Source: Candidatus Thorarchaeota archaeon (GTDB lineage Archaea > Asgardarchaeota > Thorarchaeia > Thorarchaeales > Thorarchaeaceae). Taken from it: DNA of 64,000 nucleotides. Both the position numbers and the translations under genes were made by a program. Every line of letters starts with the position of its first letter. The stretch's first letter is position 1. The notes below the pieces were generated by a model, which made no database searches, had not been told where the DNA came from, and saw only the letters and a program-made list of their open reading frames with translations. Shown here in pieces: positions 1 to 64,000 of the stretch. Location of the stretch: positions 96,001-160,000 of the forward strand of contig JAFGAR010000101.1 of NCBI GenBank assembly GCA_016933575.1, written 5' to 3'.

Positions 1-2028
1 ATATCCATTAATTCAGATCATTCATTAACCACTAGAGAATTCAAAATCCCAATCTTCAATGTTGACTCAAGTAGTATTGCTGTAAGTCATGACGAGAGTC
101 AGAACCGTATCATGATAATCTCGCGAAAGTATAATGCATCCTTCTCGCTTGAAGGTGGTATTTTGAGAGCGCAAGCCCTCTCAGAGGGAGATTCTTTGCC
201 TTTTATTCTTCAATCAGAAATAGGGCCCCCGTTTGGCATCAATCCCTTTAGATTTGCTGAAAGAACTCCCTCCATCTCGAAAGATGAGGGCGCGACGGTG
301 GTTTCCATGAAAGCAAAACATCCTGATAGACCTCTGTTGATTGAAGATCGTGCTATCTTTGAAAATGGAAGTGGAATAATTCAACATGAACTCTGGGTAA
401 CGAACACTGCTGATGAAACTCAGTCCATGCAATTACGGCTTTTAGGTAGAGGCGGTGGAATCTCATTCTCACGGGGTGTATCATATATTCCATTTTCCTC
501 TGGAATAGCTCGTGTAGATAACGGTAATTTCCACTCAATATACCCTGCAACATCTAGCAATCCTTCTGATTATAGTGAGGGCTGGATTGCAGTTGAACAA
601 GATGCTGTGATATCTGGGCAAGTCTGGGATTCGGAGTGTATCGAAGAAATCCGATTTGGACTTGGTCAACTCAATATGCTAGCTTATCCCTTTGTTTCCC
701 TTGAACCTGGTGAAACCCGAAGACTATCCCAGACATGGTTCATTTTTGGAGTTTCACACTGGAGTAGCATTCGTCGTTTCTGGCAAGCCGAGGTTGAGCG
801 CAGGCATGAAGATACTGTATCAGTTCTTGAAAAACCTGATGCACATAATCTAACACAAATCGATATGAAATCGTTAGTGTTATCAAAAGTCAATCCAATT
901 GAAACTCAATTAGGAATAAGGAAGAACACGCAAGCACCTCTTGGTGGTAGATTGACCATAAGATCCCCACAGGATTGGGCTGTCAAATTCACATCCAGCA
1001 ATATTGAAATTAGCGATAAATCTGAAGGTTCAATTGCATCCTGCAATTTGCTAATGGCTCAAGATGTCAATCTAGGTCTTCATTTTGACCCAACCAAGAC
1101 AATATCTGATGGTTTTTCGATTCATAAGGGTCTGGTGACATTTGCAACCGGTTGGGAAATCAGAAAACCCTTCTATTTGGTTAAATTGGGTGCATCCGAA
1201 GGCACTGTGAATGTTGCAAAAACACACGATCAGAACTCCGAGGTGTATCGAGTTACTAATGATCTAATTGAATATGCAGTTTCGCCAGATTATGGAGGAT
1301 GCTTAATATCATTAAGAAACAAAAATGATGTTGAATTCTTGACGAGTGCATTTCCCAAAGCAACTCCGAAACCTGGCGGATTTTTTGACAACTACTACGG
1401 TGGCATCCAACCAATTGTTTTCGATGACGATTTGGGGGAGGATCTAAGTAAAGCTAAGACCAATCGAGAGTCAATGACTGCATCCATTTACGAGAGTGGA
1501 CTCTGGAAAGGTGTTGAGATATTTTGGACTGGGAAAATTCAGAGAGCGACACGAGGTGTTCAGTTCAAATTAAGATACCTTACTACTCCAAAGAGCCCTC
1601 TTGTCTTAATTCAATGGATCATATCAAACACAACGAATGCTCCAATAAAATTCTGGCCAACTATCATGATAGATCCTAAGATGGATGAACATCTCTCTGA
1701 AAGTACAATTGTGATTGAATTGAATGGCAATCCAAACGAGCTCAGAAATGGCTTGATACCTGTCGCTGCTTCTCCTTCAAGAAATGTAGTATGGATAAAA
1801 TCAAGGGAGGATATAAAGGACACAACTGGTCTTTGTTTCATGCTAGCTGGTGACACCGCGAGAATAATCTCTGCAAGTGTCGGTGACATACTCCTCCTAG
1901 GTGCAGTAGATGGATTTGCTTGGATTAAACCCAATGAAGAATATGTCATCACAGGTGCTCTTCGAGTAGATCCCATATCCAACGAAGAGAACATTGATTT
2001 GCAGCAGATACTTGATCAACTCATATGA
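1..2028 (+). CDS. 5'-truncated large protein; resembles the beta-rich C-terminal part of ~1000-aa GNAT-fusion proteins
   Basis: Frame is open from base 1 (ISINSDHSLTTREF...) into the ORF at 112. It has YYGGIQP / WKGVEI / YLTTPKSP segments and no GNAT motif inside the window. Confidence 0.55.
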   Translation: MSINSDHSLTTREFKIPIFNVDSSSIAVSHDESQNRIMIISRKYNASFSLEGGILRAQALSEGDSLPFILQSEIGPPFGINPFRFAERTPSISKDEGATVVSMKAKHPDRPLLIEDRAIFENGSGIIQHELWVTNTADETQSMQLRLLGRGGGISFSRGVSYIPFSSGIARVDNGNFHSIYPATSSNPSDYSEGWIAVEQDAVISGQVWDSECIEEIRFGLGQLNMLAYPFVSLEPGETRRLSQTWFIFGVSHWSSIRRFWQAEVERRHEDTVSVLEKPDAHNLTQIDMKSLVLSKVNPIETQLGIRKNTQAPLGGRLTIRSPQDWAVKFTSSNIEISDKSEGSIASCNLLMAQDVNLGLHFDPTKTISDGFSIHKGLVTFATGWEIRKPFYLVKLGASEGTVNVAKTHDQNSEVYRVTNDLIEYAVSPDYGGCLISLRNKNDVEFLTSAFPKATPKPGGFFDNYYGGIQPIVFDDDLGEDLSKAKTNRESMTASIYESGLWKGVEIFWTGKIQRATRGVQFKLRYLTTPKSPLVLIQWIISNTTNAPIKFWPTIMIDPKMDEHLSESTIVIELNGNPNELRNGLIPVAASPSRNVVWIKSREDIKDTTGLCFMLAGDTARIISASVGDILLLGAVDGFAWIKPNEEYVITGALRVDPISNEENIDLQQILDQLI

Positions 2029-2043
2029 ATTTCCTTGATCGCT

Positions 2044-2088
2044 GTTGATGAGGAATATCAATCTCAATTGGTGAACATCCTCATCAAC
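2044..2088 (+). terminator. Hairpin downstream of the first CDS
   Basis: 11-bp perfect inverted repeat GTTGATGAGGA/TCCTCATCAAC 16 nt after the stop, with additional inner pairing. Confidence 0.5.
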
Positions 2089-2153
2089 TACTTCTAGGAA
2101 AGAATAGGTGTATGTTTAATTGCCTTCAATCTAAGATAACATAGGTCTGGTAG

Positions 2154-3806
2154 ATGAGCGTTTCGAAGGTTTCTATTTTATCAATAGTAGTGTGTTTTAT
2201 TGTGATTCTACCAACTGGAAATGCAGTTGGTGGTGGTATTTCTGGAAACATAGATGGACATCATCCTCGGCATCTGATGATTCATTCTGACTCATATATC
2301 CCTCATTCTCCTATAGAAATCACAAGTAATGATGACTTCGTGACTCAGGGCTGGCCTGGGAATGGCACTGAGGTCAATCCCTATGTAATCGAGGGACTAG
2401 ATATCACTAATGTATCAACATGTATCAGCATCAGTGATACAGATGTATACTTCGAGATTCGAGAGTGTTTCATCTCAGCTCCTGCACAATCGAGCTATTT
2501 TGGGATATCTCTAACTAGGGTTCTTCATGGGACTATAAAGGACTGCATTAGCAATTTGCATTCTAATGGGATTTATCTCCATGAATCAGACTTATGTTCT
2601 CTAACAAATAATACTGTGGCAGATAACCAATTCGGATTTTATCTGGATTCATCATCATTGTGTGTTCTAATTAATAATACAGCTAACAGTAGTAGTCATT
2701 ATGGTTTCTATCTTAGGCAGAGTTCCTTCTGTGTTTTGACGAACAATACAGCTACAGGGAATAATGAGATTGGATTCTGGATTTATCTTTCGCCCTCTTG
2801 TAATCTGACTGGTTGTTCAGCTATGGATAATGAATGGCACGGTTTCTTTGTCTCGTACTCAACTTCGTGTATTCTCATGAACAACACTGCAATGAGGAAT
2901 AGTGATTTTGGATTCTTTCTTTCTTACTCATCCTCGTGTGATTTGATTAATAATACAGCTGTGAATAATTATCAACATGGATTCATTCTGTACTACTCTG
3001 ATTCTTGTACTATTACTCAGAGCTCCATAATAGACAATGGTTGGTATGGGATCTGTCTATCAGAATCGTCTTCTTGTATGCTTACTAATAATACTCTCAA
3101 AAATTGTGGATTGGTAATTTCAGGTACCTCTCGTTCCAATTGGCTTCATGTGATATCAAATACTACTGTAAATGATTTACCAATTGGATATATTCGATCT
3201 GTCTGGGATACTAATATTGACGGTAGGCAGTACAGTCAGGTGATACTTACGAATTGCACTGGTGTAACTGTCGAAAATGGAATATTCAAGGATGTGTCAA
3301 TAGGTATTCAGCTTGGATTCTGCATAGGCTGTAGCTTGACGAATAACACGGCTAGTTACAATATAATTGGATTCAGTCTCTTATTCTCTTCTGGATGTAC
3401 CCTGATGAATAACACTTCCTCAGAAAATATGTATGGTATCTATCTAAGTAGTGGATGTTCAGGAAATCTGATCTTCTTTAATCGCTTCTTTTTAAATATA
3501 GAATTGAATGCGTATGATAATTCTGGACCGAATAACTGGGACAATGGAATTCATGGTAATTTCTGGGATGACTTTAATGGCACTGGCATGTACAGTATCG
3601 CTGGAGCAGCTGAGAGCTTCGATAGACATCCCTATATCTATGGCCAACCACTCCCAACTAATACAACCACAACTACGCTGAATGATGGATTTGAGGTATT
3701 GTTACAATCGATTGTCCTTGGATTATCACTTCTTTCAATAGTAGCGATTGTAGTTGTAGTCGTTCTGAAAATTAGGCCAAGAGTAGCAAACAATATAGCA
3801 GAATAG
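2154..3806 (+). CDS. NosD/CASH right-handed beta-helix surface protein with signal peptide and C-terminal TM
   Basis: Repeats of L.NNTA..N..GF.L..SS.C, N-terminal H.PI.I.SN.DF..QGWPG.G, NNWDNG.HGNFW, Thr-rich linker and hydrophobic C-terminus. Confidence 0.85.
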   Translation: MSVSKVSILSIVVCFIVILPTGNAVGGGISGNIDGHHPRHLMIHSDSYIPHSPIEITSNDDFVTQGWPGNGTEVNPYVIEGLDITNVSTCISISDTDVYFEIRECFISAPAQSSYFGISLTRVLHGTIKDCISNLHSNGIYLHESDLCSLTNNTVADNQFGFYLDSSSLCVLINNTANSSSHYGFYLRQSSFCVLTNNTATGNNEIGFWIYLSPSCNLTGCSAMDNEWHGFFVSYSTSCILMNNTAMRNSDFGFFLSYSSSCDLINNTAVNNYQHGFILYYSDSCTITQSSIIDNGWYGICLSESSSCMLTNNTLKNCGLVISGTSRSNWLHVISNTTVNDLPIGYIRSVWDTNIDGRQYSQVILTNCTGVTVENGIFKDVSIGIQLGFCIGCSLTNNTASYNIIGFSLLFSSGCTLMNNTSSENMYGIYLSSGCSGNLIFFNRFFLNIELNAYDNSGPNNWDNGIHGNFWDDFNGTGMYSIAGAAESFDRHPYIYGQPLPTNTTTTTLNDGFEVLLQSIVLGLSLLSIVAIVVVVVLKIRPRVANNIAE

Positions 3807-3880
3807 CGATTCTCTCTGTTCCCGAAGAAAGGGCAACTTCAAGAGGTAGTTTGTCGCTCACTCTTTAGAGTCTGGTCGAG

Positions 3881-4237
3881 ATGCTTGCAGAGCCAAAAGA
3901 TTTCATTGGCAATATTTTAGCAAAACTCATTAACCGATTTTTAGAGGATTCCAGTCAATACGAGAAAGTGAAGAAATGGAACATGACTGTTGTTGTTGAG
4001 ACCGACTACTATCCTGTTACACTAATCTTTGGCGACTCCATCTCCATCCAGAGAGGGATTATTGAAAATCCTACACTTGTGTTCGTGATGAATTTCAAGA
4101 AAATAATCTCACTAGCAAAGAAAGAGACCTCGATACTGGGTTCTCTGATTCATGGCTCAATCAAGACAAAAGGCATCCTTAAACATCCGAGAGCCGCTTT
4201 CCGTTTCTACAGATTAATGGATTCAATTCTGAAGTGA
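3881..4237 (+). CDS. SCP2 sterol/lipid-carrier-like protein
   Basis: 118 aa with the GIIENPTLVFVM...LIHGSIKTKG pattern typical of the SCP2 fold. Confidence 0.65.
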   Translation: MLAEPKDFIGNILAKLINRFLEDSSQYEKVKKWNMTVVVETDYYPVTLIFGDSISIQRGIIENPTLVFVMNFKKIISLAKKETSILGSLIHGSIKTKGILKHPRAAFRFYRLMDSILK

Positions 4238-4243
4238 TTCATA

Positions 4244-5668
4244 ATGAGCTTGAAATCTAGAATCGAGAAGATTGTCGGAAACAAGTATGTATCCGATGGA
4301 GCTGGAGAGCGTTATATCTATTCATTTGACATGACTGAAAATCCCCCTCAAAAACCCATTATGGTCGTTATGCCATCCAACGTTGAAGAAATTCAAAGCA
4401 TCATCCAACTGGCTAATGAAACACTCACTCCAATAATCCCTTTCGTGACAGGTCAGAGTGTGGGCGGTCTGACAATCCCTCAGGTCGATGGAGCAGTTAT
4501 TGTTGATCTCAAACGAATGAACAAGATCATTGAGGTTGATGAAGAATCAATGTATATGCTCATTGAACCCGGCGTTACTTTTGGACATGTCAAGCAATAT
4601 CTAGAAACACATCATCCTTCTCTTCGATATACCTATCCCCTAGCTCCTCCCTATACATCGGTGATGGCAAATGCCCTACTTCAGGGTCTCTGTGATCTAT
4701 CAACAACTCACGGTTCTATGTCGGATTTCATCAATGGTCTTGAGGCAGTACTACCCACAGGGGAACTGGTACGAGTTGGTTCAGGAATAATGGGTGATGG
4801 AAATTGGTTCGGCCGCTATCCTCTCCCGGATCTCGTCGGTCTTTTTTCTGGATGGCAGGGTATGACAGGAATTGTGACCAAGATATCTCTAAAGATTTGG
4901 CCAAAGAAAAAGGTCATGGGTCATGCAGCACTCTTCACATTCGGGGAACAAAGCACAATTGATCTTTTAAAATCCATAACAAAATCTGGAGTTGTTGAAG
5001 ATATCGATTGTATGTCGCTCTCCTTGGTCAAAATGTTGATGGGTATCCCTCCTTTAGTAAAGCCCTTCAAGGGAGAACCGGATTATGGTACTGTGATCGT
5101 ACTCTCTGCAAATAGCCAAAAGGAACTCGCTGAGAAATATGAACAGCTGAGCAATAACGTTCATCTGTCAAATGAGACTGAGCCTAGAAACTTACTGATA
5201 GATTGGAAGACGATTTCGAAACTCATGGGTGAGCAAGCCAACGAGTGGATTGACTTCCCATCTGATGCTTTCAAGGTTCTAACAGAACATGATGGACTGA
5301 CTTGGGTTGGTACCTATATCCATCCAAAATATTGGGCGACTGCTCTTGAGGGAGGTCGGAAGATAGTAGAGAAGTATGACTTCGAACTCATGGCATTCCT
5401 AAAACCAATGAATATGCTTCATTTTGCTGAGTTCAAGTTCATCATTAGATTTCCAAAGGATGTTCAGACTGTTGAAAGAGTTCGCCAGTGCAATGAGGAG
5501 TTGCTAGATTTTGCATTGAGTCTGAAAGCAATCCCTTACAAGACTCCAGTCTGGTCTGCTAGGAAATTGAAGAAGTTGGCAGATCCCTCCTTTTTCGAAT
5601 TAATCAAACGTATCAAGAAGCTATTGGATCCCAACAATATTATGAATCCTGGGAGACTTGACGTATGA
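4244..5668 (+). CDS. FAD-binding oxidoreductase (GlcD/VAO family)
   Basis: P.NVEEIQ, VDLKRMNKI, EPGVT, G.QGMTGIVT, C-terminal LDPNNIMNPG. Confidence 0.9.
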   Translation: MSLKSRIEKIVGNKYVSDGAGERYIYSFDMTENPPQKPIMVVMPSNVEEIQSIIQLANETLTPIIPFVTGQSVGGLTIPQVDGAVIVDLKRMNKIIEVDEESMYMLIEPGVTFGHVKQYLETHHPSLRYTYPLAPPYTSVMANALLQGLCDLSTTHGSMSDFINGLEAVLPTGELVRVGSGIMGDGNWFGRYPLPDLVGLFSGWQGMTGIVTKISLKIWPKKKVMGHAALFTFGEQSTIDLLKSITKSGVVEDIDCMSLSLVKMLMGIPPLVKPFKGEPDYGTVIVLSANSQKELAEKYEQLSNNVHLSNETEPRNLLIDWKTISKLMGEQANEWIDFPSDAFKVLTEHDGLTWVGTYIHPKYWATALEGGRKIVEKYDFELMAFLKPMNMLHFAEFKFIIRFPKDVQTVERVRQCNEELLDFALSLKAIPYKTPVWSARKLKKLADPSFFELIKRIKKLLDPNNIMNPGRLDV

Positions 5669-6804
5669 TGAATAACTCAACTTCTATTCAGGATTGGTTG
5701 TACAATTGTATCCGATGTGGGAACTGCAAATACATTTTCAAAGATTATAGTCCTTCATGCCCTTCTGGAGAGTATTTTCATTTTGAGTCCTTCTTCGCTT
5801 CTGGAAGACTTTGGCTAGCGCATGGCATTCAGAAGGGGGAACTCGATTGGGATTCATCACTTCTCGATCCCATCTTTGCATGCACGACTTGCTCGAGCTG
5901 TGAAATTCAATGCCTAGCACCCCATCATGAATACATTGTAGATGTCATTGAAGAACTTCGTGCACTAGCTGTTGAAGCACTAGGTCCTTTAGAGGCTCAT
6001 GAAAAATTTGCAAAGAGGATTCAGGCTAGTCACAATCCCTATGGACACGAGCATCATAACCGTGCGCTGCTGGAGATTCATAATTTGCCAGAGAAAGCAC
6101 CAATTGTATACTTTGTTGGATGCACAGCGAATTATCGTGAAGAGGTGATACGCGATGCAACAATCTCCATTTTGAAGAAAACTGGAATAGATTTTACCAT
6201 TGTCGATGAATATTGTTGCGGGTCTCCCCTGATTCGAACCGGACAAATTGAACAGGTGAATGATCTTGCTGAACACAATTACTCGGTCTTTGAACAGGCT
6301 GGAGCCAAACGAATCTTGACCTCTTGTTCTGGATGTTATAGAACTCTGTTGAAAGACTATCAAAAAATCGGTCTACGCCCAGATTTCGAAATTCTTCACA
6401 TCTCTCAATTTGTTCGTGAACTACTCGATTCAGGGAAACTATCCCTAAAGATATCAAATACGGAGCTCGAGGTAACCTATCACGACCCATGTCATCTTGG
6501 TAGGCATATGAATGAATATGATGCTCCACGTGAGGTACTAGCAAACCTACCAATCACATTCAGAGAAATGGAATTTACTAGGGAAAATGCTTGGTGTTGT
6601 GGGTCAGGTGGAGGATGCAAATCACAATATCCTGAGTGGAGTCTTGAAACAGCGAGAAAGAGAATCACACAGGCAAAATCCACAAAGGTATCAACTCTGG
6701 TTTCAGCATGCCCTTTCTGTAAGAGGGCTTTTATGGATGCTAATGATGGTAGTCTTGATATAATTGATCTGAGTGAGATTGTAGATAGATTTACAGAAAC
6801 TTGA
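5665..6804 (+). CDS. Fe-S oxidoreductase, GlpC/HdrD-like (2x4Fe-4S plus two CCG domains)
   Basis: CIRCGNC, CTTCSSC, YCCGSP, YHDPCHLGR, CCGSGGG, ACPFC; ATGA overlap with the upstream gene. Confidence 0.9.
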   Translation: MMNNSTSIQDWLYNCIRCGNCKYIFKDYSPSCPSGEYFHFESFFASGRLWLAHGIQKGELDWDSSLLDPIFACTTCSSCEIQCLAPHHEYIVDVIEELRALAVEALGPLEAHEKFAKRIQASHNPYGHEHHNRALLEIHNLPEKAPIVYFVGCTANYREEVIRDATISILKKTGIDFTIVDEYCCGSPLIRTGQIEQVNDLAEHNYSVFEQAGAKRILTSCSGCYRTLLKDYQKIGLRPDFEILHISQFVRELLDSGKLSLKISNTELEVTYHDPCHLGRHMNEYDAPREVLANLPITFREMEFTRENAWCCGSGGGCKSQYPEWSLETARKRITQAKSTKVSTLVSACPFCKRAFMDANDGSLDIIDLSEIVDRFTET

Positions 6805-6879
6805 ATACTATCTCTCCATAACTGAGATGTAAGACCTTTTATGGTACTTTATCGCAAGGGAGCTGGTGGTTGGTGTTTT

Positions 6880-8976
6880 ATGCTTGGAAAGAGGGGTTTC
6901 ATGTGCGTTATGCTGATTCTAGTTATCACATGCTTCCCAATAATTGGCATCTATTCAGATGAGCAACCTGTTATCCCTATCAATGGAGATACCCGACATA
7001 AAACTGCAGTACCTAGCTCGTATATTCCGCATGAATCAATAATTATCAGAAATAATTCAGACTTTGCAAGTCAAGGGTGGCCAGGTAGCGGCGTTCCTAA
7101 TGATCCTTACATCATTGAAAAGCTAAATGTCACGAGCGATAGGAACTGCATTGATATCCGAAACACTACTGTTTATTTTGAGATTTATGACTGCCTTCTT
7201 ACACATGCTGGTGACTCAAGAACGGAGGGAATCTTGCTAGTGAACGTCACCCATGGTAAAATAATCAACTGCTCCGCTGAATTGCACTTGTACGCATTTC
7301 ATTTTTGGAATTGCTCAGATTGTACTGCTATGAATAATACTGCTAGAGATAATTATGGAGGCTTCTATTGCTATGAATCTTCCAATTGCACAATGAATAA
7401 CAATACTGCCAATGATAATTCATATGGTTTTGATATCTTAGCATCTTCATCCCTTACAATAAGAAATAACACTCTCAATAACAACGGTCTAAAGATTGGT
7501 GGGAATTCCTTTTCATATTGGGCTCATAGCATCTCAGGCAATGAAGTTAATGGATTACCTCTTGGATATTTCCAATCAGAAAGCAATTTGGAGCTCGACT
7601 GCGCATACTATGGTCAGATACTTCTTGTGAACTGTTCGCAGGTAACTGCGAAAAATGCCACATATACCAATCGTTCAACAGCAATCCAACTTGCATATTG
7701 CAATCACTGTAGTTTAATCAACATAACCACTTCGGTAGATGATTCAGGATTTTCACTTATCTGGTGTCCTTATAGCATACTGATAAACAACACTTCGAGT
7801 GGATTCCGTTTGTCTTCCTGCAATTCATCAATTATGATAAATAACACAGCTTCGAGGGCTGGTGTAATTCTTTACTCTTCGTATAATTCCACTCTGGTGA
7901 ATAATACAGTGAATAATGGTTATGCTGGATTTGATATTGAGTCTTCATCATATTGCAATTTACATCATAATATTGCTTCTAATAATTATGAAGGATTCCA
8001 TATCTATGACTCTAATTACTGCAATCTAACGGATAATATTGCCATAGAAAGTATCTATACAGGATTCTATATCTCAAAATCTTCTTATTTTAAAATTCAC
8101 AATAACATACTTTCAAGTCGTGGTATCAATATAATGGGTGATTCTCTAGATTGTTGGTTACATGATATAGTAAACAACACGATTGATGGGAAAGATTTGG
8201 GGTATTTTAGATCTATGAGTAATTTCATGCTTGATTCATCAAACTTTGGGCAAGTCATCCTTGCTAATTGTACCTCTGTAACTATTATGAATGGTGTATT
8301 TGATAGTCCTACAATAGGTGTTCAGCTTACATATTGCACAGAATGTAATCTCATCAATAATACAGTCAATAATACTTGGGACACTAGTTGGGTTAATGGA
8401 TTTTTGTTAATATGCTGTAAATCCTGTACTCTGATGAACAATGTTGTTAGGGATAATATGATTGGATTCGGCTTTTTCAATTCATCTTCTTTGATTTTAC
8501 AAGATTGCGTAGCTGCTGGTTGCTATGAGGGTATTTTTTTGACACCGGGATCTTCATCTTGTATAATAACAAATAATGTGATTATTGACAATACAATCGG
8601 TCTCCATATCGACCGTGATTGCTCATCAAATCTGATTTATCTCAATTATTTTGCCAATAACTCCATGTTAAACGGAGTTGATGATGGTTTCTCTAACAAC
8701 TGGGATAATGGAACTCACGGGAATTTCTGGAACGACTGGAATTGTATTGGTGGCTACTCTATTCCAGGCACTGCTGGTAGTGTTGATAACCATCCCTGTC
8801 TGTATGAGTCAAGTTGTCCAACATCTTCGACTACACCTTCGATTGGAACAACAACCACAACTACTGGCGAATCGGGATTCCTACCTGTAATCGTGACCTC
8901 TAGTGTTCTTATTGGTTCTGCCGTTATTATTTGTCTTGTAGTATTTTTGTTTATAAGAACGAAAAAAAGTAATTGA
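6880..8976 (+). CDS. NosD/CASH beta-helix surface protein (paralogue of 2154-3806)
   Basis: Same QGWPG.G, NNTA repeats, NNWDNGTHGNFW, Thr-rich linker and C-terminal TM. ATG at 6880 is preferred over 6841. Confidence 0.85.
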   Translation: MLGKRGFMCVMLILVITCFPIIGIYSDEQPVIPINGDTRHKTAVPSSYIPHESIIIRNNSDFASQGWPGSGVPNDPYIIEKLNVTSDRNCIDIRNTTVYFEIYDCLLTHAGDSRTEGILLVNVTHGKIINCSAELHLYAFHFWNCSDCTAMNNTARDNYGGFYCYESSNCTMNNNTANDNSYGFDILASSSLTIRNNTLNNNGLKIGGNSFSYWAHSISGNEVNGLPLGYFQSESNLELDCAYYGQILLVNCSQVTAKNATYTNRSTAIQLAYCNHCSLINITTSVDDSGFSLIWCPYSILINNTSSGFRLSSCNSSIMINNTASRAGVILYSSYNSTLVNNTVNNGYAGFDIESSSYCNLHHNIASNNYEGFHIYDSNYCNLTDNIAIESIYTGFYISKSSYFKIHNNILSSRGINIMGDSLDCWLHDIVNNTIDGKDLGYFRSMSNFMLDSSNFGQVILANCTSVTIMNGVFDSPTIGVQLTYCTECNLINNTVNNTWDTSWVNGFLLICCKSCTLMNNVVRDNMIGFGFFNSSSLILQDCVAAGCYEGIFLTPGSSSCIITNNVIIDNTIGLHIDRDCSSNLIYLNYFANNSMLNGVDDGFSNNWDNGTHGNFWNDWNCIGGYSIPGTAGSVDNHPCLYESSCPTSSTTPSIGTTTTTTGESGFLPVIVTSSVLIGSAVIICLVVFLFIRTKKSN

Positions 8977-8977
8977 G

Positions 8978-9448
8978 TTATTTACGCAATGCAAACTGAA
9001 TTAGACGAATAAACGCGTTAGCAAGTGAAACTTCGGTCAATTTGGATACTGTAAGAAGTCTTAGTTTCTTTTCGACAAGTTCTGGTATCTCTAGTAGATG
9101 TGCGTCGACATAGGCTGTCGCTCCAAACGAGAAGTTATAATACTCTAAAGGGCTGATTACACCTGCTAATAAAATATTGAAAGCCAGTACCATTTCTGTG
9201 AACAAATCTGCAGCTGCTTCCAAGAGGAGCTGTTTGTAGGGAATTGATGTAGCGTTACGCTTTAGGTTCGCATTATTTGCAATCTTCGATGCGTACATCT
9301 TTTCTAATTTCGAAACCTTCTCTTGAGTAAACACTCCATCCTTGACAATGATATCATACAGGACTGATTCTCCTAATAATGGAACAAGATGAGAAGTAGT
9401 TCGATCAATGAATTCATCATCTTTTTTTTTCAAGATTTCAGTCCTCAA
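8978..9448 (-). CDS. Hypothetical helical protein
   Basis: 156-aa ORF filling the gap; TTG start about 25 nt downstream of a CTTAAA box. Confidence 0.6.
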   Translation of the reverse strand: MRTEILKKKDDEFIDRTTSHLVPLLGESVLYDIIVKDGVFTQEKVSKLEKMYASKIANNANLKRNATSIPYKQLLLEAAADLFTEMVLAFNILLAGVISPLEYYNFSFGATAYVDAHLLEIPELVEKKLRLLTVSKLTEVSLANAFIRLIQFALRK

Positions 9449-9489
9449 TTCTGCGTAATTATTACAGGTTCTTTAAGATAATATCTTGC

Positions 9490-9522
9490 TTGAATAGTAG
9501 GTCATTATGTGCTACTATTCAA
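9490..9522. promoter_or_regulatory. Inverted repeat between divergent genes
   Basis: TTGAATAGTAG-N11-CTACTATTCAA, perfect 11-bp arms. Confidence 0.45.
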
Positions 9523-9576
9523 AAAAAAATGGCATTGACGAACATCTTTTAGTATAGAATATACTACTCAAGAATT

Positions 9577-10770
9577 ATGGTCAGCTCAGTCAGACGTTGT
9601 ACATCTGAAGATAAAGACGCAATTTGGAATATTGTTTCTTATGCCTATGGTGTACCTGAAGCATCGCATGAGAGATTCCTTGAGAGATTAGATCTCATTG
9701 GAAAGGAATTCTTTCTGAATGAAGTCGATGGTGTACCAGAATCCGTTGCCAGAGTCTTAGAGTTCGAACAAAATATTCGAGATCTAATGAAGCCTATGGG
9801 AGGCATAGGTATGGTCGCCAGTTCTCCCGAACATCGAAGGTCTGGCTACACACGAGATCTCATGTTAAGTATCTTCAAGAACCTCCGAAAAGATGGCTTT
9901 GTGACGAGTACTCTCTATCCATTCAAGGATACATTCTATGGAGATCTAGGGTTTGTCAAAATGCCTCCCTCAAGAACTCTCGAATTTAATCCAACAGCGC
10001 TTTCTGGAATAAGCATGCCTATTGGGTATGTCGCAAAACGTGAAGAAGGAGAAGAAATGCTGCAAATTCGAAAGGAGCTACACAAGGTAATGGTTCTGGA
10101 AACTCATGGCGCAGTAATGAGAAGTGAAGACCGCTGGACAGAGATGGCAAAGAACTTTTCTTTGAAAGCTGTTGTAGCACGAAATCAGAAAGGCAAGCCT
10201 GAAGCAATCATGATCTATTCAATAAAGGGATATGGTGAAGGGCACGTATGGGCTGAACCCGGGCAAATTAATGTAGTAGAATTCACTTGGACCTCATTAG
10301 AGGGTAGAGATGCAATTCTGAATTATCTCTACAAGCACGCAGATCAGATTGTCAAAGTGACACTGGTGATTTCAACGCGAACTCAGGACTTCTATCATTG
10401 GCTATCAAATATCCACACACCAACTCTAAAATCCAATATTGTGAGTATGGCAAGGATTCTTGATGTTTCAAAAAGCATGTCAGAATTTCCAGTCGCTCAT
10501 GCTGGTAAAGTAGTGATTAATGTAGTTGATCCGCAGATTGAAGAGAACAATCGAACCTTTGAGTTCCAGACAAAGAATGGCCAATTATCAGTTGTTGAAT
10601 CTAACGGTACTGCAAAGACAACTGTTACAATTGAAGGTCTTACATCAATACTATACGGTACATTAAATGAATTGCAGTTGAGAAGATTAAGTTGGCTTGA
10701 AGGTGAATCACCTGCAGATTTGTTCGAGTGGTTCCCACCTGCAACACCCTGGCTGACTGAAGACTTCTAG
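9577..10770 (+). CDS. Eis-like GNAT acetyltransferase with C-terminal SCP2-like domain
   Basis: GGIGMVASSPEHRRSGY, STLYPF..FY..LGF, MARILDV, terminal DF. Confidence 0.9.
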   Translation: MVSSVRRCTSEDKDAIWNIVSYAYGVPEASHERFLERLDLIGKEFFLNEVDGVPESVARVLEFEQNIRDLMKPMGGIGMVASSPEHRRSGYTRDLMLSIFKNLRKDGFVTSTLYPFKDTFYGDLGFVKMPPSRTLEFNPTALSGISMPIGYVAKREEGEEMLQIRKELHKVMVLETHGAVMRSEDRWTEMAKNFSLKAVVARNQKGKPEAIMIYSIKGYGEGHVWAEPGQINVVEFTWTSLEGRDAILNYLYKHADQIVKVTLVISTRTQDFYHWLSNIHTPTLKSNIVSMARILDVSKSMSEFPVAHAGKVVINVVDPQIEENNRTFEFQTKNGQLSVVESNGTAKTTVTIEGLTSILYGTLNELQLRRLSWLEGESPADLFEWFPPATPWLTEDF

Positions 10771-10794
10771 AGTTGCAACACAGAAAATCACAGT

Positions 10795-11016
10795 CTATTT
10801 GATAGTAATCGCATCCAATGGGCACACATCAACACATTGATTGCATCTGGTGCATAGGTCTGTAAAAGCCACGTCCACTCTCCATTCTGTTGGATTATTA
10901 CTAATGTAATCTGGTGGATATAAAATGAAAATAGCTGGCGGACAAATCTGCAGACATTTCTTGCACGATTTCGGGTCCCTGCATTTATCGTAATCAATGA
11001 AAATCTTCGTCCTCAT
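10795..11016 (-). CDS. Ferredoxin (two Fe-S cluster motifs)
   Basis: C.....CKKCLQICP and CTRCNQCVDVCP. Confidence 0.85.
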   Translation of the reverse strand: MRTKIFIDYDKCRDPKSCKKCLQICPPAIFILYPPDYISNNPTEWRVDVAFTDLCTRCNQCVDVCPLDAITIK

Positions 11017-11880
11017 CTACCACACATCCTTCAGAGTTGGATTTTCGTTTCTATCAACCATTTGAATTGCATTTTCTGGACAGGTTGTTGCGCACAAGCT
11101 GCAACCAAAACAACGCATGGCATCAATAAATGGTGCGTTCATGAGTGTATTGAAGTGCAGTGCTCCAAACTGGCATCGGGATGAACACTCTTCACATCCC
11201 GTACATTTCTGTAGATCAACCTGTGCAATATATTCTCCCTTATAGAGAAAATTGAGGTCATACTCCATTCTGATCCTTGTCGCAGCACATTCAGGTCTCT
11301 CACAACTACAGAGGGCTGCGATGTATGGAATTGGTCCAAACCAGACAGTATTCACTCTACCCGAATGATTCATCTGCTCGATGAACTCCTGAGCCTCATC
11401 TACATGCAGTCTTTCAGCACCTTTTTCTGGAATGAATCTTGGAAGTTTAGGGACCATTTCAGATAATGCTCCAAAGGTCAGACAGCAAGGGTCTTGAATA
11501 CCACGGCTCATTAATCGGCAGGCACAATTAACCTTGAGAACTGGACTAGCAATCTCCAAGACCTTCTTCGCATCGTCTAAAGTCACAACCTGTCCTGGAT
11601 GCCCCTCTGCTCTGTGAGGATTTCGTTTTCCTTTCTCCTTGCCAAACCATGAATTCACATATGCCTTAAGGGCTCTCCCCACAATTGGTGTACTGAACTT
11701 GTATCCTGGCCCTTTCATTGATATGCCATAGATTTTTTGAAGGTAGATCTTTTCGAATTGTTTCCAAAGCTCGAAGATATACTCATGCGCATTCGTTTCT
11801 CTGGCTGTTTCCTCAAGATAGTTCTTTGAATTGAGATACCACCTCTTACCTGCACCGTGTTTGAAGCACCACTCACACAT
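11017..11880 (-). CDS. 4Fe-4S dicluster-domain protein
   Basis: MCEWC..HG.G..WYL, CACR, CSC...C, CTGCEEC...C, CFGCSLC...CP; AGGTGA precedes the ATG at 11880. Confidence 0.85.
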   Translation of the reverse strand: MCEWCFKHGAGKRWYLNSKNYLEETARETNAHEYIFELWKQFEKIYLQKIYGISMKGPGYKFSTPIVGRALKAYVNSWFGKEKGKRNPHRAEGHPGQVVTLDDAKKVLEIASPVLKVNCACRLMSRGIQDPCCLTFGALSEMVPKLPRFIPEKGAERLHVDEAQEFIEQMNHSGRVNTVWFGPIPYIAALCSCERPECAATRIRMEYDLNFLYKGEYIAQVDLQKCTGCEECSSRCQFGALHFNTLMNAPFIDAMRCFGCSLCATTCPENAIQMVDRNENPTLKDVW

Positions 11881-12039
11881 CAAAGTCACCTGTGTATTTC
11901 ATTTCGAGCGCAATTCTCCAAGCCAAACCGACTATATTATGTTGTGTCTGATTAGATATTCTGCATCTGTTAGTTGCTTGCGAAATGTTCATTGCTTAGG
12001 AGTAATGGTTTTTGTATCATTATTGTTCATGAATGCATT

Positions 12040-12372
12040 ATGAATGATAAACTTCTGATAATCATTGCATCTGGCGATAGAGAAAAGGTATTGACAGCTC
12101 TAATGTATGCAAAGAACAATATCAGGTATGGATGGATTACTGAAGTTCAGGTGATATTCTTTGGTCCTTCTGAAAACTTACTAGTCAGTGATACCGATGT
12201 GACCACGTCAGCTGCTGAGCTAGCAAATCTAAGCCAGACCTTTGCCTGTCAATTGCTCTCAGACCGTGACAATATTACTGATAGAATTGAACGACTCGGT
12301 ATTGAGGTTGACTACGTTGGCACAATCATTGCTGATTTCTTGAGAGATGGATACATTCCTATGGTCTGGTAG
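12040..12372 (+). CDS. DsrE/DsrF-like protein
   Basis: KLLIIIASGD, VIFFGPSE, FAC, YVGTII...GY pattern. Confidence 0.8.
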   Translation: MNDKLLIIIASGDREKVLTALMYAKNNIRYGWITEVQVIFFGPSENLLVSDTDVTTSAAELANLSQTFACQLLSDRDNITDRIERLGIEVDYVGTIIADFLRDGYIPMVW

Positions 12373-12394
12373 ACATGGAATCAATAATCTTGAG

Positions 12395-13012
12395 TTATGA
12401 TAATTCACTTTTTTCATCCTTCTTAGCAAATATCCAATATTGCTTTTCTCCACCTAATGTCAGAATTCCTTCAAAGACTATAGAAAATCCAATTTCCTCA
12501 ACAAATTCAAGAGTTTTTCTTGGATCACTTGTACTCCATAGCATGGGTTCTCCAAAGAATTGACTCATCCCCTCTGATTCATATATCCCGGTATTGAGAA
12601 CAAGTATTCCATTAGTTTTCAGCATTTTATGAAAATTGTGAATAATGGTTCGATGGTTAGACCTTAGGATGTGCCATAAGGTGTACACACAAATTATACC
12701 ATCAAATGTATCATCCAGGAAGTCCATTGTGAGTAGATTCTTCTGGTAGAATCTGCCTTCAGGAACTTTTTGTTTTGCTAGTTCTATCATTCTTTTTGAA
12801 ATATCAACACCTGTTACGTTGAATCCTTTTTCCACTAAGAATTTCGATGTTGGTATTCCAACTCCACATCCTGCATCGAGGATTTGACCTGAGCTTGGAA
12901 GCAGTTCGATGAATTGTTCTAATTGGTTATTGAATTTCTCATTATCCCTGTAATTATGATACATCTCCCCCATTCTATCATAGCTCTCTTCAACTGTTTT
13001 GAATAGGTCCAT
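12395..13012 (-). CDS. Class I SAM-dependent methyltransferase
   Basis: ILDAGCGVG, GVDIS, FDGI motifs. Confidence 0.9.
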   Translation of the reverse strand: MDLFKTVEESYDRMGEMYHNYRDNEKFNNQLEQFIELLPSSGQILDAGCGVGIPTSKFLVEKGFNVTGVDISKRMIELAKQKVPEGRFYQKNLLTMDFLDDTFDGIICVYTLWHILRSNHRTIIHNFHKMLKTNGILVLNTGIYESEGMSQFFGEPMLWSTSDPRKTLEFVEEIGFSIVFEGILTLGGEKQYWIFAKKDEKSELS

Positions 13013-13036
13013 GTTTCTCGCTTCTACCTCCTGTGT

Positions 13037-14455
13037 TTAATGATGGTGCTCATGTTCGTGACCAAGTGGTCTCAGTCTTCCAAAAGCACGTTGAACAACT
13101 TCAGGAAGAGCTGGATGGATATGCATGGCTTGGAACATTGGATAAATCGTTCCATCCGGTGTGTACATCAGATTGATTATCTCTTGGATAAGAATTGGAG
13201 AGTAGGGTCCAACAATGCCTGCACCAAGGATTCTCCTGCTCTCTGCATCTACAATCACTCTCACTAGACTTGCAGGATTTCCCATCGCAAATCCTTTCGC
13301 AGCAACTGAGTAGTCTACCTCTCCTATGTATAGCTGATGTCCTGACTCTTTGGCTTCCTCGAGTGTCATGCCAACTGCTGCAATTGGTGGATATGAGAAT
13401 ACAGCCCTTGGGACAGCATGGTAATCCATTGTGAGGAATTCTTCATCTTTTTCATTTTTGATGACTTTGGAAAGATTAAACCATACTATCTGCGACTCAT
13501 CATTTGCTACATGTCTGAATTGGTACCGGCCAATAGCATCTCCGAATGCAAAGATGCCTTTCTTACTGGTCATGAAGTAGTCATCAACGATTATCCAGTC
13601 TTTTTCATCAGTCTTGACTCCAGTCTTTTCAGGTTTAAAGAGATCCGCATTGGAACGCCTACCAACTGCTAAGAGCAGGGTCTCTCCACGAAATTCTTTC
13701 ACTTCACCAGAACTACGATCTTTGACAAAAACAACCTTCTGGTCTTTCTCTTCTTTGACCTCAATGACTTCATGATTTGTGAATACGTTCATTCTCTTTG
13801 AGAGTTCTTTCCGAAGTATTTCGGAGATATCCTTGTCTTCATTTTTCAGTAAGTAAGGATTTCTTCCAATGATTGTGACATCCACGCCAATAGCTGAGAA
13901 GAAGTGCCCAAATTCCGCTGCAATATATCCTCCTCCTATGATAATCATTGATTTTGGTTTCTCCTTCAAATGAAGTGCATCATCATCAAGGAGATACGAA
14001 ACATTATCCAGTCCTTTTATGTCGGGTATGACTGGACGTGAACCTGCTGCAATCACAATATGTGGAGCTGTGATTTTTTCACCATTGATCTCCATTATAT
14101 AATCATCAACAAAGTAACCTGTCCCTTTGTACCAATCTATTCCTTCAGCAGCATCAACTGAATCTCCTTGCTCTTTGCTAGAATCATCGACTTCTTTTCT
14201 CATTCGATTCATTATCCAAGGAAAATCAATGTCCTCAATCTTTATTTTCACTCCCAAGGATTCGAGGTGTTTAGCTTGGGTAATGATATCTGCAACATAG
14301 GTGAGGATCTTAGTGGGAATACAACCACGGTTTAAACAGGTACCTCCCATTGGTCCATGTTCGACAACAGCAACTTTCAGACCTTGATCATAGGCTGCTG
14401 AAGCTATATTCATACCTGCTCCAGAACCTAGGACTACCAAATCGTACTTCTTCAT
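13037..14455 (-). CDS. Class I pyridine nucleotide-disulfide oxidoreductase (dihydrolipoamide dehydrogenase / mycothione reductase-like)
   Basis: GSGAG, GGTCLNRGCIPTK, GGGYIAAE, HPALPE; His-rich C-terminus. Confidence 0.88.
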   Translation of the reverse strand: MKKYDLVVLGSGAGMNIASAAYDQGLKVAVVEHGPMGGTCLNRGCIPTKILTYVADIITQAKHLESLGVKIKIEDIDFPWIMNRMRKEVDDSSKEQGDSVDAAEGIDWYKGTGYFVDDYIMEINGEKITAPHIVIAAGSRPVIPDIKGLDNVSYLLDDDALHLKEKPKSMIIIGGGYIAAEFGHFFSAIGVDVTIIGRNPYLLKNEDKDISEILRKELSKRMNVFTNHEVIEVKEEKDQKVVFVKDRSSGEVKEFRGETLLLAVGRRSNADLFKPEKTGVKTDEKDWIIVDDYFMTSKKGIFAFGDAIGRYQFRHVANDESQIVWFNLSKVIKNEKDEEFLTMDYHAVPRAVFSYPPIAAVGMTLEEAKESGHQLYIGEVDYSVAAKGFAMGNPASLVRVIVDAESRRILGAGIVGPYSPILIQEIINLMYTPDGTIYPMFQAMHIHPALPEVVQRAFGRLRPLGHEHEHHH

Positions 14456-14560
14456 AATATTAACAATTGTGAATATATTAATAAGTATGTGGGTGTGGTA
14501 TGCCTACTATTTTTGTCAGACCACACAGCAAACGGATATTATACAGTTGGTGTGTCCTGA

Positions 14561-14740
14561 TACTATTACATCTCTGGTTTTGCAGAGCGTATAGACCACT
14601 ATCCGCAAGGGCTTCTTGGAACCACTAATAATTGCACTCAAGTAAATCTGCTACCAGAAGAGATTAACCAAATTGTTTTGGTGAGCTCAGCGATCATCGT
14701 AATTACTATGATAGCTGTGGTAACTCGAGTTAAACGATGA
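14561..14740 (+). pseudogene. C-terminal remnant of a NosD/CASH-type membrane-anchored surface protein
   Basis: Start-less frame YYYISGFAERIDHYPQGLLGTTNN...IVLVSSAIIVITMIAVVTRVKR* aligns with YSIAGAAESFDRHP and YSIPGTAGSVDNHP plus the TM of the two intact paralogues; an in-frame TGA precedes it. Confidence 0.7.
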
Positions 14741-14764
14741 TTATGAAACATGGGAAATTAAGAA

Positions 14765-15976
14765 TTACATTAACTCCCAGGATGTAGCCATACTTACTCC
14801 ACCGCCACCACATAGTGTTGCCATTCCTGACCTGAGACCTCTCTTCTTTAATGCGTGTAAGAGTGTGATCACGATTCTTGCACCTGTACAGCCTACAGGA
14901 TGACCCAGGCCGATACCTGAACCATTGGCATTCACAATATCCCTATCAAATCCCAGAGGTTTTAGTCCCTTCTCAACAGCCAAAAACTGACTCGCAAATG
15001 CCTCATTGAGTTCAATTAGATCCCAGTCTGAGAATCCCTCACCCGTTCTGTCTATGAGATTTTTTACAGCTGGGACTGGTGACTCTCCCATCAGGTGTGG
15101 TTCACTGCAACCCATACCATACCCACGTAATTTGGCAATAGGTTTCAGTCCGAGTGTATCCGCTTGCTCCAGCGACATTATGACCATCGCGGCTGCACCA
15201 TCATTAATTCCGCTAGAGTTGCCAGCAGTCACAGTTCCATCCTTTTTGAACGCAGGTTTTAGTTTAGCTAGATCATCCATCGTCAATCCAGGTCTGAAAT
15301 GTTCATCAGCTTCTACGATTGTTGAGCCTTTTCTTCCTGAGATTTCTATTGGCACAATCTCCTCTTTAAAATCACCTTCTTTCGTTGCTCTTTCAGCATT
15401 ATTGTGCGATTTGAGTGCGACAATGTCTTGGTCTTCTCGGGTGAAACCGTGTTTATCATTCAAAAACTCTGCAGTCTCACCCATAATGTATGGTTTTCCG
15501 GTCTCAGGATGAGGATAGAAGTGGCTTCCAGCATGAAGACCAGTTGTTAATGCATCCAGAAATACTCCATCGAAGAGTCTAAGTCCCCATCTCGCGTTCT
15601 CCACACAGTATGGGACATTAGACATTGACTCAACACCACCTGCTAGAACAACATCAGTAAAACCCGTCTGTATTTGGAGTGCTCCACTTACAATTGCCTC
15701 CATTGCTGATGTGCATACACGGTTTATGGTGACTGCTGGAACCGTATATGGAATTCCAGCCAGGAGTGCAGAAACCCGCCCAATATTCAGAGCTTTGACA
15801 GGCTCAAGGCAATTCCCAATCCTTACATCCCCGATGATGTCAGGTTCTATTCCTGCTCTTTCTATAGCAGCTCGAATCACTTTGGCTGCCAGTTCTGGAG
15901 CCTGAATATCTTTCAATGAACCTCCGAATGTTCCGATTGGGCTTCGACATGCGGATACAACAACAATATCTTTCAT
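14765..15976 (-). CDS. Acetyl-CoA C-acetyltransferase (thiolase)
   Basis: NRVCTSAM, NSSGINDGAA, NEAF, GHPVG, CGGGG. Confidence 0.95.
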   Translation of the reverse strand: MKDIVVVSACRSPIGTFGGSLKDIQAPELAAKVIRAAIERAGIEPDIIGDVRIGNCLEPVKALNIGRVSALLAGIPYTVPAVTINRVCTSAMEAIVSGALQIQTGFTDVVLAGGVESMSNVPYCVENARWGLRLFDGVFLDALTTGLHAGSHFYPHPETGKPYIMGETAEFLNDKHGFTREDQDIVALKSHNNAERATKEGDFKEEIVPIEISGRKGSTIVEADEHFRPGLTMDDLAKLKPAFKKDGTVTAGNSSGINDGAAAMVIMSLEQADTLGLKPIAKLRGYGMGCSEPHLMGESPVPAVKNLIDRTGEGFSDWDLIELNEAFASQFLAVEKGLKPLGFDRDIVNANGSGIGLGHPVGCTGARIVITLLHALKKRGLRSGMATLCGGGGVSMATSWELM

Positions 15977-16161
15977 ATTTCAATCCTAAGATAAAGTACC
16001 TTATATCGTGCTTGGTTCTGGGAGTCTTCAAGTCCAGTATTTTCTATGTGTGCCTTCGACTACAAGCCAATTTAAGATAGGTAATGATGTTAGTTCTTCC
16101 TCTGGTCAGGCTTTGATGTGAAGATATCAATGGAAGGAGATAGGAATTAAAACGGGAAAGT

Positions 16162-16276
16162 AGTGGTTGGTTTGACTCCGAATTATTGAACTATTATGGG
16201 ACCCACAGCCCATGGAGGAGAGTAGTCACCTGACCTGGGGCAGATCACCTCTTTCGGGTCTGCCCCATCTACCACT
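16162..16276. ncRNA. Candidate structured RNA upstream of thrS
   Basis: Closing AGTGGT/ACCACT, GC-rich TGGGGCAGA/TCTGCCCCA hairpin, ATGGG/CCCAT and TGACT/AGTCA pairings in an otherwise AT-rich intergenic region. Confidence 0.4.
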
Positions 16277-16346
16277 CAGTTTTGTAGCCTTGCATCAAGC
16301 TTAAGTGGTAAACAGGTTTCATTAATCAAATACTGAGGTCGAAACA

Positions 16347-18239
16347 ATGAGGATGCTTCAGATACATAGCGATGGCTTTAGCTACGAGGCAAAACGAAAA
16401 GCATTGAAAACTGCAGAAGATCTTGAAGAGAAAGTCTACAAGACTGATGACTCTTGTCTTGTCAACTTCATTGCAGCTGAGACTATTGATGAAACAAATC
16501 TCAAAGGTGCTGCTGAAAAGACTGCAGATATGATAGCGTCAGCGGCTGAAGAGGTCAAAGAAACTAATATTGTAGTATATCCTTGGGTCCATCTATCTGA
16601 AACGCCCTCGAAACCGAGTAGTGCAATGAAACTACTGAAGGATGTAACTTCGAATCTCAGAAATCGTGGGTTGAATGTCGTGCAGGTTCCCTTTGGCTGG
16701 TACAAGGCATTTGAGATTCATTGTAAGGGCCACCCACTGGCTGAACGTTCAAAAGTTCTTGATATCTCGAAAGAGATTGCAAAGGCTGCACATGTCGATG
16801 TCACCGAAGGAGAAGATCTCACTGCTCTCCAAGCAGAGGAGAAGTCAACCTCAAGATTCTACATCATGGAACCCAACGGGAACATGACTGATGTCAAGGA
16901 GTTCAACTATAAGAAATACAAAGAGCTCGAGATTTATGTAAACTATGAGACTGCAAAAGATCGTACTGTGCATGAACCACCTCCGCACATTGAGATTATG
17001 AAGAATTTAGAATTGGTTGATTATGAACCAGGGTCAGATGCAGGCAATTTTCGATGGCCACCAAGAGGTCTCACTCTAAAGAAAGCGGTCGAGGAGCGTG
17101 TCACTTCAGAAATGGTAGATTATGGAGCTCATGTCGTTCAGACTCCACTTATCTATGATTATGCACATCCATCTCTGAAATCATATCTTCAGAGATTCCC
17201 ATCAAGACAATATGTTGTGCGTTCTGGAGACCGTGACTACTTTGCCCGTTTCTCCGCCTGTTTTGGTCAATTTCTCTTAATATCACAGGCACAGATTTCT
17301 TACAAACAACTACCACTGAAGCTTTTTGAAATAGCCCCCTCATATAGACGAGAACAAAGTGGCGAATTGGCAGGTATGCGACGTCCACGAGCATTCACAA
17401 TGCCTGATATCCACGAAATAGTTGCTGACACTGAAATGGCAAAGGATGCAGTGAACAATCAACTAGTCTTTGTGACCAAATTGATGAACGAGCTCGAACT
17501 AAGCTATGAAGTGTCTTTCAGAATTCTACAGTCTTTCTTTGATGAAAACAAAGAATTTGTTGAAGGTGTCATTACCAAAGTAGGAAAACCTGTGATGTTG
17601 GAACTCTTCGATGAGAGATATGCCTATTTCATCTTTAAGGGTGAATGGAATGTTGTCGATGAGCAAAAGAAAGCTGCATGTTTAGCCACTATTCAAATCG
17701 ATGTAGAGAATGGTGAGCGTTTCAATATAAAATATGTAGATCAAGATGGTAAAGAACAATATCCACTAATCCTTCATACCTCGCCCTCTGGCTCGATTGA
17801 AAGAATTCTCTATGGCGTATTAGAACAAGCTTCAAAGGATATGAAAGTGGGCAAAGTTCCTCACCTTCCTCTCTGGATGACGCCTGTACAAGTACGGTTG
17901 GTCCCTGTTAATGAGAATTTCATCGATTATTGTACTTCAATATGTGAAACGCTCGATAAAGCAGGAGTGCGATATGAGATTGATGACCGCCAACTGACTC
18001 TTGGCAAGAAGATACGTTCTGCAGAAAAGCTTTGGATACCCTATATCGCAGTAATCGGTGATAAGGAGAAAGAGAGTGGAGAGTTAGCTGTAAGACGACG
18101 TGAGAATAAAGATCAGGTTCTGATGAAGATTGAAGAATTGATATCTGAAATCGATGCAAAGACCAATTTTGCACCAAAGCAGAGATTACTACTTCCAAAT
18201 ATGATATCCCGGCAACCAATATTCTCTCGTGAAGTCTAA
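16347..18239 (+). CDS. thrS: Threonyl-tRNA synthetase, archaeal type with N-terminal editing domain
   Basis: MRMLQIHSD, YPWVHLS, PFGWYKAF..HCKGHPLAE, SACFGQF, RAFTMPD.H, HTSPSGSIER, anticodon-binding domain. Confidence 0.97.
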   Translation: MRMLQIHSDGFSYEAKRKALKTAEDLEEKVYKTDDSCLVNFIAAETIDETNLKGAAEKTADMIASAAEEVKETNIVVYPWVHLSETPSKPSSAMKLLKDVTSNLRNRGLNVVQVPFGWYKAFEIHCKGHPLAERSKVLDISKEIAKAAHVDVTEGEDLTALQAEEKSTSRFYIMEPNGNMTDVKEFNYKKYKELEIYVNYETAKDRTVHEPPPHIEIMKNLELVDYEPGSDAGNFRWPPRGLTLKKAVEERVTSEMVDYGAHVVQTPLIYDYAHPSLKSYLQRFPSRQYVVRSGDRDYFARFSACFGQFLLISQAQISYKQLPLKLFEIAPSYRREQSGELAGMRRPRAFTMPDIHEIVADTEMAKDAVNNQLVFVTKLMNELELSYEVSFRILQSFFDENKEFVEGVITKVGKPVMLELFDERYAYFIFKGEWNVVDEQKKAACLATIQIDVENGERFNIKYVDQDGKEQYPLILHTSPSGSIERILYGVLEQASKDMKVGKVPHLPLWMTPVQVRLVPVNENFIDYCTSICETLDKAGVRYEIDDRQLTLGKKIRSAEKLWIPYIAVIGDKEKESGELAVRRRENKDQVLMKIEELISEIDAKTNFAPKQRLLLPNMISRQPIFSREV

Positions 18240-18251
18240 TGACTTCCTCTA

Positions 18252-18292
18252 ATTTCCTCTAATTACAAAATTCAGCGGCAATTGGAGGAAAT
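18252..18292 (+). terminator. Hairpin after thrS, with a tandem TTCCTCTAAT duplication
   Basis: ATTTCCTCTAATT / AATTGGAGGAAAT pairing (one G-U), followed by a T-rich tract. Confidence 0.45.
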
Positions 18293-18385
18293 CCTATATT
18301 TTTCTTAGATAATGACTCTATTCGATACTGTTTTTACTAGCCATGCACTTAGTCTAAGTTGTCTTGACTTGAAGGAGAGAGTGAG

Positions 18386-19528
18386 ATGAAGATAGGCATC
18401 ATAGGTAGTGGTCAAATGGGTCGCGGGGCAGCCTTTGACCTTGCTAAACAGGATTCGGTTGATGAAATTCTACTTGCAGATATAGACCTACAAAATGCTG
18501 AGGCACTAGCTAAAGAAGTTGGTCCAAAGGCTAAGGCTGAGAAGGTTGATGCAAAGAATCGAAGTCAACTTGTTAAATTCTTTAACAAGGTAGACTCGGT
18601 CATAAGCGCAGTCAGTTATACTGTCAATGTACTTCATACCGAAGTTGCGATAGAGACTCAGACACACCTATGTGATCTTGGCGGCGGATGGGTCATAGTA
18701 GAAAAGCAACTTGAAATGAATGAAGCAGCAAAAACTGCTAATGTCACAATAGTTCCTGATTGTGGATTGGCTCCTGGAATGGTTAGTGTTCTAGCTCGTC
18801 ATGGGATAGAATATCTAGATAAAGTAGATAGTGTCAAGATTCGTGTTGGCGGACTTCAACAAGAGCCTAGACCTCCATTAAATTACTCTCTGATCTTCTC
18901 AGTTGAAGGCCTTATCAACGAGTATGTTGAGCCATGCATTGCCCTGCGTAATGGTAAGATAGTAAAAGAAGAACCGTTGATCGGTTTCGAAGAAATAACA
19001 TTTCCTGAACCCTATGGAAAGCTTGAGGCATTCAACACAAGTGGTGGAACATCAACCCTTCCTCAAACCTATCTCGGTAAAGTTGACGAGCTTGACTATA
19101 AGACAATCCGCTATCCTGGTCATGGACATAAGATGTGGACTCTCCTAAAACTCGGTCTTATGGATAGTAAATCAATTGAAGTAGATGGCTCAAAAATTGC
19201 GCCAAGACGTGTTCTTGAAACCCTTCTGGAAAAGAATTTGCCTCCCTCAGGAAAAGATGTGACACTGATTCGAGTAATGGTTGAGGGATGGAAAGGAACA
19301 GAATCTAGAATTGTTGAATATGAAGTGATTGATCTGTTTGATGAAAAGACCGGATTGACATCGATGATGAGAACAACTTCGTTCCCTGCGGCTGTCACTG
19401 CAATAATGATGGCTGACGGTCGTATTGAAAATCGAGGTGTATTGACTCCAGAACGTTGTATTCCACCAGGACCCTTCATCGAGGAGTTACGAGAACGTGG
19501 AATAGATATTAAACAAAGAATTGTATAG
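18386..19528 (+). CDS. Saccharopine dehydrogenase / lysine 6-dehydrogenase family protein
   Basis: GSGQMG, DLGG, DCGLAPG, FS.EGLINEY, LEAFNTSGG, YKTIRYPGH, SMMRTT. Confidence 0.9.
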   Translation: MKIGIIGSGQMGRGAAFDLAKQDSVDEILLADIDLQNAEALAKEVGPKAKAEKVDAKNRSQLVKFFNKVDSVISAVSYTVNVLHTEVAIETQTHLCDLGGGWVIVEKQLEMNEAAKTANVTIVPDCGLAPGMVSVLARHGIEYLDKVDSVKIRVGGLQQEPRPPLNYSLIFSVEGLINEYVEPCIALRNGKIVKEEPLIGFEEITFPEPYGKLEAFNTSGGTSTLPQTYLGKVDELDYKTIRYPGHGHKMWTLLKLGLMDSKSIEVDGSKIAPRRVLETLLEKNLPPSGKDVTLIRVMVEGWKGTESRIVEYEVIDLFDEKTGLTSMMRTTSFPAAVTAIMMADGRIENRGVLTPERCIPPGPFIEELRERGIDIKQRIV

Positions 19529-19758
19529 AACTTGTCCAATTATTCTCTAGCTTCGTAAGTCAATCAAAGAGAAATCACGAATAGTGGGTCTCCATTGAAG
19601 TATAACTATGAAATCATTATTACAAAAATCACAATTAAACCATTTTAAACAACTAGAGACACATTTTAATCTTGCAAGAAGAGTTTATGAGTCTCTGCGA
19701 TTTTAGATTGCTAACAAATCTTAACATTATCATGAAAGAATCGCTAAGAAGTATGATT

Positions 19759-19795
19759 TGTACATAACTATGTGTACATAATAATGTATATATAC
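19759..19795. promoter_or_regulatory. Repeated TGTACA(TAA) boxes overlapping a TATA element upstream of the HTH gene
   Basis: TGTACATAA at 19759 and 19773, TGTATATAT at 19785. Confidence 0.45.
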
Positions 19796-19824
19796 TTCTG
19801 AGACCTAATCATATTCGATTCAAT

Positions 19825-20109
19825 ATGCTTCTTCCACTATCATCACCACGAGTCGATATTGGCCAAGCAATGGCAGCTGTTCTGCAAGTATTGAAAGATT
19901 GTCCGAATATGACAATTGCAGGGCTTGCAAAAGCCACAGGTATCGATCGTAGAACTGTGGGTAAAGCAATTGATCTCATTCTAAAAGTGCAAGAGAGTCT
20001 TTCTTCTCAGAAGATGGAAAAAGAACGAGTTGGAAAAACTTGGATAATCTCTATTGCAAAGAGGACTTCTGAATTTATTGGTACTGCGAAAGGGAAAGTT
20101 CGTAGGTGA
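19825..20109 (+). CDS. Small winged-HTH protein
   Basis: MTIAGLAKATGIDRRTVGKAI helix-turn-helix followed by a beta wing. Confidence 0.75.
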   Translation: MLLPLSSPRVDIGQAMAAVLQVLKDCPNMTIAGLAKATGIDRRTVGKAIDLILKVQESLSSQKMEKERVGKTWIISIAKRTSEFIGTAKGKVRR

Positions 20110-20120
20110 GGGGAGTTCAG

Positions 20121-20651
20121 ATGAGTTCACGGGTTTCAAGTTTCATACTTCTAATGATATTTGGTGTCCTTAGTACAATCACATTGAATGTTATGTGGAC
20201 CACCTTTGGACACTTGACAATCTACCACATGATGCTTATTTTTATTATTGCATCACTCGGAGAGAGTATCGTATCATCACAGGGATATTATCACTATACC
20301 CGACAAGAGAGAAATGGACCTTTCATTAGAAATGTACCTATCTGGATTGCTTTCCTCTGGACATTTTCTATTCAAGGTAGTCTGCTCATAGCTCTTCTAG
20401 CAGGAGCTACAGGCATACAAGCTATTCTTGCATCAGGTCTGATTGCATGTCTAGCAGATTTAATTCTCTTCGAACCCTTTCTATGTCGAAATAAGCAACT
20501 CTGGAGATGGACTCCTGTGACAAATGGTTATTTCAGGTTCATCCCTTCAAGATTCAATCGTTTTACCGCGCCGTTAGGGAATTACATCACATGGTTCCTT
20601 TTCCCCATAATTGCAAATGGATTTCTAGGTCTTCTTACACTTATCTTCTAA
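20121..20651 (+). CDS. Membrane protein, CruF/DUF422 (carotenoid hydratase-like) family
   Basis: E......GYYHY, VP.WI...W, DL..EP, W.W, PLGNY..W across about 5 TM segments. Confidence 0.65.
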   Translation: MSSRVSSFILLMIFGVLSTITLNVMWTTFGHLTIYHMMLIFIIASLGESIVSSQGYYHYTRQERNGPFIRNVPIWIAFLWTFSIQGSLLIALLAGATGIQAILASGLIACLADLILFEPFLCRNKQLWRWTPVTNGYFRFIPSRFNRFTAPLGNYITWFLFPIIANGFLGLLTLIF

Positions 20652-20661
20652 ACCCTATTCC

Positions 20662-20695
20662 GAGGAGTCATCAACAATATTATTGATGACTCCTC
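20662..20695 (+). terminator. Hairpin terminator-like element
   Basis: 13-bp perfect GAGGAGTCATCAA/TTGATGACTCCTC 10 nt after the stop. Confidence 0.6.
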
Positions 20696-20763
20696 ACCTC
20701 AATTTCGCAAGCGTTTTGGAATGATTAATCTGGTAGAATGTCACTCACTTCTTTGTGATTTCC

Positions 20764-21987
20764 ATGAAGGAGTACAGCAAGATCTACTCGAAGATCCTTG
20801 ATGCGCGTGAAGTTTTGCGGGATATTAAGCACGTCACACGACTTGACCATTCATCAACTTTTAGCAAACTTAGTGGCGGAGATGTCTATCTCAAGCTAGA
20901 GAATTTGCAGAAAACAGGATCCTTCAAAGTACGTGGTGCTGCTTATGCTATGTCTCAATTAGCTGACGATGAGAAGAAAGCTGGCGTGGTTGCAGCCTCA
21001 GCTGGTAATCATGCTCAAGGGGTGGCTTATGCAGCAACTAGACTTGGTATCAAATCTACCATTGTAATGCCCATTTTTTCTCCGGTAGCTAAGATTCAAG
21101 CTACAGAGAGCTATGGTGCTAATGTAGTATTGCATGGTAATGCGTTTGATGATGCTCTTGCTCATGCTCGAGAGACTGCAGAAAAGACTGGTGCTACATT
21201 TTTGCATCCGTTTAATGATGAGGATGTAATTGCTGGTCAGGGTACAATTGGTCTGGAAATATTAGATGAATTGCCAGATGTAGATGTGATTGCTGTACCT
21301 GTAGGTGGTGGAGGTCTTGTATCTGGTATTTCTATCGCAGTAAAGGAACAAAACCCTAAGGTCGATATCTATGGAGTTGAAGCAGCATCTGCTGCTTCTA
21401 TGCAAGCGTCATTTGAAGCAGGACGTATTATCAATGTTGAAGGATTAGATACTATATGTGATGGTATTGCTGTGAAGCGTCCTGGAAAATTGACATACAA
21501 CATCGCGAAGAATCTACTATCAGGGATTGTGACAGTTGAAGAGCTTGAGGTGACTAGGACTTTATTCTTACTCCTCGAACGTGCGAAGATAGTCGTCGAA
21601 CCTGCAGGTTGTGTTGGTCTCGCAGCTTTTCAGCATCGGAAGATTGATGTCAAAGGGAAGACCGGTGTTGCAGTACTATCTGGTGGAAATATCGATATGT
21701 CATTTCTATCGAGAGTCGTTGAAAAGGAACTCTTTAGACTTGGTAGGTCTGTTAGGGTAAGAGGTTCAATTCTTGATAGAGTTGGAAGTATGAACAAAGT
21801 ACTGAGTGTTGTAGCAGAATCAGGAGTCAGTATCATTGAGATAAATCAAGATAGGTCTGATCCAGATATTCCTCCAAATCGAGCTGAACTTGAGATGATA
21901 CTTGAGGTTCCAGATGAAAATGCAGTGAAGAAGATGCTGCAACTCCTTACGGAGCATGGTATGAACTTTGAGAGATACGAAGACTGA
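20764..21987 (+). CDS. ilvA: Threonine ammonia-lyase with a C-terminal ACT domain
   Basis: KLENLQKTGSFKVRGA, SAGNHAQG, PVGGGGL, SGGNID, ACT domain. Confidence 0.93.
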   Translation: MKEYSKIYSKILDAREVLRDIKHVTRLDHSSTFSKLSGGDVYLKLENLQKTGSFKVRGAAYAMSQLADDEKKAGVVAASAGNHAQGVAYAATRLGIKSTIVMPIFSPVAKIQATESYGANVVLHGNAFDDALAHARETAEKTGATFLHPFNDEDVIAGQGTIGLEILDELPDVDVIAVPVGGGGLVSGISIAVKEQNPKVDIYGVEAASAASMQASFEAGRIINVEGLDTICDGIAVKRPGKLTYNIAKNLLSGIVTVEELEVTRTLFLLLERAKIVVEPAGCVGLAAFQHRKIDVKGKTGVAVLSGGNIDMSFLSRVVEKELFRLGRSVRVRGSILDRVGSMNKVLSVVAESGVSIIEINQDRSDPDIPPNRAELEMILEVPDENAVKKMLQLLTEHGMNFERYED

Positions 21988-22010
21988 AGAACGCAATCTC
22001 TAGTGCCCTC

Positions 22011-22035
22011 TGAATGGTACAAGAAGTACCATTCA
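22011..22035. terminator. Hairpin between convergent genes
   Basis: TGAATGGTAC-AAGAA-GTACCATTCA. Confidence 0.55.
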
Positions 22036-22056
22036 TGGGTGCATTTGTAAAATACT

Positions 22057-23811
22057 CTATATCAGTGGGAGGCTGGAAACTGCAACCAATGCAAACATGA
22101 ATGCACTGACGATAATTGCTGGCCATGTATTCTCAAATTTAAGAGCAGTCCAGATTGTCATTGCATTTGTTAGAATTGATACAATCAGGATCAATAGTAG
22201 TAGGAGACCCAGGAGTACCATCTTTCCAGCAATGAATCCGAGAGCAGTTGTTCCAAATACGACGAATACAGCAAGAAGACTCGCAACGGCCATCTTAGAA
22301 GCAAATGCAAAGATGACGGTCTTTATCTCTCCTCTTCCTCCACTCCATTCTCTCTTACTCAGAAGTAAACCTCGTATCCAAGCAGCATCTGCGACAAGAT
22401 AGGGTACTGCAATAAGAGCAACAATCACAGTGTTAATGCCGCGTACACTAACAGGCCACTTCACCAAGGCGATGAGTATCCATGGTTGCATTGCTTCTGG
22501 TAAGCCACACAAAGCTAGCCATGCAAGTAACCAGGATATGCCTATCAGAGCAATTAAGAGAGCCTTGAGAATATCATTCAGATGTTCTTTCCATGGTAGG
22601 TGTTGAATACCAACTGAAGCAAATGCTTTCTGAGTTTGCTCTTTGCCCATTGAAATTAACATTGTGAGAGTTATGCCAATAGCAGAGAGAGTATAGAAGA
22701 GAATCATTCCTGTAGCAAACATTGAATTTGGCCAAGCTAGACCGATATTCTCCAAGTGAAAACCCCCTGCAGAAGTAGCTGTGTAAATTGTGACCACTAC
22801 AGCTCCAAGGATTGAGCTTATTGCAAATGTCTTTTTGATTCCTAAAGGTTGCGTATCAACCTGTATTTTTCTTGGCTTTAATTTCTCAGGAAGATAGCTA
22901 TAGACCAATAACATAACGGGAAGGACTGAAACCAGAAGAAACAACGCTCCTGTAAAAGTAGCAATAGTCTTGTTGAAATAGATCTGGTCTGCAGGATCTA
23001 GAGTATATTCTAATTGTGCCTCACCCTGAATTCCTTGAATTAACCAAGATATCGACTCTTCGACAATGGTTCCATCAATAGCCTCAAAGACATGATCAGT
23101 CGGAGCTAGAGCTAGTCTATAAGCAGTCCCATTCACAAGAGACCCATATGTGATACCCGCCTCAGCAGTACTATTACCTGTTGCAGTACGAATCGCATGG
23201 AGGGCATCATCGACAGTTATCATCTCGTCGTATTCTCCAACAGCAATCAGTAGATTTCCTGGGAAATCGACATATGTTCCTAGACTCATCTGTCCTATGT
23301 CACCTACAGCTGCGTATGCCATTGGAGCTATTGGGAAATCTTTGAGTTGGATTGCTACGCGAAAACCAAGTGAATGCGATAAGACACCATAGCTCTCATT
23401 ATCTACATTAGCCCAATTCTGTTGAACATATCGAACAGCAGCATAGGCATCTTCAGCCATCGCTTGGAACTCTGTTATAATAAACGGAAGAACTGAATCT
23501 CCGTGACCCGCAAGATCTACTGATACTACGGTAAAATTACGACGGGCTAGTTCAATATTGAAAGCATACATCCCTTCTTTTGACCCAGCTAATCCATGAA
23601 GTGTAAGCACAATTGGCATTGGATCCAGAAGTTCACCAGTACGCGGTGTGTAGACTAGGAAATCAACAGGTCTTCCAGGAGCTCTTTCGATTCGCATTCT
23701 ATCAATCGTGAGCTCTCCCATTCCTCTATCTACCGTCCATGAAAGATAGTACGAGGACGCAATAAGGATAGACATGATGAAGATTGTAAAATACAGAGTC
23801 TGTCTTTTCAT
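22057..23811 (-). CDS. Alpha/beta hydrolase fused to a multi-TM C-terminal domain
   Basis: LHGL, VDLAGHGDS, SHSLG nucleophile, DEMI and DH triad candidates; about 8 TMs follow. Confidence 0.8.
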   Translation of the reverse strand: MKRQTLYFTIFIMSILIASSYYLSWTVDRGMGELTIDRMRIERAPGRPVDFLVYTPRTGELLDPMPIVLTLHGLAGSKEGMYAFNIELARRNFTVVSVDLAGHGDSVLPFIITEFQAMAEDAYAAVRYVQQNWANVDNESYGVLSHSLGFRVAIQLKDFPIAPMAYAAVGDIGQMSLGTYVDFPGNLLIAVGEYDEMITVDDALHAIRTATGNSTAEAGITYGSLVNGTAYRLALAPTDHVFEAIDGTIVEESISWLIQGIQGEAQLEYTLDPADQIYFNKTIATFTGALFLLVSVLPVMLLVYSYLPEKLKPRKIQVDTQPLGIKKTFAISSILGAVVVTIYTATSAGGFHLENIGLAWPNSMFATGMILFYTLSAIGITLTMLISMGKEQTQKAFASVGIQHLPWKEHLNDILKALLIALIGISWLLAWLALCGLPEAMQPWILIALVKWPVSVRGINTVIVALIAVPYLVADAAWIRGLLLSKREWSGGRGEIKTVIFAFASKMAVASLLAVFVVFGTTALGFIAGKMVLLGLLLLLILIVSILTNAMTIWTALKFENTWPAIIVSAFMFALVAVSSLPLI

Positions 23812-23924
23812 TAGATACACCGCTTGAATAATAGAACTCGTCCGTTCTTTTGACATAAAGGTGACGATTTGACGAAAAGAAGAATATGGAGCTACCTGCA
23901 AAGGTGCTCCCCACTTTTCTAATT

Positions 23925-24878
23925 TCAGTACTTTGTACCCAATTTCTTCGAAAGTTTATCCAACATCTCTTTGGTCATAGCCGCAAGATCATAATCTGGT
24001 TTCCAGCCCCATTCTTCTCTTGCAGCACTATCATCAATAGAAGCAGGCCAAGACTCTGCAATGGCTTGTCTGAAGTCTGGTTCATAACTAATCTCAAACC
24101 CGGGTATGTGCTTCTTGATTTCCGCAGCAATCTCTTCTGGTGCAAAACTCATCGCTGTGATGTTGAAACTACGGTGTTTCAGTTTCTTTGCGTCTGCTTC
24201 CATTAGATCAATAGTGCACTTAATACAATCATCCATATACATCATCGGAAGGTAAGTTCCTTTGCTAAGGAATGAGATGTATTTCTTATTCTTCAGAGCC
24301 TCGTAGAAGATTTCTACTGCATAGTCTGTAGTGCCTCCACCAGGAAGTGCTTCAGAACTGATAATACCCGGATACCTCAGAGAACGAAAATCTACACCAT
24401 AGCGCTTTGTGTAGTATTCGCCCCATAATTCAATGAACACCTTAGTCACGCCATAGGCACTAGTAGGACGCATTATCACATCATTCGGTGTGTTTTGTCT
24501 TGGGGTACTTGGACCGAAGGCAGCGATAGAGCTTGGTATCATAACTTGTTCCAGCTCAAGAATTCTTGCTGCTTCAAGAATATTGTAAGCTCCTTGAACA
24601 TTAGTACTGAATGCAAGTTGTGGGTTCTTCTCACCAACACCAGAAAGAACAGAAGCATTGTGTATAATGATATTGATGTCATTGTCAACAAGCATCGAAT
24701 GAATTTGATTTTCATCAAGAATGTCAAGATGGAGGTATGGTCCATCTTCAGTCAATATCTTTGGCGGTTTCTTTCTTCCAGTAGCAATTACGTTATCTCC
24801 GCCATATTTTGTCCTGAGAGCTCCAACTAACTCAGTGCCAATTTGTCCATAGGATCCTGTTACTAAGATACGTTTCAT
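23925..24878 (-). CDS. tdh: L-threonine 3-dehydrogenase, SDR type
   Basis: TGSYGQIG, PSSIAAFG, YGVTK, SLRYPG, PGGGTTDYA, LPMMY..DC, RQAIAESWP. Confidence 0.9.
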   Translation of the reverse strand: MKRILVTGSYGQIGTELVGALRTKYGGDNVIATGRKKPPKILTEDGPYLHLDILDENQIHSMLVDNDINIIIHNASVLSGVGEKNPQLAFSTNVQGAYNILEAARILELEQVMIPSSIAAFGPSTPRQNTPNDVIMRPTSAYGVTKVFIELWGEYYTKRYGVDFRSLRYPGIISSEALPGGGTTDYAVEIFYEALKNKKYISFLSKGTYLPMMYMDDCIKCTIDLMEADAKKLKHRSFNITAMSFAPEEIAAEIKKHIPGFEISYEPDFRQAIAESWPASIDDSAAREEWGWKPDYDLAAMTKEMLDKLSKKLGTKY

Positions 24879-24885
24879 ATTTCCT

Positions 24886-24913
24886 CAGTCCAAGAAGCTC
24901 ATTTCTTGGACTG
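24886..24913. promoter_or_regulatory. Palindrome abutting the tdh RBS
   Basis: CAGTCCAAGAA-N6-TTCTTGGACTG between a TTTAAA box (about 24933-24938) and GAGG/ATG. Confidence 0.5.
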
Positions 24914-25024
24914 CAAGCCACAATTGCCCCGTTTTAAAGCTTGACCTTCAAACAGAATTGTGAACTATTCGTTCTATGATTAGAATGATAATCAACAATT
25001 TCCACTACTGGATATGGTTTGAGG

Positions 25025-25669
25025 ATGGAGTATCATTTGAATTTCAAATGGATTGGTATTATTGCGTCTATCATATTCGTGATCATATTTCCTCTATCGA
25101 TAGTCACTTTTCCAATTCTTCCCATAATTGCGATTGGCAAGTTGTGGTTATATCCAACTTTGATTGTTCCTCTAATTGTTTGTATATTCCTCTGGTTGAT
25201 AATGGATAATAAGTACAAGTTCTCTCTACTAATACTCTTCATATCGCTGTACTTTTCTGGTCTATTTTGGATTCCACGACCCGAAATCAGCATCGATTTC
25301 TTCTTTCTAACATATGGTATGAGTGGAGTGGAGTTAATAGCATTGACCTTCTGGTTCGGATATGGTACTACGATGGTATTTGCTGAAGTGCTGACTCTAG
25401 CAGTTTTTGCCATTCTCTCAATCATTACAGCTGAGATTATAGCCCTGTTTTTAAAAGGAAGATTGAATGAAGAAATTTCTGTTGGTATTCTTCTAATCAT
25501 TATTGTACTTTGGAGTATTATTCCTATCACTTTGCTTCAGGATCATCCCTTCATTGGTCATATTACTCCCCTTCCACTAGGATCTTTTCTTTCTCTTAAT
25601 GCAATTCTTTTCCGTAAAAATTGGATTTCTGATACAAGAGATGAAGAGCCTGACAAGATTGTCGATTAG
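25025..25669 (+). CDS. Hypothetical multi-pass membrane protein
   Basis: Highly hydrophobic 214-aa ORF with about 6 TMs. Confidence 0.65.
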   Translation: MEYHLNFKWIGIIASIIFVIIFPLSIVTFPILPIIAIGKLWLYPTLIVPLIVCIFLWLIMDNKYKFSLLILFISLYFSGLFWIPRPEISIDFFFLTYGMSGVELIALTFWFGYGTTMVFAEVLTLAVFAILSIITAEIIALFLKGRLNEEISVGILLIIIVLWSIIPITLLQDHPFIGHITPLPLGSFLSLNAILFRKNWISDTRDEEPDKIVD

Positions 25670-25802
25670 AAAGGGTCTGTTGCTCCGAAGTTGTCATTTT
25701 ATTTCTTTTTCTGCCTCCTCTTAATTTTCTTATGTTCTAAAATTAGATTGATATCAAAATGACGCATAACATATTATAGATACCTGAGGGGCTTTGTAAG
25801 GT

Positions 25803-27872
25803 ATGAATTGGAAGACTGGTCACACACTCATTTTGTTTCTACTTTTAGCCCCGTGTATTGGTTCGTCGTTCATCGATCCTTCTTCTAATTCATTTACGAA
25901 CAACATTGAAACCATGCCTAATGACACAATGTGTACCTCTGATGAGAATGGATTCTCCTTGACATGGACATCACGCTGGGAGCCAATTCCACAACCGGTG
26001 ACTAACAACTCAATAACAGTTGGAGATCATATTGTATTGAATGCATCATTTCCAGGTGGTCCAAGTGATCCCACCATAGTAAACTGTAGCATTGAACTAA
26101 CAAATGGGTATACATACTCAAACACAAGCCCTCTCGTCATTCCTCAAGGTGATCCTGCAGACCAGTTTCTCACTTATATCACGAAATCAGAATGGGATTG
26201 GGTATACCTTGAAGGAATCCAGAAGGGGTGGTGTGTAAATATCACGTTAGATTTTACAAATACTGATAGTGATGTCATGGCATTCTGGAACAACACTATC
26301 AACTTCATCTCTACAGGAGATTTATTAGGACTACAAATGGCGAGTGCAAACAAACCCGAAAGAGGATCTTTTGTTGCAAATAGGGAAGGAACACTTGCAA
26401 TAGGTATTCTAGATTTTGATAGTGCAGTCGGAAATTACACAATCGAAGTAGAAGTGGGTAATCAGGCGTTTGCAAGTAATAACGGTTCAGAGGTAATCTT
26501 AGATACATACTATGCATTCAAATCAAATGAAACCTTGAATGGCATTATAACTGGATTTACGGATACAAACGACACAACACTACATCATTTGTATAACTTC
26601 ACAATCTGCAATTTTTTCTCTCCAGTACTGTCATTATACCACATCTATGACCTAGGTGATGATGATTACAACATACTCTGGAACTGCTCAGACTCGAATA
26701 TGGATGACATTAATCTTTACTCAATTTATCTTAGCAATGATGGTGCATACACTTTTCAACTATTAGCCAACAATTTGAGTTCTGCATCATATATTTGGGA
26801 TTCAACAGGTTGGTTGTATACAACCTATTATTTTCGAATTCGTGCCTATAGTGTTGACCCGACCTATTACACTACTCCACATTTGCTTACTATTGATACA
26901 TACTGGCCAGGTGATTATACTGATCTGTTGGTTGGTCCCTATTACGGAGGTAGTACTAACATAGATCCTCCTCCTGTTGATATCATAAAGAACGTATTTC
27001 TTTTGTCTCCAGAAGATACAAGCCTCGAAGAGGCTTCAGCAGATTGTTTCATCAGGTGGGACCTAATATTTTCTAATGGCCAAAACTTTCCTGCTGGTTT
27101 TTCTTACACGATTACATGTGATGGTATAGAAGCAGTAGTTGGATACTGGTCATATGGGTCTGTCAATTCGATTACATTTGATGCAAGCGAATTATCACCT
27201 GGTGTGCATAGCATTACTCTTAGCTACACGAATCCGGGAGATGCTGGTGGATTCTATTCAGACACTGTAATGGTCACGATTATACCAAGAAGAGGAACGC
27301 TTGTCTATTTTGATATTATGACTTTGTCTGTAATTGTCCCAATCTTTGCATTAGCTGTAGTTTCGTATACTATTATTAAACATAATAGGATACAAGTAAT
27401 TGATGATGCAATGATAAAGGAAATTACTGTGCCTGCTTGTCTATCAGAAGTCTGGAATGCTTGGACAACTACTGAAGGTGCAAAGACTTTCTTCGCACCT
27501 GAAACAAATATAGAACCTTGGGCCGGTGGCTACTATGAGATCTTCTTTAATCCCGATAGTCTCCCCGGAGAACGCGGCGCTGAAGGCCTTCATATTCTTG
27601 AATTCGAACCAGAATATCTGCTTTCATTCGAGTGGAATAATCCACCTTCAATCCCAGCAATTCGAAATGAGAAAACTAAGGTTGTCATCAAGTTCGAAAG
27701 GTCGGGTCCTGACTCAACCACCATCAGACTTGAACATTCAGGATGGAAGACTGGACCAAACTGGGAGAAAGCTTACCAGTATTTTGTAAAAGCATGGGAT
27801 ATTGTGCTTGGCCGTCTCGAGAAGCGATTCATTGAAGGACCAATTGATTGGAATGCTCTGAATCGGGAATAG
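25803..27872 (+). CDS. Surface protein (beta-sandwich domains) + TM + C-terminal SRPBCC/AHSA1 domain
   Basis: Signal peptide, FN3-like YYFRIRAY segment, TM near 27315-27375, then VWNAWTT.EG..FF, LSFEWNNPP, LEHSGW. Confidence 0.75.
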   Translation: MNWKTGHTLILFLLLAPCIGSSFIDPSSNSFTNNIETMPNDTMCTSDENGFSLTWTSRWEPIPQPVTNNSITVGDHIVLNASFPGGPSDPTIVNCSIELTNGYTYSNTSPLVIPQGDPADQFLTYITKSEWDWVYLEGIQKGWCVNITLDFTNTDSDVMAFWNNTINFISTGDLLGLQMASANKPERGSFVANREGTLAIGILDFDSAVGNYTIEVEVGNQAFASNNGSEVILDTYYAFKSNETLNGIITGFTDTNDTTLHHLYNFTICNFFSPVLSLYHIYDLGDDDYNILWNCSDSNMDDINLYSIYLSNDGAYTFQLLANNLSSASYIWDSTGWLYTTYYFRIRAYSVDPTYYTTPHLLTIDTYWPGDYTDLLVGPYYGGSTNIDPPPVDIIKNVFLLSPEDTSLEEASADCFIRWDLIFSNGQNFPAGFSYTITCDGIEAVVGYWSYGSVNSITFDASELSPGVHSITLSYTNPGDAGGFYSDTVMVTIIPRRGTLVYFDIMTLSVIVPIFALAVVSYTIIKHNRIQVIDDAMIKEITVPACLSEVWNAWTTTEGAKTFFAPETNIEPWAGGYYEIFFNPDSLPGERGAEGLHILEFEPEYLLSFEWNNPPSIPAIRNEKTKVVIKFERSGPDSTTIRLEHSGWKTGPNWEKAYQYFVKAWDIVLGRLEKRFIEGPIDWNALNRE

Positions 27873-28130
27873 CATTTGTTATGCATGAGATGCTTTGTTA
27901 ACATTCGTTGTACCCTGTCAACAAGTTTCATAGGGAAAATTGAGGATTCTATAATTTAGGTTTTGGGGCCATACTACTTGAGATGAGAACTCAGTGCTCT
28001 ACTTTTGAAACTTGTTCTGACTCCTAACAATCGTATCTTGGTTCCTTATTTGATAAACAAGAATATACTGATTGAGAAGTGGTCTACATGCCAAATCATC
28101 ATCACGCTGGACAGGCGACAAAGAGAATGA

Positions 28131-28166
28131 CAAGGGTACTCCTAGCAATAACCTAGGAGTACCTTG
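28131..28166 (-). terminator. Hairpin terminator of ppdK
   Basis: GGTACTCCTAG/CTAGGAGTACC directly after the stop. Confidence 0.65.
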
Positions 28167-28170
28167 TTGA

Positions 28171-30897
28171 TTATTTAGAGTACTTTTCTTTTATCGCAGC
28201 TTGAGCAGCAGCCAGTCGAGCAATTGGTAATCGATAGGGTGAACATGAGACATAATCAAGCCCTATCTCGTGGAAGAATTCTACGGATCTTGGGTCTCCG
28301 CCATGCTCACCACAGACACCCAGTTTGATATCTGGTCTGGTCTTTCTACCCCTCTCGATGGCAATCTCCATGAGTTGACCTACACCACGTTTGTCAATGC
28401 TGACAAAGGGATCATTTCTTAGAATGTGGAGATCTAAGTAGTCTGGAAGGAATGAATCGATGTCATCTCTACTGAAACCAAATGACATCTGTGAGAGGTC
28501 GTTTGTTCCAAAGGAGAAGAACTGAGCAGACTGAGCCATATCACCAGCACGCATGCACGCACGTGGGATCTCGATCATGGTTCCATACATATATGGAATA
28601 TCAGCTCCTACCTCATTCTTGACTTCATCATAGACCTTCTCGACAATGAGTTGCATTGTCTTTAGCTCTGCAGCACCAATAGTCACAGGAATCATGATCT
28701 CTAGATGGACCTCCTTCCCCTCTTTGAGGAGTTCAGCTCCAGCCTCGAGGATTGCACGAACCTGCATTTCGTAGATCTCAGGATAGGTGATTCCAAGACG
28801 TACGCCACGATGACCCATCATAGGGTTATTTTCGTGGATTTGTTCTCCACGCTTGTGAACATCCTCCGCACTGATACCAAGAGCAACAGCTAGTTTCTCC
28901 TGTCCAAACTTGCTCTGCGGAACGAATTCATGGAGTGGTGGATCCAGTAATCTGATGGTCACAGGGTGTCCGTCCATTACCCTAAGGGTAGCCTTGATGT
29001 CCTGTTTGACATAGGGGGCAAGTTCTTTGAGGGCATGAAGCCGCTCAGCTCGAGTATTACTAAGGATCATCTTTCGTAAGAGGAAAAGCGGTTCATCCGA
29101 ACCTTCTCCATAGAACATATGTTCAGTTCTGAAGAGCCCTATCCCTTCAGCTCCGAAGGCTAACGCAACCTTAGCATCTTCTGGTGTGTCTGCATTTGCT
29201 CGTACGCCAAGTCTCCGATATTTATCAATGAGTCCCATGAACTCTTTAAGCCGCGGATTCTCAGTAGCTTCAATCATTGGAAGTTCACCCGAGTAAACCA
29301 GACCTTGAGTACCATTTAGTGTGAGATAATCGCCTTCCTTGTATAATTGTCCGTCAATGGTCACTGTCTTTTCGTAGGTGTTGATATCAAGACCTGATGC
29401 ACCAACAATACAACATTTGCCCCAACCACGTGTGACCAGAGCTGCATGACTTGTCATTCCACCACGAGCTGTCAGGACTGCATTTGCAGCACGCATACCC
29501 TCAATATCTTCAGGTGAGGTCTCTTCACGGATCAATACGATATGCTTCCCTTTCCTATTCCATTCCACAGCGGCTTCCGAGGTAAATACAATCTGACCTA
29601 CTGCCCCACCGGGTCCAGCAGGAAGCCCTCTGGCGATAGGGGTTGCTTTAGCTTCTGCTTCTGGATCTAGGATCGGGTAGAGAAGCTGTCCAAGTTGTTC
29701 AGGAGCTACTCTAAGGATAGCTGTTGGTTCATCAATGAATTTAGTATGAAGCATGTCCATAGCAATATTGAGTGCAGCTGTAGCTGTTCTCTTACCTACA
29801 CGATGTTGGACCAAGAATAGCTTGTTCTCTTGAATGGTGAACTCGAGGTCGATCATATCCTTTGTATCCTTCTCAAGAGTATCCCTGATTGCTACAAGTT
29901 GATTGTACATCTCAGGCATTACTTCTTCGAGAGTTGGAAGGTCTTTGCTCTGGTCGTTCTTGCTCTCTTCATTCATGGCATTCGGAGTACGCGTACCTGC
30001 TACAACATCCTCTCCCTGCGCGTTGATTAGAAACTCACCATAGAACTTGTTTTCGCCAGTTGCAGGATTTCTTGAAAATGCTACTCCAGTAGCGCTATGA
30101 TCACCCATATTGCCAAAGACCATAGCTTGCACTGTACACGCTGTGCCCCACTCATCAGGTATGTTTTCAATGCGACGATAGGCGACAGCTCTTGCACCAC
30201 CCCATGATTTGAAGACGGCACCAACTGCTCCCCAAAGTTGTTCGTAGGGTTCGTCAGGAAATTCTTTGCCAAGAGTCTTCTTTACTGCATCTTTGAATTC
30301 CTTGCAGAGTTCCTTTAGTTGTGCTACGTTCAGACAGGTATCCGTTAGACAGCCTGCCTTCTTCTTCTTTGCTTCAAGTAGGCGTTCCATCTGCTGTCTG
30401 ATACCATGTCCTTCTTCTGGTTCAATTCCTGCGGCTTTTTCCATGACCACATCGCTATACATCATGATTAGTCTTCTGTAGGAGTCATAGACGAATCTCT
30501 CATTCTTTGTAGTTTCAATCAAGCCTGGAATTGTTGATGTTGTAAGGCCTACGTTCAGGACTGTTTCCATCATCCCCGGCATACTCTGGCGAGCGCCTGA
30601 TCTTGCTGAAACTAGTAATGGATTCTTTGAGTCCCCAAATTTCATGCCCATAGTCTTCTCAACAAATGAGAGGGCTTCTTTAATTTCAGCCTTAATTTTG
30701 TCACTTAACCCGCCTGTTTTTAAGTACAGATTACAAACCTCTGTGGAAATCGTGAAACCAGGTGGTACTGGCAATCCAAGAAGTGTTGCACCAGCTAATG
30801 AGGCACCTTTTCCTCCAAGAAGATTCTTCATACTTCCAGTCCCATCAGCTGTTTTAGCTCCAAATCTGAATACGTGCTTATCTTCACTCTTTGTCAT
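28171..30897 (-). CDS. ppdK: Pyruvate, phosphate dikinase
   Basis: LLGGKGA, PVPPGF, SMPGMMET, GGMTSHAA (phospho-His), GIGLFRTEHMF, SFGTNDL, CGEHGG. Confidence 0.97.
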   Translation of the reverse strand: MTKSEDKHVFRFGAKTADGTGSMKNLLGGKGASLAGATLLGLPVPPGFTISTEVCNLYLKTGGLSDKIKAEIKEALSFVEKTMGMKFGDSKNPLLVSARSGARQSMPGMMETVLNVGLTTSTIPGLIETTKNERFVYDSYRRLIMMYSDVVMEKAAGIEPEEGHGIRQQMERLLEAKKKKAGCLTDTCLNVAQLKELCKEFKDAVKKTLGKEFPDEPYEQLWGAVGAVFKSWGGARAVAYRRIENIPDEWGTACTVQAMVFGNMGDHSATGVAFSRNPATGENKFYGEFLINAQGEDVVAGTRTPNAMNEESKNDQSKDLPTLEEVMPEMYNQLVAIRDTLEKDTKDMIDLEFTIQENKLFLVQHRVGKRTATAALNIAMDMLHTKFIDEPTAILRVAPEQLGQLLYPILDPEAEAKATPIARGLPAGPGGAVGQIVFTSEAAVEWNRKGKHIVLIREETSPEDIEGMRAANAVLTARGGMTSHAALVTRGWGKCCIVGASGLDINTYEKTVTIDGQLYKEGDYLTLNGTQGLVYSGELPMIEATENPRLKEFMGLIDKYRRLGVRANADTPEDAKVALAFGAEGIGLFRTEHMFYGEGSDEPLFLLRKMILSNTRAERLHALKELAPYVKQDIKATLRVMDGHPVTIRLLDPPLHEFVPQSKFGQEKLAVALGISAEDVHKRGEQIHENNPMMGHRGVRLGITYPEIYEMQVRAILEAGAELLKEGKEVHLEIMIPVTIGAAELKTMQLIVEKVYDEVKNEVGADIPYMYGTMIEIPRACMRAGDMAQSAQFFSFGTNDLSQMSFGFSRDDIDSFLPDYLDLHILRNDPFVSIDKRGVGQLMEIAIERGRKTRPDIKLGVCGEHGGDPRSVEFFHEIGLDYVSCSPYRLPIARLAAAQAAIKEKYSK

Positions 30898-30971
30898 ATG
30901 ATGTCAACTCACCTTGCTGACATTCGTGTAAAGTCTATTTCAATATCCGACGTCTCGGATTAACTCATTCG

Positions 30972-31032
30972 AATGATTTGCAATAGTTATTGTGCAGGGG
31001 CTCTAGAACCACTGCGATTATTGTAAATCATT
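30972..31032. promoter_or_regulatory. 61-bp imperfect palindrome in the ppdK / PLP-enzyme divergent promoter region
   Basis: AATGATTTGCAATAGT...ATTATTGTAAATCATT arms around GCAG..TCTAGA..CTGC. Confidence 0.5.
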
Positions 31033-31169
31033 AGTAACTTCCTTTATAATCTGTCTATAGTGGCGGTATTTTTTGAACTGATGGTTATGCCGAAAGCCTT
31101 TTCCCGAAACTCACTGCCTTTTGCAAAGCAACTCAATGAGTAGTGCACATACTGCAAGAGGACTATATC

Positions 31170-32636
31170 ATGATTGACCTCACAAAGAATGAGACCCAAC
31201 TAAAGAGAACTGTTGAGCGTTGCCGCGAACGAAATATTGTGATTCCAACTTTTGCTCAGATGAAGGACCCCAGCACAGTCCCAAAGAAGATCAAGGATGA
31301 CCTTCGCAACATCGAATTATGGGATGTTGTTCCTCAGAATCTATTTAGAATCACTTGGAAGAACGAACCTATTGAGAAGGGAGGTCTCTATCAGCCTCTT
31401 GCAAACTATATGGAGATTCCTCCAGAGCTCACTGGTGTTGAAGCACGGATCATTGCTTTAGTAGGAAAGTGGTTTCCCACTGGTGCACATAAGGTAGGCG
31501 CGACGTTTGGTTGTTTAGTACCTCCCCTTGTAACAGGTCAGTTTGACCCCACTTATCATAAAGCCGTCTGGCCATCCACAGGTAACTACTGCCGTGGTGG
31601 TGCCTATGATGCAACTCTTCTTGCGTGTGAGAGTGTCGCAATTCTACCAGAGGAAATGAGTCAGGAGCGTTTCGATTGGCTCAAGACGGTAGCTGGTGAG
31701 ATCATTGCTACTCCGGGGTGTGAGAGTAACGTAAAGGAGATCTACGACAAGGTCTGGGAACTAAGAAGGACTCGTGAAGATGTCTTTGTATTCAACCAAT
31801 TCTCCGAATTTGGTAACTACCTCTTTCACTATGATGTTACAGGTCATGCAATGGATGAAGTTCTTCATCACGAGCTTGGAAATGACACATATCGCGGAGT
31901 CTGCTTAACGACTGGTTCTGCCGGTACTCTTGGTTGCGGGGACTATCTAAAGCAGGCTTATCCAACATCTAAGATTGCCGCTGGCGAGGCTGTTCAATGT
32001 CCGACACTATGGCTCAATGGATATGGTGGGCACAGAATTGAGGGGATTGGTGATAAGCACGTCCCGTGGATCCACAACGTGCGAAACACGGACTTGATTA
32101 TTGCGATTGATGATGAGGATACAATGAATCTCATGAGATTGTTCAATGAACCAGAGGGTCGGAAATATCTCATTGATGAGATTGGTGTTCCTGAAGAGAT
32201 TGTCACCCAATTGGACCTCTTAGGGATTTCAAGTATTGCGAACCTGCTGATGAGTATTAAATTCGCGAAGTATTATGAACTCACAAAGAATGACGTTGTC
32301 CTCACTGTCTTCACGGATTCCATGGAGATGTACCAATCACGAATGCGTGAGGGTCGAGAAGCACATGGTAAGTACACTGGGAAGACTGCAGTGAAAGATT
32401 ATCACGGCTATTTAATGGCTCAGAAACAGGATGCTATAATCGAGTTGAACCATTATGATAAGAAGCGAGTTCACCATCTCAAATATTTCACATGGATTGA
32501 ACAGCAAGGATTTGAACTAGACGAACTCAATGCTCAATGGTACGACTATCCAGCATATTGGGAACGAATCCAGCAAGTAACTCCTAAAATCGATGAGTTA
32601 ATTGTCGAGTTCAATGATAGAGTCGGATTAATCTAG
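31170..32636 (+). CDS. Fold-type II PLP-dependent enzyme (cysteine synthase / Trp synthase beta-like), function unknown
   Basis: FPTGAHKVGA (PLP Lys), PSTGNYCRGG, TGSAGT, HRIEGIGDKH; GAGGA RBS before ATG 31170. Confidence 0.85.
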   Translation: MIDLTKNETQLKRTVERCRERNIVIPTFAQMKDPSTVPKKIKDDLRNIELWDVVPQNLFRITWKNEPIEKGGLYQPLANYMEIPPELTGVEARIIALVGKWFPTGAHKVGATFGCLVPPLVTGQFDPTYHKAVWPSTGNYCRGGAYDATLLACESVAILPEEMSQERFDWLKTVAGEIIATPGCESNVKEIYDKVWELRRTREDVFVFNQFSEFGNYLFHYDVTGHAMDEVLHHELGNDTYRGVCLTTGSAGTLGCGDYLKQAYPTSKIAAGEAVQCPTLWLNGYGGHRIEGIGDKHVPWIHNVRNTDLIIAIDDEDTMNLMRLFNEPEGRKYLIDEIGVPEEIVTQLDLLGISSIANLLMSIKFAKYYELTKNDVVLTVFTDSMEMYQSRMREGREAHGKYTGKTAVKDYHGYLMAQKQDAIIELNHYDKKRVHHLKYFTWIEQQGFELDELNAQWYDYPAYWERIQQVTPKIDELIVEFNDRVGLI

Positions 32637-32883
32637 ATACCAACTAGCAAGAATGAATTTATCATACGAAATTCAGGGCAATTGGAAAGAATAGGTCCGA
32701 GTTCTAGTAAATTCCTTAGCCTATTGCTTGATGAGTATAACTGCAATTTGCTAAAATAGAGATTCTCATAAAATATTCTGAGCTGGAGAATCGATGTAGA
32801 GTAACAAGACAGTTTAACTGTGCGGAAGTCAGTTACTAACAGGCTCCGCTTGGGAAAATTGGCATACTCATGGAGGGTATCTC

Positions 32884-35800
32884 TTGAAATATAATATCAT
32901 AGATATGATTCAGATATTTTGTATCATGATGCTATGTACTCCAGTAGCTCCTCCTCTAAATCACTCTTCTATTGTTTCAATGCAATATGCAAAGAATACT
33001 CAAGCTAATGTATCGCCCGAGCCCTCTCAGATCATCGACGCTCACACCGGAACACTCAGTCCCGTTTTGATAGAACATACAGCAAGAGGTATAGATTCTT
33101 CCACATTTTATTCTGTACGAACTGATATTGCCGCAAATCCCTCGTCAGAAGTATTTCTTCCTGTTGGTGCAGAAGGCAACCTCTATTCAGTAGATTGTAC
33201 TGATGGACACTTCCTTGTAGGAGCAGGAGGCTTAACTGACTTTGGCTCTCCTGAAGGCACATTGTCTCTTTGGATTAAGTGGGACAATGGTGCTCCTAAT
33301 GGTCGTTTCTGGGGTCAGCACACTAATTTTGAAACAAGATGGTCAAGTAATAGACTAGTTATTGATTGGGGCGGCGACACAACTCTCCAAGGCACTAAGA
33401 ACAATTGGATTGTTGATAAATGGTATTTCATTGCCATCACTTGGAATCAAGACACCAATTCTCTGGGAATATACTGGGGCGATGAAGAATTACTACCCAT
33501 TGAAGACGCATCTTCCTCAATATGGACTGGATCTGTCATCGGTTTACTTTCAGAGAACGATATAATGTGTTCTAGAGGTTCAACCAGTTATCGAGTTGAT
33601 GGTCACGTAGACGATTTTAGATACTATTCCGTAGAACGAAGTATTGATGATTTGCAGAGTGATTACAAAACACCATTGATTGGCGATGAGCCATATCTTG
33701 AGCATTACTATAATTTTGAGAATAATCTTCTGGATTCTGCTGGTACTTCCAATTTAATGCAGAGCGGGACTACATTCTTCAGTCAGGATGTGGTCTACGA
33801 AGTAGGTGGATGGCAAGGGGAGCAGATTGAAGTTGATATTCAAGAATTACACAGTCTTTATGCATTGTATGGCTCTTTTGAAACGGGTCTGCCCGGAACG
33901 AATGTGGACTGGAATGGAGATGGAACATACTATGCAAACGGATGGCGAGCTCGTCGAGATGTTATAACTTACCAAGGAAGACAAAGGACATCATATACTA
34001 GTACAGGTTCTAAATATATCACTCTTGAAAATGAAGGCTATGAAGATCCCAGCTCCCCCAATGCTTATCGTCATTATAACAGCACATACATCTATTGGTA
34101 CCAGAATATCGACAACTCTGACCAAGCAGAAGAATTCGAATTTAGCATGAGCTATCTCTATCAGAGAGGTCCCATTGGGTCTAATTTCTCTGGTAATTTC
34201 ATGTTTAGTTTTGAGATCTTTAATGGTTCCTTACTTCTCTGGAATTGGTCCATTGACCCAACAGAGATCTCACAGAGAGGTTTGTGGTATGTACTCAATC
34301 CAATACCTGTAGAACTTCCTAGTCTCCTTTCATCCTTTCAAGCACGAATAAGTTTGAACGTAAACACAAGCTCGTCATATATTGAAATTCCCGATGACGA
34401 TTCCGATTTGGATGGGGATTCAGCGAATGGTATGTTCATCACTTTTCAGGTTGATGATATTTCCTTAATTTCAGTGAACACTCCCAGTTTTGAAAGCGTT
34501 GAACTAGAAATAGACACCCCTCCTTTAGGTACAATTCCCGTCAATGGATCAACTGGTTCGACTACTATATTACTGAATTACAGCTACTGGGATAAGGCAG
34601 CAATTCCCTTTAGCTTCTCATCAAATTCGAGCATCTCATTCGAGTTCTCTGCACGAGTCAGTATTATGTCCAGATACTCCAACTCAACATTTTCGCAGAA
34701 TCTTGAGCATCATGGAATTGCTTATGATATCGAGCTTAATCAGAATGCTTCGCTGTCATTCTACACCTATATGCCATCTTACTCTGGTGTTACTGATATT
34801 GGCTTCATAGTATCTTTTCCCAAAGATTGGAGTGATCCGCTCGTTGAAGATCCTTTTGGCCACGATGTATCTGACATAATGGAATGGAATTGTGGATGTA
34901 TTGAAGCTCCTCCAGGTAGTGTGGGCTTTGTTGGTTGGTGGAAAATCAGTCTGAATGGACCTAACTATGCAAAGTCATTAGCCACTGAGCAGCATACTTG
35001 TACTTCATGGGTGACTTCAGCAGGCTATAGAAGTAATGATCAACTTCGGACTAGAGCAGTAATTGGTAGCAGTACAAGCTATCCAAAAGATGTAATCGAC
35101 GCAGAATTTGTCTGGTATAATCCATCAGGTAACCCTTGGTATTCCTGTATCAGCAGTAGCTCCAATACTTCGACGGTAATAAGTAGTAGCACCACTTTCG
35201 GTGCAAATAACGCATCTGTGGGCATCTGGTCGATAACATTGTTTTGGAATAATGGTACAGAGATTGGTTTCGGATTAACACAGTTCCAGCTCTTTCATCG
35301 GCTAACAATTTTTCCACAAACTCCAAGTTTTGAAATCGAACCTGGTGAATCATTCACTGCGGCTATTTTTCTTTATGACCATGACAATGGAAATCCCATT
35401 CTGAGTGATGCTACTATTGTTGGTAATTGGTCGACAGAAACTATTCAATTCAACCCCAACTTAGCAAAAGGATGGTGGGAGGCTGATTTCAATTCATCAG
35501 CAATTGGCACTGGTGACTTTGTCGTTGTGATCTTTGTTACACTAGATTTCTATGAGACTGAAAGCTGCACAATTAATCTTCAGATTCCTCTGGCAGAATC
35601 TCTGGCTATGATTACACTGCGTGCAAGCATCTTAGGTGCAATTTCAGTAGCAGTGTTTTTTGCAGTATTGATGGGCAGTAGAAGATTATATTTGACTACG
35701 AAGACAAGAAGGCGTCTGGAACTACTTGAGCTTAAAGCTCGACTTGAAGATGCAAAGAACATAATTGGCCTTTTGGTCATTCATCGCTCCATGGGACTCT

Positions 35801-36381
35801 CAATATACTCAAGGATTATCAAGGGTGGATTTGAAGAGTCTATGTTGAGTTCTTTTATTTCCGCACTCTCACAATTTAGAGCTGAATTTTCATGGGACGA
35901 ACCAAAACTAACTGCTATCCCAATAACCGAAGTCATCACAGCTGTACTTACTGATACTATGATTTGCGCGTTAATAACGGTAGAAAACGCATCTGACAAT
36001 CTAAAAACTCAACTTGAATCATTTGGGAGAGAGATGGGCTCGTCATATGATGAGGATGATGCTACACTGCAAAAGATGGCTAAGATGTCGAACATGAATG
36101 AATCAATAGATAGAGTATTCGAAACTCATTTTGATTGCCCATTAATGGATCGTTATATTGGAATAAAGACTGACATTCCAAAGCATCTCATGCTACTATC
36201 CGACCTTTTTGAAACAGTGGATGTTGATACTGGCCTGTTGCCCGATGCTATGATTAAATCAATAATCGTGCTCGGTCAGAGTGAAAAACGCGCGTATGAA
36301 CTCGTCTTTGAAGCAATTGACCAAGGATATCTTATAGTAGCTGAGCAAGAGCCTCCATCAACCACGAGCTCTAAGACCTGA
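32884..36381 (+). CDS. Type-I membrane protein: LamG-like + beta-sandwich ectodomain, TM, cytoplasmic longin/roadblock-like domain
   Basis: GTLSLWIKW, WYFIAITW, G.VDDFRYY (LamG); TM near 35620-35680; IIGLLVIHRSMGLSIYS...MLSSFISALSQF. Start codon uncertain. Confidence 0.75.
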   Translation: MKYNIIDMIQIFCIMMLCTPVAPPLNHSSIVSMQYAKNTQANVSPEPSQIIDAHTGTLSPVLIEHTARGIDSSTFYSVRTDIAANPSSEVFLPVGAEGNLYSVDCTDGHFLVGAGGLTDFGSPEGTLSLWIKWDNGAPNGRFWGQHTNFETRWSSNRLVIDWGGDTTLQGTKNNWIVDKWYFIAITWNQDTNSLGIYWGDEELLPIEDASSSIWTGSVIGLLSENDIMCSRGSTSYRVDGHVDDFRYYSVERSIDDLQSDYKTPLIGDEPYLEHYYNFENNLLDSAGTSNLMQSGTTFFSQDVVYEVGGWQGEQIEVDIQELHSLYALYGSFETGLPGTNVDWNGDGTYYANGWRARRDVITYQGRQRTSYTSTGSKYITLENEGYEDPSSPNAYRHYNSTYIYWYQNIDNSDQAEEFEFSMSYLYQRGPIGSNFSGNFMFSFEIFNGSLLLWNWSIDPTEISQRGLWYVLNPIPVELPSLLSSFQARISLNVNTSSSYIEIPDDDSDLDGDSANGMFITFQVDDISLISVNTPSFESVELEIDTPPLGTIPVNGSTGSTTILLNYSYWDKAAIPFSFSSNSSISFEFSARVSIMSRYSNSTFSQNLEHHGIAYDIELNQNASLSFYTYMPSYSGVTDIGFIVSFPKDWSDPLVEDPFGHDVSDIMEWNCGCIEAPPGSVGFVGWWKISLNGPNYAKSLATEQHTCTSWVTSAGYRSNDQLRTRAVIGSSTSYPKDVIDAEFVWYNPSGNPWYSCISSSSNTSTVISSSTTFGANNASVGIWSITLFWNNGTEIGFGLTQFQLFHRLTIFPQTPSFEIEPGESFTAAIFLYDHDNGNPILSDATIVGNWSTETIQFNPNLAKGWWEADFNSSAIGTGDFVVVIFVTLDFYETESCTINLQIPLAESLAMITLRASILGAISVAVFFAVLMGSRRLYLTTKTRRRLELLELKARLEDAKNIIGLLVIHRSMGLSIYSRIIKGGFEESMLSSFISALSQFRAEFSWDEPKLTAIPITEVITAVLTDTMICALITVENASDNLKTQLESFGREMGSSYDEDDATLQKMAKMSNMNESIDRVFETHFDCPLMDRYIGIKTDIPKHLMLLSDLFETVDVDTGLLPDAMIKSIIVLGQSEKRAYELVFEAIDQGYLIVAEQEPPSTTSSKT

Positions 36382-36465
36382 ATCCACTCCTAAAAATTGC
36401 CAACATGGGTCAAAGACTCGTATTTATCAATGTAATATGAAAACTGGAGATTGGTTGCAGCCTCA

Positions 36466-37587
36466 ATGGAAGACATAGTTATTAGATATTGGAGCCCCCA
36501 TGGAAGACAAGAGGAAACAAAGTTTCAAAGCAGTCACTCTAAAATTGATCTGGTCATGCGGGCTGCTCAGAGGGTTGATTTACAGAACATTACGAATTGC
36601 ACCAATTTGGAAGTACTTGATCTCTCCAATAATATGCTTGATGAAATAGACCTCTCTCCATTATCTATGTGTTCAAAACTTGTAGAACTTAGATTGAAAA
36701 ATAACCATCTTACACATCTCAATCTCTGGCCTCTAGTTGATTCTACAAGCCTTAAAGAAATTGATATATCTAATAACAGAATTCATGGTCTTGATTTAAC
36801 ACCTATCTTTCTAAAATCCCGTGTGCGCATGGATGCATCTGTAGTTGTTTCAGCCGATTACATTCTTCGTTTTCTTTTTGCTAGTGAATCTCTTACTAGT
36901 TCCTTCCATCTCATTAGACCCGATGGAGCACCATGGACCGCTCCACCTGTGATCATCTGGAATACCTATGTAGACCTTTCAAAAACATTGCTTTGGCGGA
37001 TAATCTATCCAAGAATAGAATCAGTACTTGCAATGGTATCCAAAGACAAGTGGTTTGGTGCACAAAGAGGATTGTTGGAGGGGATTGGCATAGGCGAACT
37101 TGCAGGATATGATGGCAATCCTAACAATCTCCTCGATAATGTTGACTCATCTGTTTCTTTTGAAGAAGCCAGACACATGATATTTGATAATGCAGTAGAA
37201 CTTCTAGATGAACAGATCGAGAACAATGGTCCTACATTGTTCCTTGATATTGAACATCTGAAACGGACAAGAGCCTCGAAATTGATACCTCATATTGTAG
37301 AAAGACGAAAACGAGAGATTGAAGAAATTACAATTCAAATGAAGGGTAGTAAGGTGTTTCTGCATCCATTATTACTTACATACTATGGCTATTCCATTAT
37401 GAAAGCCACTGGTTCTGGATTGATAACAGATTCCAATGGTTTCAATATCATCAAAAATGCATTCCGAGAATTGGATATTGAGATTATAACAAAGAAAGTC
37501 GTTTCCGTAAATAGGTCCTATCTGGGAATCGCATCAAAGAGCATGTATAACCATGTTGTAGATTTCTTTGAAGGTCGGTTCGACTAA
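36466..37587 (+). CDS. Leucine-rich repeat protein
   Basis: LEVLDLSNNMLDEIDLSPL, LVELRLKNNHLTHLNL, LKEIDISNNRIHGLDL. Confidence 0.85.
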   Translation: MEDIVIRYWSPHGRQEETKFQSSHSKIDLVMRAAQRVDLQNITNCTNLEVLDLSNNMLDEIDLSPLSMCSKLVELRLKNNHLTHLNLWPLVDSTSLKEIDISNNRIHGLDLTPIFLKSRVRMDASVVVSADYILRFLFASESLTSSFHLIRPDGAPWTAPPVIIWNTYVDLSKTLLWRIIYPRIESVLAMVSKDKWFGAQRGLLEGIGIGELAGYDGNPNNLLDNVDSSVSFEEARHMIFDNAVELLDEQIENNGPTLFLDIEHLKRTRASKLIPHIVERRKREIEEITIQMKGSKVFLHPLLLTYYGYSIMKATGSGLITDSNGFNIIKNAFRELDIEIITKKVVSVNRSYLGIASKSMYNHVVDFFEGRFD

Positions 37588-37667
37588 TAGGATGATAAAT
37601 TACCTTCTTCGACAGTTTAAATTATAGAGATGTCCGAATACAGAGTTCACTGGAAGTGCTCATATCT

Positions 37668-38264
37668 ATGGCAAACGACAAGAAGATATTCTCAACACCT
37701 CTTGTAAAAGTCAAGATTAGTAGATTTCGAGCTCCAAATATCTGTCCCGTCTGTGGTGCACCTTCAACGCACACCACAATGATATCAACCAAACCTACAA
37801 ACAAGGTATGGTTACGGCCATCGTGGAATCCTGGTTATAGTCCTACCAGTAGAAGGAGATATGGAATCTCTCAACCACAATCAAAGATCTTTCTCATCGA
37901 TGTATGTGATGAGCATTATTTCACAGATGATGCAAATCTCCGTTTTCGAGGATTTACGATGTGTCTCGCAGCACTACTTATCGGTATGTCTGTTTTTGCA
38001 CTGATGTTCGCAGGGTATGACTTGTCAGCAGGACATGGAATTCATCCTTTGTCGTACCTTTACATTGTTGTACTGAGTCTCTCCATAATCCTAGGTTTCT
38101 TTGCATTTCGTCCAACTGCTCTTGAATCTGCTTTCAGAATTATTGGTTTTGATTTTGATGTGCAATATGTATGGTTAGAATTGAAGAATCCTAATTATCG
38201 ACATAAATTCATTGAAGAAAATAAAGCTGGTGCTGAACTAGTTACTTGGATTGTAAAAGCTTGA
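37668..38264 (+). CDS. Zn-ribbon-like protein with 2 TM helices
   Basis: CPVC...VCDEH followed by two hydrophobic helices. Confidence 0.7.
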   Translation: MANDKKIFSTPLVKVKISRFRAPNICPVCGAPSTHTTMISTKPTNKVWLRPSWNPGYSPTSRRRYGISQPQSKIFLIDVCDEHYFTDDANLRFRGFTMCLAALLIGMSVFALMFAGYDLSAGHGIHPLSYLYIVVLSLSIILGFFAFRPTALESAFRIIGFDFDVQYVWLELKNPNYRHKFIEENKAGAELVTWIVKA

Positions 38265-38265
38265 A

Positions 38266-39702
38266 CTATTTTTCTCTCTGTTCCTTAATCTTGTAGTAAC
38301 GGCACACTCTCGCAAGTGCATTTACGGCCTCACTAATATTTCGGAAAACTGGTAACCCTGCGTCAACAAAGACTTGCCAAGCCTCAGCTCGTGGAATAGG
38401 GTATGCGATATCTGGAATCGCAACAAGAACTGGTTTCTTTAGTTTATCAACTACATATTTGCCTGCCTTTGCCATAGCTCTCCAATAGTCGACTAAGGAG
38501 TCCTGAGCATCCATAATAGACGCAACTTGATGCATATTGTGAACATCAGCTTCGAAGATTAATGATGAGAATCGCGGTTCTTCTCCAACTATCTGTATGA
38601 CTTCAGATGTTGTCTGGTCCTGATAATAGTCTGCCGCTAAGTCTATGGGATTTCCCAATCCTGTACCCACATCTCGAATGAGTGGTTCAAGTCTCTCAAG
38701 TGTTTCTTTTGACGTCGGAGGAACTAATAATCCACTCTCAATACAGAGATCAGTATAGATAACACTCGTTCCACCACTAATAGCTACAAGTCCAACAGCT
38801 TCAGTTTTAGGTTGTGGGCTAAGAGAAAAGATACTAAGTGTCGCAATAAGATCTTCAAGCGTATTTACAGTCAGTACATTCGCCTGATGAAATGCTGCTG
38901 CCCATATTTCTCTATTCCCAGCCAATGCTCCTGTATGAGATGAAGCCGCCCGTGATCCCTCAATAGATCTTCCACCCTTAAGTACAACCAGTGGTTTTTT
39001 CTTAGCAGCACTAATCATAGCCTCAAGAATTTCACGACCGTTCTTTGCACCTTCGATGTAAGCTCCAATTGCCTTTGTTTTTGTGTCGTCTCCTAAATAG
39101 TCCAAGAGTTCTTGTGGTCGAATATCTACTTGGTTTCCAAAACTGAATACCTTACTAAAACCGACTCCGGCCTCAACTCCTGATGTATAGGTAGCAATCG
39201 CTACGCCTCCTGATTGAGAGAGAAAACCAACATCTCCTGCCAGTCTCTTTACGGTGGGCATAAAAGCGAAGCCTAGTTCAGGAAACATGAGTCCCATACA
39301 ATTCGGACCAAACGCGCGCATTTCCAATCCATCAAGAATATTCTGAACCTCTATTTCTCGCTGCCGCCCTTCATCAGTCCCAAGTTCTGAAAATCCACTT
39401 GTGAATATCGTTACACCTTTAGCTCCTTTCTCATGGCATTCTTTCAAAGTCTGTGGGACGTATTTGTAAGGTACCGCTATGATGGCATAGTCAATATTCT
39501 CCGGTATTTCTGAGAGGTCTGTGTATATCTTGTGACCCATGACCTCTCCGCCACGTTTTGAAACTAACCAGATCCTAAGTTCATGATCCCATTGTAACAT
39601 AGAATGAACCCAATAATAGCCAAGCTTCGCTGAAACTCCAACTATGGCAACTGATTGTATCTTGAGCATTTCTTCAATAGTTGGTCGTTTCTTCTGTTTC
39701 AT
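38266..39702 (-). CDS. Acyl-CoA synthetase (ADP/NDP-forming) alpha-subunit family
   Basis: SVAIVGVS, SGFSE, GPNCMG, SQSGG, SHTGALAG (phospho-His), NPIDL; no ATP-grasp domain. Confidence 0.88.
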   Translation of the reverse strand: MKQKKRPTIEEMLKIQSVAIVGVSAKLGYYWVHSMLQWDHELRIWLVSKRGGEVMGHKIYTDLSEIPENIDYAIIAVPYKYVPQTLKECHEKGAKGVTIFTSGFSELGTDEGRQREIEVQNILDGLEMRAFGPNCMGLMFPELGFAFMPTVKRLAGDVGFLSQSGGVAIATYTSGVEAGVGFSKVFSFGNQVDIRPQELLDYLGDDTKTKAIGAYIEGAKNGREILEAMISAAKKKPLVVLKGGRSIEGSRAASSHTGALAGNREIWAAAFHQANVLTVNTLEDLIATLSIFSLSPQPKTEAVGLVAISGGTSVIYTDLCIESGLLVPPTSKETLERLEPLIRDVGTGLGNPIDLAADYYQDQTTSEVIQIVGEEPRFSSLIFEADVHNMHQVASIMDAQDSLVDYWRAMAKAGKYVVDKLKKPVLVAIPDIAYPIPRAEAWQVFVDAGLPVFRNISEAVNALARVCRYYKIKEQREK

Positions 39703-39792
39703 CTGGCTAGCTCCGCGTTAAGCGACGAAAATAGTCTTCGATTTAAGACTACCTGATTGGTGTAATGATTAGAAAAACAAGGGTGAGGAGAG

Positions 39793-39902
39793 GCGTCGGT
39801 TGATTTCGAGGACTCGAGGAGTTAAAGTCTGCCTGCGGAAACAGACTTGGACCTGGGAGGGTTTCCATGAAGTCAATGTTCGATTTTATAACTAACCGAC
39901 GC
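39793..39902. ncRNA. Candidate ~110-nt structured RNA
   Basis: Perfect terminal stem GCGTCGGTT/AACCGACGC and internal AAGTCTG/CAGACTT hairpin; on the minus strand a TATA-rich upstream region and a pyrimidine/T tract downstream. Confidence 0.5.
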
Positions 39903-39996
39903 ACTTATTGTTATATACTATTAACATATAATATATAGTATGTTGGTATATATCATACCAGTGTAATACGTATACCGTTCGATTAATACGTCTAAA

Positions 39997-42165
39997 ATGC
40001 AGGGCAGAAACATGCGTCGCGCCTGGGTTTCAATGATTGTTGTATTCTTTCTTACTGTTCTTGTATCTGCACCATCAACTAATTCTACTATTTCGCCATC
40101 ATATTCGGATCCTAACATCCGGGGACAGATTACTTTCTCTATTGAGAGAAACTGGACTGCGAATATAGTCCTTGTGAATTATGATGATTCCATAATCGAC
40201 AAATCTGTTCTTCTATCAGGTTTGCCAACAGAGAGAGTGTATGCAACATCGATGGGCTACATCAAGTACTGGATTGAATACAATGTGTATTTTGCCAGCT
40301 CATTATTCGTTACGCAACTCACAGATGTTATTCTGGATAACTCCATGAATGGCACTGATACTGGAACCTGTGTAAATGAAACTTCCTTATTATATCAACA
40401 GGCAAATCCGGATGAACCACAGACTATCTTCTATTCTCGTGATGGACGTAAGATTGATGGATATGTAATTGAGGATTGGCTTGAAGATAATCCTGTTATC
40501 GATCCTCCAGATCTTGGATATACGCTATATCTGTTCAATTTCTCCTCTCTAGATAGCTCAGGTCATTCTCTTGAACATTGGTATGATTATCACCCAATTG
40601 ATCCTGATACTGGGCAATCTCAAAACTGGTTTAGATTAGAATGGGACAATGAACTGAATCCTGATGTTTCTCTGGACTATCCTTTCTTTGGTGGACGGTA
40701 TAATTCATTCATTGTTGACCCAAGCGCCCATCAATGGTACCTGAAATGGTGCCGAATCTGGTGGAGTTCATCTATTAGCACTGAATACAATTTCTGGACG
40801 AAGGACCTTGAAGATATTCTCTCAGAGATTGATGTAGAATCGCCAGCTGGTATTACTGCTCTGAATGTGTATCTACGTGAATGTATCTGGGATCCTATAA
40901 CACAGTTGTTTTTCCCATATCAACACCAACCTGCAAAGTATGTTGAATCTGGTCTTTTGAGGTCTCTTGTTTTCTGTATGGATGTTGATGAAGGAATCTC
41001 AATTGATAGCTTAACATGGATTACAGATGCAGAGATGCAAAAGACCCATCTTGAGGAGTTGTATCCTTTCATAACTTGGGATGTGCAGGTAGACTTCCTT
41101 GACATTGATGACCATCTTGATTGGAATAATACGTTCTGGGCTGATGCTATAGTGGAACCTAATGGTACAGTGATTGCAGATGGATACAATATGTTCTATG
41201 CAATCTATGATGATATGAGACCTTTGTATATTGATGTTGATGATGAAAATATCAATGTCTTTGGAGTGGTCTTCATAAAACAACAAATGGAGATGCATTA
41301 CTTTGGTCTGGCGTACACCGGACTTGGTGGTGGTGGTCAGACTGTCATTTGGAAATCGCATGAGCGATATTATCGTCCTGATGGTGTGACTCAAAAAGAT
41401 GGTATTTCATCAGTTCAACTTCATGAGACCATGCATGCAGTCGGATTTCATCACACTTGGCAGCATGAGCACTACGCTAGTGATTTTTGTTATAGTCCGA
41501 TGGGTTATTTTGCATTCCATAATGGGACATCAACTTTTGACAAGAACTGGGTGCAAGGAACATACCTTGATCAGATGGAAATCGAGCTCTTTGAGAACTT
41601 CACTACAGAACAGGAAAATGTTGGTCCGGATGAACGTGCCGAGACGTATCTAGCTGAGAGTAATGCAATATCCAGTTTTAACAGAGTGAGGACACTGTAT
41701 GATAAAATGGACTGGTTGGGGGCTTTTGATGCTCTCTGTGATGCTCGAGACTGGACTCGACGTATGAAGTTTTCAATGCTAGACACAACCCCTCCCATAA
41801 TCAATGACTGGAGCATCACACAAACAACATCAGGAGCTTTCAGTCTTTGGGCAGATATCGCTGATGATCTATCAGGGATTGAGAATGTAAGTATCTACTA
41901 TCAGGTAGATGGAGCTGTCCAAGAGTATTCGGCTGCATGTGTTTACAATGGGAGTCACTGGATAGGTACTATTTCATCTACATCTGCAAGTCAATCTATT
42001 ATTTCTTGGATCAAAGTCTGGGATTGGGGTATGAACTCCGCAGAGAGTGAAAGAATTAGATGGACTGTGGCTGCAGCTGCGCCTCCTTGGTATTTGTATA
42101 TCTTGCTCTTCACCGGAGTCGCTTTAGTTGCAATAGTCATTATCTTTGTTATTAGGCGTAGATAA
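39997..42165 (+). CDS. Membrane-anchored metzincin zinc metalloprotease
   Basis: Signal peptide; HETMHAVGFHH = HExxHxxGxxH (41422-41454); SPMGY Met-turn; C-terminal TM ending IRRR. Confidence 0.8.
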   Translation: MQGRNMRRAWVSMIVVFFLTVLVSAPSTNSTISPSYSDPNIRGQITFSIERNWTANIVLVNYDDSIIDKSVLLSGLPTERVYATSMGYIKYWIEYNVYFASSLFVTQLTDVILDNSMNGTDTGTCVNETSLLYQQANPDEPQTIFYSRDGRKIDGYVIEDWLEDNPVIDPPDLGYTLYLFNFSSLDSSGHSLEHWYDYHPIDPDTGQSQNWFRLEWDNELNPDVSLDYPFFGGRYNSFIVDPSAHQWYLKWCRIWWSSSISTEYNFWTKDLEDILSEIDVESPAGITALNVYLRECIWDPITQLFFPYQHQPAKYVESGLLRSLVFCMDVDEGISIDSLTWITDAEMQKTHLEELYPFITWDVQVDFLDIDDHLDWNNTFWADAIVEPNGTVIADGYNMFYAIYDDMRPLYIDVDDENINVFGVVFIKQQMEMHYFGLAYTGLGGGGQTVIWKSHERYYRPDGVTQKDGISSVQLHETMHAVGFHHTWQHEHYASDFCYSPMGYFAFHNGTSTFDKNWVQGTYLDQMEIELFENFTTEQENVGPDERAETYLAESNAISSFNRVRTLYDKMDWLGAFDALCDARDWTRRMKFSMLDTTPPIINDWSITQTTSGAFSLWADIADDLSGIENVSIYYQVDGAVQEYSAACVYNGSHWIGTISSTSASQSIISWIKVWDWGMNSAESERIRWTVAAAAPPWYLYILLFTGVALVAIVIIFVIRRR

Positions 42166-42220
42166 AAGTAAGACATAAGGATAGCACGAGTTCGCAAAAA
42201 CGACATTCATATTACTGACG

Positions 42221-42258
42221 ATTTTTCGAGAGAGATTCAATTTTTCGAAAGGGATTCA
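42221..42258. repeat. Tandem 19-bp direct repeat upstream of the giant-protein genes
   Basis: ATTTTTCGAGAGAGATTCA / ATTTTTCGAAAGGGATTCA (2 mismatches). Confidence 0.7.
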
Positions 42259-42350
42259 ATCAGCATCTATTCATATAGTAGAAGGCACAACACTCCACTG
42301 TCAATAGCATAGGTGTAACTATAGCTATGACCATGTAGGAGACCATCCAA

Positions 42351-45300
42351 ATGAGAATAACGAGACTGATGGGTTTGCTTCTTATACTCCTCCCTCTACT
42401 TCTAGGTGTCTTCATCACCCCGCCTGTTTGGAGGGCTGGAACACAAGATTCTGCGGAAAGCAAGACCGTCGAACTCTCAAATGGAGAGAAGATTCAGATC
42501 GCTCCAGATGAGTATATCGAAGAGTATCATCTTTCTGATGCTCCCACACAGATGTCAGGAACTGGAGACTCACTCAGAGCCAATGAGTCTGGAGTTCGTG
42601 TAGACACTTTCACAGATGAACCACTTTACTATAATTCAGCAGGTTCTACAACCACTACAGCTAATCTATCTGTACCGATTGGAGAAGGCTGGGAGTCGTA
42701 TGCTGTCTACACTGATGTGACGAGCATTACAGAAAACAGAACATGGGTTCAAAACTCTGGTCTTGATGACTCATCAAGTTGGACATTTCTATCTCATGAT
42801 GAACCTTCAGTCTTTGGTCCGTCTTATACAAACGCTATGACCTCTCAATGGGAAAATAATGGTCATGGCGCTGGAGATGGTTGCGCATATTTCTACATGG
42901 ATGGTTATTACTATGATTTAGGTGGAGGTCTTAGAGGTGACTGGTATGATGTTGGTGATAAAGCCTACATGGTTCAGGATCTTACAATTGATCGTGGTGA
43001 TGTTTCTAAGATAGGAATCTCATTGGACTACTGGGGTGATGTTGCTTGGGGTATCATGACAGGTTTCTTCGAGTTGTTCGTTTCCATCGGAGATCCTGAT
43101 AATGGCGGAACATATCTTTGGAACATGCCTTTTGATGCTTTCACAGATGATCTCACATGGTACTCAACTGGCTACATTGAAATCGATATCTCTTCTGTAA
43201 CACTGCCCAATATCCCACTCTGGGTAGGTCTACGAACGACAGCTTTTGAGTGGTGGCGTCCTGACATCAATCCTGTTGGCCGAATGGACAATATTGTGGT
43301 GTATGTCACAGCTAAAGCTGCTCCATCAGATATCAATTTGCAGATGAATGGAGTAGATGTATCAGATGTCATTCAGGGTTCAAATCCAATTTTTGGTCTT
43401 GGCACAGCTTGGTACGTCCCAGTTGTTCCCTGGACTGAAGGTGCTGCCTATGCTAACTTTTCTTGGACTCCTATTCCTAATCCTCCTGATCCTGACTTCA
43501 ATATCAATATCGCACTAGATGTGGATGTGTATGTGTTTGCACGAAAAGTAAACAGCTTGACTGTAAATGACACAGAACTAATTACATTAGGTGACAACTT
43601 TGTGGTCTCAAATGCGACTTCTGTTAGCTGGGAAACAAATTACTATCTCACAATACCTGGTGGATATGAAGACCAATTCTTCTTCAATTTATCAATCCCG
43701 CTGAATCGGGATATCACATTTGTTTCTGAACCTGCTCATCGATATACAAACCTTACAAGTGATTGGTATTTTGGAAATCCTGGTGATGGGGTTGTTAACA
43801 TTTCAGTATATGATATGGGACTTTCTGACCCTAACGGTTTCTGGATGATTCGTGGAACTTCACCAAATATGGTTACAAACTTGCAAGTCTGGGATGACAC
43901 TCTAAGTCAGTGGGTCCAAACAAAGACTTTCAGAGCAAACGAAGACACGCGATTTAGAGCAGTCCTACCATCATTCTATGAAGATGATGTAGTGACATTT
44001 ACCATTTATGATTCAAATGGTAACATTTGGGATACAGTAACAGGTACAGTTGATTCATCAGGTTTCGCAGTATCCACCTATGTAAATTTGGATGCTGTCA
44101 CCGCTGAGGTTGGATCTTGGGAAGTTCAAGCATATGTGGGAGATAGCATCTCCAGTCCAGATGTCCATAACATTGGATTTTATCGAAGATCTTTCAGCAT
44201 AGTCCATAGTACACAATTGAGTATCAAGTATCCTATTGCAAGCCGTATAACATGGAGTATCAATGTGACATATGGTTCAATAGTCTTCCTTCAATTACGC
44301 GTGAATGATACTGATAATGGAGACCTCCTAGCTGGTGGAATGCTGACTTACACTGGGGGTCTTGGCAGCGGCACTGCAAATGATCTGGGTACAGGTGAAT
44401 ACAGTATCACATTGAGCACAACTCTACACACAAATGGCGCTTATAGTATGAATCTTGCTTGGTCAAAAGGCTACTATGATTCTCTCATCGATACCTTTAC
44501 TGTAAATATCATTTATGAAACAGAATTCCTCTCTCCTGATGCCCCTGGAATTGATGTAGCTAGTGGGAACGATGCAGTCCTTCATGTTCATTTTGAAGAC
44601 ATGCTAAATCAACCAATTGATGGGGCTTCAATTGTATGTAACTGGTCACAGAGTTATGCAATAACACCTGAAGGCTCTGGAGATTATGTACTTAGTCTAG
44701 ACACTTCTGGAATGACTCTCGATCTCTATCCGGTTCTCATAACTATATCAAAGGACTATTATCAGACTCGATCAATTATTCTTAGAGTTGAAGTAAGAGA
44801 ATTGCGTGCTTCTGCGATACCATCTTCGAGCTTACTCTCACTTCCAGTTGGCTATACTACTTCATTCACGATAACATATACCGATACAGATCTTCAAGCT
44901 CCAATAACTGGTGCTGCAGGAATTATCAAGTGCAATTGGTCTGATATTCATTCGTCTGGAGATCAAAATTATACAGTGACCGAAACTACACCTGGAATCT
45001 ATGAGGTTGTTATCTTCTCGATGGATGACGATGTTCTTGATTCTTACGATGTATTGTTCACAGTTGAGCGCTATGGCGCACAGAATCAATCGTTTGTTGT
45101 GACTGTTGAGTTACGAACCCATTTGACTTCTCTATACCTAGAGAATTCAGTGGAACCTACTGCATATACCGGAAATATCACTGTCAATCTCGTCTATTAT
45201 GATGTAGATGCTGATACGGGAATTGTTAATGGTACGACAAGTGGTGGTTATGTTGAGTTAATTATAACGAGTCCTACCCTTGTTTCTCCGACCTTCTATG

Positions 45301-48300
45301 TGTATTCAATATCGCCGGAAGGACTCTATGTAATCCATATTCCAGCCAATCAATGGGGAAATATTGGAACTAAGACTCTTAACATTGAAGTCAACTGGAT
45401 AGGAGTGAACCTGAAATATTCCAATCTAACTCTCTCAACCCCTGCCACGATTACCGATGCTCCAACGGATATCTTCATTGGAGAGAGCCCTGTCGTAACA
45501 GCTTTTGGTGAGAATATCACATTCACAATAATATACTATGACATTAGTGCACTTACAGGCGTTGTTAATGGAACAGGTCCGTTCTCAGGAAATGTTCACA
45601 TCTATATTGATGTCTTAACAGCTGGGGAAACAATTACACAAGCTGATATGACTATCACTGAAATTGATTTTGTAACAAATCCCGGTGAATATAGAATTAC
45701 ATTCAATTCCACACTGCTTAGTGGACTAGGTACAGTACAACTAAGACTCTGGTTCAATTGGACTGATGCGGCACTACCTTACTATCAGAATCAAGTGATA
45801 GTGATTGCTGTCATCACTTCACATCGCTTAACAACTGTTGATCGGAATCCACTCCCTCTGACCCCATTTGATGAAATGGTAAATCTCACATTCACATATC
45901 GTGATTCGCTCAGTGGTTTAGCGATTCTAAACAGTTCTCAACTCTCGGTCAGTGTACCAGGTTACCCGTCTTTCAACATCTACTATCTTGGTGATATCTC
46001 AGGTATCTTTGTTGTAGAAATTAATACCTCTGTATTTATTGTCGGTAGCCATTCATTCTACCTAGACATTGTCTGGGTCGGTGCCCCTTATTATCAAAAC
46101 AGGACAAATGTGCAGATTTTCATTACAGTGAGAGAGCGCTACACTGATTTGACCCATGGTACCTATTCGCCTATCCAAATTGGCAATACACTCAATTTGA
46201 ACTTCACTTACCGCGACCTAGATGATTACACATCTATCGGAATGGATGGCGCAACTCTTTCCTTGGATGGATGGTTAACTGGTAGTTATTCTGTTGAAAA
46301 TATTGGAAATGGCATATACACCCTACATCTTGACACGACCGCATTCAGTAATACAGGAACATTCTTAGTAAATGTCACAATTATCTACGGTGGATCACGT
46401 AATTGCGCTGATGCATCAGATGTATTCTATCTAACACTTACTGTCCGACGTACACAGCTCACAAGTGACCTACCTGAATTGGCTCCCTTCCTAACAAATG
46501 CTACTATCGTGGTTTATTATACTGATGATACGACTGATGCTGGAATTTCCGGTGCCGCTGCGAATGCATCTTGTTCAGCAGCCATTGATCCACTGCAATA
46601 TGGTGTAAATTATTGGGTCATAGATAATATGGATGGTAGCTATACTATTATTATTGATACTGCAGCGTTAGGCAATTTTGGACCCTATACAATCGCAATA
46701 ACAGTGACATGGAACTCCGGTTGGCCTTTCTATCAACAGCGTGTTCGCAATGTTAACATCGAAGTTTCTCGCCGACCAGTTTCACTTACCGTTTCAAAGT
46801 CTCCATTGAATACTCCATTCCTATCTAATGCTACCTTTGAAATCACTGTGACAGATCAACTAGATAGTTTTGGAATCACCTTGGTAAAGAATAATCTAAT
46901 TCTTACTCATGGTATCGGAGGTACACTCATCACAAATAATCAATACTCCATAATAGGATCCAATGGTGTCTATACGATTTCTATCAATTCTCAGATACTC
47001 ACTAGCATTCTAGAAAATGAACATCCTATATTCATTCTATTTGTTTGGGGTGATGCAATCCCATATTATTCGAATGCATCTTCTACCACTGAAGTATCTA
47101 TAATTACAAGATACACTCAAGCTGTTGTTTTGCAGACTCCACCAGGTTATTACTACTTCAACATGAGTGCTCTATTGCGATATAATGACTACTTGACGGG
47201 TACAGGAATTATAGATGCAACTGTCACAATATCATGCTTGAACACAACTAGTTTCGATTATTGGTTCATAGATAATAGTGATGGAACTTATACTGTTCTT
47301 ATCGATACAAACACTCTATCTGGATTGGGGCGTTACTATTTCCGTGCTAATTTTACATATTTTGGAACTCCATACTATAGGAATGTCACTAATGTTCAAT
47401 TCAATCTTGTAGTTAATCCAGTTTCTACAACTCTAAGCTTTACATTACCTCAAGGAGTTACCTATTACCTTGGAGATATGGTCTATGCCAACATCTCTTA
47501 CTTCTCTATTGAGTTTGGAACTGGGATTGAAAGCGCAACAATCAGTACTGATTGGGACACACTCTATGGTACTAGTAGCACCATCAGCGTTCTAGCGCCT
47601 GGAATTTATCAAATAGCTATAAACACATCTGGTTTGAATGCTCAGCAGTACCAGTTCACTGTGAATGCAAGTAAGTACCTTCACCTAAGCAAATCCATTC
47701 AAGCAGAAATCCTAATAGCTGCAATTCCAGTCGAGATTGAACTTGTGTTTACACCTCAGAATCCAATGTGGGGTGATTCAGTTCAGTTCCAAGCTAATAT
47801 CACAGATGCAAGAACGGGTTTCCCAGTAATTGGAGCTTATGTTAATTTCACTCTGGAATTTACGACATTAGTCATGTCTTCTGTTGCGGATGGTCTTTAC
47901 AATTGTACATTAGATACATCAACATTGACATCTGGTGAATTCAATATCAGAATACAATCCACCTTACTCAACTACGAGACAAGACAGAAGGATTTCCAGA
48001 TACGGATTGAGAAAGTAGCGTCTAAGATTCTTGCTTCGATTGACCCTCAATCTGCGGTCGATGGTCAGATTGTAACTCTCGAGGTTGATTATCTAATATA
48101 TTCCTCAAGTCTGTCTATTTCCACAGGTACTGTGACCTTCTCCTGGATTGGAGGTTCTGGTTCAATAAGTTGGTCCATTATCGATGGCAAATATGTTGGC
48201 ACTTTTATCGTTACTGGAGCAGATGTTGGTAGCTACCAGATTCTTGTGCAAGCCTCATCTCCAAACTATAAGAGTGTGAGCTATCTTGTGACTATAGAGA

Positions 48301-50180
48301 TTACCGAGATTCAGACGGAGCTTGTTCCTATTTCTGAATCTATTGTTTCAGTGAACTACAGGGACATTGCAATAATTACTGTGTACCTCAATAACACTGA
48401 TCTTAATCAACCAGTGACTGGAGCGTCCATGAGTTTCGGAGTTGGAACAATTGTTGGTGATCTAATTGAGTTACCAACTCCTGGTTACTATAATGCCTTG
48501 GTAAATACAAGTGAATTAAGTGTGCAAGAATGGACTGTGTCAATATCCAGTGACAAACTCGGATATACTCCAGCTTCAATACAATTCACACTTGATGTAC
48601 AAGAGATTGAAACTGAGATTGTCATATTGACCTCCGGAACAGTATCCGGGTATTATGGACAAATCGTCACTTTCTACTTCCTCTTCAACGATACTCATGC
48701 CAATCTCTCTATCCCTGGAGCAATCACTAACTATACTCTTGAAACTCTGAGGGGATCTCTTGTTGATCATGGCAATGGAACATATAGTCTGACTCTAAAT
48801 ACAACAGTTGTGGTTGCAGGTACTGTGCCTCATGACATCACAGTTTCTTTCAGAAAAGACAACTATGAATATTCATCTGGTCTTGTAAAATTGCTTGTCC
48901 TTCCAATTCCAACATCTATCATAGGTCCTGTTGAAGCAACATTTCCAGTGTATGATAACTATTCAATGCTATTCAGCTTCAGAGATACTTTGAATGATGA
49001 GTGGATTACTGACGGAACTGCAACTGTAGTATGGGAATTTGGTACTGCATTATTGACAAATCTCAATAATGGATCTTATATGTTCGGGCCAGCTGAGGCT
49101 AATTTAACCAATTCTCTCCAAGATCGTTTGAATCCATATAGAGTCAGAATATCAATCTCAAGGACTAATTATTCTAGAACAGACATTGAAGTCTTTCTTA
49201 CGATACGCGAAATCAGCACCCAAGTTATTCATATAGATCCTATAACACCAATCTATGTAGGAAGTCTATTTTACGTAAATGTAACATTCTACGATACTGA
49301 TCATAATCTTGTGATATTGAATCCAGTCATCACTTTTACTTCAGACAGTGCAATCGATGATGGTCTCGCCAGAGAAACCAGCCTCGATATTGATTGGGGC
49401 AATGGAACCTATTCTATAGCGTTCAGGGCTCCAAATCTTGCATTCTACACACTGGAAATAGCTTTCACCAAGACTGACTATGTACTCGGTTCTATTAGCC
49501 TTGACATTTATGCTAAACTGAGTCCTGAACAAGAGGCTTTGGTCAGTACTTTCCAATATAGTACAATTGGAATTCTGGCAATTGCTGCTCTGGCTGCACT
49601 CTATTTCAGAGTACTATCAGTGCCAAGGCTCCTTAGAATCTTACGTCGAATGGTTTCAAGCTTAGGCAGAGGTGTAATACCAAAACCAGCCAATGTTCCT
49701 ATTAGACGTCAAATGATTCTATCAATGATGAATGAGGACCTTGCATCAATTTCTCTTGTGAAAACTATGGACGACATCTCCATATCTACGGTTGATGTTG
49801 CGGCGATGGATGTTGAGAGTCTATTAGATGAACTAGCTTTTGTAGTTGGTCTTACTGAGAGTGACGTAGATACACTCAGAAGAGACCTGGATCAGATGCG
49901 CCCCAGTGAGCGGGCTGGGTTCATCAATGAAGTTCTGAAGCAAGAGAGGGCTCGTCGAGCCAAAGAACTGGCTGAAGCTGATCTTGCGACCAAAGAGGGC
50001 GTTCCAAGCGAAGCCGTTGAAGAGCGGTTAAGCGAAGATGAACTACTGCATCTAAAGGAGCGTTTGATGAAGATGGGTATCGAGGAAACTGAAGCTGACC
50101 TGATGGTTGAGCAAGCTAAGAATTTGACAAAAGCAGAGATAGATGCTCTGCTTGATGAGATAGGAGGGATGGAAGAATGA
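42351..50180 (+). CDS. Giant (2609 aa) Ig-like repeat type-I membrane glycoprotein A
   Basis: Signal peptide; many ~100-aa repeats (Y.D.D...GA, DN.DG.Y...IDT); many N-x-S/T sequons; TM near 49560-49610; ~190-aa charged tail. Confidence 0.85.
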   Translation: MRITRLMGLLLILLPLLLGVFITPPVWRAGTQDSAESKTVELSNGEKIQIAPDEYIEEYHLSDAPTQMSGTGDSLRANESGVRVDTFTDEPLYYNSAGSTTTTANLSVPIGEGWESYAVYTDVTSITENRTWVQNSGLDDSSSWTFLSHDEPSVFGPSYTNAMTSQWENNGHGAGDGCAYFYMDGYYYDLGGGLRGDWYDVGDKAYMVQDLTIDRGDVSKIGISLDYWGDVAWGIMTGFFELFVSIGDPDNGGTYLWNMPFDAFTDDLTWYSTGYIEIDISSVTLPNIPLWVGLRTTAFEWWRPDINPVGRMDNIVVYVTAKAAPSDINLQMNGVDVSDVIQGSNPIFGLGTAWYVPVVPWTEGAAYANFSWTPIPNPPDPDFNINIALDVDVYVFARKVNSLTVNDTELITLGDNFVVSNATSVSWETNYYLTIPGGYEDQFFFNLSIPLNRDITFVSEPAHRYTNLTSDWYFGNPGDGVVNISVYDMGLSDPNGFWMIRGTSPNMVTNLQVWDDTLSQWVQTKTFRANEDTRFRAVLPSFYEDDVVTFTIYDSNGNIWDTVTGTVDSSGFAVSTYVNLDAVTAEVGSWEVQAYVGDSISSPDVHNIGFYRRSFSIVHSTQLSIKYPIASRITWSINVTYGSIVFLQLRVNDTDNGDLLAGGMLTYTGGLGSGTANDLGTGEYSITLSTTLHTNGAYSMNLAWSKGYYDSLIDTFTVNIIYETEFLSPDAPGIDVASGNDAVLHVHFEDMLNQPIDGASIVCNWSQSYAITPEGSGDYVLSLDTSGMTLDLYPVLITISKDYYQTRSIILRVEVRELRASAIPSSSLLSLPVGYTTSFTITYTDTDLQAPITGAAGIIKCNWSDIHSSGDQNYTVTETTPGIYEVVIFSMDDDVLDSYDVLFTVERYGAQNQSFVVTVELRTHLTSLYLENSVEPTAYTGNITVNLVYYDVDADTGIVNGTTSGGYVELIITSPTLVSPTFYVYSISPEGLYVIHIPANQWGNIGTKTLNIEVNWIGVNLKYSNLTLSTPATITDAPTDIFIGESPVVTAFGENITFTIIYYDISALTGVVNGTGPFSGNVHIYIDVLTAGETITQADMTITEIDFVTNPGEYRITFNSTLLSGLGTVQLRLWFNWTDAALPYYQNQVIVIAVITSHRLTTVDRNPLPLTPFDEMVNLTFTYRDSLSGLAILNSSQLSVSVPGYPSFNIYYLGDISGIFVVEINTSVFIVGSHSFYLDIVWVGAPYYQNRTNVQIFITVRERYTDLTHGTYSPIQIGNTLNLNFTYRDLDDYTSIGMDGATLSLDGWLTGSYSVENIGNGIYTLHLDTTAFSNTGTFLVNVTIIYGGSRNCADASDVFYLTLTVRRTQLTSDLPELAPFLTNATIVVYYTDDTTDAGISGAAANASCSAAIDPLQYGVNYWVIDNMDGSYTIIIDTAALGNFGPYTIAITVTWNSGWPFYQQRVRNVNIEVSRRPVSLTVSKSPLNTPFLSNATFEITVTDQLDSFGITLVKNNLILTHGIGGTLITNNQYSIIGSNGVYTISINSQILTSILENEHPIFILFVWGDAIPYYSNASSTTEVSIITRYTQAVVLQTPPGYYYFNMSALLRYNDYLTGTGIIDATVTISCLNTTSFDYWFIDNSDGTYTVLIDTNTLSGLGRYYFRANFTYFGTPYYRNVTNVQFNLVVNPVSTTLSFTLPQGVTYYLGDMVYANISYFSIEFGTGIESATISTDWDTLYGTSSTISVLAPGIYQIAINTSGLNAQQYQFTVNASKYLHLSKSIQAEILIAAIPVEIELVFTPQNPMWGDSVQFQANITDARTGFPVIGAYVNFTLEFTTLVMSSVADGLYNCTLDTSTLTSGEFNIRIQSTLLNYETRQKDFQIRIEKVASKILASIDPQSAVDGQIVTLEVDYLIYSSSLSISTGTVTFSWIGGSGSISWSIIDGKYVGTFIVTGADVGSYQILVQASSPNYKSVSYLVTIEITEIQTELVPISESIVSVNYRDIAIITVYLNNTDLNQPVTGASMSFGVGTIVGDLIELPTPGYYNALVNTSELSVQEWTVSISSDKLGYTPASIQFTLDVQEIETEIVILTSGTVSGYYGQIVTFYFLFNDTHANLSIPGAITNYTLETLRGSLVDHGNGTYSLTLNTTVVVAGTVPHDITVSFRKDNYEYSSGLVKLLVLPIPTSIIGPVEATFPVYDNYSMLFSFRDTLNDEWITDGTATVVWEFGTALLTNLNNGSYMFGPAEANLTNSLQDRLNPYRVRISISRTNYSRTDIEVFLTIREISTQVIHIDPITPIYVGSLFYVNVTFYDTDHNLVILNPVITFTSDSAIDDGLARETSLDIDWGNGTYSIAFRAPNLAFYTLEIAFTKTDYVLGSISLDIYAKLSPEQEALVSTFQYSTIGILAIAALAALYFRVLSVPRLLRILRRMVSSLGRGVIPKPANVPIRRQMILSMMNEDLASISLVKTMDDISISTVDVAAMDVESLLDELAFVVGLTESDVDTLRRDLDQMRPSERAGFINEVLKQERARRAKELAEADLATKEGVPSEAVEERLSEDELLHLKERLMKMGIEETEADLMVEQAKNLTKAEIDALLDEIGGMEE

Positions 50181-53100
50181 AAACTACACACAGACTCATC
50201 CCCATTATGTTCGTTATTGTAATGATGGTAGCACCGGTATTTCTCACCCATAATCCATCAATGGGAATGACTACAGGCCAAGATACAACCAGTGATTTAG
50301 GAACTCGTGAAGTTGATATTGGAAATGGTGAGATGATTGAACTTGCTCCTAACGAGATTCTCCACACGTATGTACTCACCGAACAAGGGTGGGTAGAATG
50401 GAGTAGTACCAGTGATCCACTTATTGGTTCTGAATATGGAAACAGCATTAATATTTTCAATAATCGACAGATGAAATACATACCCGGTAGTGCCACAACC
50501 TCAGTTCAAACAGGTATCTCAATTGGCACGGGTTGGGAAGCTTATGAAGCACGAGTGGCAATTAGTAGTCTTACTGAGAATAGAACATGGATTACTAATC
50601 CTGGATTTGAAGGAGGCTACACAGGTTGGACTCGAGTGGCTACTTCTAATGCAGGATACAGTACTGTTAGCGCAAGTTGGATCGATGATGGTCATGGAAC
50701 AGGTAACGATTGTGTTGAAGTCGATATAAACTCAGATAGCACAAGTGAGCCATTCTATTATGACCAAGGTGATGATGCATGGTATCAGCAGGTTGCAACT
50801 GTAAATCGTGGTACTGTGGTTTGGGCTGCTCTTAGAATGAATTTCTGGGCCGATACTGTGGACGACACTCACTATGGTATGACCGGTTCATTCAGGTTAT
50901 ATGCAAATATCGAAGGAACTGATATCTGGCGAAGAGTCTTTTCCGATATTGGTGCTGAAGAAACTTGGTATGACACTGGTCTACTCACGGTAAATCCATC
51001 AGTCTTTGGGCTACCCGGCGATACGAGCATAACCACAAGAATAGGTATGTTGTCACTAGCTACTGTTGGATATGCACCAAATATCCATCCTAAAGCCAGA
51101 TTCGACAACATTGTACTCTATATGAAGACTCTAGTCAATCCTAGTGAAATCAATCTTCAGATGAATGGACTTAGTATCAGCAATAGTGGAACAAGAGGCA
51201 TTTGTTCAATTACTCAAACACCTGGTACTCCTTGGACAACATCTCCAGTTACACTCACATTCACGTGGACTCCAGTACCAACAACGCCAAATCCCAATAG
51301 CGAGATAAGAATTGACTTTAACATTAATGTGAATATGTTCGCTAGGCATTACGATCTTGATAGTCTCTATGAAATTAGTCCAACATCTTTCGGAGAACGA
51401 TTTACTATCCAAAATGGCACTAATGCTGAATTCACATCTTACTTTAGAGCCAATATTCCCACAGGATATGCAAATCGGTACTTCTTCAATGAGACAATTC
51501 CAATAGATCGTGACGTTTACTTTGTAGCTCAACCATTAGCACCAACCACCAATCTTACCTCTGGATGGAATGGAGGGGACCCTGGCGATGGCTTCCTAAA
51601 TGTATCAACATACTTGATTACAACCGAACCCGGAAGGTATGGATATTGGAGAATCTTGAGTAGGTCTCCAAATATGATATCAGATGTGCAGCTTTGGGAT
51701 CCAAACTCAAGTATGTGGACTCGCGATGCTGATTTACGTGCTGGTGATATCAGCCGAGTATTGGTGAATGTTGGTTCACAATATGCTGGCTCTTTAGTAA
51801 ACATCACTCTATACAAACCGGATGGTTCTGTTTGGCAAACATTCAGTACTACTGTGAACTCGACTGGATATGCAACAACGAGTAGCTTCACACTCTCAGG
51901 CGCAACAGCACCTGCAGGTAGTTGGATGGTACAAGCTACGACTAGTAATGTAGGTGCAGGAGGAGAATGGACATCTGTGGGTCTATTCAAGAGACCATTT
52001 ACAATAACTCATGAATCCACTATCAATCTACAATATCCTACAGACGCCATTGGGACTATGATAACCAATGTTACCTATGGTGATCTACTCCTGATTATTC
52101 TGGAAGTAGAAGATATTGACAGCTCTGTATTGGTACCGGGTGGTACCCTTACTCTGGATTGGTCTTTTGGAATTGATACTTTTGATGATAATGGAAATGG
52201 TCAGTATACTAAAGTCATAGACACATCTGAACTACCCGGAAAAGGTCAATATACAATGGATTTGGATTGGGTGCACCCAAGTTTTGATCCATCCAACACT
52301 GCTCTCACAATCAACATTAATTATGCAGCGACTCTGACATCGCCTGACTATCCAGGAATTTCAGGTCCTGTGGGTGATGACCAATCATTCACTACTCGAT
52401 TTGCTAATGTGAATGGCACCGGGATCACCACTGCCAATCTATGGTGTAATTGGTCGAATCCGTATACTGTTGTTCCTCTTGGTTTGGGTAATTATGAATT
52501 CCAACTAGACATGACTGGTATACCAATTGGAGAATATCCAATTGAGGTACACGCAACAGGACCATTTGTTGAACCTCAATCCATGTTGATGTATGTTGAA
52601 GCAAGAGAAATCTATAACTCAATCTCTTACACCTCAAGCCAACTCTCTATACCCTTGGGTGAAGCAGCATCATTCGTCTTGACTTGGACTGATACTGATC
52701 ACAATGTCCTCATCTCTGGCTCAGCTTCATCTATATCATGCAACTGGACCCCATTCCACTCATCTGGAGACACAAATTATACTGTTGTTGAGATATCTCC
52801 TGGTAAATATAACATTACCATCTTTACCAAGAATACAGATCCATTGACAGGAACAGATCTCATCACTGTTAGATTCAACGTGTTCAAGACGAATTACAGA
52901 AGTCACATATTTGACATCGGTGTTGCGATACGAAAGAGGAACACGCTCTTTGTTCTCGATGCTCCGATAAGTCAGACTCCATTTGGAAGCACTATCACTG
53001 TTTTGGTATTCTACCAAGATACTGATTTACGTGTAGGTATTGGTAATGCTACTAATGAAGTAAAAATCACAATAACATCAACAGAGATTGGAACAGTAGC

Positions 53101-56100
53101 ATTCACATGTACGCCATCCTCTCTTGGGCTAGGCCACTACAATATTTCAATTGATAGTGGACAATGGGGAAGCATTGGTTGGAAGGACCTTAGTATATTC
53201 ATAGAGTGGACAGGAGTAGTCGATAAATTCTATAGTCAGACCATCAATACTTCAGCACGGATAACTGGTACTGATACTGACCTCTATCTTGAGATAGCCC
53301 CAACCGCAACGTACTATCTTGACACATTTACATTCACAGCAGTCTACTATGATACAGTTGGGCTGCAAAGGATTAGTAATTTAACAAACAATGTCTTCAT
53401 ACTTCTCACTGCCCTAGATACTGGACATTCAGTAACTCAGAGTGATTTCACCATTGTTGAATCTGGGACAGTACCTGGTACTTACATATTCACTTTGGAT
53501 AGCACTCTGTTTCCAAGTACTGATACATTCCGGTTCCAGCTTGATTTCATGTGGAAGAAGGGTGCGATCCCTAGGTATGAAAATGCAACAATGGTTGTAT
53601 CATTGATTGTACTAGATCGCCCCACATATATCGACTACTCTCCCATCTCATCTACACCATACGGAGAGGATGCAGAACTTCGGTTTAGCTTTGTTGATAC
53701 ACTCACATCGACAAAGATTGATGATTCTGCTCAATTAATTGTGTCTTTGAACGACCTTGGAGTATCATTCTCATATTCGTTTAACGCATTAACACATGAA
53801 TTCACACTTCTGATTGACACTGGCTCAATTGGTAGTATTGGTGTCCATATCATCCATCTGAACTTGACATGGAGTGGAAGTCCATTCTATGCATCAGTCA
53901 CCAATAAACCAATTACCTTGTCAGTGATACTTCGACCTACGCAGCTTTCCCACCTGTCCTTTGCTCCAAGTCAGTGGGGAAATAACATCACCATTCAATT
54001 CGTTTATACTGATATTGTCGTTGGATCAACGGCTGGAATGTCTGGAACATTGACTCTGAATATTGCAGTTGACAAATATTCTGTTGTATATGGTCCAGAA
54101 GGGCATTTCTTTGTAACTATCAACACAACAGCGTTTGCATCTGATGGACTGTATTCAGTCACAGCTACTGTGGTTCATACAAATCCGAACTATCAGACTG
54201 CAATTGAGACCTTTGACATATCAGTTCTAAAACGTTCTACACAACTTGGTTATGATAGCCCTGATCCAGCTTCCTATGGGTCCAATGTGAGCTTGCATAT
54301 CATCTACACTGATGATAGTACTGGTAGAGGAGTAGTTGGTGCAACAATTGCCGTCACAGGAAATGGCACCTATAGCTTGGTGTTGAACACTAATTATTGG
54401 ATTACCTACACAGGAGATGGGCGCTATCTTATAGAAGTCAATACAACAGCACTTGGAGTTCCTGGTGTCTACTTGTTGGAAATCGATGTGAGCTTCAGCG
54501 GAGAACCATTCTATCTTCCAGGTTCTCAGGATGTCATTGCCAGAGTTGTAGAGAGAACAACTCAGATTCTAATCACACAAACACCTGGTGAAGTACCATT
54601 CCAAGAGAATGTTGTATTCCGATTCAAATATACTGACTTTCTATTAGGTACAAAAATCAGTATTGACCAGTCAGATATTACCCTTACTCATGGTGTATCT
54701 CACACTGTGATTACTTCTGGTCAATACACTCTCAATGAATATGCAACATATTATGAGATTATCTTTAGTTCTCTGATCATCAATCCAAGTGCACTTGAAA
54801 CCGGGCATCCGATTCAGATTACAATTGATAAAGGCTCAGGAGAACCTTACTATGCTCCAAGAAGTACTTCAACATCAGTGACGATAATACAAAGATCCAC
54901 TCAAATTCTGTTACCACTCGTCGAAGATACACCATATTACGACAACATAACAATTCAATTGAGTTATATTGATTATCTAACTGAAACAGGAATTGACGAT
55001 GCATTACTTGTCATCTCAAGTGACAACTGGACTGTACCTGAATATACTCTAATACGTGAAGGAAATGGTGTTTATACAATCCTCATAAATAGCAGTTTAT
55101 TTGGTGACATCGGTAATGTATACTTTGATATCACACTGAGTAAATCTGGTTCCCCATTCTATACAAGTAGGACAAGATATGATGTCCCAGCGACTATTAC
55201 AACCATCCAAACTTCTATCATTGCTGAAGCTCCAGCAGCTGGTTCTACCGCAGTTGGAGCTCCCATTGAAGTTACCATAACCCTTCGTGATTTCGACCAC
55301 GATAAGCTTCTTGAAGGTGCAATTATCTCCACGAATTGGACACAACTATTCGGAACAGGTTATACTATTGATGAATTAGGATCTGGAGTATACACAATTA
55401 CCTTAATCACTGAAGGCCTACTAGCTCAAAAGTTCACCTTTCAAGTCTGGGCGGAGAAATCTTACTATGCTACAGCGATAGCGACGGTGTCTGTTCAACC
55501 TGGAGCAGCAACTGTTGAGATATATCTGGAGAAATCAACCTATTATTCCGATTGGGGTGAAATGGTCAATATCACGTTCCAAGTGAGAGAACCATATTAC
55601 AATACTCCAGTAACAGGAATGACTGCTACACTCCTTTGGAATGGAGTACTATATGGTTTCACAGAAGGTACGAATGGATACTATACTTTGTTACTTGATT
55701 CATCTGAGAATAATTATGGTATCTATAATCCTCGGATTACAGTTACAAAATTATACTATCAGCAGAAACAAAGAACCTTCACATTAGTCGTTTCAAAGGC
55801 CACTGGTCAGATTATACCTGAATCTTCACTCTATGAGGTCGTCGCAAACACTTCTGTGAATATTCAGATTTATCTCAACGACACCGTTTCTGCATTACCA
55901 GTAACTACTGCTACTGTCAACATAGAATTCAATGGAACACTTTACTCTCTAACACATATTGGTGGTGGATTCTTTAGTACTAACTTACCTGTAACCAATT
56001 TTGCTATTGGCCAGTATCCTCTGATAGTTCGCGCTAATGCAGTGAATCATGTATTCCTTGAAATCATCATAGATGTCAATATTGTGCCAATCTACACAGA

Positions 56101-57919
56101 ATTGAAATTCACTGAATCCATATCTCTAATCACTGCATACTTTGGCGATAGTATTAACATCTTAGTGATCTATAATGATACTTACTACAATACGCTAATT
56201 TCTAATGCAAACATATCGTACACTCTTGGTAGCTTGACCGGAGTATTGACGGAAGAAGCAAATCATACCTATAGTGCATCAATTGATATTAGCTCTTTGG
56301 GTTCCCAATCGATATACCTCAGGTTGACTGCCTCAAAGGCAGGTTATGCAACTGCGCTGAGGTCAATCATTGTGACAATCCTACCAATTCCCACATCAAT
56401 AAGTGTACTACCTAGTGATGCTTTGAAGTCAGGTTACTTTGGTAATAAATTGAATTTCACATTCTTCTATAACGATTTGCAACATGGTGTCGGTATTGCT
56501 GGTGCTAATGTTGTAGCTACTTGGGAAGGAGTTGGTTATACAGTCTATGATTTTGGAAATGGCAGATATGTCGTTCAGGTTACGTTATCAATAACAACTC
56601 CTGGTCTATATGACTTGGCTGTAAGATTCAATCTTCAGAATTATACTGCACGTTCGATAACGACAAAAGTTGAAATCTATGCAACACCTGCACAGATTTA
56701 TGGTCCTGCAACCTACTCATCGCCTATTAATGATACAATCACTATTGAGTTCGTTATCAAGAATTCATTCACTAGTAGTATCATCTCTGACATTGTCGGA
56801 ACTGCTTCTTCAGTTCAATTAGGCGATATAGACCTGCAATTACTACCAAGTGGAAACTATACTTTGAATCTTGAGGGAGACCTCCCATATGGATTCTATA
56901 GCTTTACAATTTATTTTGCTACAACAAAATACGTAATATCTCCATTCTATCTTGAAATAGAAGTTAGACAAGTAAAGAGTCAATCTCAACATGGGTCTCT
57001 AAACGTACTCACTCAACCCGGTGGTTCTGTTGAGTTTACAGTGACTTACCTAGATGCAGATCACAATCAAGGTATTCCTGGTGCTAATATCTCCTTTGTC
57101 TATGATGATAATTTAGTCCAATACTTGGAGGAGTACACTATTGATAATGATGGTACATATACCTTCTATTTCCTATCAAGAGCTGGAGGGACTGCAACGA
57201 TTGAGATAACCCTTAGTAAAGATGGGTTCGACACGCAAGTTATCATTCTAAGAGTCCAATCAGATATCTCCGCCGAACAGCAGTTCCAACAGACCTTGAC
57301 AATTGGTGGTGGATTTGGTATCCTCATCGTTGCCTTGCTCCTCATAGGTTATGTTAAGGTCTGGTCTATCCCCTGGTTGATTCGTCAAATGAACAGAATG
57401 ATTCGTGTTCTCTCGAAGGGTCGAGTTCCAGGGCCTCCAAAAGTTAAGTCCAGACAAGATATAGCGATGGTTATCGTCAATGAAGAGATTGCATCATTGC
57501 ACCTTCAGAAACCACGAGAGGATATTGCACCTGAGCCCATTGTGACAACTGTGCCAGAAGTCAATGAACTTCTTGAAGAACTTGCTTCTATTACTGGACT
57601 TGGAGAAGCTGAGATTGAAGCTTTCCGTGCAGATCTCTCTAGGATGAAAGCCAGTGAGCGACCAGGATTCTTGAAAGAAGTCATTAATCAAGAGAGAGCT
57701 CGTCGAGCTGATGTCTTGGCAAAACCAGTAAAAGAAACAAAAACTCCAGAGCAAGTTCCTCTCTCTGAATTGCCCGGAGAACTTGAAGATCTCAAACAGA
57801 AGCTTCTCAAGAAAGGCATGGCAAGCGATGAGATTGATATCATCATCAACGAAGCCAAGTCTCTCTCAAAGGCAGATCTCGATGCGCTTCTTGATAGTCT
57901 TGGAATTGATCTAGATTAG
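50177..57919 (+). CDS. Giant (2580 aa) Ig-like repeat type-I membrane glycoprotein B, paralogue of A
   Basis: Collinear with A (IG.GWE.Y, TENRTW, GHG.G..C, INLQMNG, CNW, SER.GF..EV..QERARRA); ATGA overlap with the A stop; TM near 57302-57355. Confidence 0.85.
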   Translation: MKTTHRLIPIMFVIVMMVAPVFLTHNPSMGMTTGQDTTSDLGTREVDIGNGEMIELAPNEILHTYVLTEQGWVEWSSTSDPLIGSEYGNSINIFNNRQMKYIPGSATTSVQTGISIGTGWEAYEARVAISSLTENRTWITNPGFEGGYTGWTRVATSNAGYSTVSASWIDDGHGTGNDCVEVDINSDSTSEPFYYDQGDDAWYQQVATVNRGTVVWAALRMNFWADTVDDTHYGMTGSFRLYANIEGTDIWRRVFSDIGAEETWYDTGLLTVNPSVFGLPGDTSITTRIGMLSLATVGYAPNIHPKARFDNIVLYMKTLVNPSEINLQMNGLSISNSGTRGICSITQTPGTPWTTSPVTLTFTWTPVPTTPNPNSEIRIDFNINVNMFARHYDLDSLYEISPTSFGERFTIQNGTNAEFTSYFRANIPTGYANRYFFNETIPIDRDVYFVAQPLAPTTNLTSGWNGGDPGDGFLNVSTYLITTEPGRYGYWRILSRSPNMISDVQLWDPNSSMWTRDADLRAGDISRVLVNVGSQYAGSLVNITLYKPDGSVWQTFSTTVNSTGYATTSSFTLSGATAPAGSWMVQATTSNVGAGGEWTSVGLFKRPFTITHESTINLQYPTDAIGTMITNVTYGDLLLIILEVEDIDSSVLVPGGTLTLDWSFGIDTFDDNGNGQYTKVIDTSELPGKGQYTMDLDWVHPSFDPSNTALTININYAATLTSPDYPGISGPVGDDQSFTTRFANVNGTGITTANLWCNWSNPYTVVPLGLGNYEFQLDMTGIPIGEYPIEVHATGPFVEPQSMLMYVEAREIYNSISYTSSQLSIPLGEAASFVLTWTDTDHNVLISGSASSISCNWTPFHSSGDTNYTVVEISPGKYNITIFTKNTDPLTGTDLITVRFNVFKTNYRSHIFDIGVAIRKRNTLFVLDAPISQTPFGSTITVLVFYQDTDLRVGIGNATNEVKITITSTEIGTVAFTCTPSSLGLGHYNISIDSGQWGSIGWKDLSIFIEWTGVVDKFYSQTINTSARITGTDTDLYLEIAPTATYYLDTFTFTAVYYDTVGLQRISNLTNNVFILLTALDTGHSVTQSDFTIVESGTVPGTYIFTLDSTLFPSTDTFRFQLDFMWKKGAIPRYENATMVVSLIVLDRPTYIDYSPISSTPYGEDAELRFSFVDTLTSTKIDDSAQLIVSLNDLGVSFSYSFNALTHEFTLLIDTGSIGSIGVHIIHLNLTWSGSPFYASVTNKPITLSVILRPTQLSHLSFAPSQWGNNITIQFVYTDIVVGSTAGMSGTLTLNIAVDKYSVVYGPEGHFFVTINTTAFASDGLYSVTATVVHTNPNYQTAIETFDISVLKRSTQLGYDSPDPASYGSNVSLHIIYTDDSTGRGVVGATIAVTGNGTYSLVLNTNYWITYTGDGRYLIEVNTTALGVPGVYLLEIDVSFSGEPFYLPGSQDVIARVVERTTQILITQTPGEVPFQENVVFRFKYTDFLLGTKISIDQSDITLTHGVSHTVITSGQYTLNEYATYYEIIFSSLIINPSALETGHPIQITIDKGSGEPYYAPRSTSTSVTIIQRSTQILLPLVEDTPYYDNITIQLSYIDYLTETGIDDALLVISSDNWTVPEYTLIREGNGVYTILINSSLFGDIGNVYFDITLSKSGSPFYTSRTRYDVPATITTIQTSIIAEAPAAGSTAVGAPIEVTITLRDFDHDKLLEGAIISTNWTQLFGTGYTIDELGSGVYTITLITEGLLAQKFTFQVWAEKSYYATAIATVSVQPGAATVEIYLEKSTYYSDWGEMVNITFQVREPYYNTPVTGMTATLLWNGVLYGFTEGTNGYYTLLLDSSENNYGIYNPRITVTKLYYQQKQRTFTLVVSKATGQIIPESSLYEVVANTSVNIQIYLNDTVSALPVTTATVNIEFNGTLYSLTHIGGGFFSTNLPVTNFAIGQYPLIVRANAVNHVFLEIIIDVNIVPIYTELKFTESISLITAYFGDSINILVIYNDTYYNTLISNANISYTLGSLTGVLTEEANHTYSASIDISSLGSQSIYLRLTASKAGYATALRSIIVTILPIPTSISVLPSDALKSGYFGNKLNFTFFYNDLQHGVGIAGANVVATWEGVGYTVYDFGNGRYVVQVTLSITTPGLYDLAVRFNLQNYTARSITTKVEIYATPAQIYGPATYSSPINDTITIEFVIKNSFTSSIISDIVGTASSVQLGDIDLQLLPSGNYTLNLEGDLPYGFYSFTIYFATTKYVISPFYLEIEVRQVKSQSQHGSLNVLTQPGGSVEFTVTYLDADHNQGIPGANISFVYDDNLVQYLEEYTIDNDGTYTFYFLSRAGGTATIEITLSKDGFDTQVIILRVQSDISAEQQFQQTLTIGGGFGILIVALLLIGYVKVWSIPWLIRQMNRMIRVLSKGRVPGPPKVKSRQDIAMVIVNEEIASLHLQKPREDIAPEPIVTTVPEVNELLEELASITGLGEAEIEAFRADLSRMKASERPGFLKEVINQERARRADVLAKPVKETKTPEQVPLSELPGELEDLKQKLLKKGMASDEIDIIINEAKSLSKADLDALLDSLGIDLD

Positions 57920-57925
57920 ATATGG

Positions 57926-57951
57926 TGAAGCTGGTTTCGAGGCCAGCTTCA
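57926..57951 (+). terminator. Hairpin terminator after giant gene B
   Basis: TGAAGCTGG/CCAGCTTCA followed by TTCTTCT. Confidence 0.65.
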
Positions 57952-58026
57952 TTCTTCTAATCAAATTTCATGTCTATCGAACTTGATGGAAAACAATTAA
58001 GAGTGATTCCTTGTTCGTGTGCAACC

Positions 58027-59118
58027 ATGGACATCGATGAAAGAATCAAGCTTATTGCTGGTGTTGGCGAAGAAGTTGTCACCATAGAAGAGCTAAGGAC
58101 TCTATTAGAGGAGAAGAAGAATCCAATCGCATATGATGGATTTGAACCATCCGGGATGGCACATCTTCCATTTGGCATCTACAGACCACTATTATTGAAG
58201 GATCTTATTAAAGCTGGAATCCGATTCAAGATTTGGCTTGCTGATTGGTTTGCTTGGATCAATAATAAGATGGGCGGAGATTTAGAGAAGATAAAGACAA
58301 CAGGAGATTATTTCATTGAAGTCTGGAAAGCTGCAGGAGTTCCCACTGATAAGGTTGAGTTTCTATTTGCTTCAGATGCAATGGACACCATAGACTACTG
58401 GGAGCGTGTGATTCGTATTGCGAAGGCTACAACAATTGCCAGAGCAACCAGAGCCCTCACGATTATGGGAAGAAAAGAAGGAGAGATGTCTGAGGTGGCA
58501 GCTTACTTCTATCCTGTCATGCAAGTTGCTGATATCTTCACTCTTGAAGCTGATATCACACAACTAGGTCTTGATCAAAGACGGGCAAACATGTTAGCAC
58601 GAGAAGTCGGACCTAAACTTGGACTCTGGAAACCAGTTGTAATAAGCCATCATATGCTCATCAACCTTGAAGGAGCAAAAGAACCAGAGGGCTTTGATGA
58701 TGAGATGGCTCGGGATTATCATTTGATAGATTCAAAAATGAGTAAGAGCAAACCATCTTCAAGTATCTTTGTGCATGATACTACTGATGAGATTCGTTCT
58801 AAAATTATCGCAGCCTATTGTCCACCAAAAGAAGTGAACGGAAATCCACTATTGGACTATGCCAAAGAGATTATCTTTAGAAAGTATGATGATTTCACCA
58901 TTGAACGAAAGACGAAGTTTGGTGGCGATGTGACCTTCACCAGTTATCAAGATCTTGAGAGTAGTTACACAAAGGGCGACCTTCATCCCATGGATTTGAA
59001 GAATGGAATCATCCTTTATCTAGATGAAATGATTAAACCTATTCGTGAGCATTTCGAAAAGAAAGGAAGTGCTAGCGATCTATACGAGCAAGTAAAGAGC
59101 TATCAGATCACGCGATAA
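58027..59118 (+). CDS. tyrS: Tyrosyl-tRNA synthetase, archaeal/eukaryotic type
   Basis: AYDGFEPSG, ADWFAWINNK, YPVMQVADI, G.DQR, KMSKS, LHPMDLK; ATG at 58027 is preferred over 57970. Confidence 0.95.
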   Translation: MDIDERIKLIAGVGEEVVTIEELRTLLEEKKNPIAYDGFEPSGMAHLPFGIYRPLLLKDLIKAGIRFKIWLADWFAWINNKMGGDLEKIKTTGDYFIEVWKAAGVPTDKVEFLFASDAMDTIDYWERVIRIAKATTIARATRALTIMGRKEGEMSEVAAYFYPVMQVADIFTLEADITQLGLDQRRANMLAREVGPKLGLWKPVVISHHMLINLEGAKEPEGFDDEMARDYHLIDSKMSKSKPSSSIFVHDTTDEIRSKIIAAYCPPKEVNGNPLLDYAKEIIFRKYDDFTIERKTKFGGDVTFTSYQDLESSYTKGDLHPMDLKNGIILYLDEMIKPIREHFEKKGSASDLYEQVKSYQITR

Positions 59119-60157
59119 TATCTGTGGGTTTGCTGGTCCTTCTTGTTCGTCTAGTTATGAATGCAAGAGCCACAAATCCTACTATAATACTAAACCAGAG
59201 CGTGAATACACGGATTAGTATAGTTGCCGCACTTGCCAACGTTTCACTCGTTGATAGGAGGAATACTATCAAAGCCATGGATGTAATTTCGTATGTACCA
59301 ACACCTCCTGGTGAGAATGTTAGTGCACCAATAATCGATGCTGCTGAATGAATAAAGGTCGCAGCTAGTAATAGGGAAAGTGACTCAATCGAAAATGATG
59401 GTAGTGACGCATCCCGGAACAGTCCTAGAAGTATCCAGAGTTCAAGACATTCCATAAACCATCCTGGTACACTGACTGCTGTACTGATCAACATCGGTTT
59501 GGGACTTAATGTCTGAATCATAGTTGATTCAATAAGATCACAGCTGTCTTGGAATCGCTTCAGAGGACCAAATGAGGTCATCCGTTTCAATATCTTTTGA
59601 TAGAATGTTCGATTTCCAAGGACAATTGCTCCAGCAAGCGCAATCCCTCCCAATAGTAGCACAGCTAGTATTTGGTCTCCTGCGTTGATACCAAAGGTAA
59701 ATCCGAGAACAGCAAGTATCACTAATGCAAGAAGATCTGTAACTCGCTCTGAAACGACTACAGGCATGGTCTTCGCAACAGGTGTTCCATCATGAGTCTG
59801 CACAAAATATCCCTTTACAATTTCTCCTATTTTTCCGGGTGTAGCAGTCAGAGTGAATCCTGCAAGAAAGATGCTGAAACTATCTCTATGACTCAAGTGT
59901 ACATTAATTCTATGAAGGTAGTACTGCCATTTGAAATACCTGATAATATAGTTCAGAAAGGATAGAATCATCATCAGGGGCAGGACCCAGTACCAAGGAA
60001 TCGCAGCTAACGCAATCAGTACATCATCGATTTTTCCATAGAGGGCGACTAGGGCAAAGATCAACACGCTAAAGATTACAAATACGAACAGCTTCTTTGA
60101 ACTGATGAACGTTGAGCCTGATAGAACCTTTTCTTCTTCACCAGGAATCATAGGCAA
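59108..60157 (-). CDS. Lysylphosphatidylglycerol-synthase-TM / flippase-like membrane protein
   Basis: NYIIRYFKW, TPGKIGE, SERVTD, PGGVG.YE, R.FTLWF. Confidence 0.85.
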   Translation of the reverse strand: MPMIPGEEEKVLSGSTFISSKKLFVFVIFSVLIFALVALYGKIDDVLIALAAIPWYWVLPLMMILSFLNYIIRYFKWQYYLHRINVHLSHRDSFSIFLAGFTLTATPGKIGEIVKGYFVQTHDGTPVAKTMPVVVSERVTDLLALVILAVLGFTFGINAGDQILAVLLLGGIALAGAIVLGNRTFYQKILKRMTSFGPLKRFQDSCDLIESTMIQTLSPKPMLISTAVSVPGWFMECLELWILLGLFRDASLPSFSIESLSLLLAATFIHSAASIIGALTFSPGGVGTYEITSMALIVFLLSTSETLASAATILIRVFTLWFSIIVGFVALAFITRRTRRTSKPTDIIA

Positions 60158-60827
60158 GCCTCCGTATCCTTTGCCAGAACATAGTTGGAAAATGTAAGAA
60201 GAATATCGAAGGATATCCAGTGATCTGTGTCCTTCCTCTCTTCAGTTCGTTAAAGATGTCGTCAGCACTAGTGATATCTTGCAACCAAGTTTTAGCGTGT
60301 CCCATCTCCAAAAAGGAATGGCCATCGCTTCCAGCTGTCATTGGTTTATTGAGCCTTTTCGCTAGCCTCTGTGCTCTTTTATTGAAGAGGTTAATGATAC
60401 AGCGTGAATTGATACCCTCTATGAGGTCAACATGTTTGATTATGAGTGCATCGGGCAATCCTCTCCTGATTGCAGCATATTTTCTTAGAGGATCCATAGG
60501 ATGAGGGAGAACAACAAGTCCATTCATATCATGAACATCATCCGAAATCTCTTCGAAAGTTCTGTTTTCAATATGCTCTGTGACGAATAGTCCTATGACT
60601 TCTCCATAGTCTTTTGATTTGTACTCGCAGGCAGGAATTATGAACCGACCATCCCGTTCAATGACTTTTAGCGTAGCCGCTCTGTGGTGTTCTGTCGGAG
60701 CAACACCTCTTAGTCCCTTCTTCTTCATCATCTTAAAGAGACCATATGGGCTTTGAAAGCCGTCCTTCGAATTGAGAGTATGCATATGCAAATCAAATGC
60801 AGAAAGACGTTCACTCATTGAATTCAC
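60138..60827 (-). CDS. PHP-family metallophosphoesterase
   Basis: DLHMHT..S.DG, TEH, PHP, EGINSR, AGSDGH. Confidence 0.88.
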   Translation of the reverse strand: MNSMSERLSAFDLHMHTLNSKDGFQSPYGLFKMMKKKGLRGVAPTEHHRAATLKVIERDGRFIIPACEYKSKDYGEVIGLFVTEHIENRTFEEISDDVHDMNGLVVLPHPMDPLRKYAAIRRGLPDALIIKHVDLIEGINSRCIINLFNKRAQRLAKRLNKPMTAGSDGHSFLEMGHAKTWLQDITSADDIFNELKRGRTQITGYPSIFFLHFPTMFWQRIRRLAYDSW

Positions 60828-61826
60828 CTAAGGGAAAAGGGGTGGAAATAGAGTTTCCAAATAATCGAGAGCAATTTGGAACAATGATCCTACGAAATCA
60901 AGCACCATCTCCCAGAAGAACAAAGTCCAGGCTAATACCAATAGAAAGAGAATTCCTCCAATGAAAATACCCTTATCTTTGATTGCCAGATGGGGCTTTC
61001 TTCCAACCGGGCTTCCGATGTGAATTAAGTAAACGTATCTTAAGATTAATCCTGCAAGGATTGGAACTGTAAGCATTACAGGTTGTTGTTCCATCCGCTC
61101 TGCAAAGTTATTGTAGCAATAGAGTGTGTAGAATATTACAAACCATGTTGCAGACATAGAAATCCCATGATCAAGTATGGTGTCTGTGTATTGTGTAAAG
61201 ACGGGTTTGTGTGTGACAGCATCTTTACCTAAGTACTGCAATTCGTTCTTACGTTTACCAAATCCGAGTACTAGTGCAAAGAAAAACACTCCAATGACAA
61301 GCCATGATGTGAATGGAATTCTTAGCAGAACTGCTCCGGATATTGCTCTAATTACGAATCCAACAGCAATCGTTACTACATCAATAATTGCCCATTTTCT
61401 AAGATATGCATTATAGAGTTGTGAAGTAATTATGTATAAGATAACTAAGATAAAGAAAATCCAGTAAAGAATGAAGGAAAGAAAAAGACCTCCTGCTAGA
61501 AGAATAACTGCGAATAATTTTGCTGTACTTCTCTGGATTGCTCCAGAAGGCAATGGTCTATTCCTCTTCTCTGGATGAGCCGCATCTGCTTCTAAATCTT
61601 GGATATCATTAAGAATATATGTTGCACTTGAAACAGCACAGAAGGCCAAAAATCCTAGAATTAGTGGCAAGTGGAGGGAATAGAATCTTGTGAAATCCAG
61701 AATTGGTGGAGTTTCAATCCATGGATATACTTGAGGTACTTGATAAAATACGATTGCCAAGAAAACAAGTAAATTCTTGTACCACTGAGCAGGTCTCATC
61801 AATCTGATAAAGTCACTAGCAGCCAT
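60828..61826 (-). CDS. UbiA-superfamily polyprenyl-phosphate phosphoribosyltransferase (DPPR synthase-like)
   Basis: RP.QW.KN, YILND..D.EAD..HP.KR.RP..SG, KR..EL, RY; these motifs match the Rv3806c-type clade. Confidence 0.85.
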   Translation of the reverse strand: MAASDFIRLMRPAQWYKNLLVFLAIVFYQVPQVYPWIETPPILDFTRFYSLHLPLILGFLAFCAVSSATYILNDIQDLEADAAHPEKRNRPLPSGAIQRSTAKLFAVILLAGGLFLSFILYWIFFILVILYIITSQLYNAYLRKWAIIDVVTIAVGFVIRAISGAVLLRIPFTSWLVIGVFFFALVLGFGKRKNELQYLGKDAVTHKPVFTQYTDTILDHGISMSATWFVIFYTLYCYNNFAERMEQQPVMLTVPILAGLILRYVYLIHIGSPVGRKPHLAIKDKGIFIGGILFLLVLAWTLFFWEMVLDFVGSLFQIALDYLETLFPPLFP

Positions 61827-61841
61827 TCTGGATTCTCCTAT

Positions 61842-62921
61842 TTATTCTGTATACGAATTCCAAAGAGCACCCCATTCAGTTTCCTCGAGGAACCATTTGA
61901 CCCATTTCTTACCCTTCAAAGGAAGCCAAATTCCATCATGATAGAGACCTGAAAGCTGTGTCGGAAGCCACATCAATGGTGACTTAAACAAGAATGTTTC
62001 CATCCCCGGGAATTTTAAGAAACCACGATTCCATGTAATAACAGGGCTCTTTCCTGTACTAAGATGGAAGTTAGGGAGATCTTCCCATGATTCAAAATCA
62101 CCCACGATTTCAATCTTTTCTGGATCAGACTCTCCTAGTCCCAAGTCTTTAGCAATTCGAAGTTTATGAACAAGTCTTTGATCAATGCCCATTAGACGTG
62201 TTTGGACCGTATCTGCTGCGACCATATCGCTGGTAGCTATAAGCACGTTGCCAACCTTAGGAATCATAGTTCTTGGGCCTGCGCCATCTCCAATGATCGT
62301 ACCATCAGTCAAGACATATTCAGAATGCGAGATTGTTTGTTGCAAGAGTAGTAAGTCCACAAGTACTTCATGGATCTTAAGATGTGCAAGATGTCTATTC
62401 TTTGTCAGATAGAGCCCAAATGAGTCCTTTAATGCACCCGTCATCTGAGTGTGTCCATGCGTCTTGACTGTTGGAAGATGGATAATATTCGTACCAAAGA
62501 TTTCCTTTGGTGCAATCGTTTCACCAAAGATGTCCTTCAGGACAAGTGTTTTTTTAGGCAAGTCAACATCGACATAGGTTGCATTGATTAGTGGCAGAAA
62601 CTTGATTCCATGTTTCTTGATTACTGGATACCAGTTATTATTCCTAACTCCCGCGAATATGTTTGTTACAACTGTTTCGTTCTCAACAGCTTGGATTTTC
62701 CGATTGTCAAAACCATCCGCAATTAATTTTCTAAGTAGCCCATCAAAGATGTAGGGATTAGTCGAACACGCTGGATACAATTTGCTCCAAGACAGGTTCA
62801 ATTTGATAGTTGTGGCGACATCTTTCGATACGAACTTATCATAATCTGATAAGTCCATGACCCTAGCTATATCATCAAATATTGTCTTTGGATTTGTTTT
62901 AACAACAGCAACCTTTGGCAT
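61842..62921 (-). CDS. DUF362 domain protein
   Basis: IK.NLSW, HLPTVKTH..T.MTGALK..FG, DG...G.G.GP, D.VA.D, GLG. Confidence 0.85.
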   Translation of the reverse strand: MPKVAVVKTNPKTIFDDIARVMDLSDYDKFVSKDVATTIKLNLSWSKLYPACSTNPYIFDGLLRKLIADGFDNRKIQAVENETVVTNIFAGVRNNNWYPVIKKHGIKFLPLINATYVDVDLPKKTLVLKDIFGETIAPKEIFGTNIIHLPTVKTHGHTQMTGALKDSFGLYLTKNRHLAHLKIHEVLVDLLLLQQTISHSEYVLTDGTIIGDGAGPRTMIPKVGNVLIATSDMVAADTVQTRLMGIDQRLVHKLRIAKDLGLGESDPEKIEIVGDFESWEDLPNFHLSTGKSPVITWNRGFLKFPGMETFLFKSPLMWLPTQLSGLYHDGIWLPLKGKKWVKWFLEETEWGALWNSYTE

Positions 62922-63056
62922 TATGGAATCAACTCAGTATGATGCATTGGGTCTATGTGCTGTTGTTTTCATCAAGTTCTTCTTAATAACTTGACTCAAT
63001 GGTTACCTTTGTACTATTGCTCCAAACTTCATCTATTGGACTTTGTCATGAATTTC

Positions 63057-63899
63057 CTAAAGACTCAGTAACTCAGTAGATAATTCAGACCCAAGTCGAA
63101 CAATTTTAGGTCTAACGCGAGGACCATAAGTAGCACTAAAAATACTAATCAATCGATCATTGAAGAATAGCCTGTATCCTTCGGGAAATACTTCATGAGC
63201 GCGAAACATCTTCTTAGCGTCAATATCTTTCATGAATCTATTGAAAGCCTCAGCACCATAGGTACGAGCTCTATCACTTCTCATGTTGGGTCTAAATTTG
63301 AAATCATTGTCTTGGGGGTCATTCCAGACTATCTGAAAGATTACATCATCAGGAAAATTCGGATTTCTTCTGTTTCTACTCTGTATCTCTTCAATAGTAG
63401 AGATTCCTTCTGGAATACCACCATGACATGCAAAGATAGACTTCTCATGATAGCATGCAATTGGAAGTATTTCAAACACTCTCGAATAGTGTTTGAATAA
63501 ATCAAAAGAATAGACACGAGTGACCTCATTATAGAAACCATAACGAGCAGCAACATCATCGGATTCATGGTTACCCCTGAGCATTGTGACTCTTGATGGA
63601 GAAACCAACAACAATGACATGACAAGATTGAAAGTTTCAATTTGATTAGGTCCTCGATCAGCATAGTCGCCAAGGAAGACAAAATGATGCTTCTCGTATT
63701 TTTCCATGTATCTTTTTACTGAGAGTGCGCAATCAAGTTCGCCATGAAGGTCACCTACAAATATCACATTCTTGTCAGGGATATCCACAACATTTGGACT
63801 CTCTCGATACTGATCTTGAACTAATCCAGACAAGTGCCATATTTCATCTCTCGAAAGATTGGTCTTTCCATTGAGTACAGCACTTACGGTTTCGTCCAT
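63057..63899 (-). CDS. PPP-family Ser/Thr protein phosphatase
   Basis: GDLHG, GDYADRG, LRGNHE, HGGI, WNDP, RAHE, SIFSA.Y. Confidence 0.93.
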   Translation of the reverse strand: MDETVSAVLNGKTNLSRDEIWHLSGLVQDQYRESPNVVDIPDKNVIFVGDLHGELDCALSVKRYMEKYEKHHFVFLGDYADRGPNQIETFNLVMSLLLVSPSRVTMLRGNHESDDVAARYGFYNEVTRVYSFDLFKHYSRVFEILPIACYHEKSIFACHGGIPEGISTIEEIQSRNRRNPNFPDDVIFQIVWNDPQDNDFKFRPNMRSDRARTYGAEAFNRFMKDIDAKKMFRAHEVFPEGYRLFFNDRLISIFSATYGPRVRPKIVRLGSELSTELLSL

Positions 63900-63909
63900 A
63901 TCATTACAC

Positions 63910-63999
63910 CTATTCCCAACCTAGAACCTTGACAATGATATCTAATGCCTCTTCGGGTGTTTTTGCTGAATGGACAATATCGTTTCTTCTCTCATCGAT
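63910..63999 (-). CDS. C-terminal end of an upstream gene, probably LOG/TIGR00725 family (truncated by the window)
   Basis: IDERRNDIVHSAKTPEEALDIIVKVLGWE*; stop 10 nt before the phosphatase ATG. Confidence 0.5.
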   Translation of the reverse strand: MDERRNDIVHSAKTPEEALDIIVKVLGWE

Positions 64000-64000
64000 T

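Follow-up and report, generated by a model that had tools for sequence, protein, structure and literature searches.

Genes A and B of the Thorarchaeia are, judging from their sequences, an ancient, class-wide pair of paralogues that is made, inherited, and diversified as one unit. Their products probably act together in candidate surface coat or adhesion fibres of these Asgard archaea, which are relatives of eukaryotes. In the reading favoured here, which is given a probability of about 0.55, A and B are partner subunits of a single Thorarchaeia surface structure, co-assembled, with heads of a sugar-binding type and with docking tails. The pair lies in the window, that is, the whole 64,000-nucleotide stretch of DNA that was analysed, and it is the only such pair in the source genome. 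Full-text literature searches found no description of the A/B family. The genes and the elements that join and close them are:

39997 to 42165, plus strand: upstream gene, a 722-residue membrane-anchored protease-like protein with a signal peptide, HExxHxxGxxH, and a C-terminal transmembrane helix (TM) followed by RRR only
42351 to 50180, plus strand: gene A, a 2609-residue type I membrane protein (ORF call)
50163 to 50180, plus strand: coupling element, GGAGG (50163 to 50167), a 9-nt spacer, then ATGA
50177 to 57919, plus strand: gene B, a 2580-residue type I membrane protein paralogous to A (ORF call)
57924 to 57953, plus strand: hairpin 3' of the B stop, a 13-bp stem followed by a T-rich run

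A and B align end to end in a single collinear BLASTP alignment, with 32% identity over 2647 columns. The ATG of B (50177 to 50179) overlaps the TGA of A (50178 to 50180) as ATGA. An overlap of A stop and B start is found at 25 of 25 family junctions, as ATGA or GTGA (-4) at 23 and as TAATG (-1) at the remaining 2. All 25 junctions also contain an invariant GGAGG, located 9 to 13 nt 5' of the B start, which supplies the codons of a conserved Gly-Gly at the C-terminus of A. In G025, which belongs to the sister family, a 4-nt gap lies between the A and B copies. The hairpin after the B stop has a folding energy of -18.9 kcal/mol (z -4.2), which none of 200 shuffled sequences equalled, and a hairpin is present directly 3' of the B stop in 23/25 orthologous loci, with stem sequences that differ between genera. 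These results bear out the sequence-only reading, which had described two collinear, diverged paralogues of about 2600 residues, coupled through an ATGA overlap and closed by one hairpin. Given the GGAGG and the stop/start overlap, translation of B would follow that of A, yielding about equal amounts of the two proteins. Translational coupling and co-inheritance are, however, also compatible with two separate proteins that are co-regulated.

A survey of 87 genomes of the class, representing 17 genera, detected A/B heads in 62 genomes and in all 17 genera, and since the pair is kept in 62 of 87, the observation cannot be chance. Wherever contigs permit, A lies immediately 5' of B on the same strand (at least 40 genomes). 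The two genes are jointly present or jointly absent wherever contigs permit judgement, and lone A/B-head matches are confined to fragmented assemblies or contig ends. Orthologues of A are present in all genera of the family and are 50 to 76% identical within the genus. Good genomes without the pair include the single-contig G052, G024 (99% complete), G064, and G097 (96% complete); G097 has lost both genes, and a 35-residue relic of the tail adjoins its copy of the upstream protease-like gene. Because it is missing from good genomes, and is lost as a unit, the pair is not essential. Adjacent giants of the Hermodarchaeota type (G035, L036) were considered as A/B orthologues and set aside, as the A/B head is present in one of the two only.

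In a tree of 36 rows, the A clade and the B clade of the family are each monophyletic with 100% support, and the two G025 copies sit on the branch connecting A and B, with the upstream copy on the A side. Forcing the G025 copies together costs 55.7 lnL (AU p 0.06); thus, an independent duplication in the sister family is disfavoured, though not rejected. These sequence comparisons place the A/B duplication clearly before the 16 genera of the family radiated and, probably, before the two families split. The sequence-only reading had pointed to pair synteny and to a phylogeny of the A and B clades as the places to look, and both agree with it: the pair is class-wide and old, and A and B are not usually found as singletons or as recent, lineage-specific duplicates.

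Each protein is composed of a signal peptide, a beta-rich head, a long Ig-like stalk, one TM, and a tail. This layout, seen originally in the window, is confirmed by hydrophobicity, by HMM analysis, and by an AF2 model of the A head:

42351 to 42437, plus strand: A signal peptide, residues 1 to about 29, with a hydrophobic segment at residues 2 to 27 (in AF2, a helix and then disordered)
42723 to 43313, plus strand: A head, CBM/MAM-like beta jelly roll, residues 125 to 321 (AF2 pLDDT mostly 84 to 93; VIA Z 11 to 12)
43314 to 44210, plus strand: further beta-sandwich domains of the A head, including a macroglobulin/Ig-like domain at residues 505 to 620 (AF2, VIA)
44238 to 49505, plus strand: A stalk, 17 tandem Ig-like (Big-type) repeats, residues about 630 to 2385 (iterated HMM and alignment)
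49560 to 49628, plus strand: A transmembrane helix, residues about 2404 to 2426 (hydrophobicity and model)
49629 to 50177, plus strand: A cytoplasmic tail, 183 residues, 2427 to 2609 (AF2 pLDDT 79.6)
57296 to 57361, plus strand: B transmembrane helix, residues about 2374 to 2395 (hydrophobicity)
57362 to 57916, plus strand: B cytoplasmic tail, about 185 residues, 2396 to 2580, with the same modules as A (alignment)

The only hydrophobic segments in either protein are the N-terminal signal and one C-terminal TM, scored at residues 2404 to 2424 in A and 2372 to 2402 in B. The TM has a basic flank and is succeeded by about 183 residues, a pattern that fits type I topology. Sequons are enriched in the ectodomains only: the ectodomain of A has 55 where 29 ± 4.8 are expected (z about 5.4), and that of B has 41 where 27 ± 4.7 are expected (z about 2.9). 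No PGF motif is present in the A and B translations. Both are type I membrane proteins, predicted to be exported by Sec and N-glycosylated.

The A head was modelled with AF2 from the first 670 residues, using a 27-row alignment (pLDDT 76.9), and the model is all-beta. Its jelly roll aligns by VIA with CBM16, CBM4, CBM61, and MAM domains, and the domain at residues 505 to 620 resembles the MG domains of C5/A2M (VIA Z about 11, rmsd 1.8 to 2.4 Å). The model also matches the ectodomains of Eph and RPTPmu (Foldseek E 1e-6 to 4e-6; VIA Z 10.7). Pfam and NCBIfam searches with whole proteins, head, tail, and single repeats returned nothing over the cutoff. The stalk repeats are each about 100 to 115 residues long. 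The iterated HMM counts 17 of them in A, spanning residues 638 to 2378, and 16 in B besides a degenerate one; 17 are present in every complete A orthologue, and 16 to 17 are detected in every B. Although their DN.DG.Y turns had initially been called filamin-like, a specifically filamin-like assignment is unsupported. Instead, the repeat profile best matches bacterial Ig-like domains of the Big/invasin type, from invasin, SiiE, and FdeC (E 3.5e-4 to 0.03), including 5n40 (E 3.5e-4), 2yn3, 4e9l, and 5ldy. As an Ig-like domain is about 3 to 4.5 nm long, the stalk, if extended, would measure about 60 to 90 nm, and each protein would carry its jelly-roll head distally, atop 17 Ig-like domains. An interchain cysteine link was also considered and discarded: only two Cys-Asn-Trp-Ser/Thr sites are shared, and there is no convincing Cys pair.

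The pair occurs as two deeply diverged types, which are always matched and lie between conserved flanking genes. Within the genus, identity to the window's A is bimodal (65 to 74% or 50 to 53%), and identity to the window's B is bimodal in concordance with A (64 to 70% or 44 to 49%). The flanking genes have no such split, with identities of 74 to 82% for the aaRS, 55 to 62% for the upstream protease-like gene, and 71 to 77% for the acyl-CoA synthetase. G075 carries a tandem A-B-A-B, and its pairs fall into two deep sub-lineages that are congruent in the A clade and the B clade. Between the types, identity climbs from head to tail in parallel in the two proteins:

Head: A 0.38, B 0.41
Distal stalk: A 0.44, B 0.45
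Proximal stalk: A 0.61, B 0.54
TM and juxtamembrane: A 0.66, B 0.65
Tail: A 0.81, B 0.84

This gradient is suggestive of heads that co-diversify while the tails stay frozen, with few independent evolutionary events behind the patterns. Parallel diversification in matched types argues that A and B work together, and the combination of variable heads with frozen tails is compatible with heads that share a variable ligand outside the cell, or that contact each other, and with a conserved partner inside. The features on which the sequence-only reading built prove sturdier than the window by itself could show, and the 1:1 heterodimer linked to cytoplasmic partners that it proposed is a candidate arrangement. 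Under the favoured reading, A and B would associate laterally into a heteromer or a mixed fibril. Their variable heads might jointly recognise something outside the cell, for example a glycan, a particle, or a partner cell, and the near-invariant tails would dock on a conserved cytoplasmic partner.

Alternatively, A and B may be adhesins that are co-expressed but physically independent, with different ligand specificities and with one operon for co-regulation only. The strong difference between the two heads (33% identity) is consistent with this idea, as is the six-bladed NHL beta-propeller that is inserted in A alone in many genera (the window's A lacks it), which implies different binding properties. 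In addition, other giants bearing the same tail work unpaired. Independent adhesins, however, tend to differ in repeat number and to be lost one at a time, whereas here the count is fixed at 17 in both proteins and the genes are present or absent together; moreover, the types are always matched and the divergence gradients run in parallel. This alternative is rather unlikely.

The pair could also be the main structural coat, a two-component canopy or spacer like an S-layer, rather than a ligand-binding receptor. The top Foldseek match of the A head model is an S-layer protein with many Ig domains from Nitrosopumilus (8c8o, E 9e-8), the ectodomains are rich in sequons and have a C-terminal anchor, and the pair is present class-wide. 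Furthermore, cultured Asgard archaea have been found to lack a crystalline S-layer and to bear unidentified "complex surface proteins" (PMC9834061; bioRxiv 10.1101/2025.11.06.686947). Against a purely structural role, the pair is missing from several near-complete genomes, one of them a single contig, and the head is the fastest-evolving part and occurs in alternative types, which fits interaction with a ligand or antigen better than lattice contacts. The folded 183-residue tail is also unlike S-layer anchors; the neighbouring protease-like protein, in comparison, ends in RRR. Such a coat is therefore considered quite improbable.

The cytoplasmic tail is the most conserved part of A and B. Of 107 class-invariant columns, the tail has 25 within its 183 residues and the stalk 66 within 1758; the jelly roll has none. 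The AF2 model of the A tail is all-helical. The TM helix leads into a juxtamembrane helix that is basic and amphipathic, and two three-helix modules follow, module 1 and module 2, joined by an acidic linker. Module 1 has a near-invariant signature, M-R/K-x-S-E-R-x-G-F...Q-E-x-A-R-R-A. The B tail has signatures of its own, such as an SLGI ending, and the endings hold class-wide; the A and B tails are not charge-complementary. The A tail gave no Foldseek match in the PDB below E 1, a wide VIA comparison returned nothing beyond generic three-helix bundles, whose Z scores (≤ 6.6) fall short of the noise level of helical models, and there was no match in Pfam or NCBIfam, none by PDB sequence profile, and no usable one in the ESM Atlas. 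Three candidate identifications were dropped. Module 2 looked UBA-like by eye, but no search backs that identification; RecX three-helix matches of multi-copy relatives (E about 1e-3) lie below the cutoff; and "stand-alone" tail proteins of 150 residues, annotated as MgtE, are contig-edge artefacts in which the contig runs on into a frameshifted B.

A search of 1.84 billion representatives with the tail profile gave 185 clusters (E ≤ 1e-3). Nearly all lie at the C-terminal end of giant proteins in Thorarchaeota or Hermodarchaeota, and every one is annotated as hypothetical. The other tail-bearing giants span about 1000 to 5500 residues, many are unpaired, and module 2 is present 1 to 5 times in their tails. 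A large conserved tail had been noticed in the window and is indeed present, at 183 residues and not the roughly 190 first estimated. Its use as an argument for pairing does not follow, because a tail common to about 185 clusters of giants, many of them unpaired, is better read as a general cytoplasmic docking module than as a pairing device. Together, the sequence comparisons argue for a general docking module of Thor/Hermodarchaeota surface giants.

In a stronger version of the co-assembly reading, A and B would form an obligate heteromeric adhesion receptor whose tail couples the surface to the cytoskeleton, to ESCRT/ubiquitin, or to trafficking adaptors, and the matched head types would be exchangeable specificity cassettes; this extension is distinctly doubtful. 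A transmembrane signalling receptor, in which head binding is relayed through the TM to tails that recruit a signalling enzyme, is very improbable: its head-stalk-TM-tail layout does resemble the Eph and RPTPmu ectodomains and its juxtamembrane and tail regions are highly conserved, but the tail contains no enzymatic or known signalling domain that could be found, the cluster has no conserved gene for a kinase, phosphatase, or GTPase, and a 17-domain stalk is a poor conduit for conformational signals.

The upstream protease-like gene lies directly 5' of A in at least 32 genomes and at least 13 genera; it is not 5' of A in G025, G001, G012, and some others. Its translation carries the metzincin zinc motif HExxHxxGxxH as HETMHAVGFHH. 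The protein matches no Pfam or NCBIfam family over the cutoff, and the only family trace is a weak 10-bit Astacin match at the zinc motif (E 0.6). From its synteny with the pair, this predicted protease-like protein probably matures or sheds A/B. Other neighbours of the pair are the aaRS and acyl-CoA synthetase genes.

In the studies of cultured Asgard archaea, the complex surface proteins are suggested by the authors to mediate cell-cell contacts relevant to eukaryogenesis (PMC9834061; bioRxiv 10.1101/2025.11.06.686947). In Thorarchaeia, the A/B pair offers a concrete candidate for such surface structures, one that spans the class. Its large, strongly conserved cytoplasmic domain is unusual for prokaryotic surface proteins and implies a physical link between surface and interior. 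The present analysis supplied the matched types, the coupling by a GGAGG within codons, the counts across the class, and the extent of the tail family. Four features lend themselves to direct tests: the tail domain, the stalk with its constant 17 domains, the matched alternative heads, and the protease-like gene linked to the pair.

Several known systems share parts of this architecture. Archaeal S-layer glycoproteins (Nitrosopumilus maritimus SLP, Haloferax csg) likewise have a signal peptide, Ig-like domains, many sequons, and a C-terminal anchor. Unlike them, A and B are both membrane-anchored paralogues, have a long folded tail in place of a few basic residues or PGF-CTERM, and are not universal in their lineage, which argues against an essential lattice. 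A precedent for a two-gene S-layer operon is provided by SlaA/SlaB of Sulfolobus, and tetrabrachion of Staphylothermus is a precedent for a long stalk with a bound protease. In the Sulfolobales, however, SlaA and SlaB are an unrelated TM-less canopy and membrane stalk protein, whereas A and B are full-length paralogues, both with a TM.

Giant bacterial adhesins (SiiE, LapA, MpIBP, and those of the invasin-intimin type) contain tens of tandem Big-type Ig-like domains and a distal binding region, and A and B, with 17 tandem Big-type repeats, resemble them. The upstream protease-like gene recalls LapG, a protease associated with a giant adhesin. In contrast to SiiE, LapA, and MpIBP, the A and B proteins have a Sec-type N-terminal signal and a C-terminal TM with a cytoplasmic domain, they lack a T1SS/RTX signal and an outer-membrane anchor, no T1SS transporter is found among their neighbours, their repeat number is fixed, and they form a paralogous pair.

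RPTPmu and Eph (2v5y, 2x11, 3fl7), which are among the best whole-model matches of the A head, are also type I proteins, with a ligand-binding jelly roll (MAM or LBD) at the N-terminus that caps a rigid Ig/FN3 stalk of beta-sandwich domains. The match is at the level of the fold only (9 to 12% identity, low TM-score), and A and B differ in having no kinase or phosphatase, in being far longer, and in being archaeal.

The analogy to integrin or cadherin pairs, drawn when the window was first read, is sound as an architectural likeness, but the domains that define integrins are absent from A and B; there is no integrin or vWA match in Pfam, and homology to integrins was not detected. Integrin alpha and beta are also two type I subunits with distal heads, multi-domain beta-sandwich legs, single TMs, and tails that dock partners, and in many genera the A head, unlike the B head, contains a beta-propeller. 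On the other hand, A and B are mutual paralogues, as integrin alpha and beta are not, they lack a vWA/beta-I domain and the 7-bladed integrin propeller, their stalk is about 4 times longer, and their tails are folded 183-residue domains without NPxY. Were A and B to form an obligate receptor with tails coupled to cytoplasmic machinery, archaea would have evolved, independently, their own equivalent of the way integrins connect the exterior of a cell to its interior.

The flanks of the giant genes in the window contain the following features:
32884-36381, forward strand, type I protein of 1165 aa whose large ectodomain is followed by a single TM and a cytoplasmic domain of ~300 aa
36451-37587, forward strand, 378-aa leucine-rich-repeat protein (LRR_4/LRR_8, E ~1e-7)
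42166-42350, 185-nt spacer that separates A from the protease-like gene upstream of it
59108-62921, reverse strand, four abutting genes adjoining the surface-protein cluster

The 1165-aa protein, for which a Pfam search returned no match, is a second example, near A and B, of a surface protein whose cytoplasmic tail is folded, and the leucine-rich-repeat gene sits between its gene and the giant-gene cluster. The spacer carries GATTCAAT as a direct repeat, together with AT-rich boxes that are TATA-like. A probably has its own promoter. The four reverse-strand genes encode a DUF362 protein, a UbiA prenyltransferase, a PHP-domain protein, and a protein with an LPG_synthase_TM (flippase-like) domain; together they could be an operon for lipid-linked sugars or envelope modification.

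Among the genomes seen, only G075 retains both pair types. Here the genes lie in tandem as A-B-A-B (contig C22, loci L045 and L046), the type 2 pair first and the type 1 pair second. In G097, a 96%-complete genome, the A/B head is absent; a 35-aa remnant of tail module 2 (C51:126978-127082) and the upstream protease-like gene are ~500 nt apart. This remnant looks like the scar of a whole-pair deletion.

Module 2, which comprises three helices in ~55 aa, is also present in four or five tandem copies in other giant proteins:
G052:C1:1447996-1449321, and proteins P0172 and P0181, giants with multi-copy module 2
This copy number suggests a multivalent cytoplasmic binding platform.

In many genera, the A head contains an insertion, a six-bladed NHL-repeat beta-propeller of ~290 aa, which is never found in B. 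One example is:
L018:2496-3455 (genome G012), A orthologue with the NHL propeller
The window's A lacks it, and it is present in A of G001, G045-47, G051, G053, G055, G056, G065-66, G068-69, and G087-89. Propeller-bearing sequences are scattered across the A tree, which implies that the propeller has been lost repeatedly or that recombination has occurred. The inserted propeller matches Pfam NHL with an E-value of 7e-39 and teneurin-NHL with one of 6e-10.

Follow-up and report, generated by a model that had tools for sequence, protein, structure and literature searches.

The window, i.e., the whole analysed stretch of 64,000 nucleotides from a Candidatus Thorarchaeota genome, carries two adjacent genes for very large surface proteins, which are designated here as giant A and giant B. 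Their limits were taken from the ORFs and translations, and the start of the giant B gene overlaps the stop of the giant A gene by ATGA. The features of the locus are the following (all on the + strand):

39997..42165, +, upstream membrane protein, 722 aa, syntenic neighbour of the A/B pair
42351..50180, +, giant A gene, 2609 aa
49548..49619, +, membrane helix of giant A, residues 2400-2423, hydrophobic stretch adjoining the tail
49620..50177, +, tail A, 186 aa, residues 2424-2609 of giant A
49620..49751, +, juxtamembrane element of tail A, tail residues 1-44: basic amphipathic helix, K/R-G-x-[IV]-P-x-P turn, second helix
49803..50000, +, module 1 of tail A, tail residues 62-127: three helices with the signature M..SE...F..EV..QE..R.A
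50001..50024, +, variable linker between the modules of tail A, with low pLDDT and low identity
50025..50177, +, module 2 of tail A, tail residues 136-186: acidic three-helix bundle
50177..57919, +, giant B gene, 2580 aa
57296..57367, +, membrane helix of giant B, residues 2374-2397
57368..57916, +, tail B, 183 aa, residues 2398-2580 of giant B, aligning end to end with tail A
57368-57499, +, juxtamembrane element of tail B
57551-57745, +, module 1 of tail B
57764-57916, +, module 2 of tail B

Giants A and B are type I membrane proteins, each with a single membrane helix and a C-terminal cytoplasmic tail. Both have a signal-peptide-like N-terminus, which in giant A is followed by a glycosylation-rich ectodomain, the membrane helix, and the tail. 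There are 55 N-x-S/T sequons in the giant A ectodomain and one in its tail, and 41 and none, respectively, in giant B. The membrane helix of giant A is flanked by a charge of -2 before it and +4 after it; the charge following the membrane helix of giant B is +3. The two proteins share 32% identity over their whole lengths. The A-then-B gene order is retained in related genomes, across genera, and the locus is syntenically conserved. The upstream membrane protein may be a metzincin (a putative assignment that goes back to the sequence-only reading of this DNA), and its sole Pfam match is a weak one with DUF7743. A homologue of this protein is located in 21 of the 61 related loci, many of the others having no upstream flank. 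The downstream neighbour of the A/B pair is a Trp/Tyr-tRNA synthetase, and no candidate gene for a cytoplasmic partner was found linked to the pair.

The sequence-only reading had described the C-termini of the two giants as a conserved cytoplasmic tail. The tail is indeed present, and only its start in giant A had to be moved: the position proposed, 49610, is three codons early and lies inside the end of the membrane helix, and it was corrected to 49620. The juxtamembrane motifs VPRLLRILRRMV and IPWLIRQMNRMI and the sequence patterns given for modules 1 and 2 were all found in the tails. The module 1 signature appears as MRPSERAGFINEVLKQERARRA in giant A and as MKASERPGFLKEVINQERARRA in giant B, and each of the two giants contains one copy of module 2.

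The proposal that the tails are among the best-conserved parts of the pair was borne out. The identity between A and B is 49% in module 1 and 45% in module 2, compared with about 31% for the ectodomains (25-34% in individual ectodomain blocks). The C-terminal stretches of A and B, which comprise the last ectodomain residues, the membrane helix, and the tail, are 39% identical end to end (BLASTP E 4e-48). When giant A was compared with approximately 54-55 orthologues of similar length, the tails again proved to be the most conserved part: the mean identity to A is 70% for the tail, 78% for module 1, and 79% for module 2 versus 58% for the ectodomain, and within the tail, the juxtamembrane element (60%) falls behind the modules. 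The best-conserved 60-aa window of the entire giant A starts at residue 2481, in module 1. The linker region (tail residues 123-137, slightly wider than 50001..50024) has an identity of 42% in the orthologues and 13% between A and B.

Residues L72, M93, S96, F101, V105, Q108, and E109 of module 1 are invariant in 37 diverse sequences, including those of distant giants, and conservation in the same set is 92% or higher for E97, E104, and R112. The presence of conserved exposed polar residues on one helix of module 1 suggests more than a structural core. B-type tails have their own invariant residues and a mean column identity of 72% among 22 genomes. Among tails of the same type, A or B, conservation is 72-75%, whereas the identity between the two types is only 39%, which points to non-redundant roles of the two tails.

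The tails are predicted to be folded rather than disordered. In the AlphaFold2 model, the tail is all-helical with a mean pLDDT of 82. The juxtamembrane helices (residues 3-16 and 29-44) have a pLDDT of 85-95; they are followed by the helices of module 1 (65-76, 80-91, and 95-127) and module 2 (139-151, 156-166, and 171-185). Linker residues 128-133 have a pLDDT below 50, and the pTM of the whole-tail model is 0.38, leaving the relative arrangement of the modules uncertain. Module 2 modelled alone gives a pLDDT of 89 and a pTM of 0.68, with helices at positions 4-16, 21-31, and 36-50. The helices predicted in the full tail and in the separate module 2 thus agree with the two three-helix modules recognised earlier from the sequence.

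The juxtamembrane helix has a hydrophobic moment of 0.79 in A and 0.70 in B and charges of +4 and +3, respectively, and residues 1-28 of tail A have a charge of +6. The net charge of module 2 is -10 in A and -5 in B, and that of the whole tail is -14 and -6. Among 49 copies of module 2, 48 are net negative, with a mean of -6.3. Modules 1 and 2 had also been thought to form an internal repeat. When the profile of module 1 (37 sequences) was compared with that of module 2 (49 copies), the result lent weak support to this idea, with an hhalign probability of 76% and E 2.2e-5 over 30 columns; however, the register is one helix off the one proposed, since helices 2-3 of module 1 (GLTESDV...) are aligned against helices 1-2 of module 2 (RLSEDEL...).

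A tail family, which has no name so far, was defined by means of a tail profile (A1). The full tail was detected in 80 of the 85 species genomes of the Thorarchaeota family and in the single genome of its sister family, with 1 to 11 tail matches per genome; in the genome search, tail B matches the profile with E 7.5e-67. In 115 of 119 cluster representatives, the tail match extends to the C-terminal end, and a hydrophobic segment (19-mer) lies directly upstream of it in 87 of 90 family representatives. The same tail, at 51-84% identity, is found on A-type giants and on giants of 2870-2923 aa with NHL/beta-propeller heads. It is also carried by B-type giants and by giants of 3100-5500 aa, which possess one to four tandem copies of module 2.

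The domain was looked for among known families, and the view that it is an undescribed conserved intracellular domain stands: it is predicted to fold, it is conserved in orthologues, and none of the searches (Pfam, NCBIfam, PDB sequences, Foldseek/VIA, ESM Atlas) connected it with a characterised family beyond generic three-helix bundles. No published description of it was found in the literature. Only chance-level matches resulted when the complete tails, the membrane helix together with the juxtamembrane stretch, and the Hermod- and Odin-type tails were scanned against Pfam and NCBIfam. The best hit of a profile search against PDB sequences, a phage repressor linker (E 0.006), is not meaningful. 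With the model of the whole tail, the best E in Foldseek was 0.5, the best Z in VIA-align was 6.5 (a helix bundle of an adenovirus cement protein), and the TM in the ESM Atlas shape search did not exceed 0.33; the ESM Atlas feature search gave no usable match. As for C-terminal sorting domains (PGF-CTERM and others), no NCBIfam model matched residues 2385-2475 of giant A, and the scan of residues 2360-2450 of giant B returned only the unrelated Psb32 photosystem II repair protein at a chance-level E of 0.13.

Module 2 had been compared with the Pex14 N-terminal domain and with RecX repeats. This resemblance amounts to weak matches in some copies, and the copies of the window reach no Pfam cut-off. 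Pex14_N (PF04695) scores 12.5 bits with module 2 of A against a cut-off of 23.2, covering only profile positions 31-46, and it matches 4 of the 49 module 2 copies, with a best E of 0.039. The RecX families (PF21982 RecX_HTH1 and PF02631 RecX_HTH2) do not match tails A and B at E up to 1 or the module 2 copy of A at E up to 10. Sub-threshold RecX_HTH1 matches were found in 11 of the 49 copies; one distant tail reaches 27.3 bits at a cut-off of 26, over profile positions 17-36 of 40 only. The three-helix repeats of RecX are similar to module 2 in being tandem units of about 45-50 aa with three helices and a helix, K-G, helix turn, but module 2 differs from them in being acidic and membrane-tethered. 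The Pex14 N-terminal domain is likewise a small three-helix bundle of similar size. Structure searches with module 2 alone yielded 22 Foldseek matches (best E 3.7), with the Pex14 N-terminal domain not listed, and VIA-align values at the level of helical-bundle background over 48,161 chains (best Z 5.5; pieces of mTERF and MerR). Neither RecX nor the Pex14 N-terminal domain is among the best 50 of these 48,161 chains, and absence from this list does not amount to exclusion. Two other candidates were rejected. A UBA/CUE-like domain, considered because of the K-M-G-I loop, is supported neither by the fold searches nor by the weak Pfam matches of the 49 copies, which include no UBA-type family. 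A SAP/LEM-like module 2 has weak SAP matches in 2 of the 49 copies only, no fold support, and the acidic charge against it.

The juxtamembrane element is shared much more widely than the complete tail. It is common to surface proteins of Thor-, Hermod-, Odin-, and Hod-labelled genomes and to a large further family, being located directly after the C-terminal membrane helix in these Asgard proteins, and the element alone was found in 192 of 400 genomes of the phylum. Its motif, P-x3-R ... [KR]-G-x-x-P ... R counted from the end of the membrane helix, is present in both tails, which match it at approximately E 1e-17 to 1e-18 and are the only two matches in this genome. In alignment A6, which comprises 22 sequences of several Asgard lineages, P2, R6, and R29 do not vary. 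The short Odin- and Loki-type tails do not contain modules 1 and 2, whereas Thor tails have both.

In two Odin-type genomes (G304 and G300) and in one genome of another family (G128, family f19), and only in these three, the gene of a motif-bearing surface protein was seen to be directly followed by a gene encoding a putative adaptor composed of a longin and a winged-helix domain. In this genome, the only clear homologue of the adaptor (E 2.3e-36) is located on another contig (C140:37919-39049), among unrelated genes; neither here nor in any further Thor or Hermod genome that was checked is the adaptor gene linked to the giants. A fusion of adaptor and anchor was also considered and rejected: four long adaptor homologues carry charged C-terminal extensions that contain no membrane or juxtamembrane parts. 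The tail of a nearby surface protein of 1165 aa (32884-36381) shows no BLASTP similarity to the adaptor and no juxtamembrane motif.

The tail probably links the cell surface to something in the cytoplasm. Judging by its anatomy and conservation, it may well be a membrane-proximal anchor combined with a protein-docking platform, a reading in which we have middling confidence. The juxtamembrane element, starting at the proline after the membrane helix, would most likely lie on the inner face of the membrane and fix the C-terminal anchor; the surface of the membrane is also the most likely position of its first, amphipathic helix. The long third helix of module 1 would expose the near-invariant polar and hydrophobic face M..SE...F..EV..QE..R.A, and module 2 would provide one to four small acidic bundles on a flexible linker. 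As putative protein-binding sites, both modules would tie all tailed giants to the same cytoplasmic partner or partners. They are read as protein-binding because no catalytic motifs were found in modules 1 and 2, their constraint is above that of the ectodomains, and several ectodomains per genome bear them. The acidic nature of module 2 also fits protein binding better than the binding of nucleic acids.

Self-association or folding would be equally suitable functions for small helical bundles. In the former case, the helical modules of neighbouring giants, notably the translationally coupled A and B, would pack under the membrane and set the stoichiometry and spacing of a coat or fibre with no separate partner. 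The ATGA overlap of a pair kept in the same order across genera is consistent with such packing, as are the A- and B-type tails, conserved yet distinct like complementary halves, and the variable copy number of module 2, as in avidity-based assemblies. However, in the same genomes, tailed giants of other types are single and distant from the A/B pair, so pairing is not the sole use of the tail, and the strongly acidic module 2 of both giants (-10 and -5) disfavours contact between two such modules; altogether, self-association appears rather unlikely. A complex prediction for tail A with tail B (alignments A5 and A4), run without controls, gave a score of 0.00, which speaks neither for nor against pairing. 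A conserved short basic juxtamembrane segment would also be expected of a sorting or insertion signal. The element, perhaps together with the modules, might be read by insertion, quality-control, or localisation machinery for very large exported proteins, in a role comparable to that of C-terminal sorting domains. It is the most widely shared part of the tail, occurring in Thor-, Hermod-, Odin-, and Hod-labelled genomes and in a large further family, and it is always C-terminal, which agrees with such a role. Nevertheless, we consider this explanation improbable: the 140 further folded residues would be superfluous, the modules are more conserved (78-79%) than the juxtamembrane element (60%), and the membrane helix plus juxtamembrane stretch fits no NCBIfam sorting-domain model.

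It seems very unlikely that the tail is a signalling domain released from the membrane. According to this scenario, the ectodomain would be shed by the neighbouring putative membrane protease and an intramembrane cut would set free the tail, which would act in the cytoplasm, for example, on nucleic acid through RecX-like units. The conservation of the upstream putative metzincin in 21 related loci and the weak RecX_HTH1 matches in 11 of 49 module 2 copies, one of them just over the cut-off, could be seen in this light; yet these matches span only about 20 profile positions, 48 of the 49 copies are acidic and the net charges of the tails (-14 and -6) are unlike those of DNA-binding helix-turn-helix units, the amphipathic juxtamembrane helix would hold the freed tail at the membrane, and no site-2-type protease gene is linked to the pair. 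Returning to the docking platform, a bolder version of it, in our opinion improbable, would make the tail the receptor half of outside-in coupling, where the widespread adaptor with longin and winged-helix (NPRL2-like) domains holds the pan-Asgard motif, and other cytosolic machinery, e.g., the cytoskeleton, small GTPases, or proteins of membrane remodelling, is recruited by the Thorarchaeota-specific modules 1 and 2. If this were the case, the giants would be coupled to the cell interior in a mechanical or informational way, like eukaryotic adhesion receptors.

Of all known prokaryotes, the Asgard archaea are most closely related to eukaryotes, and the construction of their cell surface and its connection to the cytoplasm are poorly understood. 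As a rule, the surface proteins of prokaryotes terminate in a bare anchor. The archaeal S-layer-type glycoproteins, such as the haloarchaeal S-layer glycoprotein and tetrabrachion, are very large and heavily N-glycosylated and have a C-terminal hydrophobic anchor, which ends in a few basic residues or is replaced by a lipid (PGF-CTERM) and has no folded cytoplasmic domain. The Thorarchaeota giants resemble them in size, N-glycosylation, C-terminal hydrophobic anchor, and status as core genes of the lineage, and differ from them in carrying a predicted folded cytoplasmic domain and having no PGF-CTERM match. In their layout, the giants agree with the type I adhesion receptors of eukaryotes (integrin beta, classical cadherins). 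In both groups, a large glycosylated ectodomain made of repeats precedes a single membrane helix, which is followed by a basic juxtamembrane segment and by a conserved tail under stronger constraint than the ectodomain; the paired subunits of integrins are comparable to giants A and B. However, the Thorarchaeota tail has no sequence or fold relationship to integrin or cadherin tails; for the most part, those of eukaryotes consist of short linear motifs or of disordered regions that bind catenins, while the Thorarchaeota tail is a set of predicted folded helical bundles.

A core, multi-copy family of giant surface proteins with a folded and highly constrained cytoplasmic domain would represent a layout that is characteristic of adhesion and signalling receptors in eukaryotes. 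With its 186 aa, the tail could serve as a well-defined bait that is easy to express, as could single modules of about 50-65 aa, in a search for proteins located under the membrane, and the juxtamembrane element provides a sequence handle for the same class of anchors across Asgard lineages. Even if it had no partner, the tail would constitute an undescribed domain family and a useful marker of the main Thorarchaeota surface proteins.

As for the sequencing data, no RNA data are listed for positions 48000-52000, and two metatranscriptome runs of the same study contain nothing on positions 42000-58000, neither of which has a bearing on expression. One DNA run, possibly of the source sample, spans the whole stretch as one contig.

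The cytoplasmic tails of giants A and B, two adjacent surface proteins, are confirmed as a real feature and form an undescribed domain family, which is largely Thorarchaeota-specific and built on a juxtamembrane element common to several Asgard lineages. The locus extends over 39997–60157, begins with a gene encoding a 722-aa membrane protein, and continues in the following order:

42351–50180, plus strand: giant A gene (2609 aa); single near-terminal hydrophobic helix at residues 2400–2423
50177–57919, plus strand, co-oriented with A: giant B gene (2580 aa); single near-terminal hydrophobic helix at residues 2374–2397
57970–59118: Trp/Tyr-tRNA synthetase gene
59108–60157, minus strand: LPG_synthase_TM gene

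The A and B genes overlap by ATGA, and the N-termini of both proteins are hydrophobic and signal-peptide-like. The membrane helix is followed by 186 residues in A and 183 in B; the charge is −2 (A) and −1 (B) before the helix and +4 and +3 after it. N-x-S/T sequons number 55 (A) and 41 (B) in the ectodomains versus 1 and 0 in the tails. Both giants have a type I topology with a cytoplasmic tail. Near-identical proteins bear source names that assign the organism to the Thorarchaeota, within the Asgard archaea. The sequence-only reading placed the beginning of tail A at 49610; the tail is indeed there, but this position is three codons ahead of its first residue. The locus is syntenic across Thorarchaeota genera: among 61 related loci, homologues of the 722-aa membrane protein, the tRNA synthetase, and LPG_synthase_TM were found in 21, 26, and 28, respectively. 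Wu et al. (2022, PMC8813620) remark that two MAGs of Thorarchaeota contain tandem giant genes; no description of the tails was found in the literature searched.

All the tail motifs quoted earlier were found in A and B, and the tails are, as had been claimed, among the best-conserved regions of the pair. The C-terminal stretches comprising the membrane helix and the tail are 39% identical end to end (E = 4e-48), while the level of identity of the whole proteins is 32%. By region, it is 49% in module 1, 45% in module 2, 25–34% in the ectodomain blocks, and 13–19% in two linkers. In 54 orthologues of similar length, the mean identity to A is 70% in the tail (78% in module 1 and 79% in module 2) versus 58% in the ectodomain, and the best-conserved 60-residue stretch anywhere in A begins within module 1, at residue 2481. 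Within each type, conservation is 75% for A tails and 72% for B tails, each with its own invariant positions. Since identity between the two types is as low as 39%, their split is old, and both versions have been kept.

The AlphaFold2 model of the tail, based on an alignment of 27 sequences, has a mean pLDDT of 82 and a pTM of 0.38. Helices are predicted at tail residues 3–16 and 29–44 (juxtamembrane element, pLDDT 85–95), 65–76, 80–91, and 95–127 (module 1), and 139–151, 156–166, and 171–185 (module 2); in the linker after module 1, pLDDT falls below 50 at residues 128–133. The low pTM indicates that the modules are probably not fixed relative to one another. Module 2 modelled alone from 49 copies has a pLDDT of 89 and a pTM of 0.68; the copies share an invariant L149, with conservation of at least 92% at E141, E158, Q165, and A166. 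The first tail helix is basic, and with hydrophobic moments of 0.79 in A and 0.70 in B it is strongly amphipathic. Module 2 is acidic, with a net charge of −10 in A and −5 in B and a negative charge in 48 of the 49 copies; the whole tails carry −14 and −6.

The tails, the membrane helix with the juxtamembrane stretch, and the related tails of other lineages gave no Pfam or NCBIfam match that reached the family's cut-off. A PDB sequence profile search with the tail gave nothing meaningful, and an ESM Atlas feature search gave no usable match. Whether run with the whole tail or with module 2 by itself, fold searches found only generic three-helix pieces (Foldseek E of at least 0.5, VIA-align Z of at most 6.5), with scores within the stated background for helical models. 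Of the checks proposed in the sequence-only reading, modelling predicted a folded tail (pLDDT 82), Foldseek found no specific match, and the tail profile search found only 119 clusters. The claimed resemblance of module 2 to Pex14-N or RecX falls short of establishing family membership. Pex14_N matches 4 of 49 module 2 copies, the window's copy scoring 12.5 bits against a cut-off of 23.2, and sub-threshold RecX_HTH1 matches occur in 11 of 49; in one distant four-copy tail, RecX_HTH1 reaches 27.3 bits (cut-off 26) but spans only 20 of the 40 model positions. The best 50 fold matches include neither family, and the likeness is at the level of a motif (helix, K-G, helix).

The modules had also been proposed to form an internal repeat. 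Comparison by hhalign of the module 1 profile (37 sequences) with the module 2 profile (49 copies) gave a probability of 76% and an E-value of 2.2e-5 over 30 columns, pairing GLTESDVDTLRRDLDQMRPSE... of module 1 with RLSEDELLHLKERLMKMGIEE... of module 2. The shared unit is thus a helix-loop-helix, one helix out of step with the three-helix-to-three-helix register that had been implied. This weakly supports a common origin of the modules.

The 119 clusters were the only ones found by the tail profile among 1.84 billion cluster representatives. The match runs to the C-terminus in 115 of them; in 90, it begins at the first positions of the profile and is preceded by further sequence, and 87 of these have a hydrophobic 19-mer immediately before the match. 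In a search of 400 genomes of the phylum, the tail occurred in 80 of 85 species genomes from the family to which the window belongs, as well as in the sister family's single genome; the number of matches in a genome ranged from 1 to 11. Named genome records supplied 61 loci, all of Thorarchaeota type and mostly so labelled; the remaining labels are generic or a newer phylum name, and one is 'Hermodarchaeota'.

The A-type tail (51–84% identity) is found on A-like giants of ~2600 aa and on giants of 2870–2923 aa whose heads contain the NHL/beta-propeller Pfam domains PF17170, PF01436, and PF08450. The latter include P0011, P0015, P0029, and P0034, among others, with tails 51–79% identical. At loci L014 and L018, such a gene occupies the A position, and a B-type giant still comes next. 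In some genomes, the head at the A position has been exchanged while the stalk and tail stayed constant. In a distant tier of 3100–5500-aa giants, the juxtamembrane element and module 1 are kept, with one to four copies of module 2 in tandem behind them; module 2 is thus a discrete, duplicable unit. Single tail modules also occur in five short proteins in an unusual context. P0187 (341 aa) has an unknown soluble domain before the juxtamembrane part and module 1, and P0202 (191 aa) carries module 1, each being known from one short contig; in P0203, two module 2-like repeats come after an undecaprenyl-diphosphate-synthase domain, and P0183 and P0184 have the look of assembly chimeras.

Weak whole-tail matches from another of the phylum's families are giants of 1900–2700 aa sharing the first ~130 profile positions. 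Their tails open with the same P-W/K-x-[IV]-R, turn at G-x-x-P, and contain a helix-loop-helix bearing P-x-x-[DE]-R-x-W-F-x-E-D. At loci L003, L008, L009, and L012, probably from Hermodarchaeia, these tails are 190–254 aa long. They carry the same juxtamembrane start and between one and three helix-loop-helix repeats with the pattern L-S-x-x-E-K ... P-x-E-E-R, and several have a lysine-rich end. In Odin-type genomes, surface proteins of 600–870 aa share only the first ~44 tail positions. A juxtamembrane profile (45 positions, 22 sequences, Hermod- and Odin-type families included; P2, R6, and R29 invariant) matches 192 of 400 genomes, including 83/85, 16/19, 3/3, and 4/4 in four families and, more weakly, 69/135 in a large further family, where the matches should be read with caution because the profile is short and basic. 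The source names of matching proteins include Thorarchaeota, Hermodarchaeia, Hodarchaeota, and Odinarchaeum yellowstonii. Examples from the large family and one other are Ig-repeat surface proteins of 1100–1800 aa, at whose C-terminal end a membrane helix is followed by [FK]-Y-P-x-[IT]-V-R-K ... K-G-K-x-x-K-P ... S-R-x-D-L-I and by a short module-less tail.

The tail has no catalytic motif. It would consist of a basic membrane-hugging helix and small helical bundles, and invariant polar residues form a face along the long helix of module 1. Together with constraint exceeding that of the ectodomain and the occurrence on several ectodomain types in a single genome, this makes a membrane-proximal anchor with a protein-docking platform that all these giants share the most economical reading, to which we give about an even chance. 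Of the earlier proposal of an undescribed intracellular docking or signalling domain, the undescribed conserved family stands, and docking is putative. Self-association of the tails, especially of A with B, is rather unlikely, and a sorting or biogenesis signal is improbable. It is very doubtful that the tail is a signalling domain whose release is coupled to the adjacent protease-like gene, that of the 722-aa membrane protein labelled a metzincin in the sequence-only reading. The acidic module 2 and the acidic tail as a whole argue against nucleic-acid binding.

A candidate partner of the anchor is an adaptor family of longin plus winged-helix proteins. In an Odin-type genome (G304), an 862-aa protein bearing the anchor motif is followed 33 bases on by a 363-aa adaptor ORF, and such adjacency is also observed in genomes G300 and G128. 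The window's genome encodes one clear homologue (E = 2.3e-36), which shows 27% identity across the whole length:

contig C140:37919–39049 (locus L100, 9920–11086): adaptor homologue, 388 aa

It lies on another contig than the giants, among unrelated genes and beside a thiolase-like gene, with no link to any surface giant. In Thor and Hermod genomes with comparable coordinates, adaptor and motif genes are never neighbours, and no adaptor–anchor fusions were seen among the long homologues examined, which have charged C-terminal extensions. Members of the adaptor family occur in 310 of the 400 genomes and are scarce in families without the motif (2/31, 0/12, and 1/22). This joint absence is compatible with a candidate link but is weak evidence, since related genomes are not independent.

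The window also encodes a third surface protein (32884–36381, plus strand; 1165 aa), which has a single membrane helix and a cytoplasmic tail of ~200 aa that differs from those of the giants. It has no giant-type juxtamembrane motif, no Pfam match, and no BLASTP similarity to the adaptor. Downstream of it are genes for an LRR protein (36451–37587) and a 202-aa protein (37656–38264) with a weak rubredoxin-like (Zn-ribbon-type) Pfam match.
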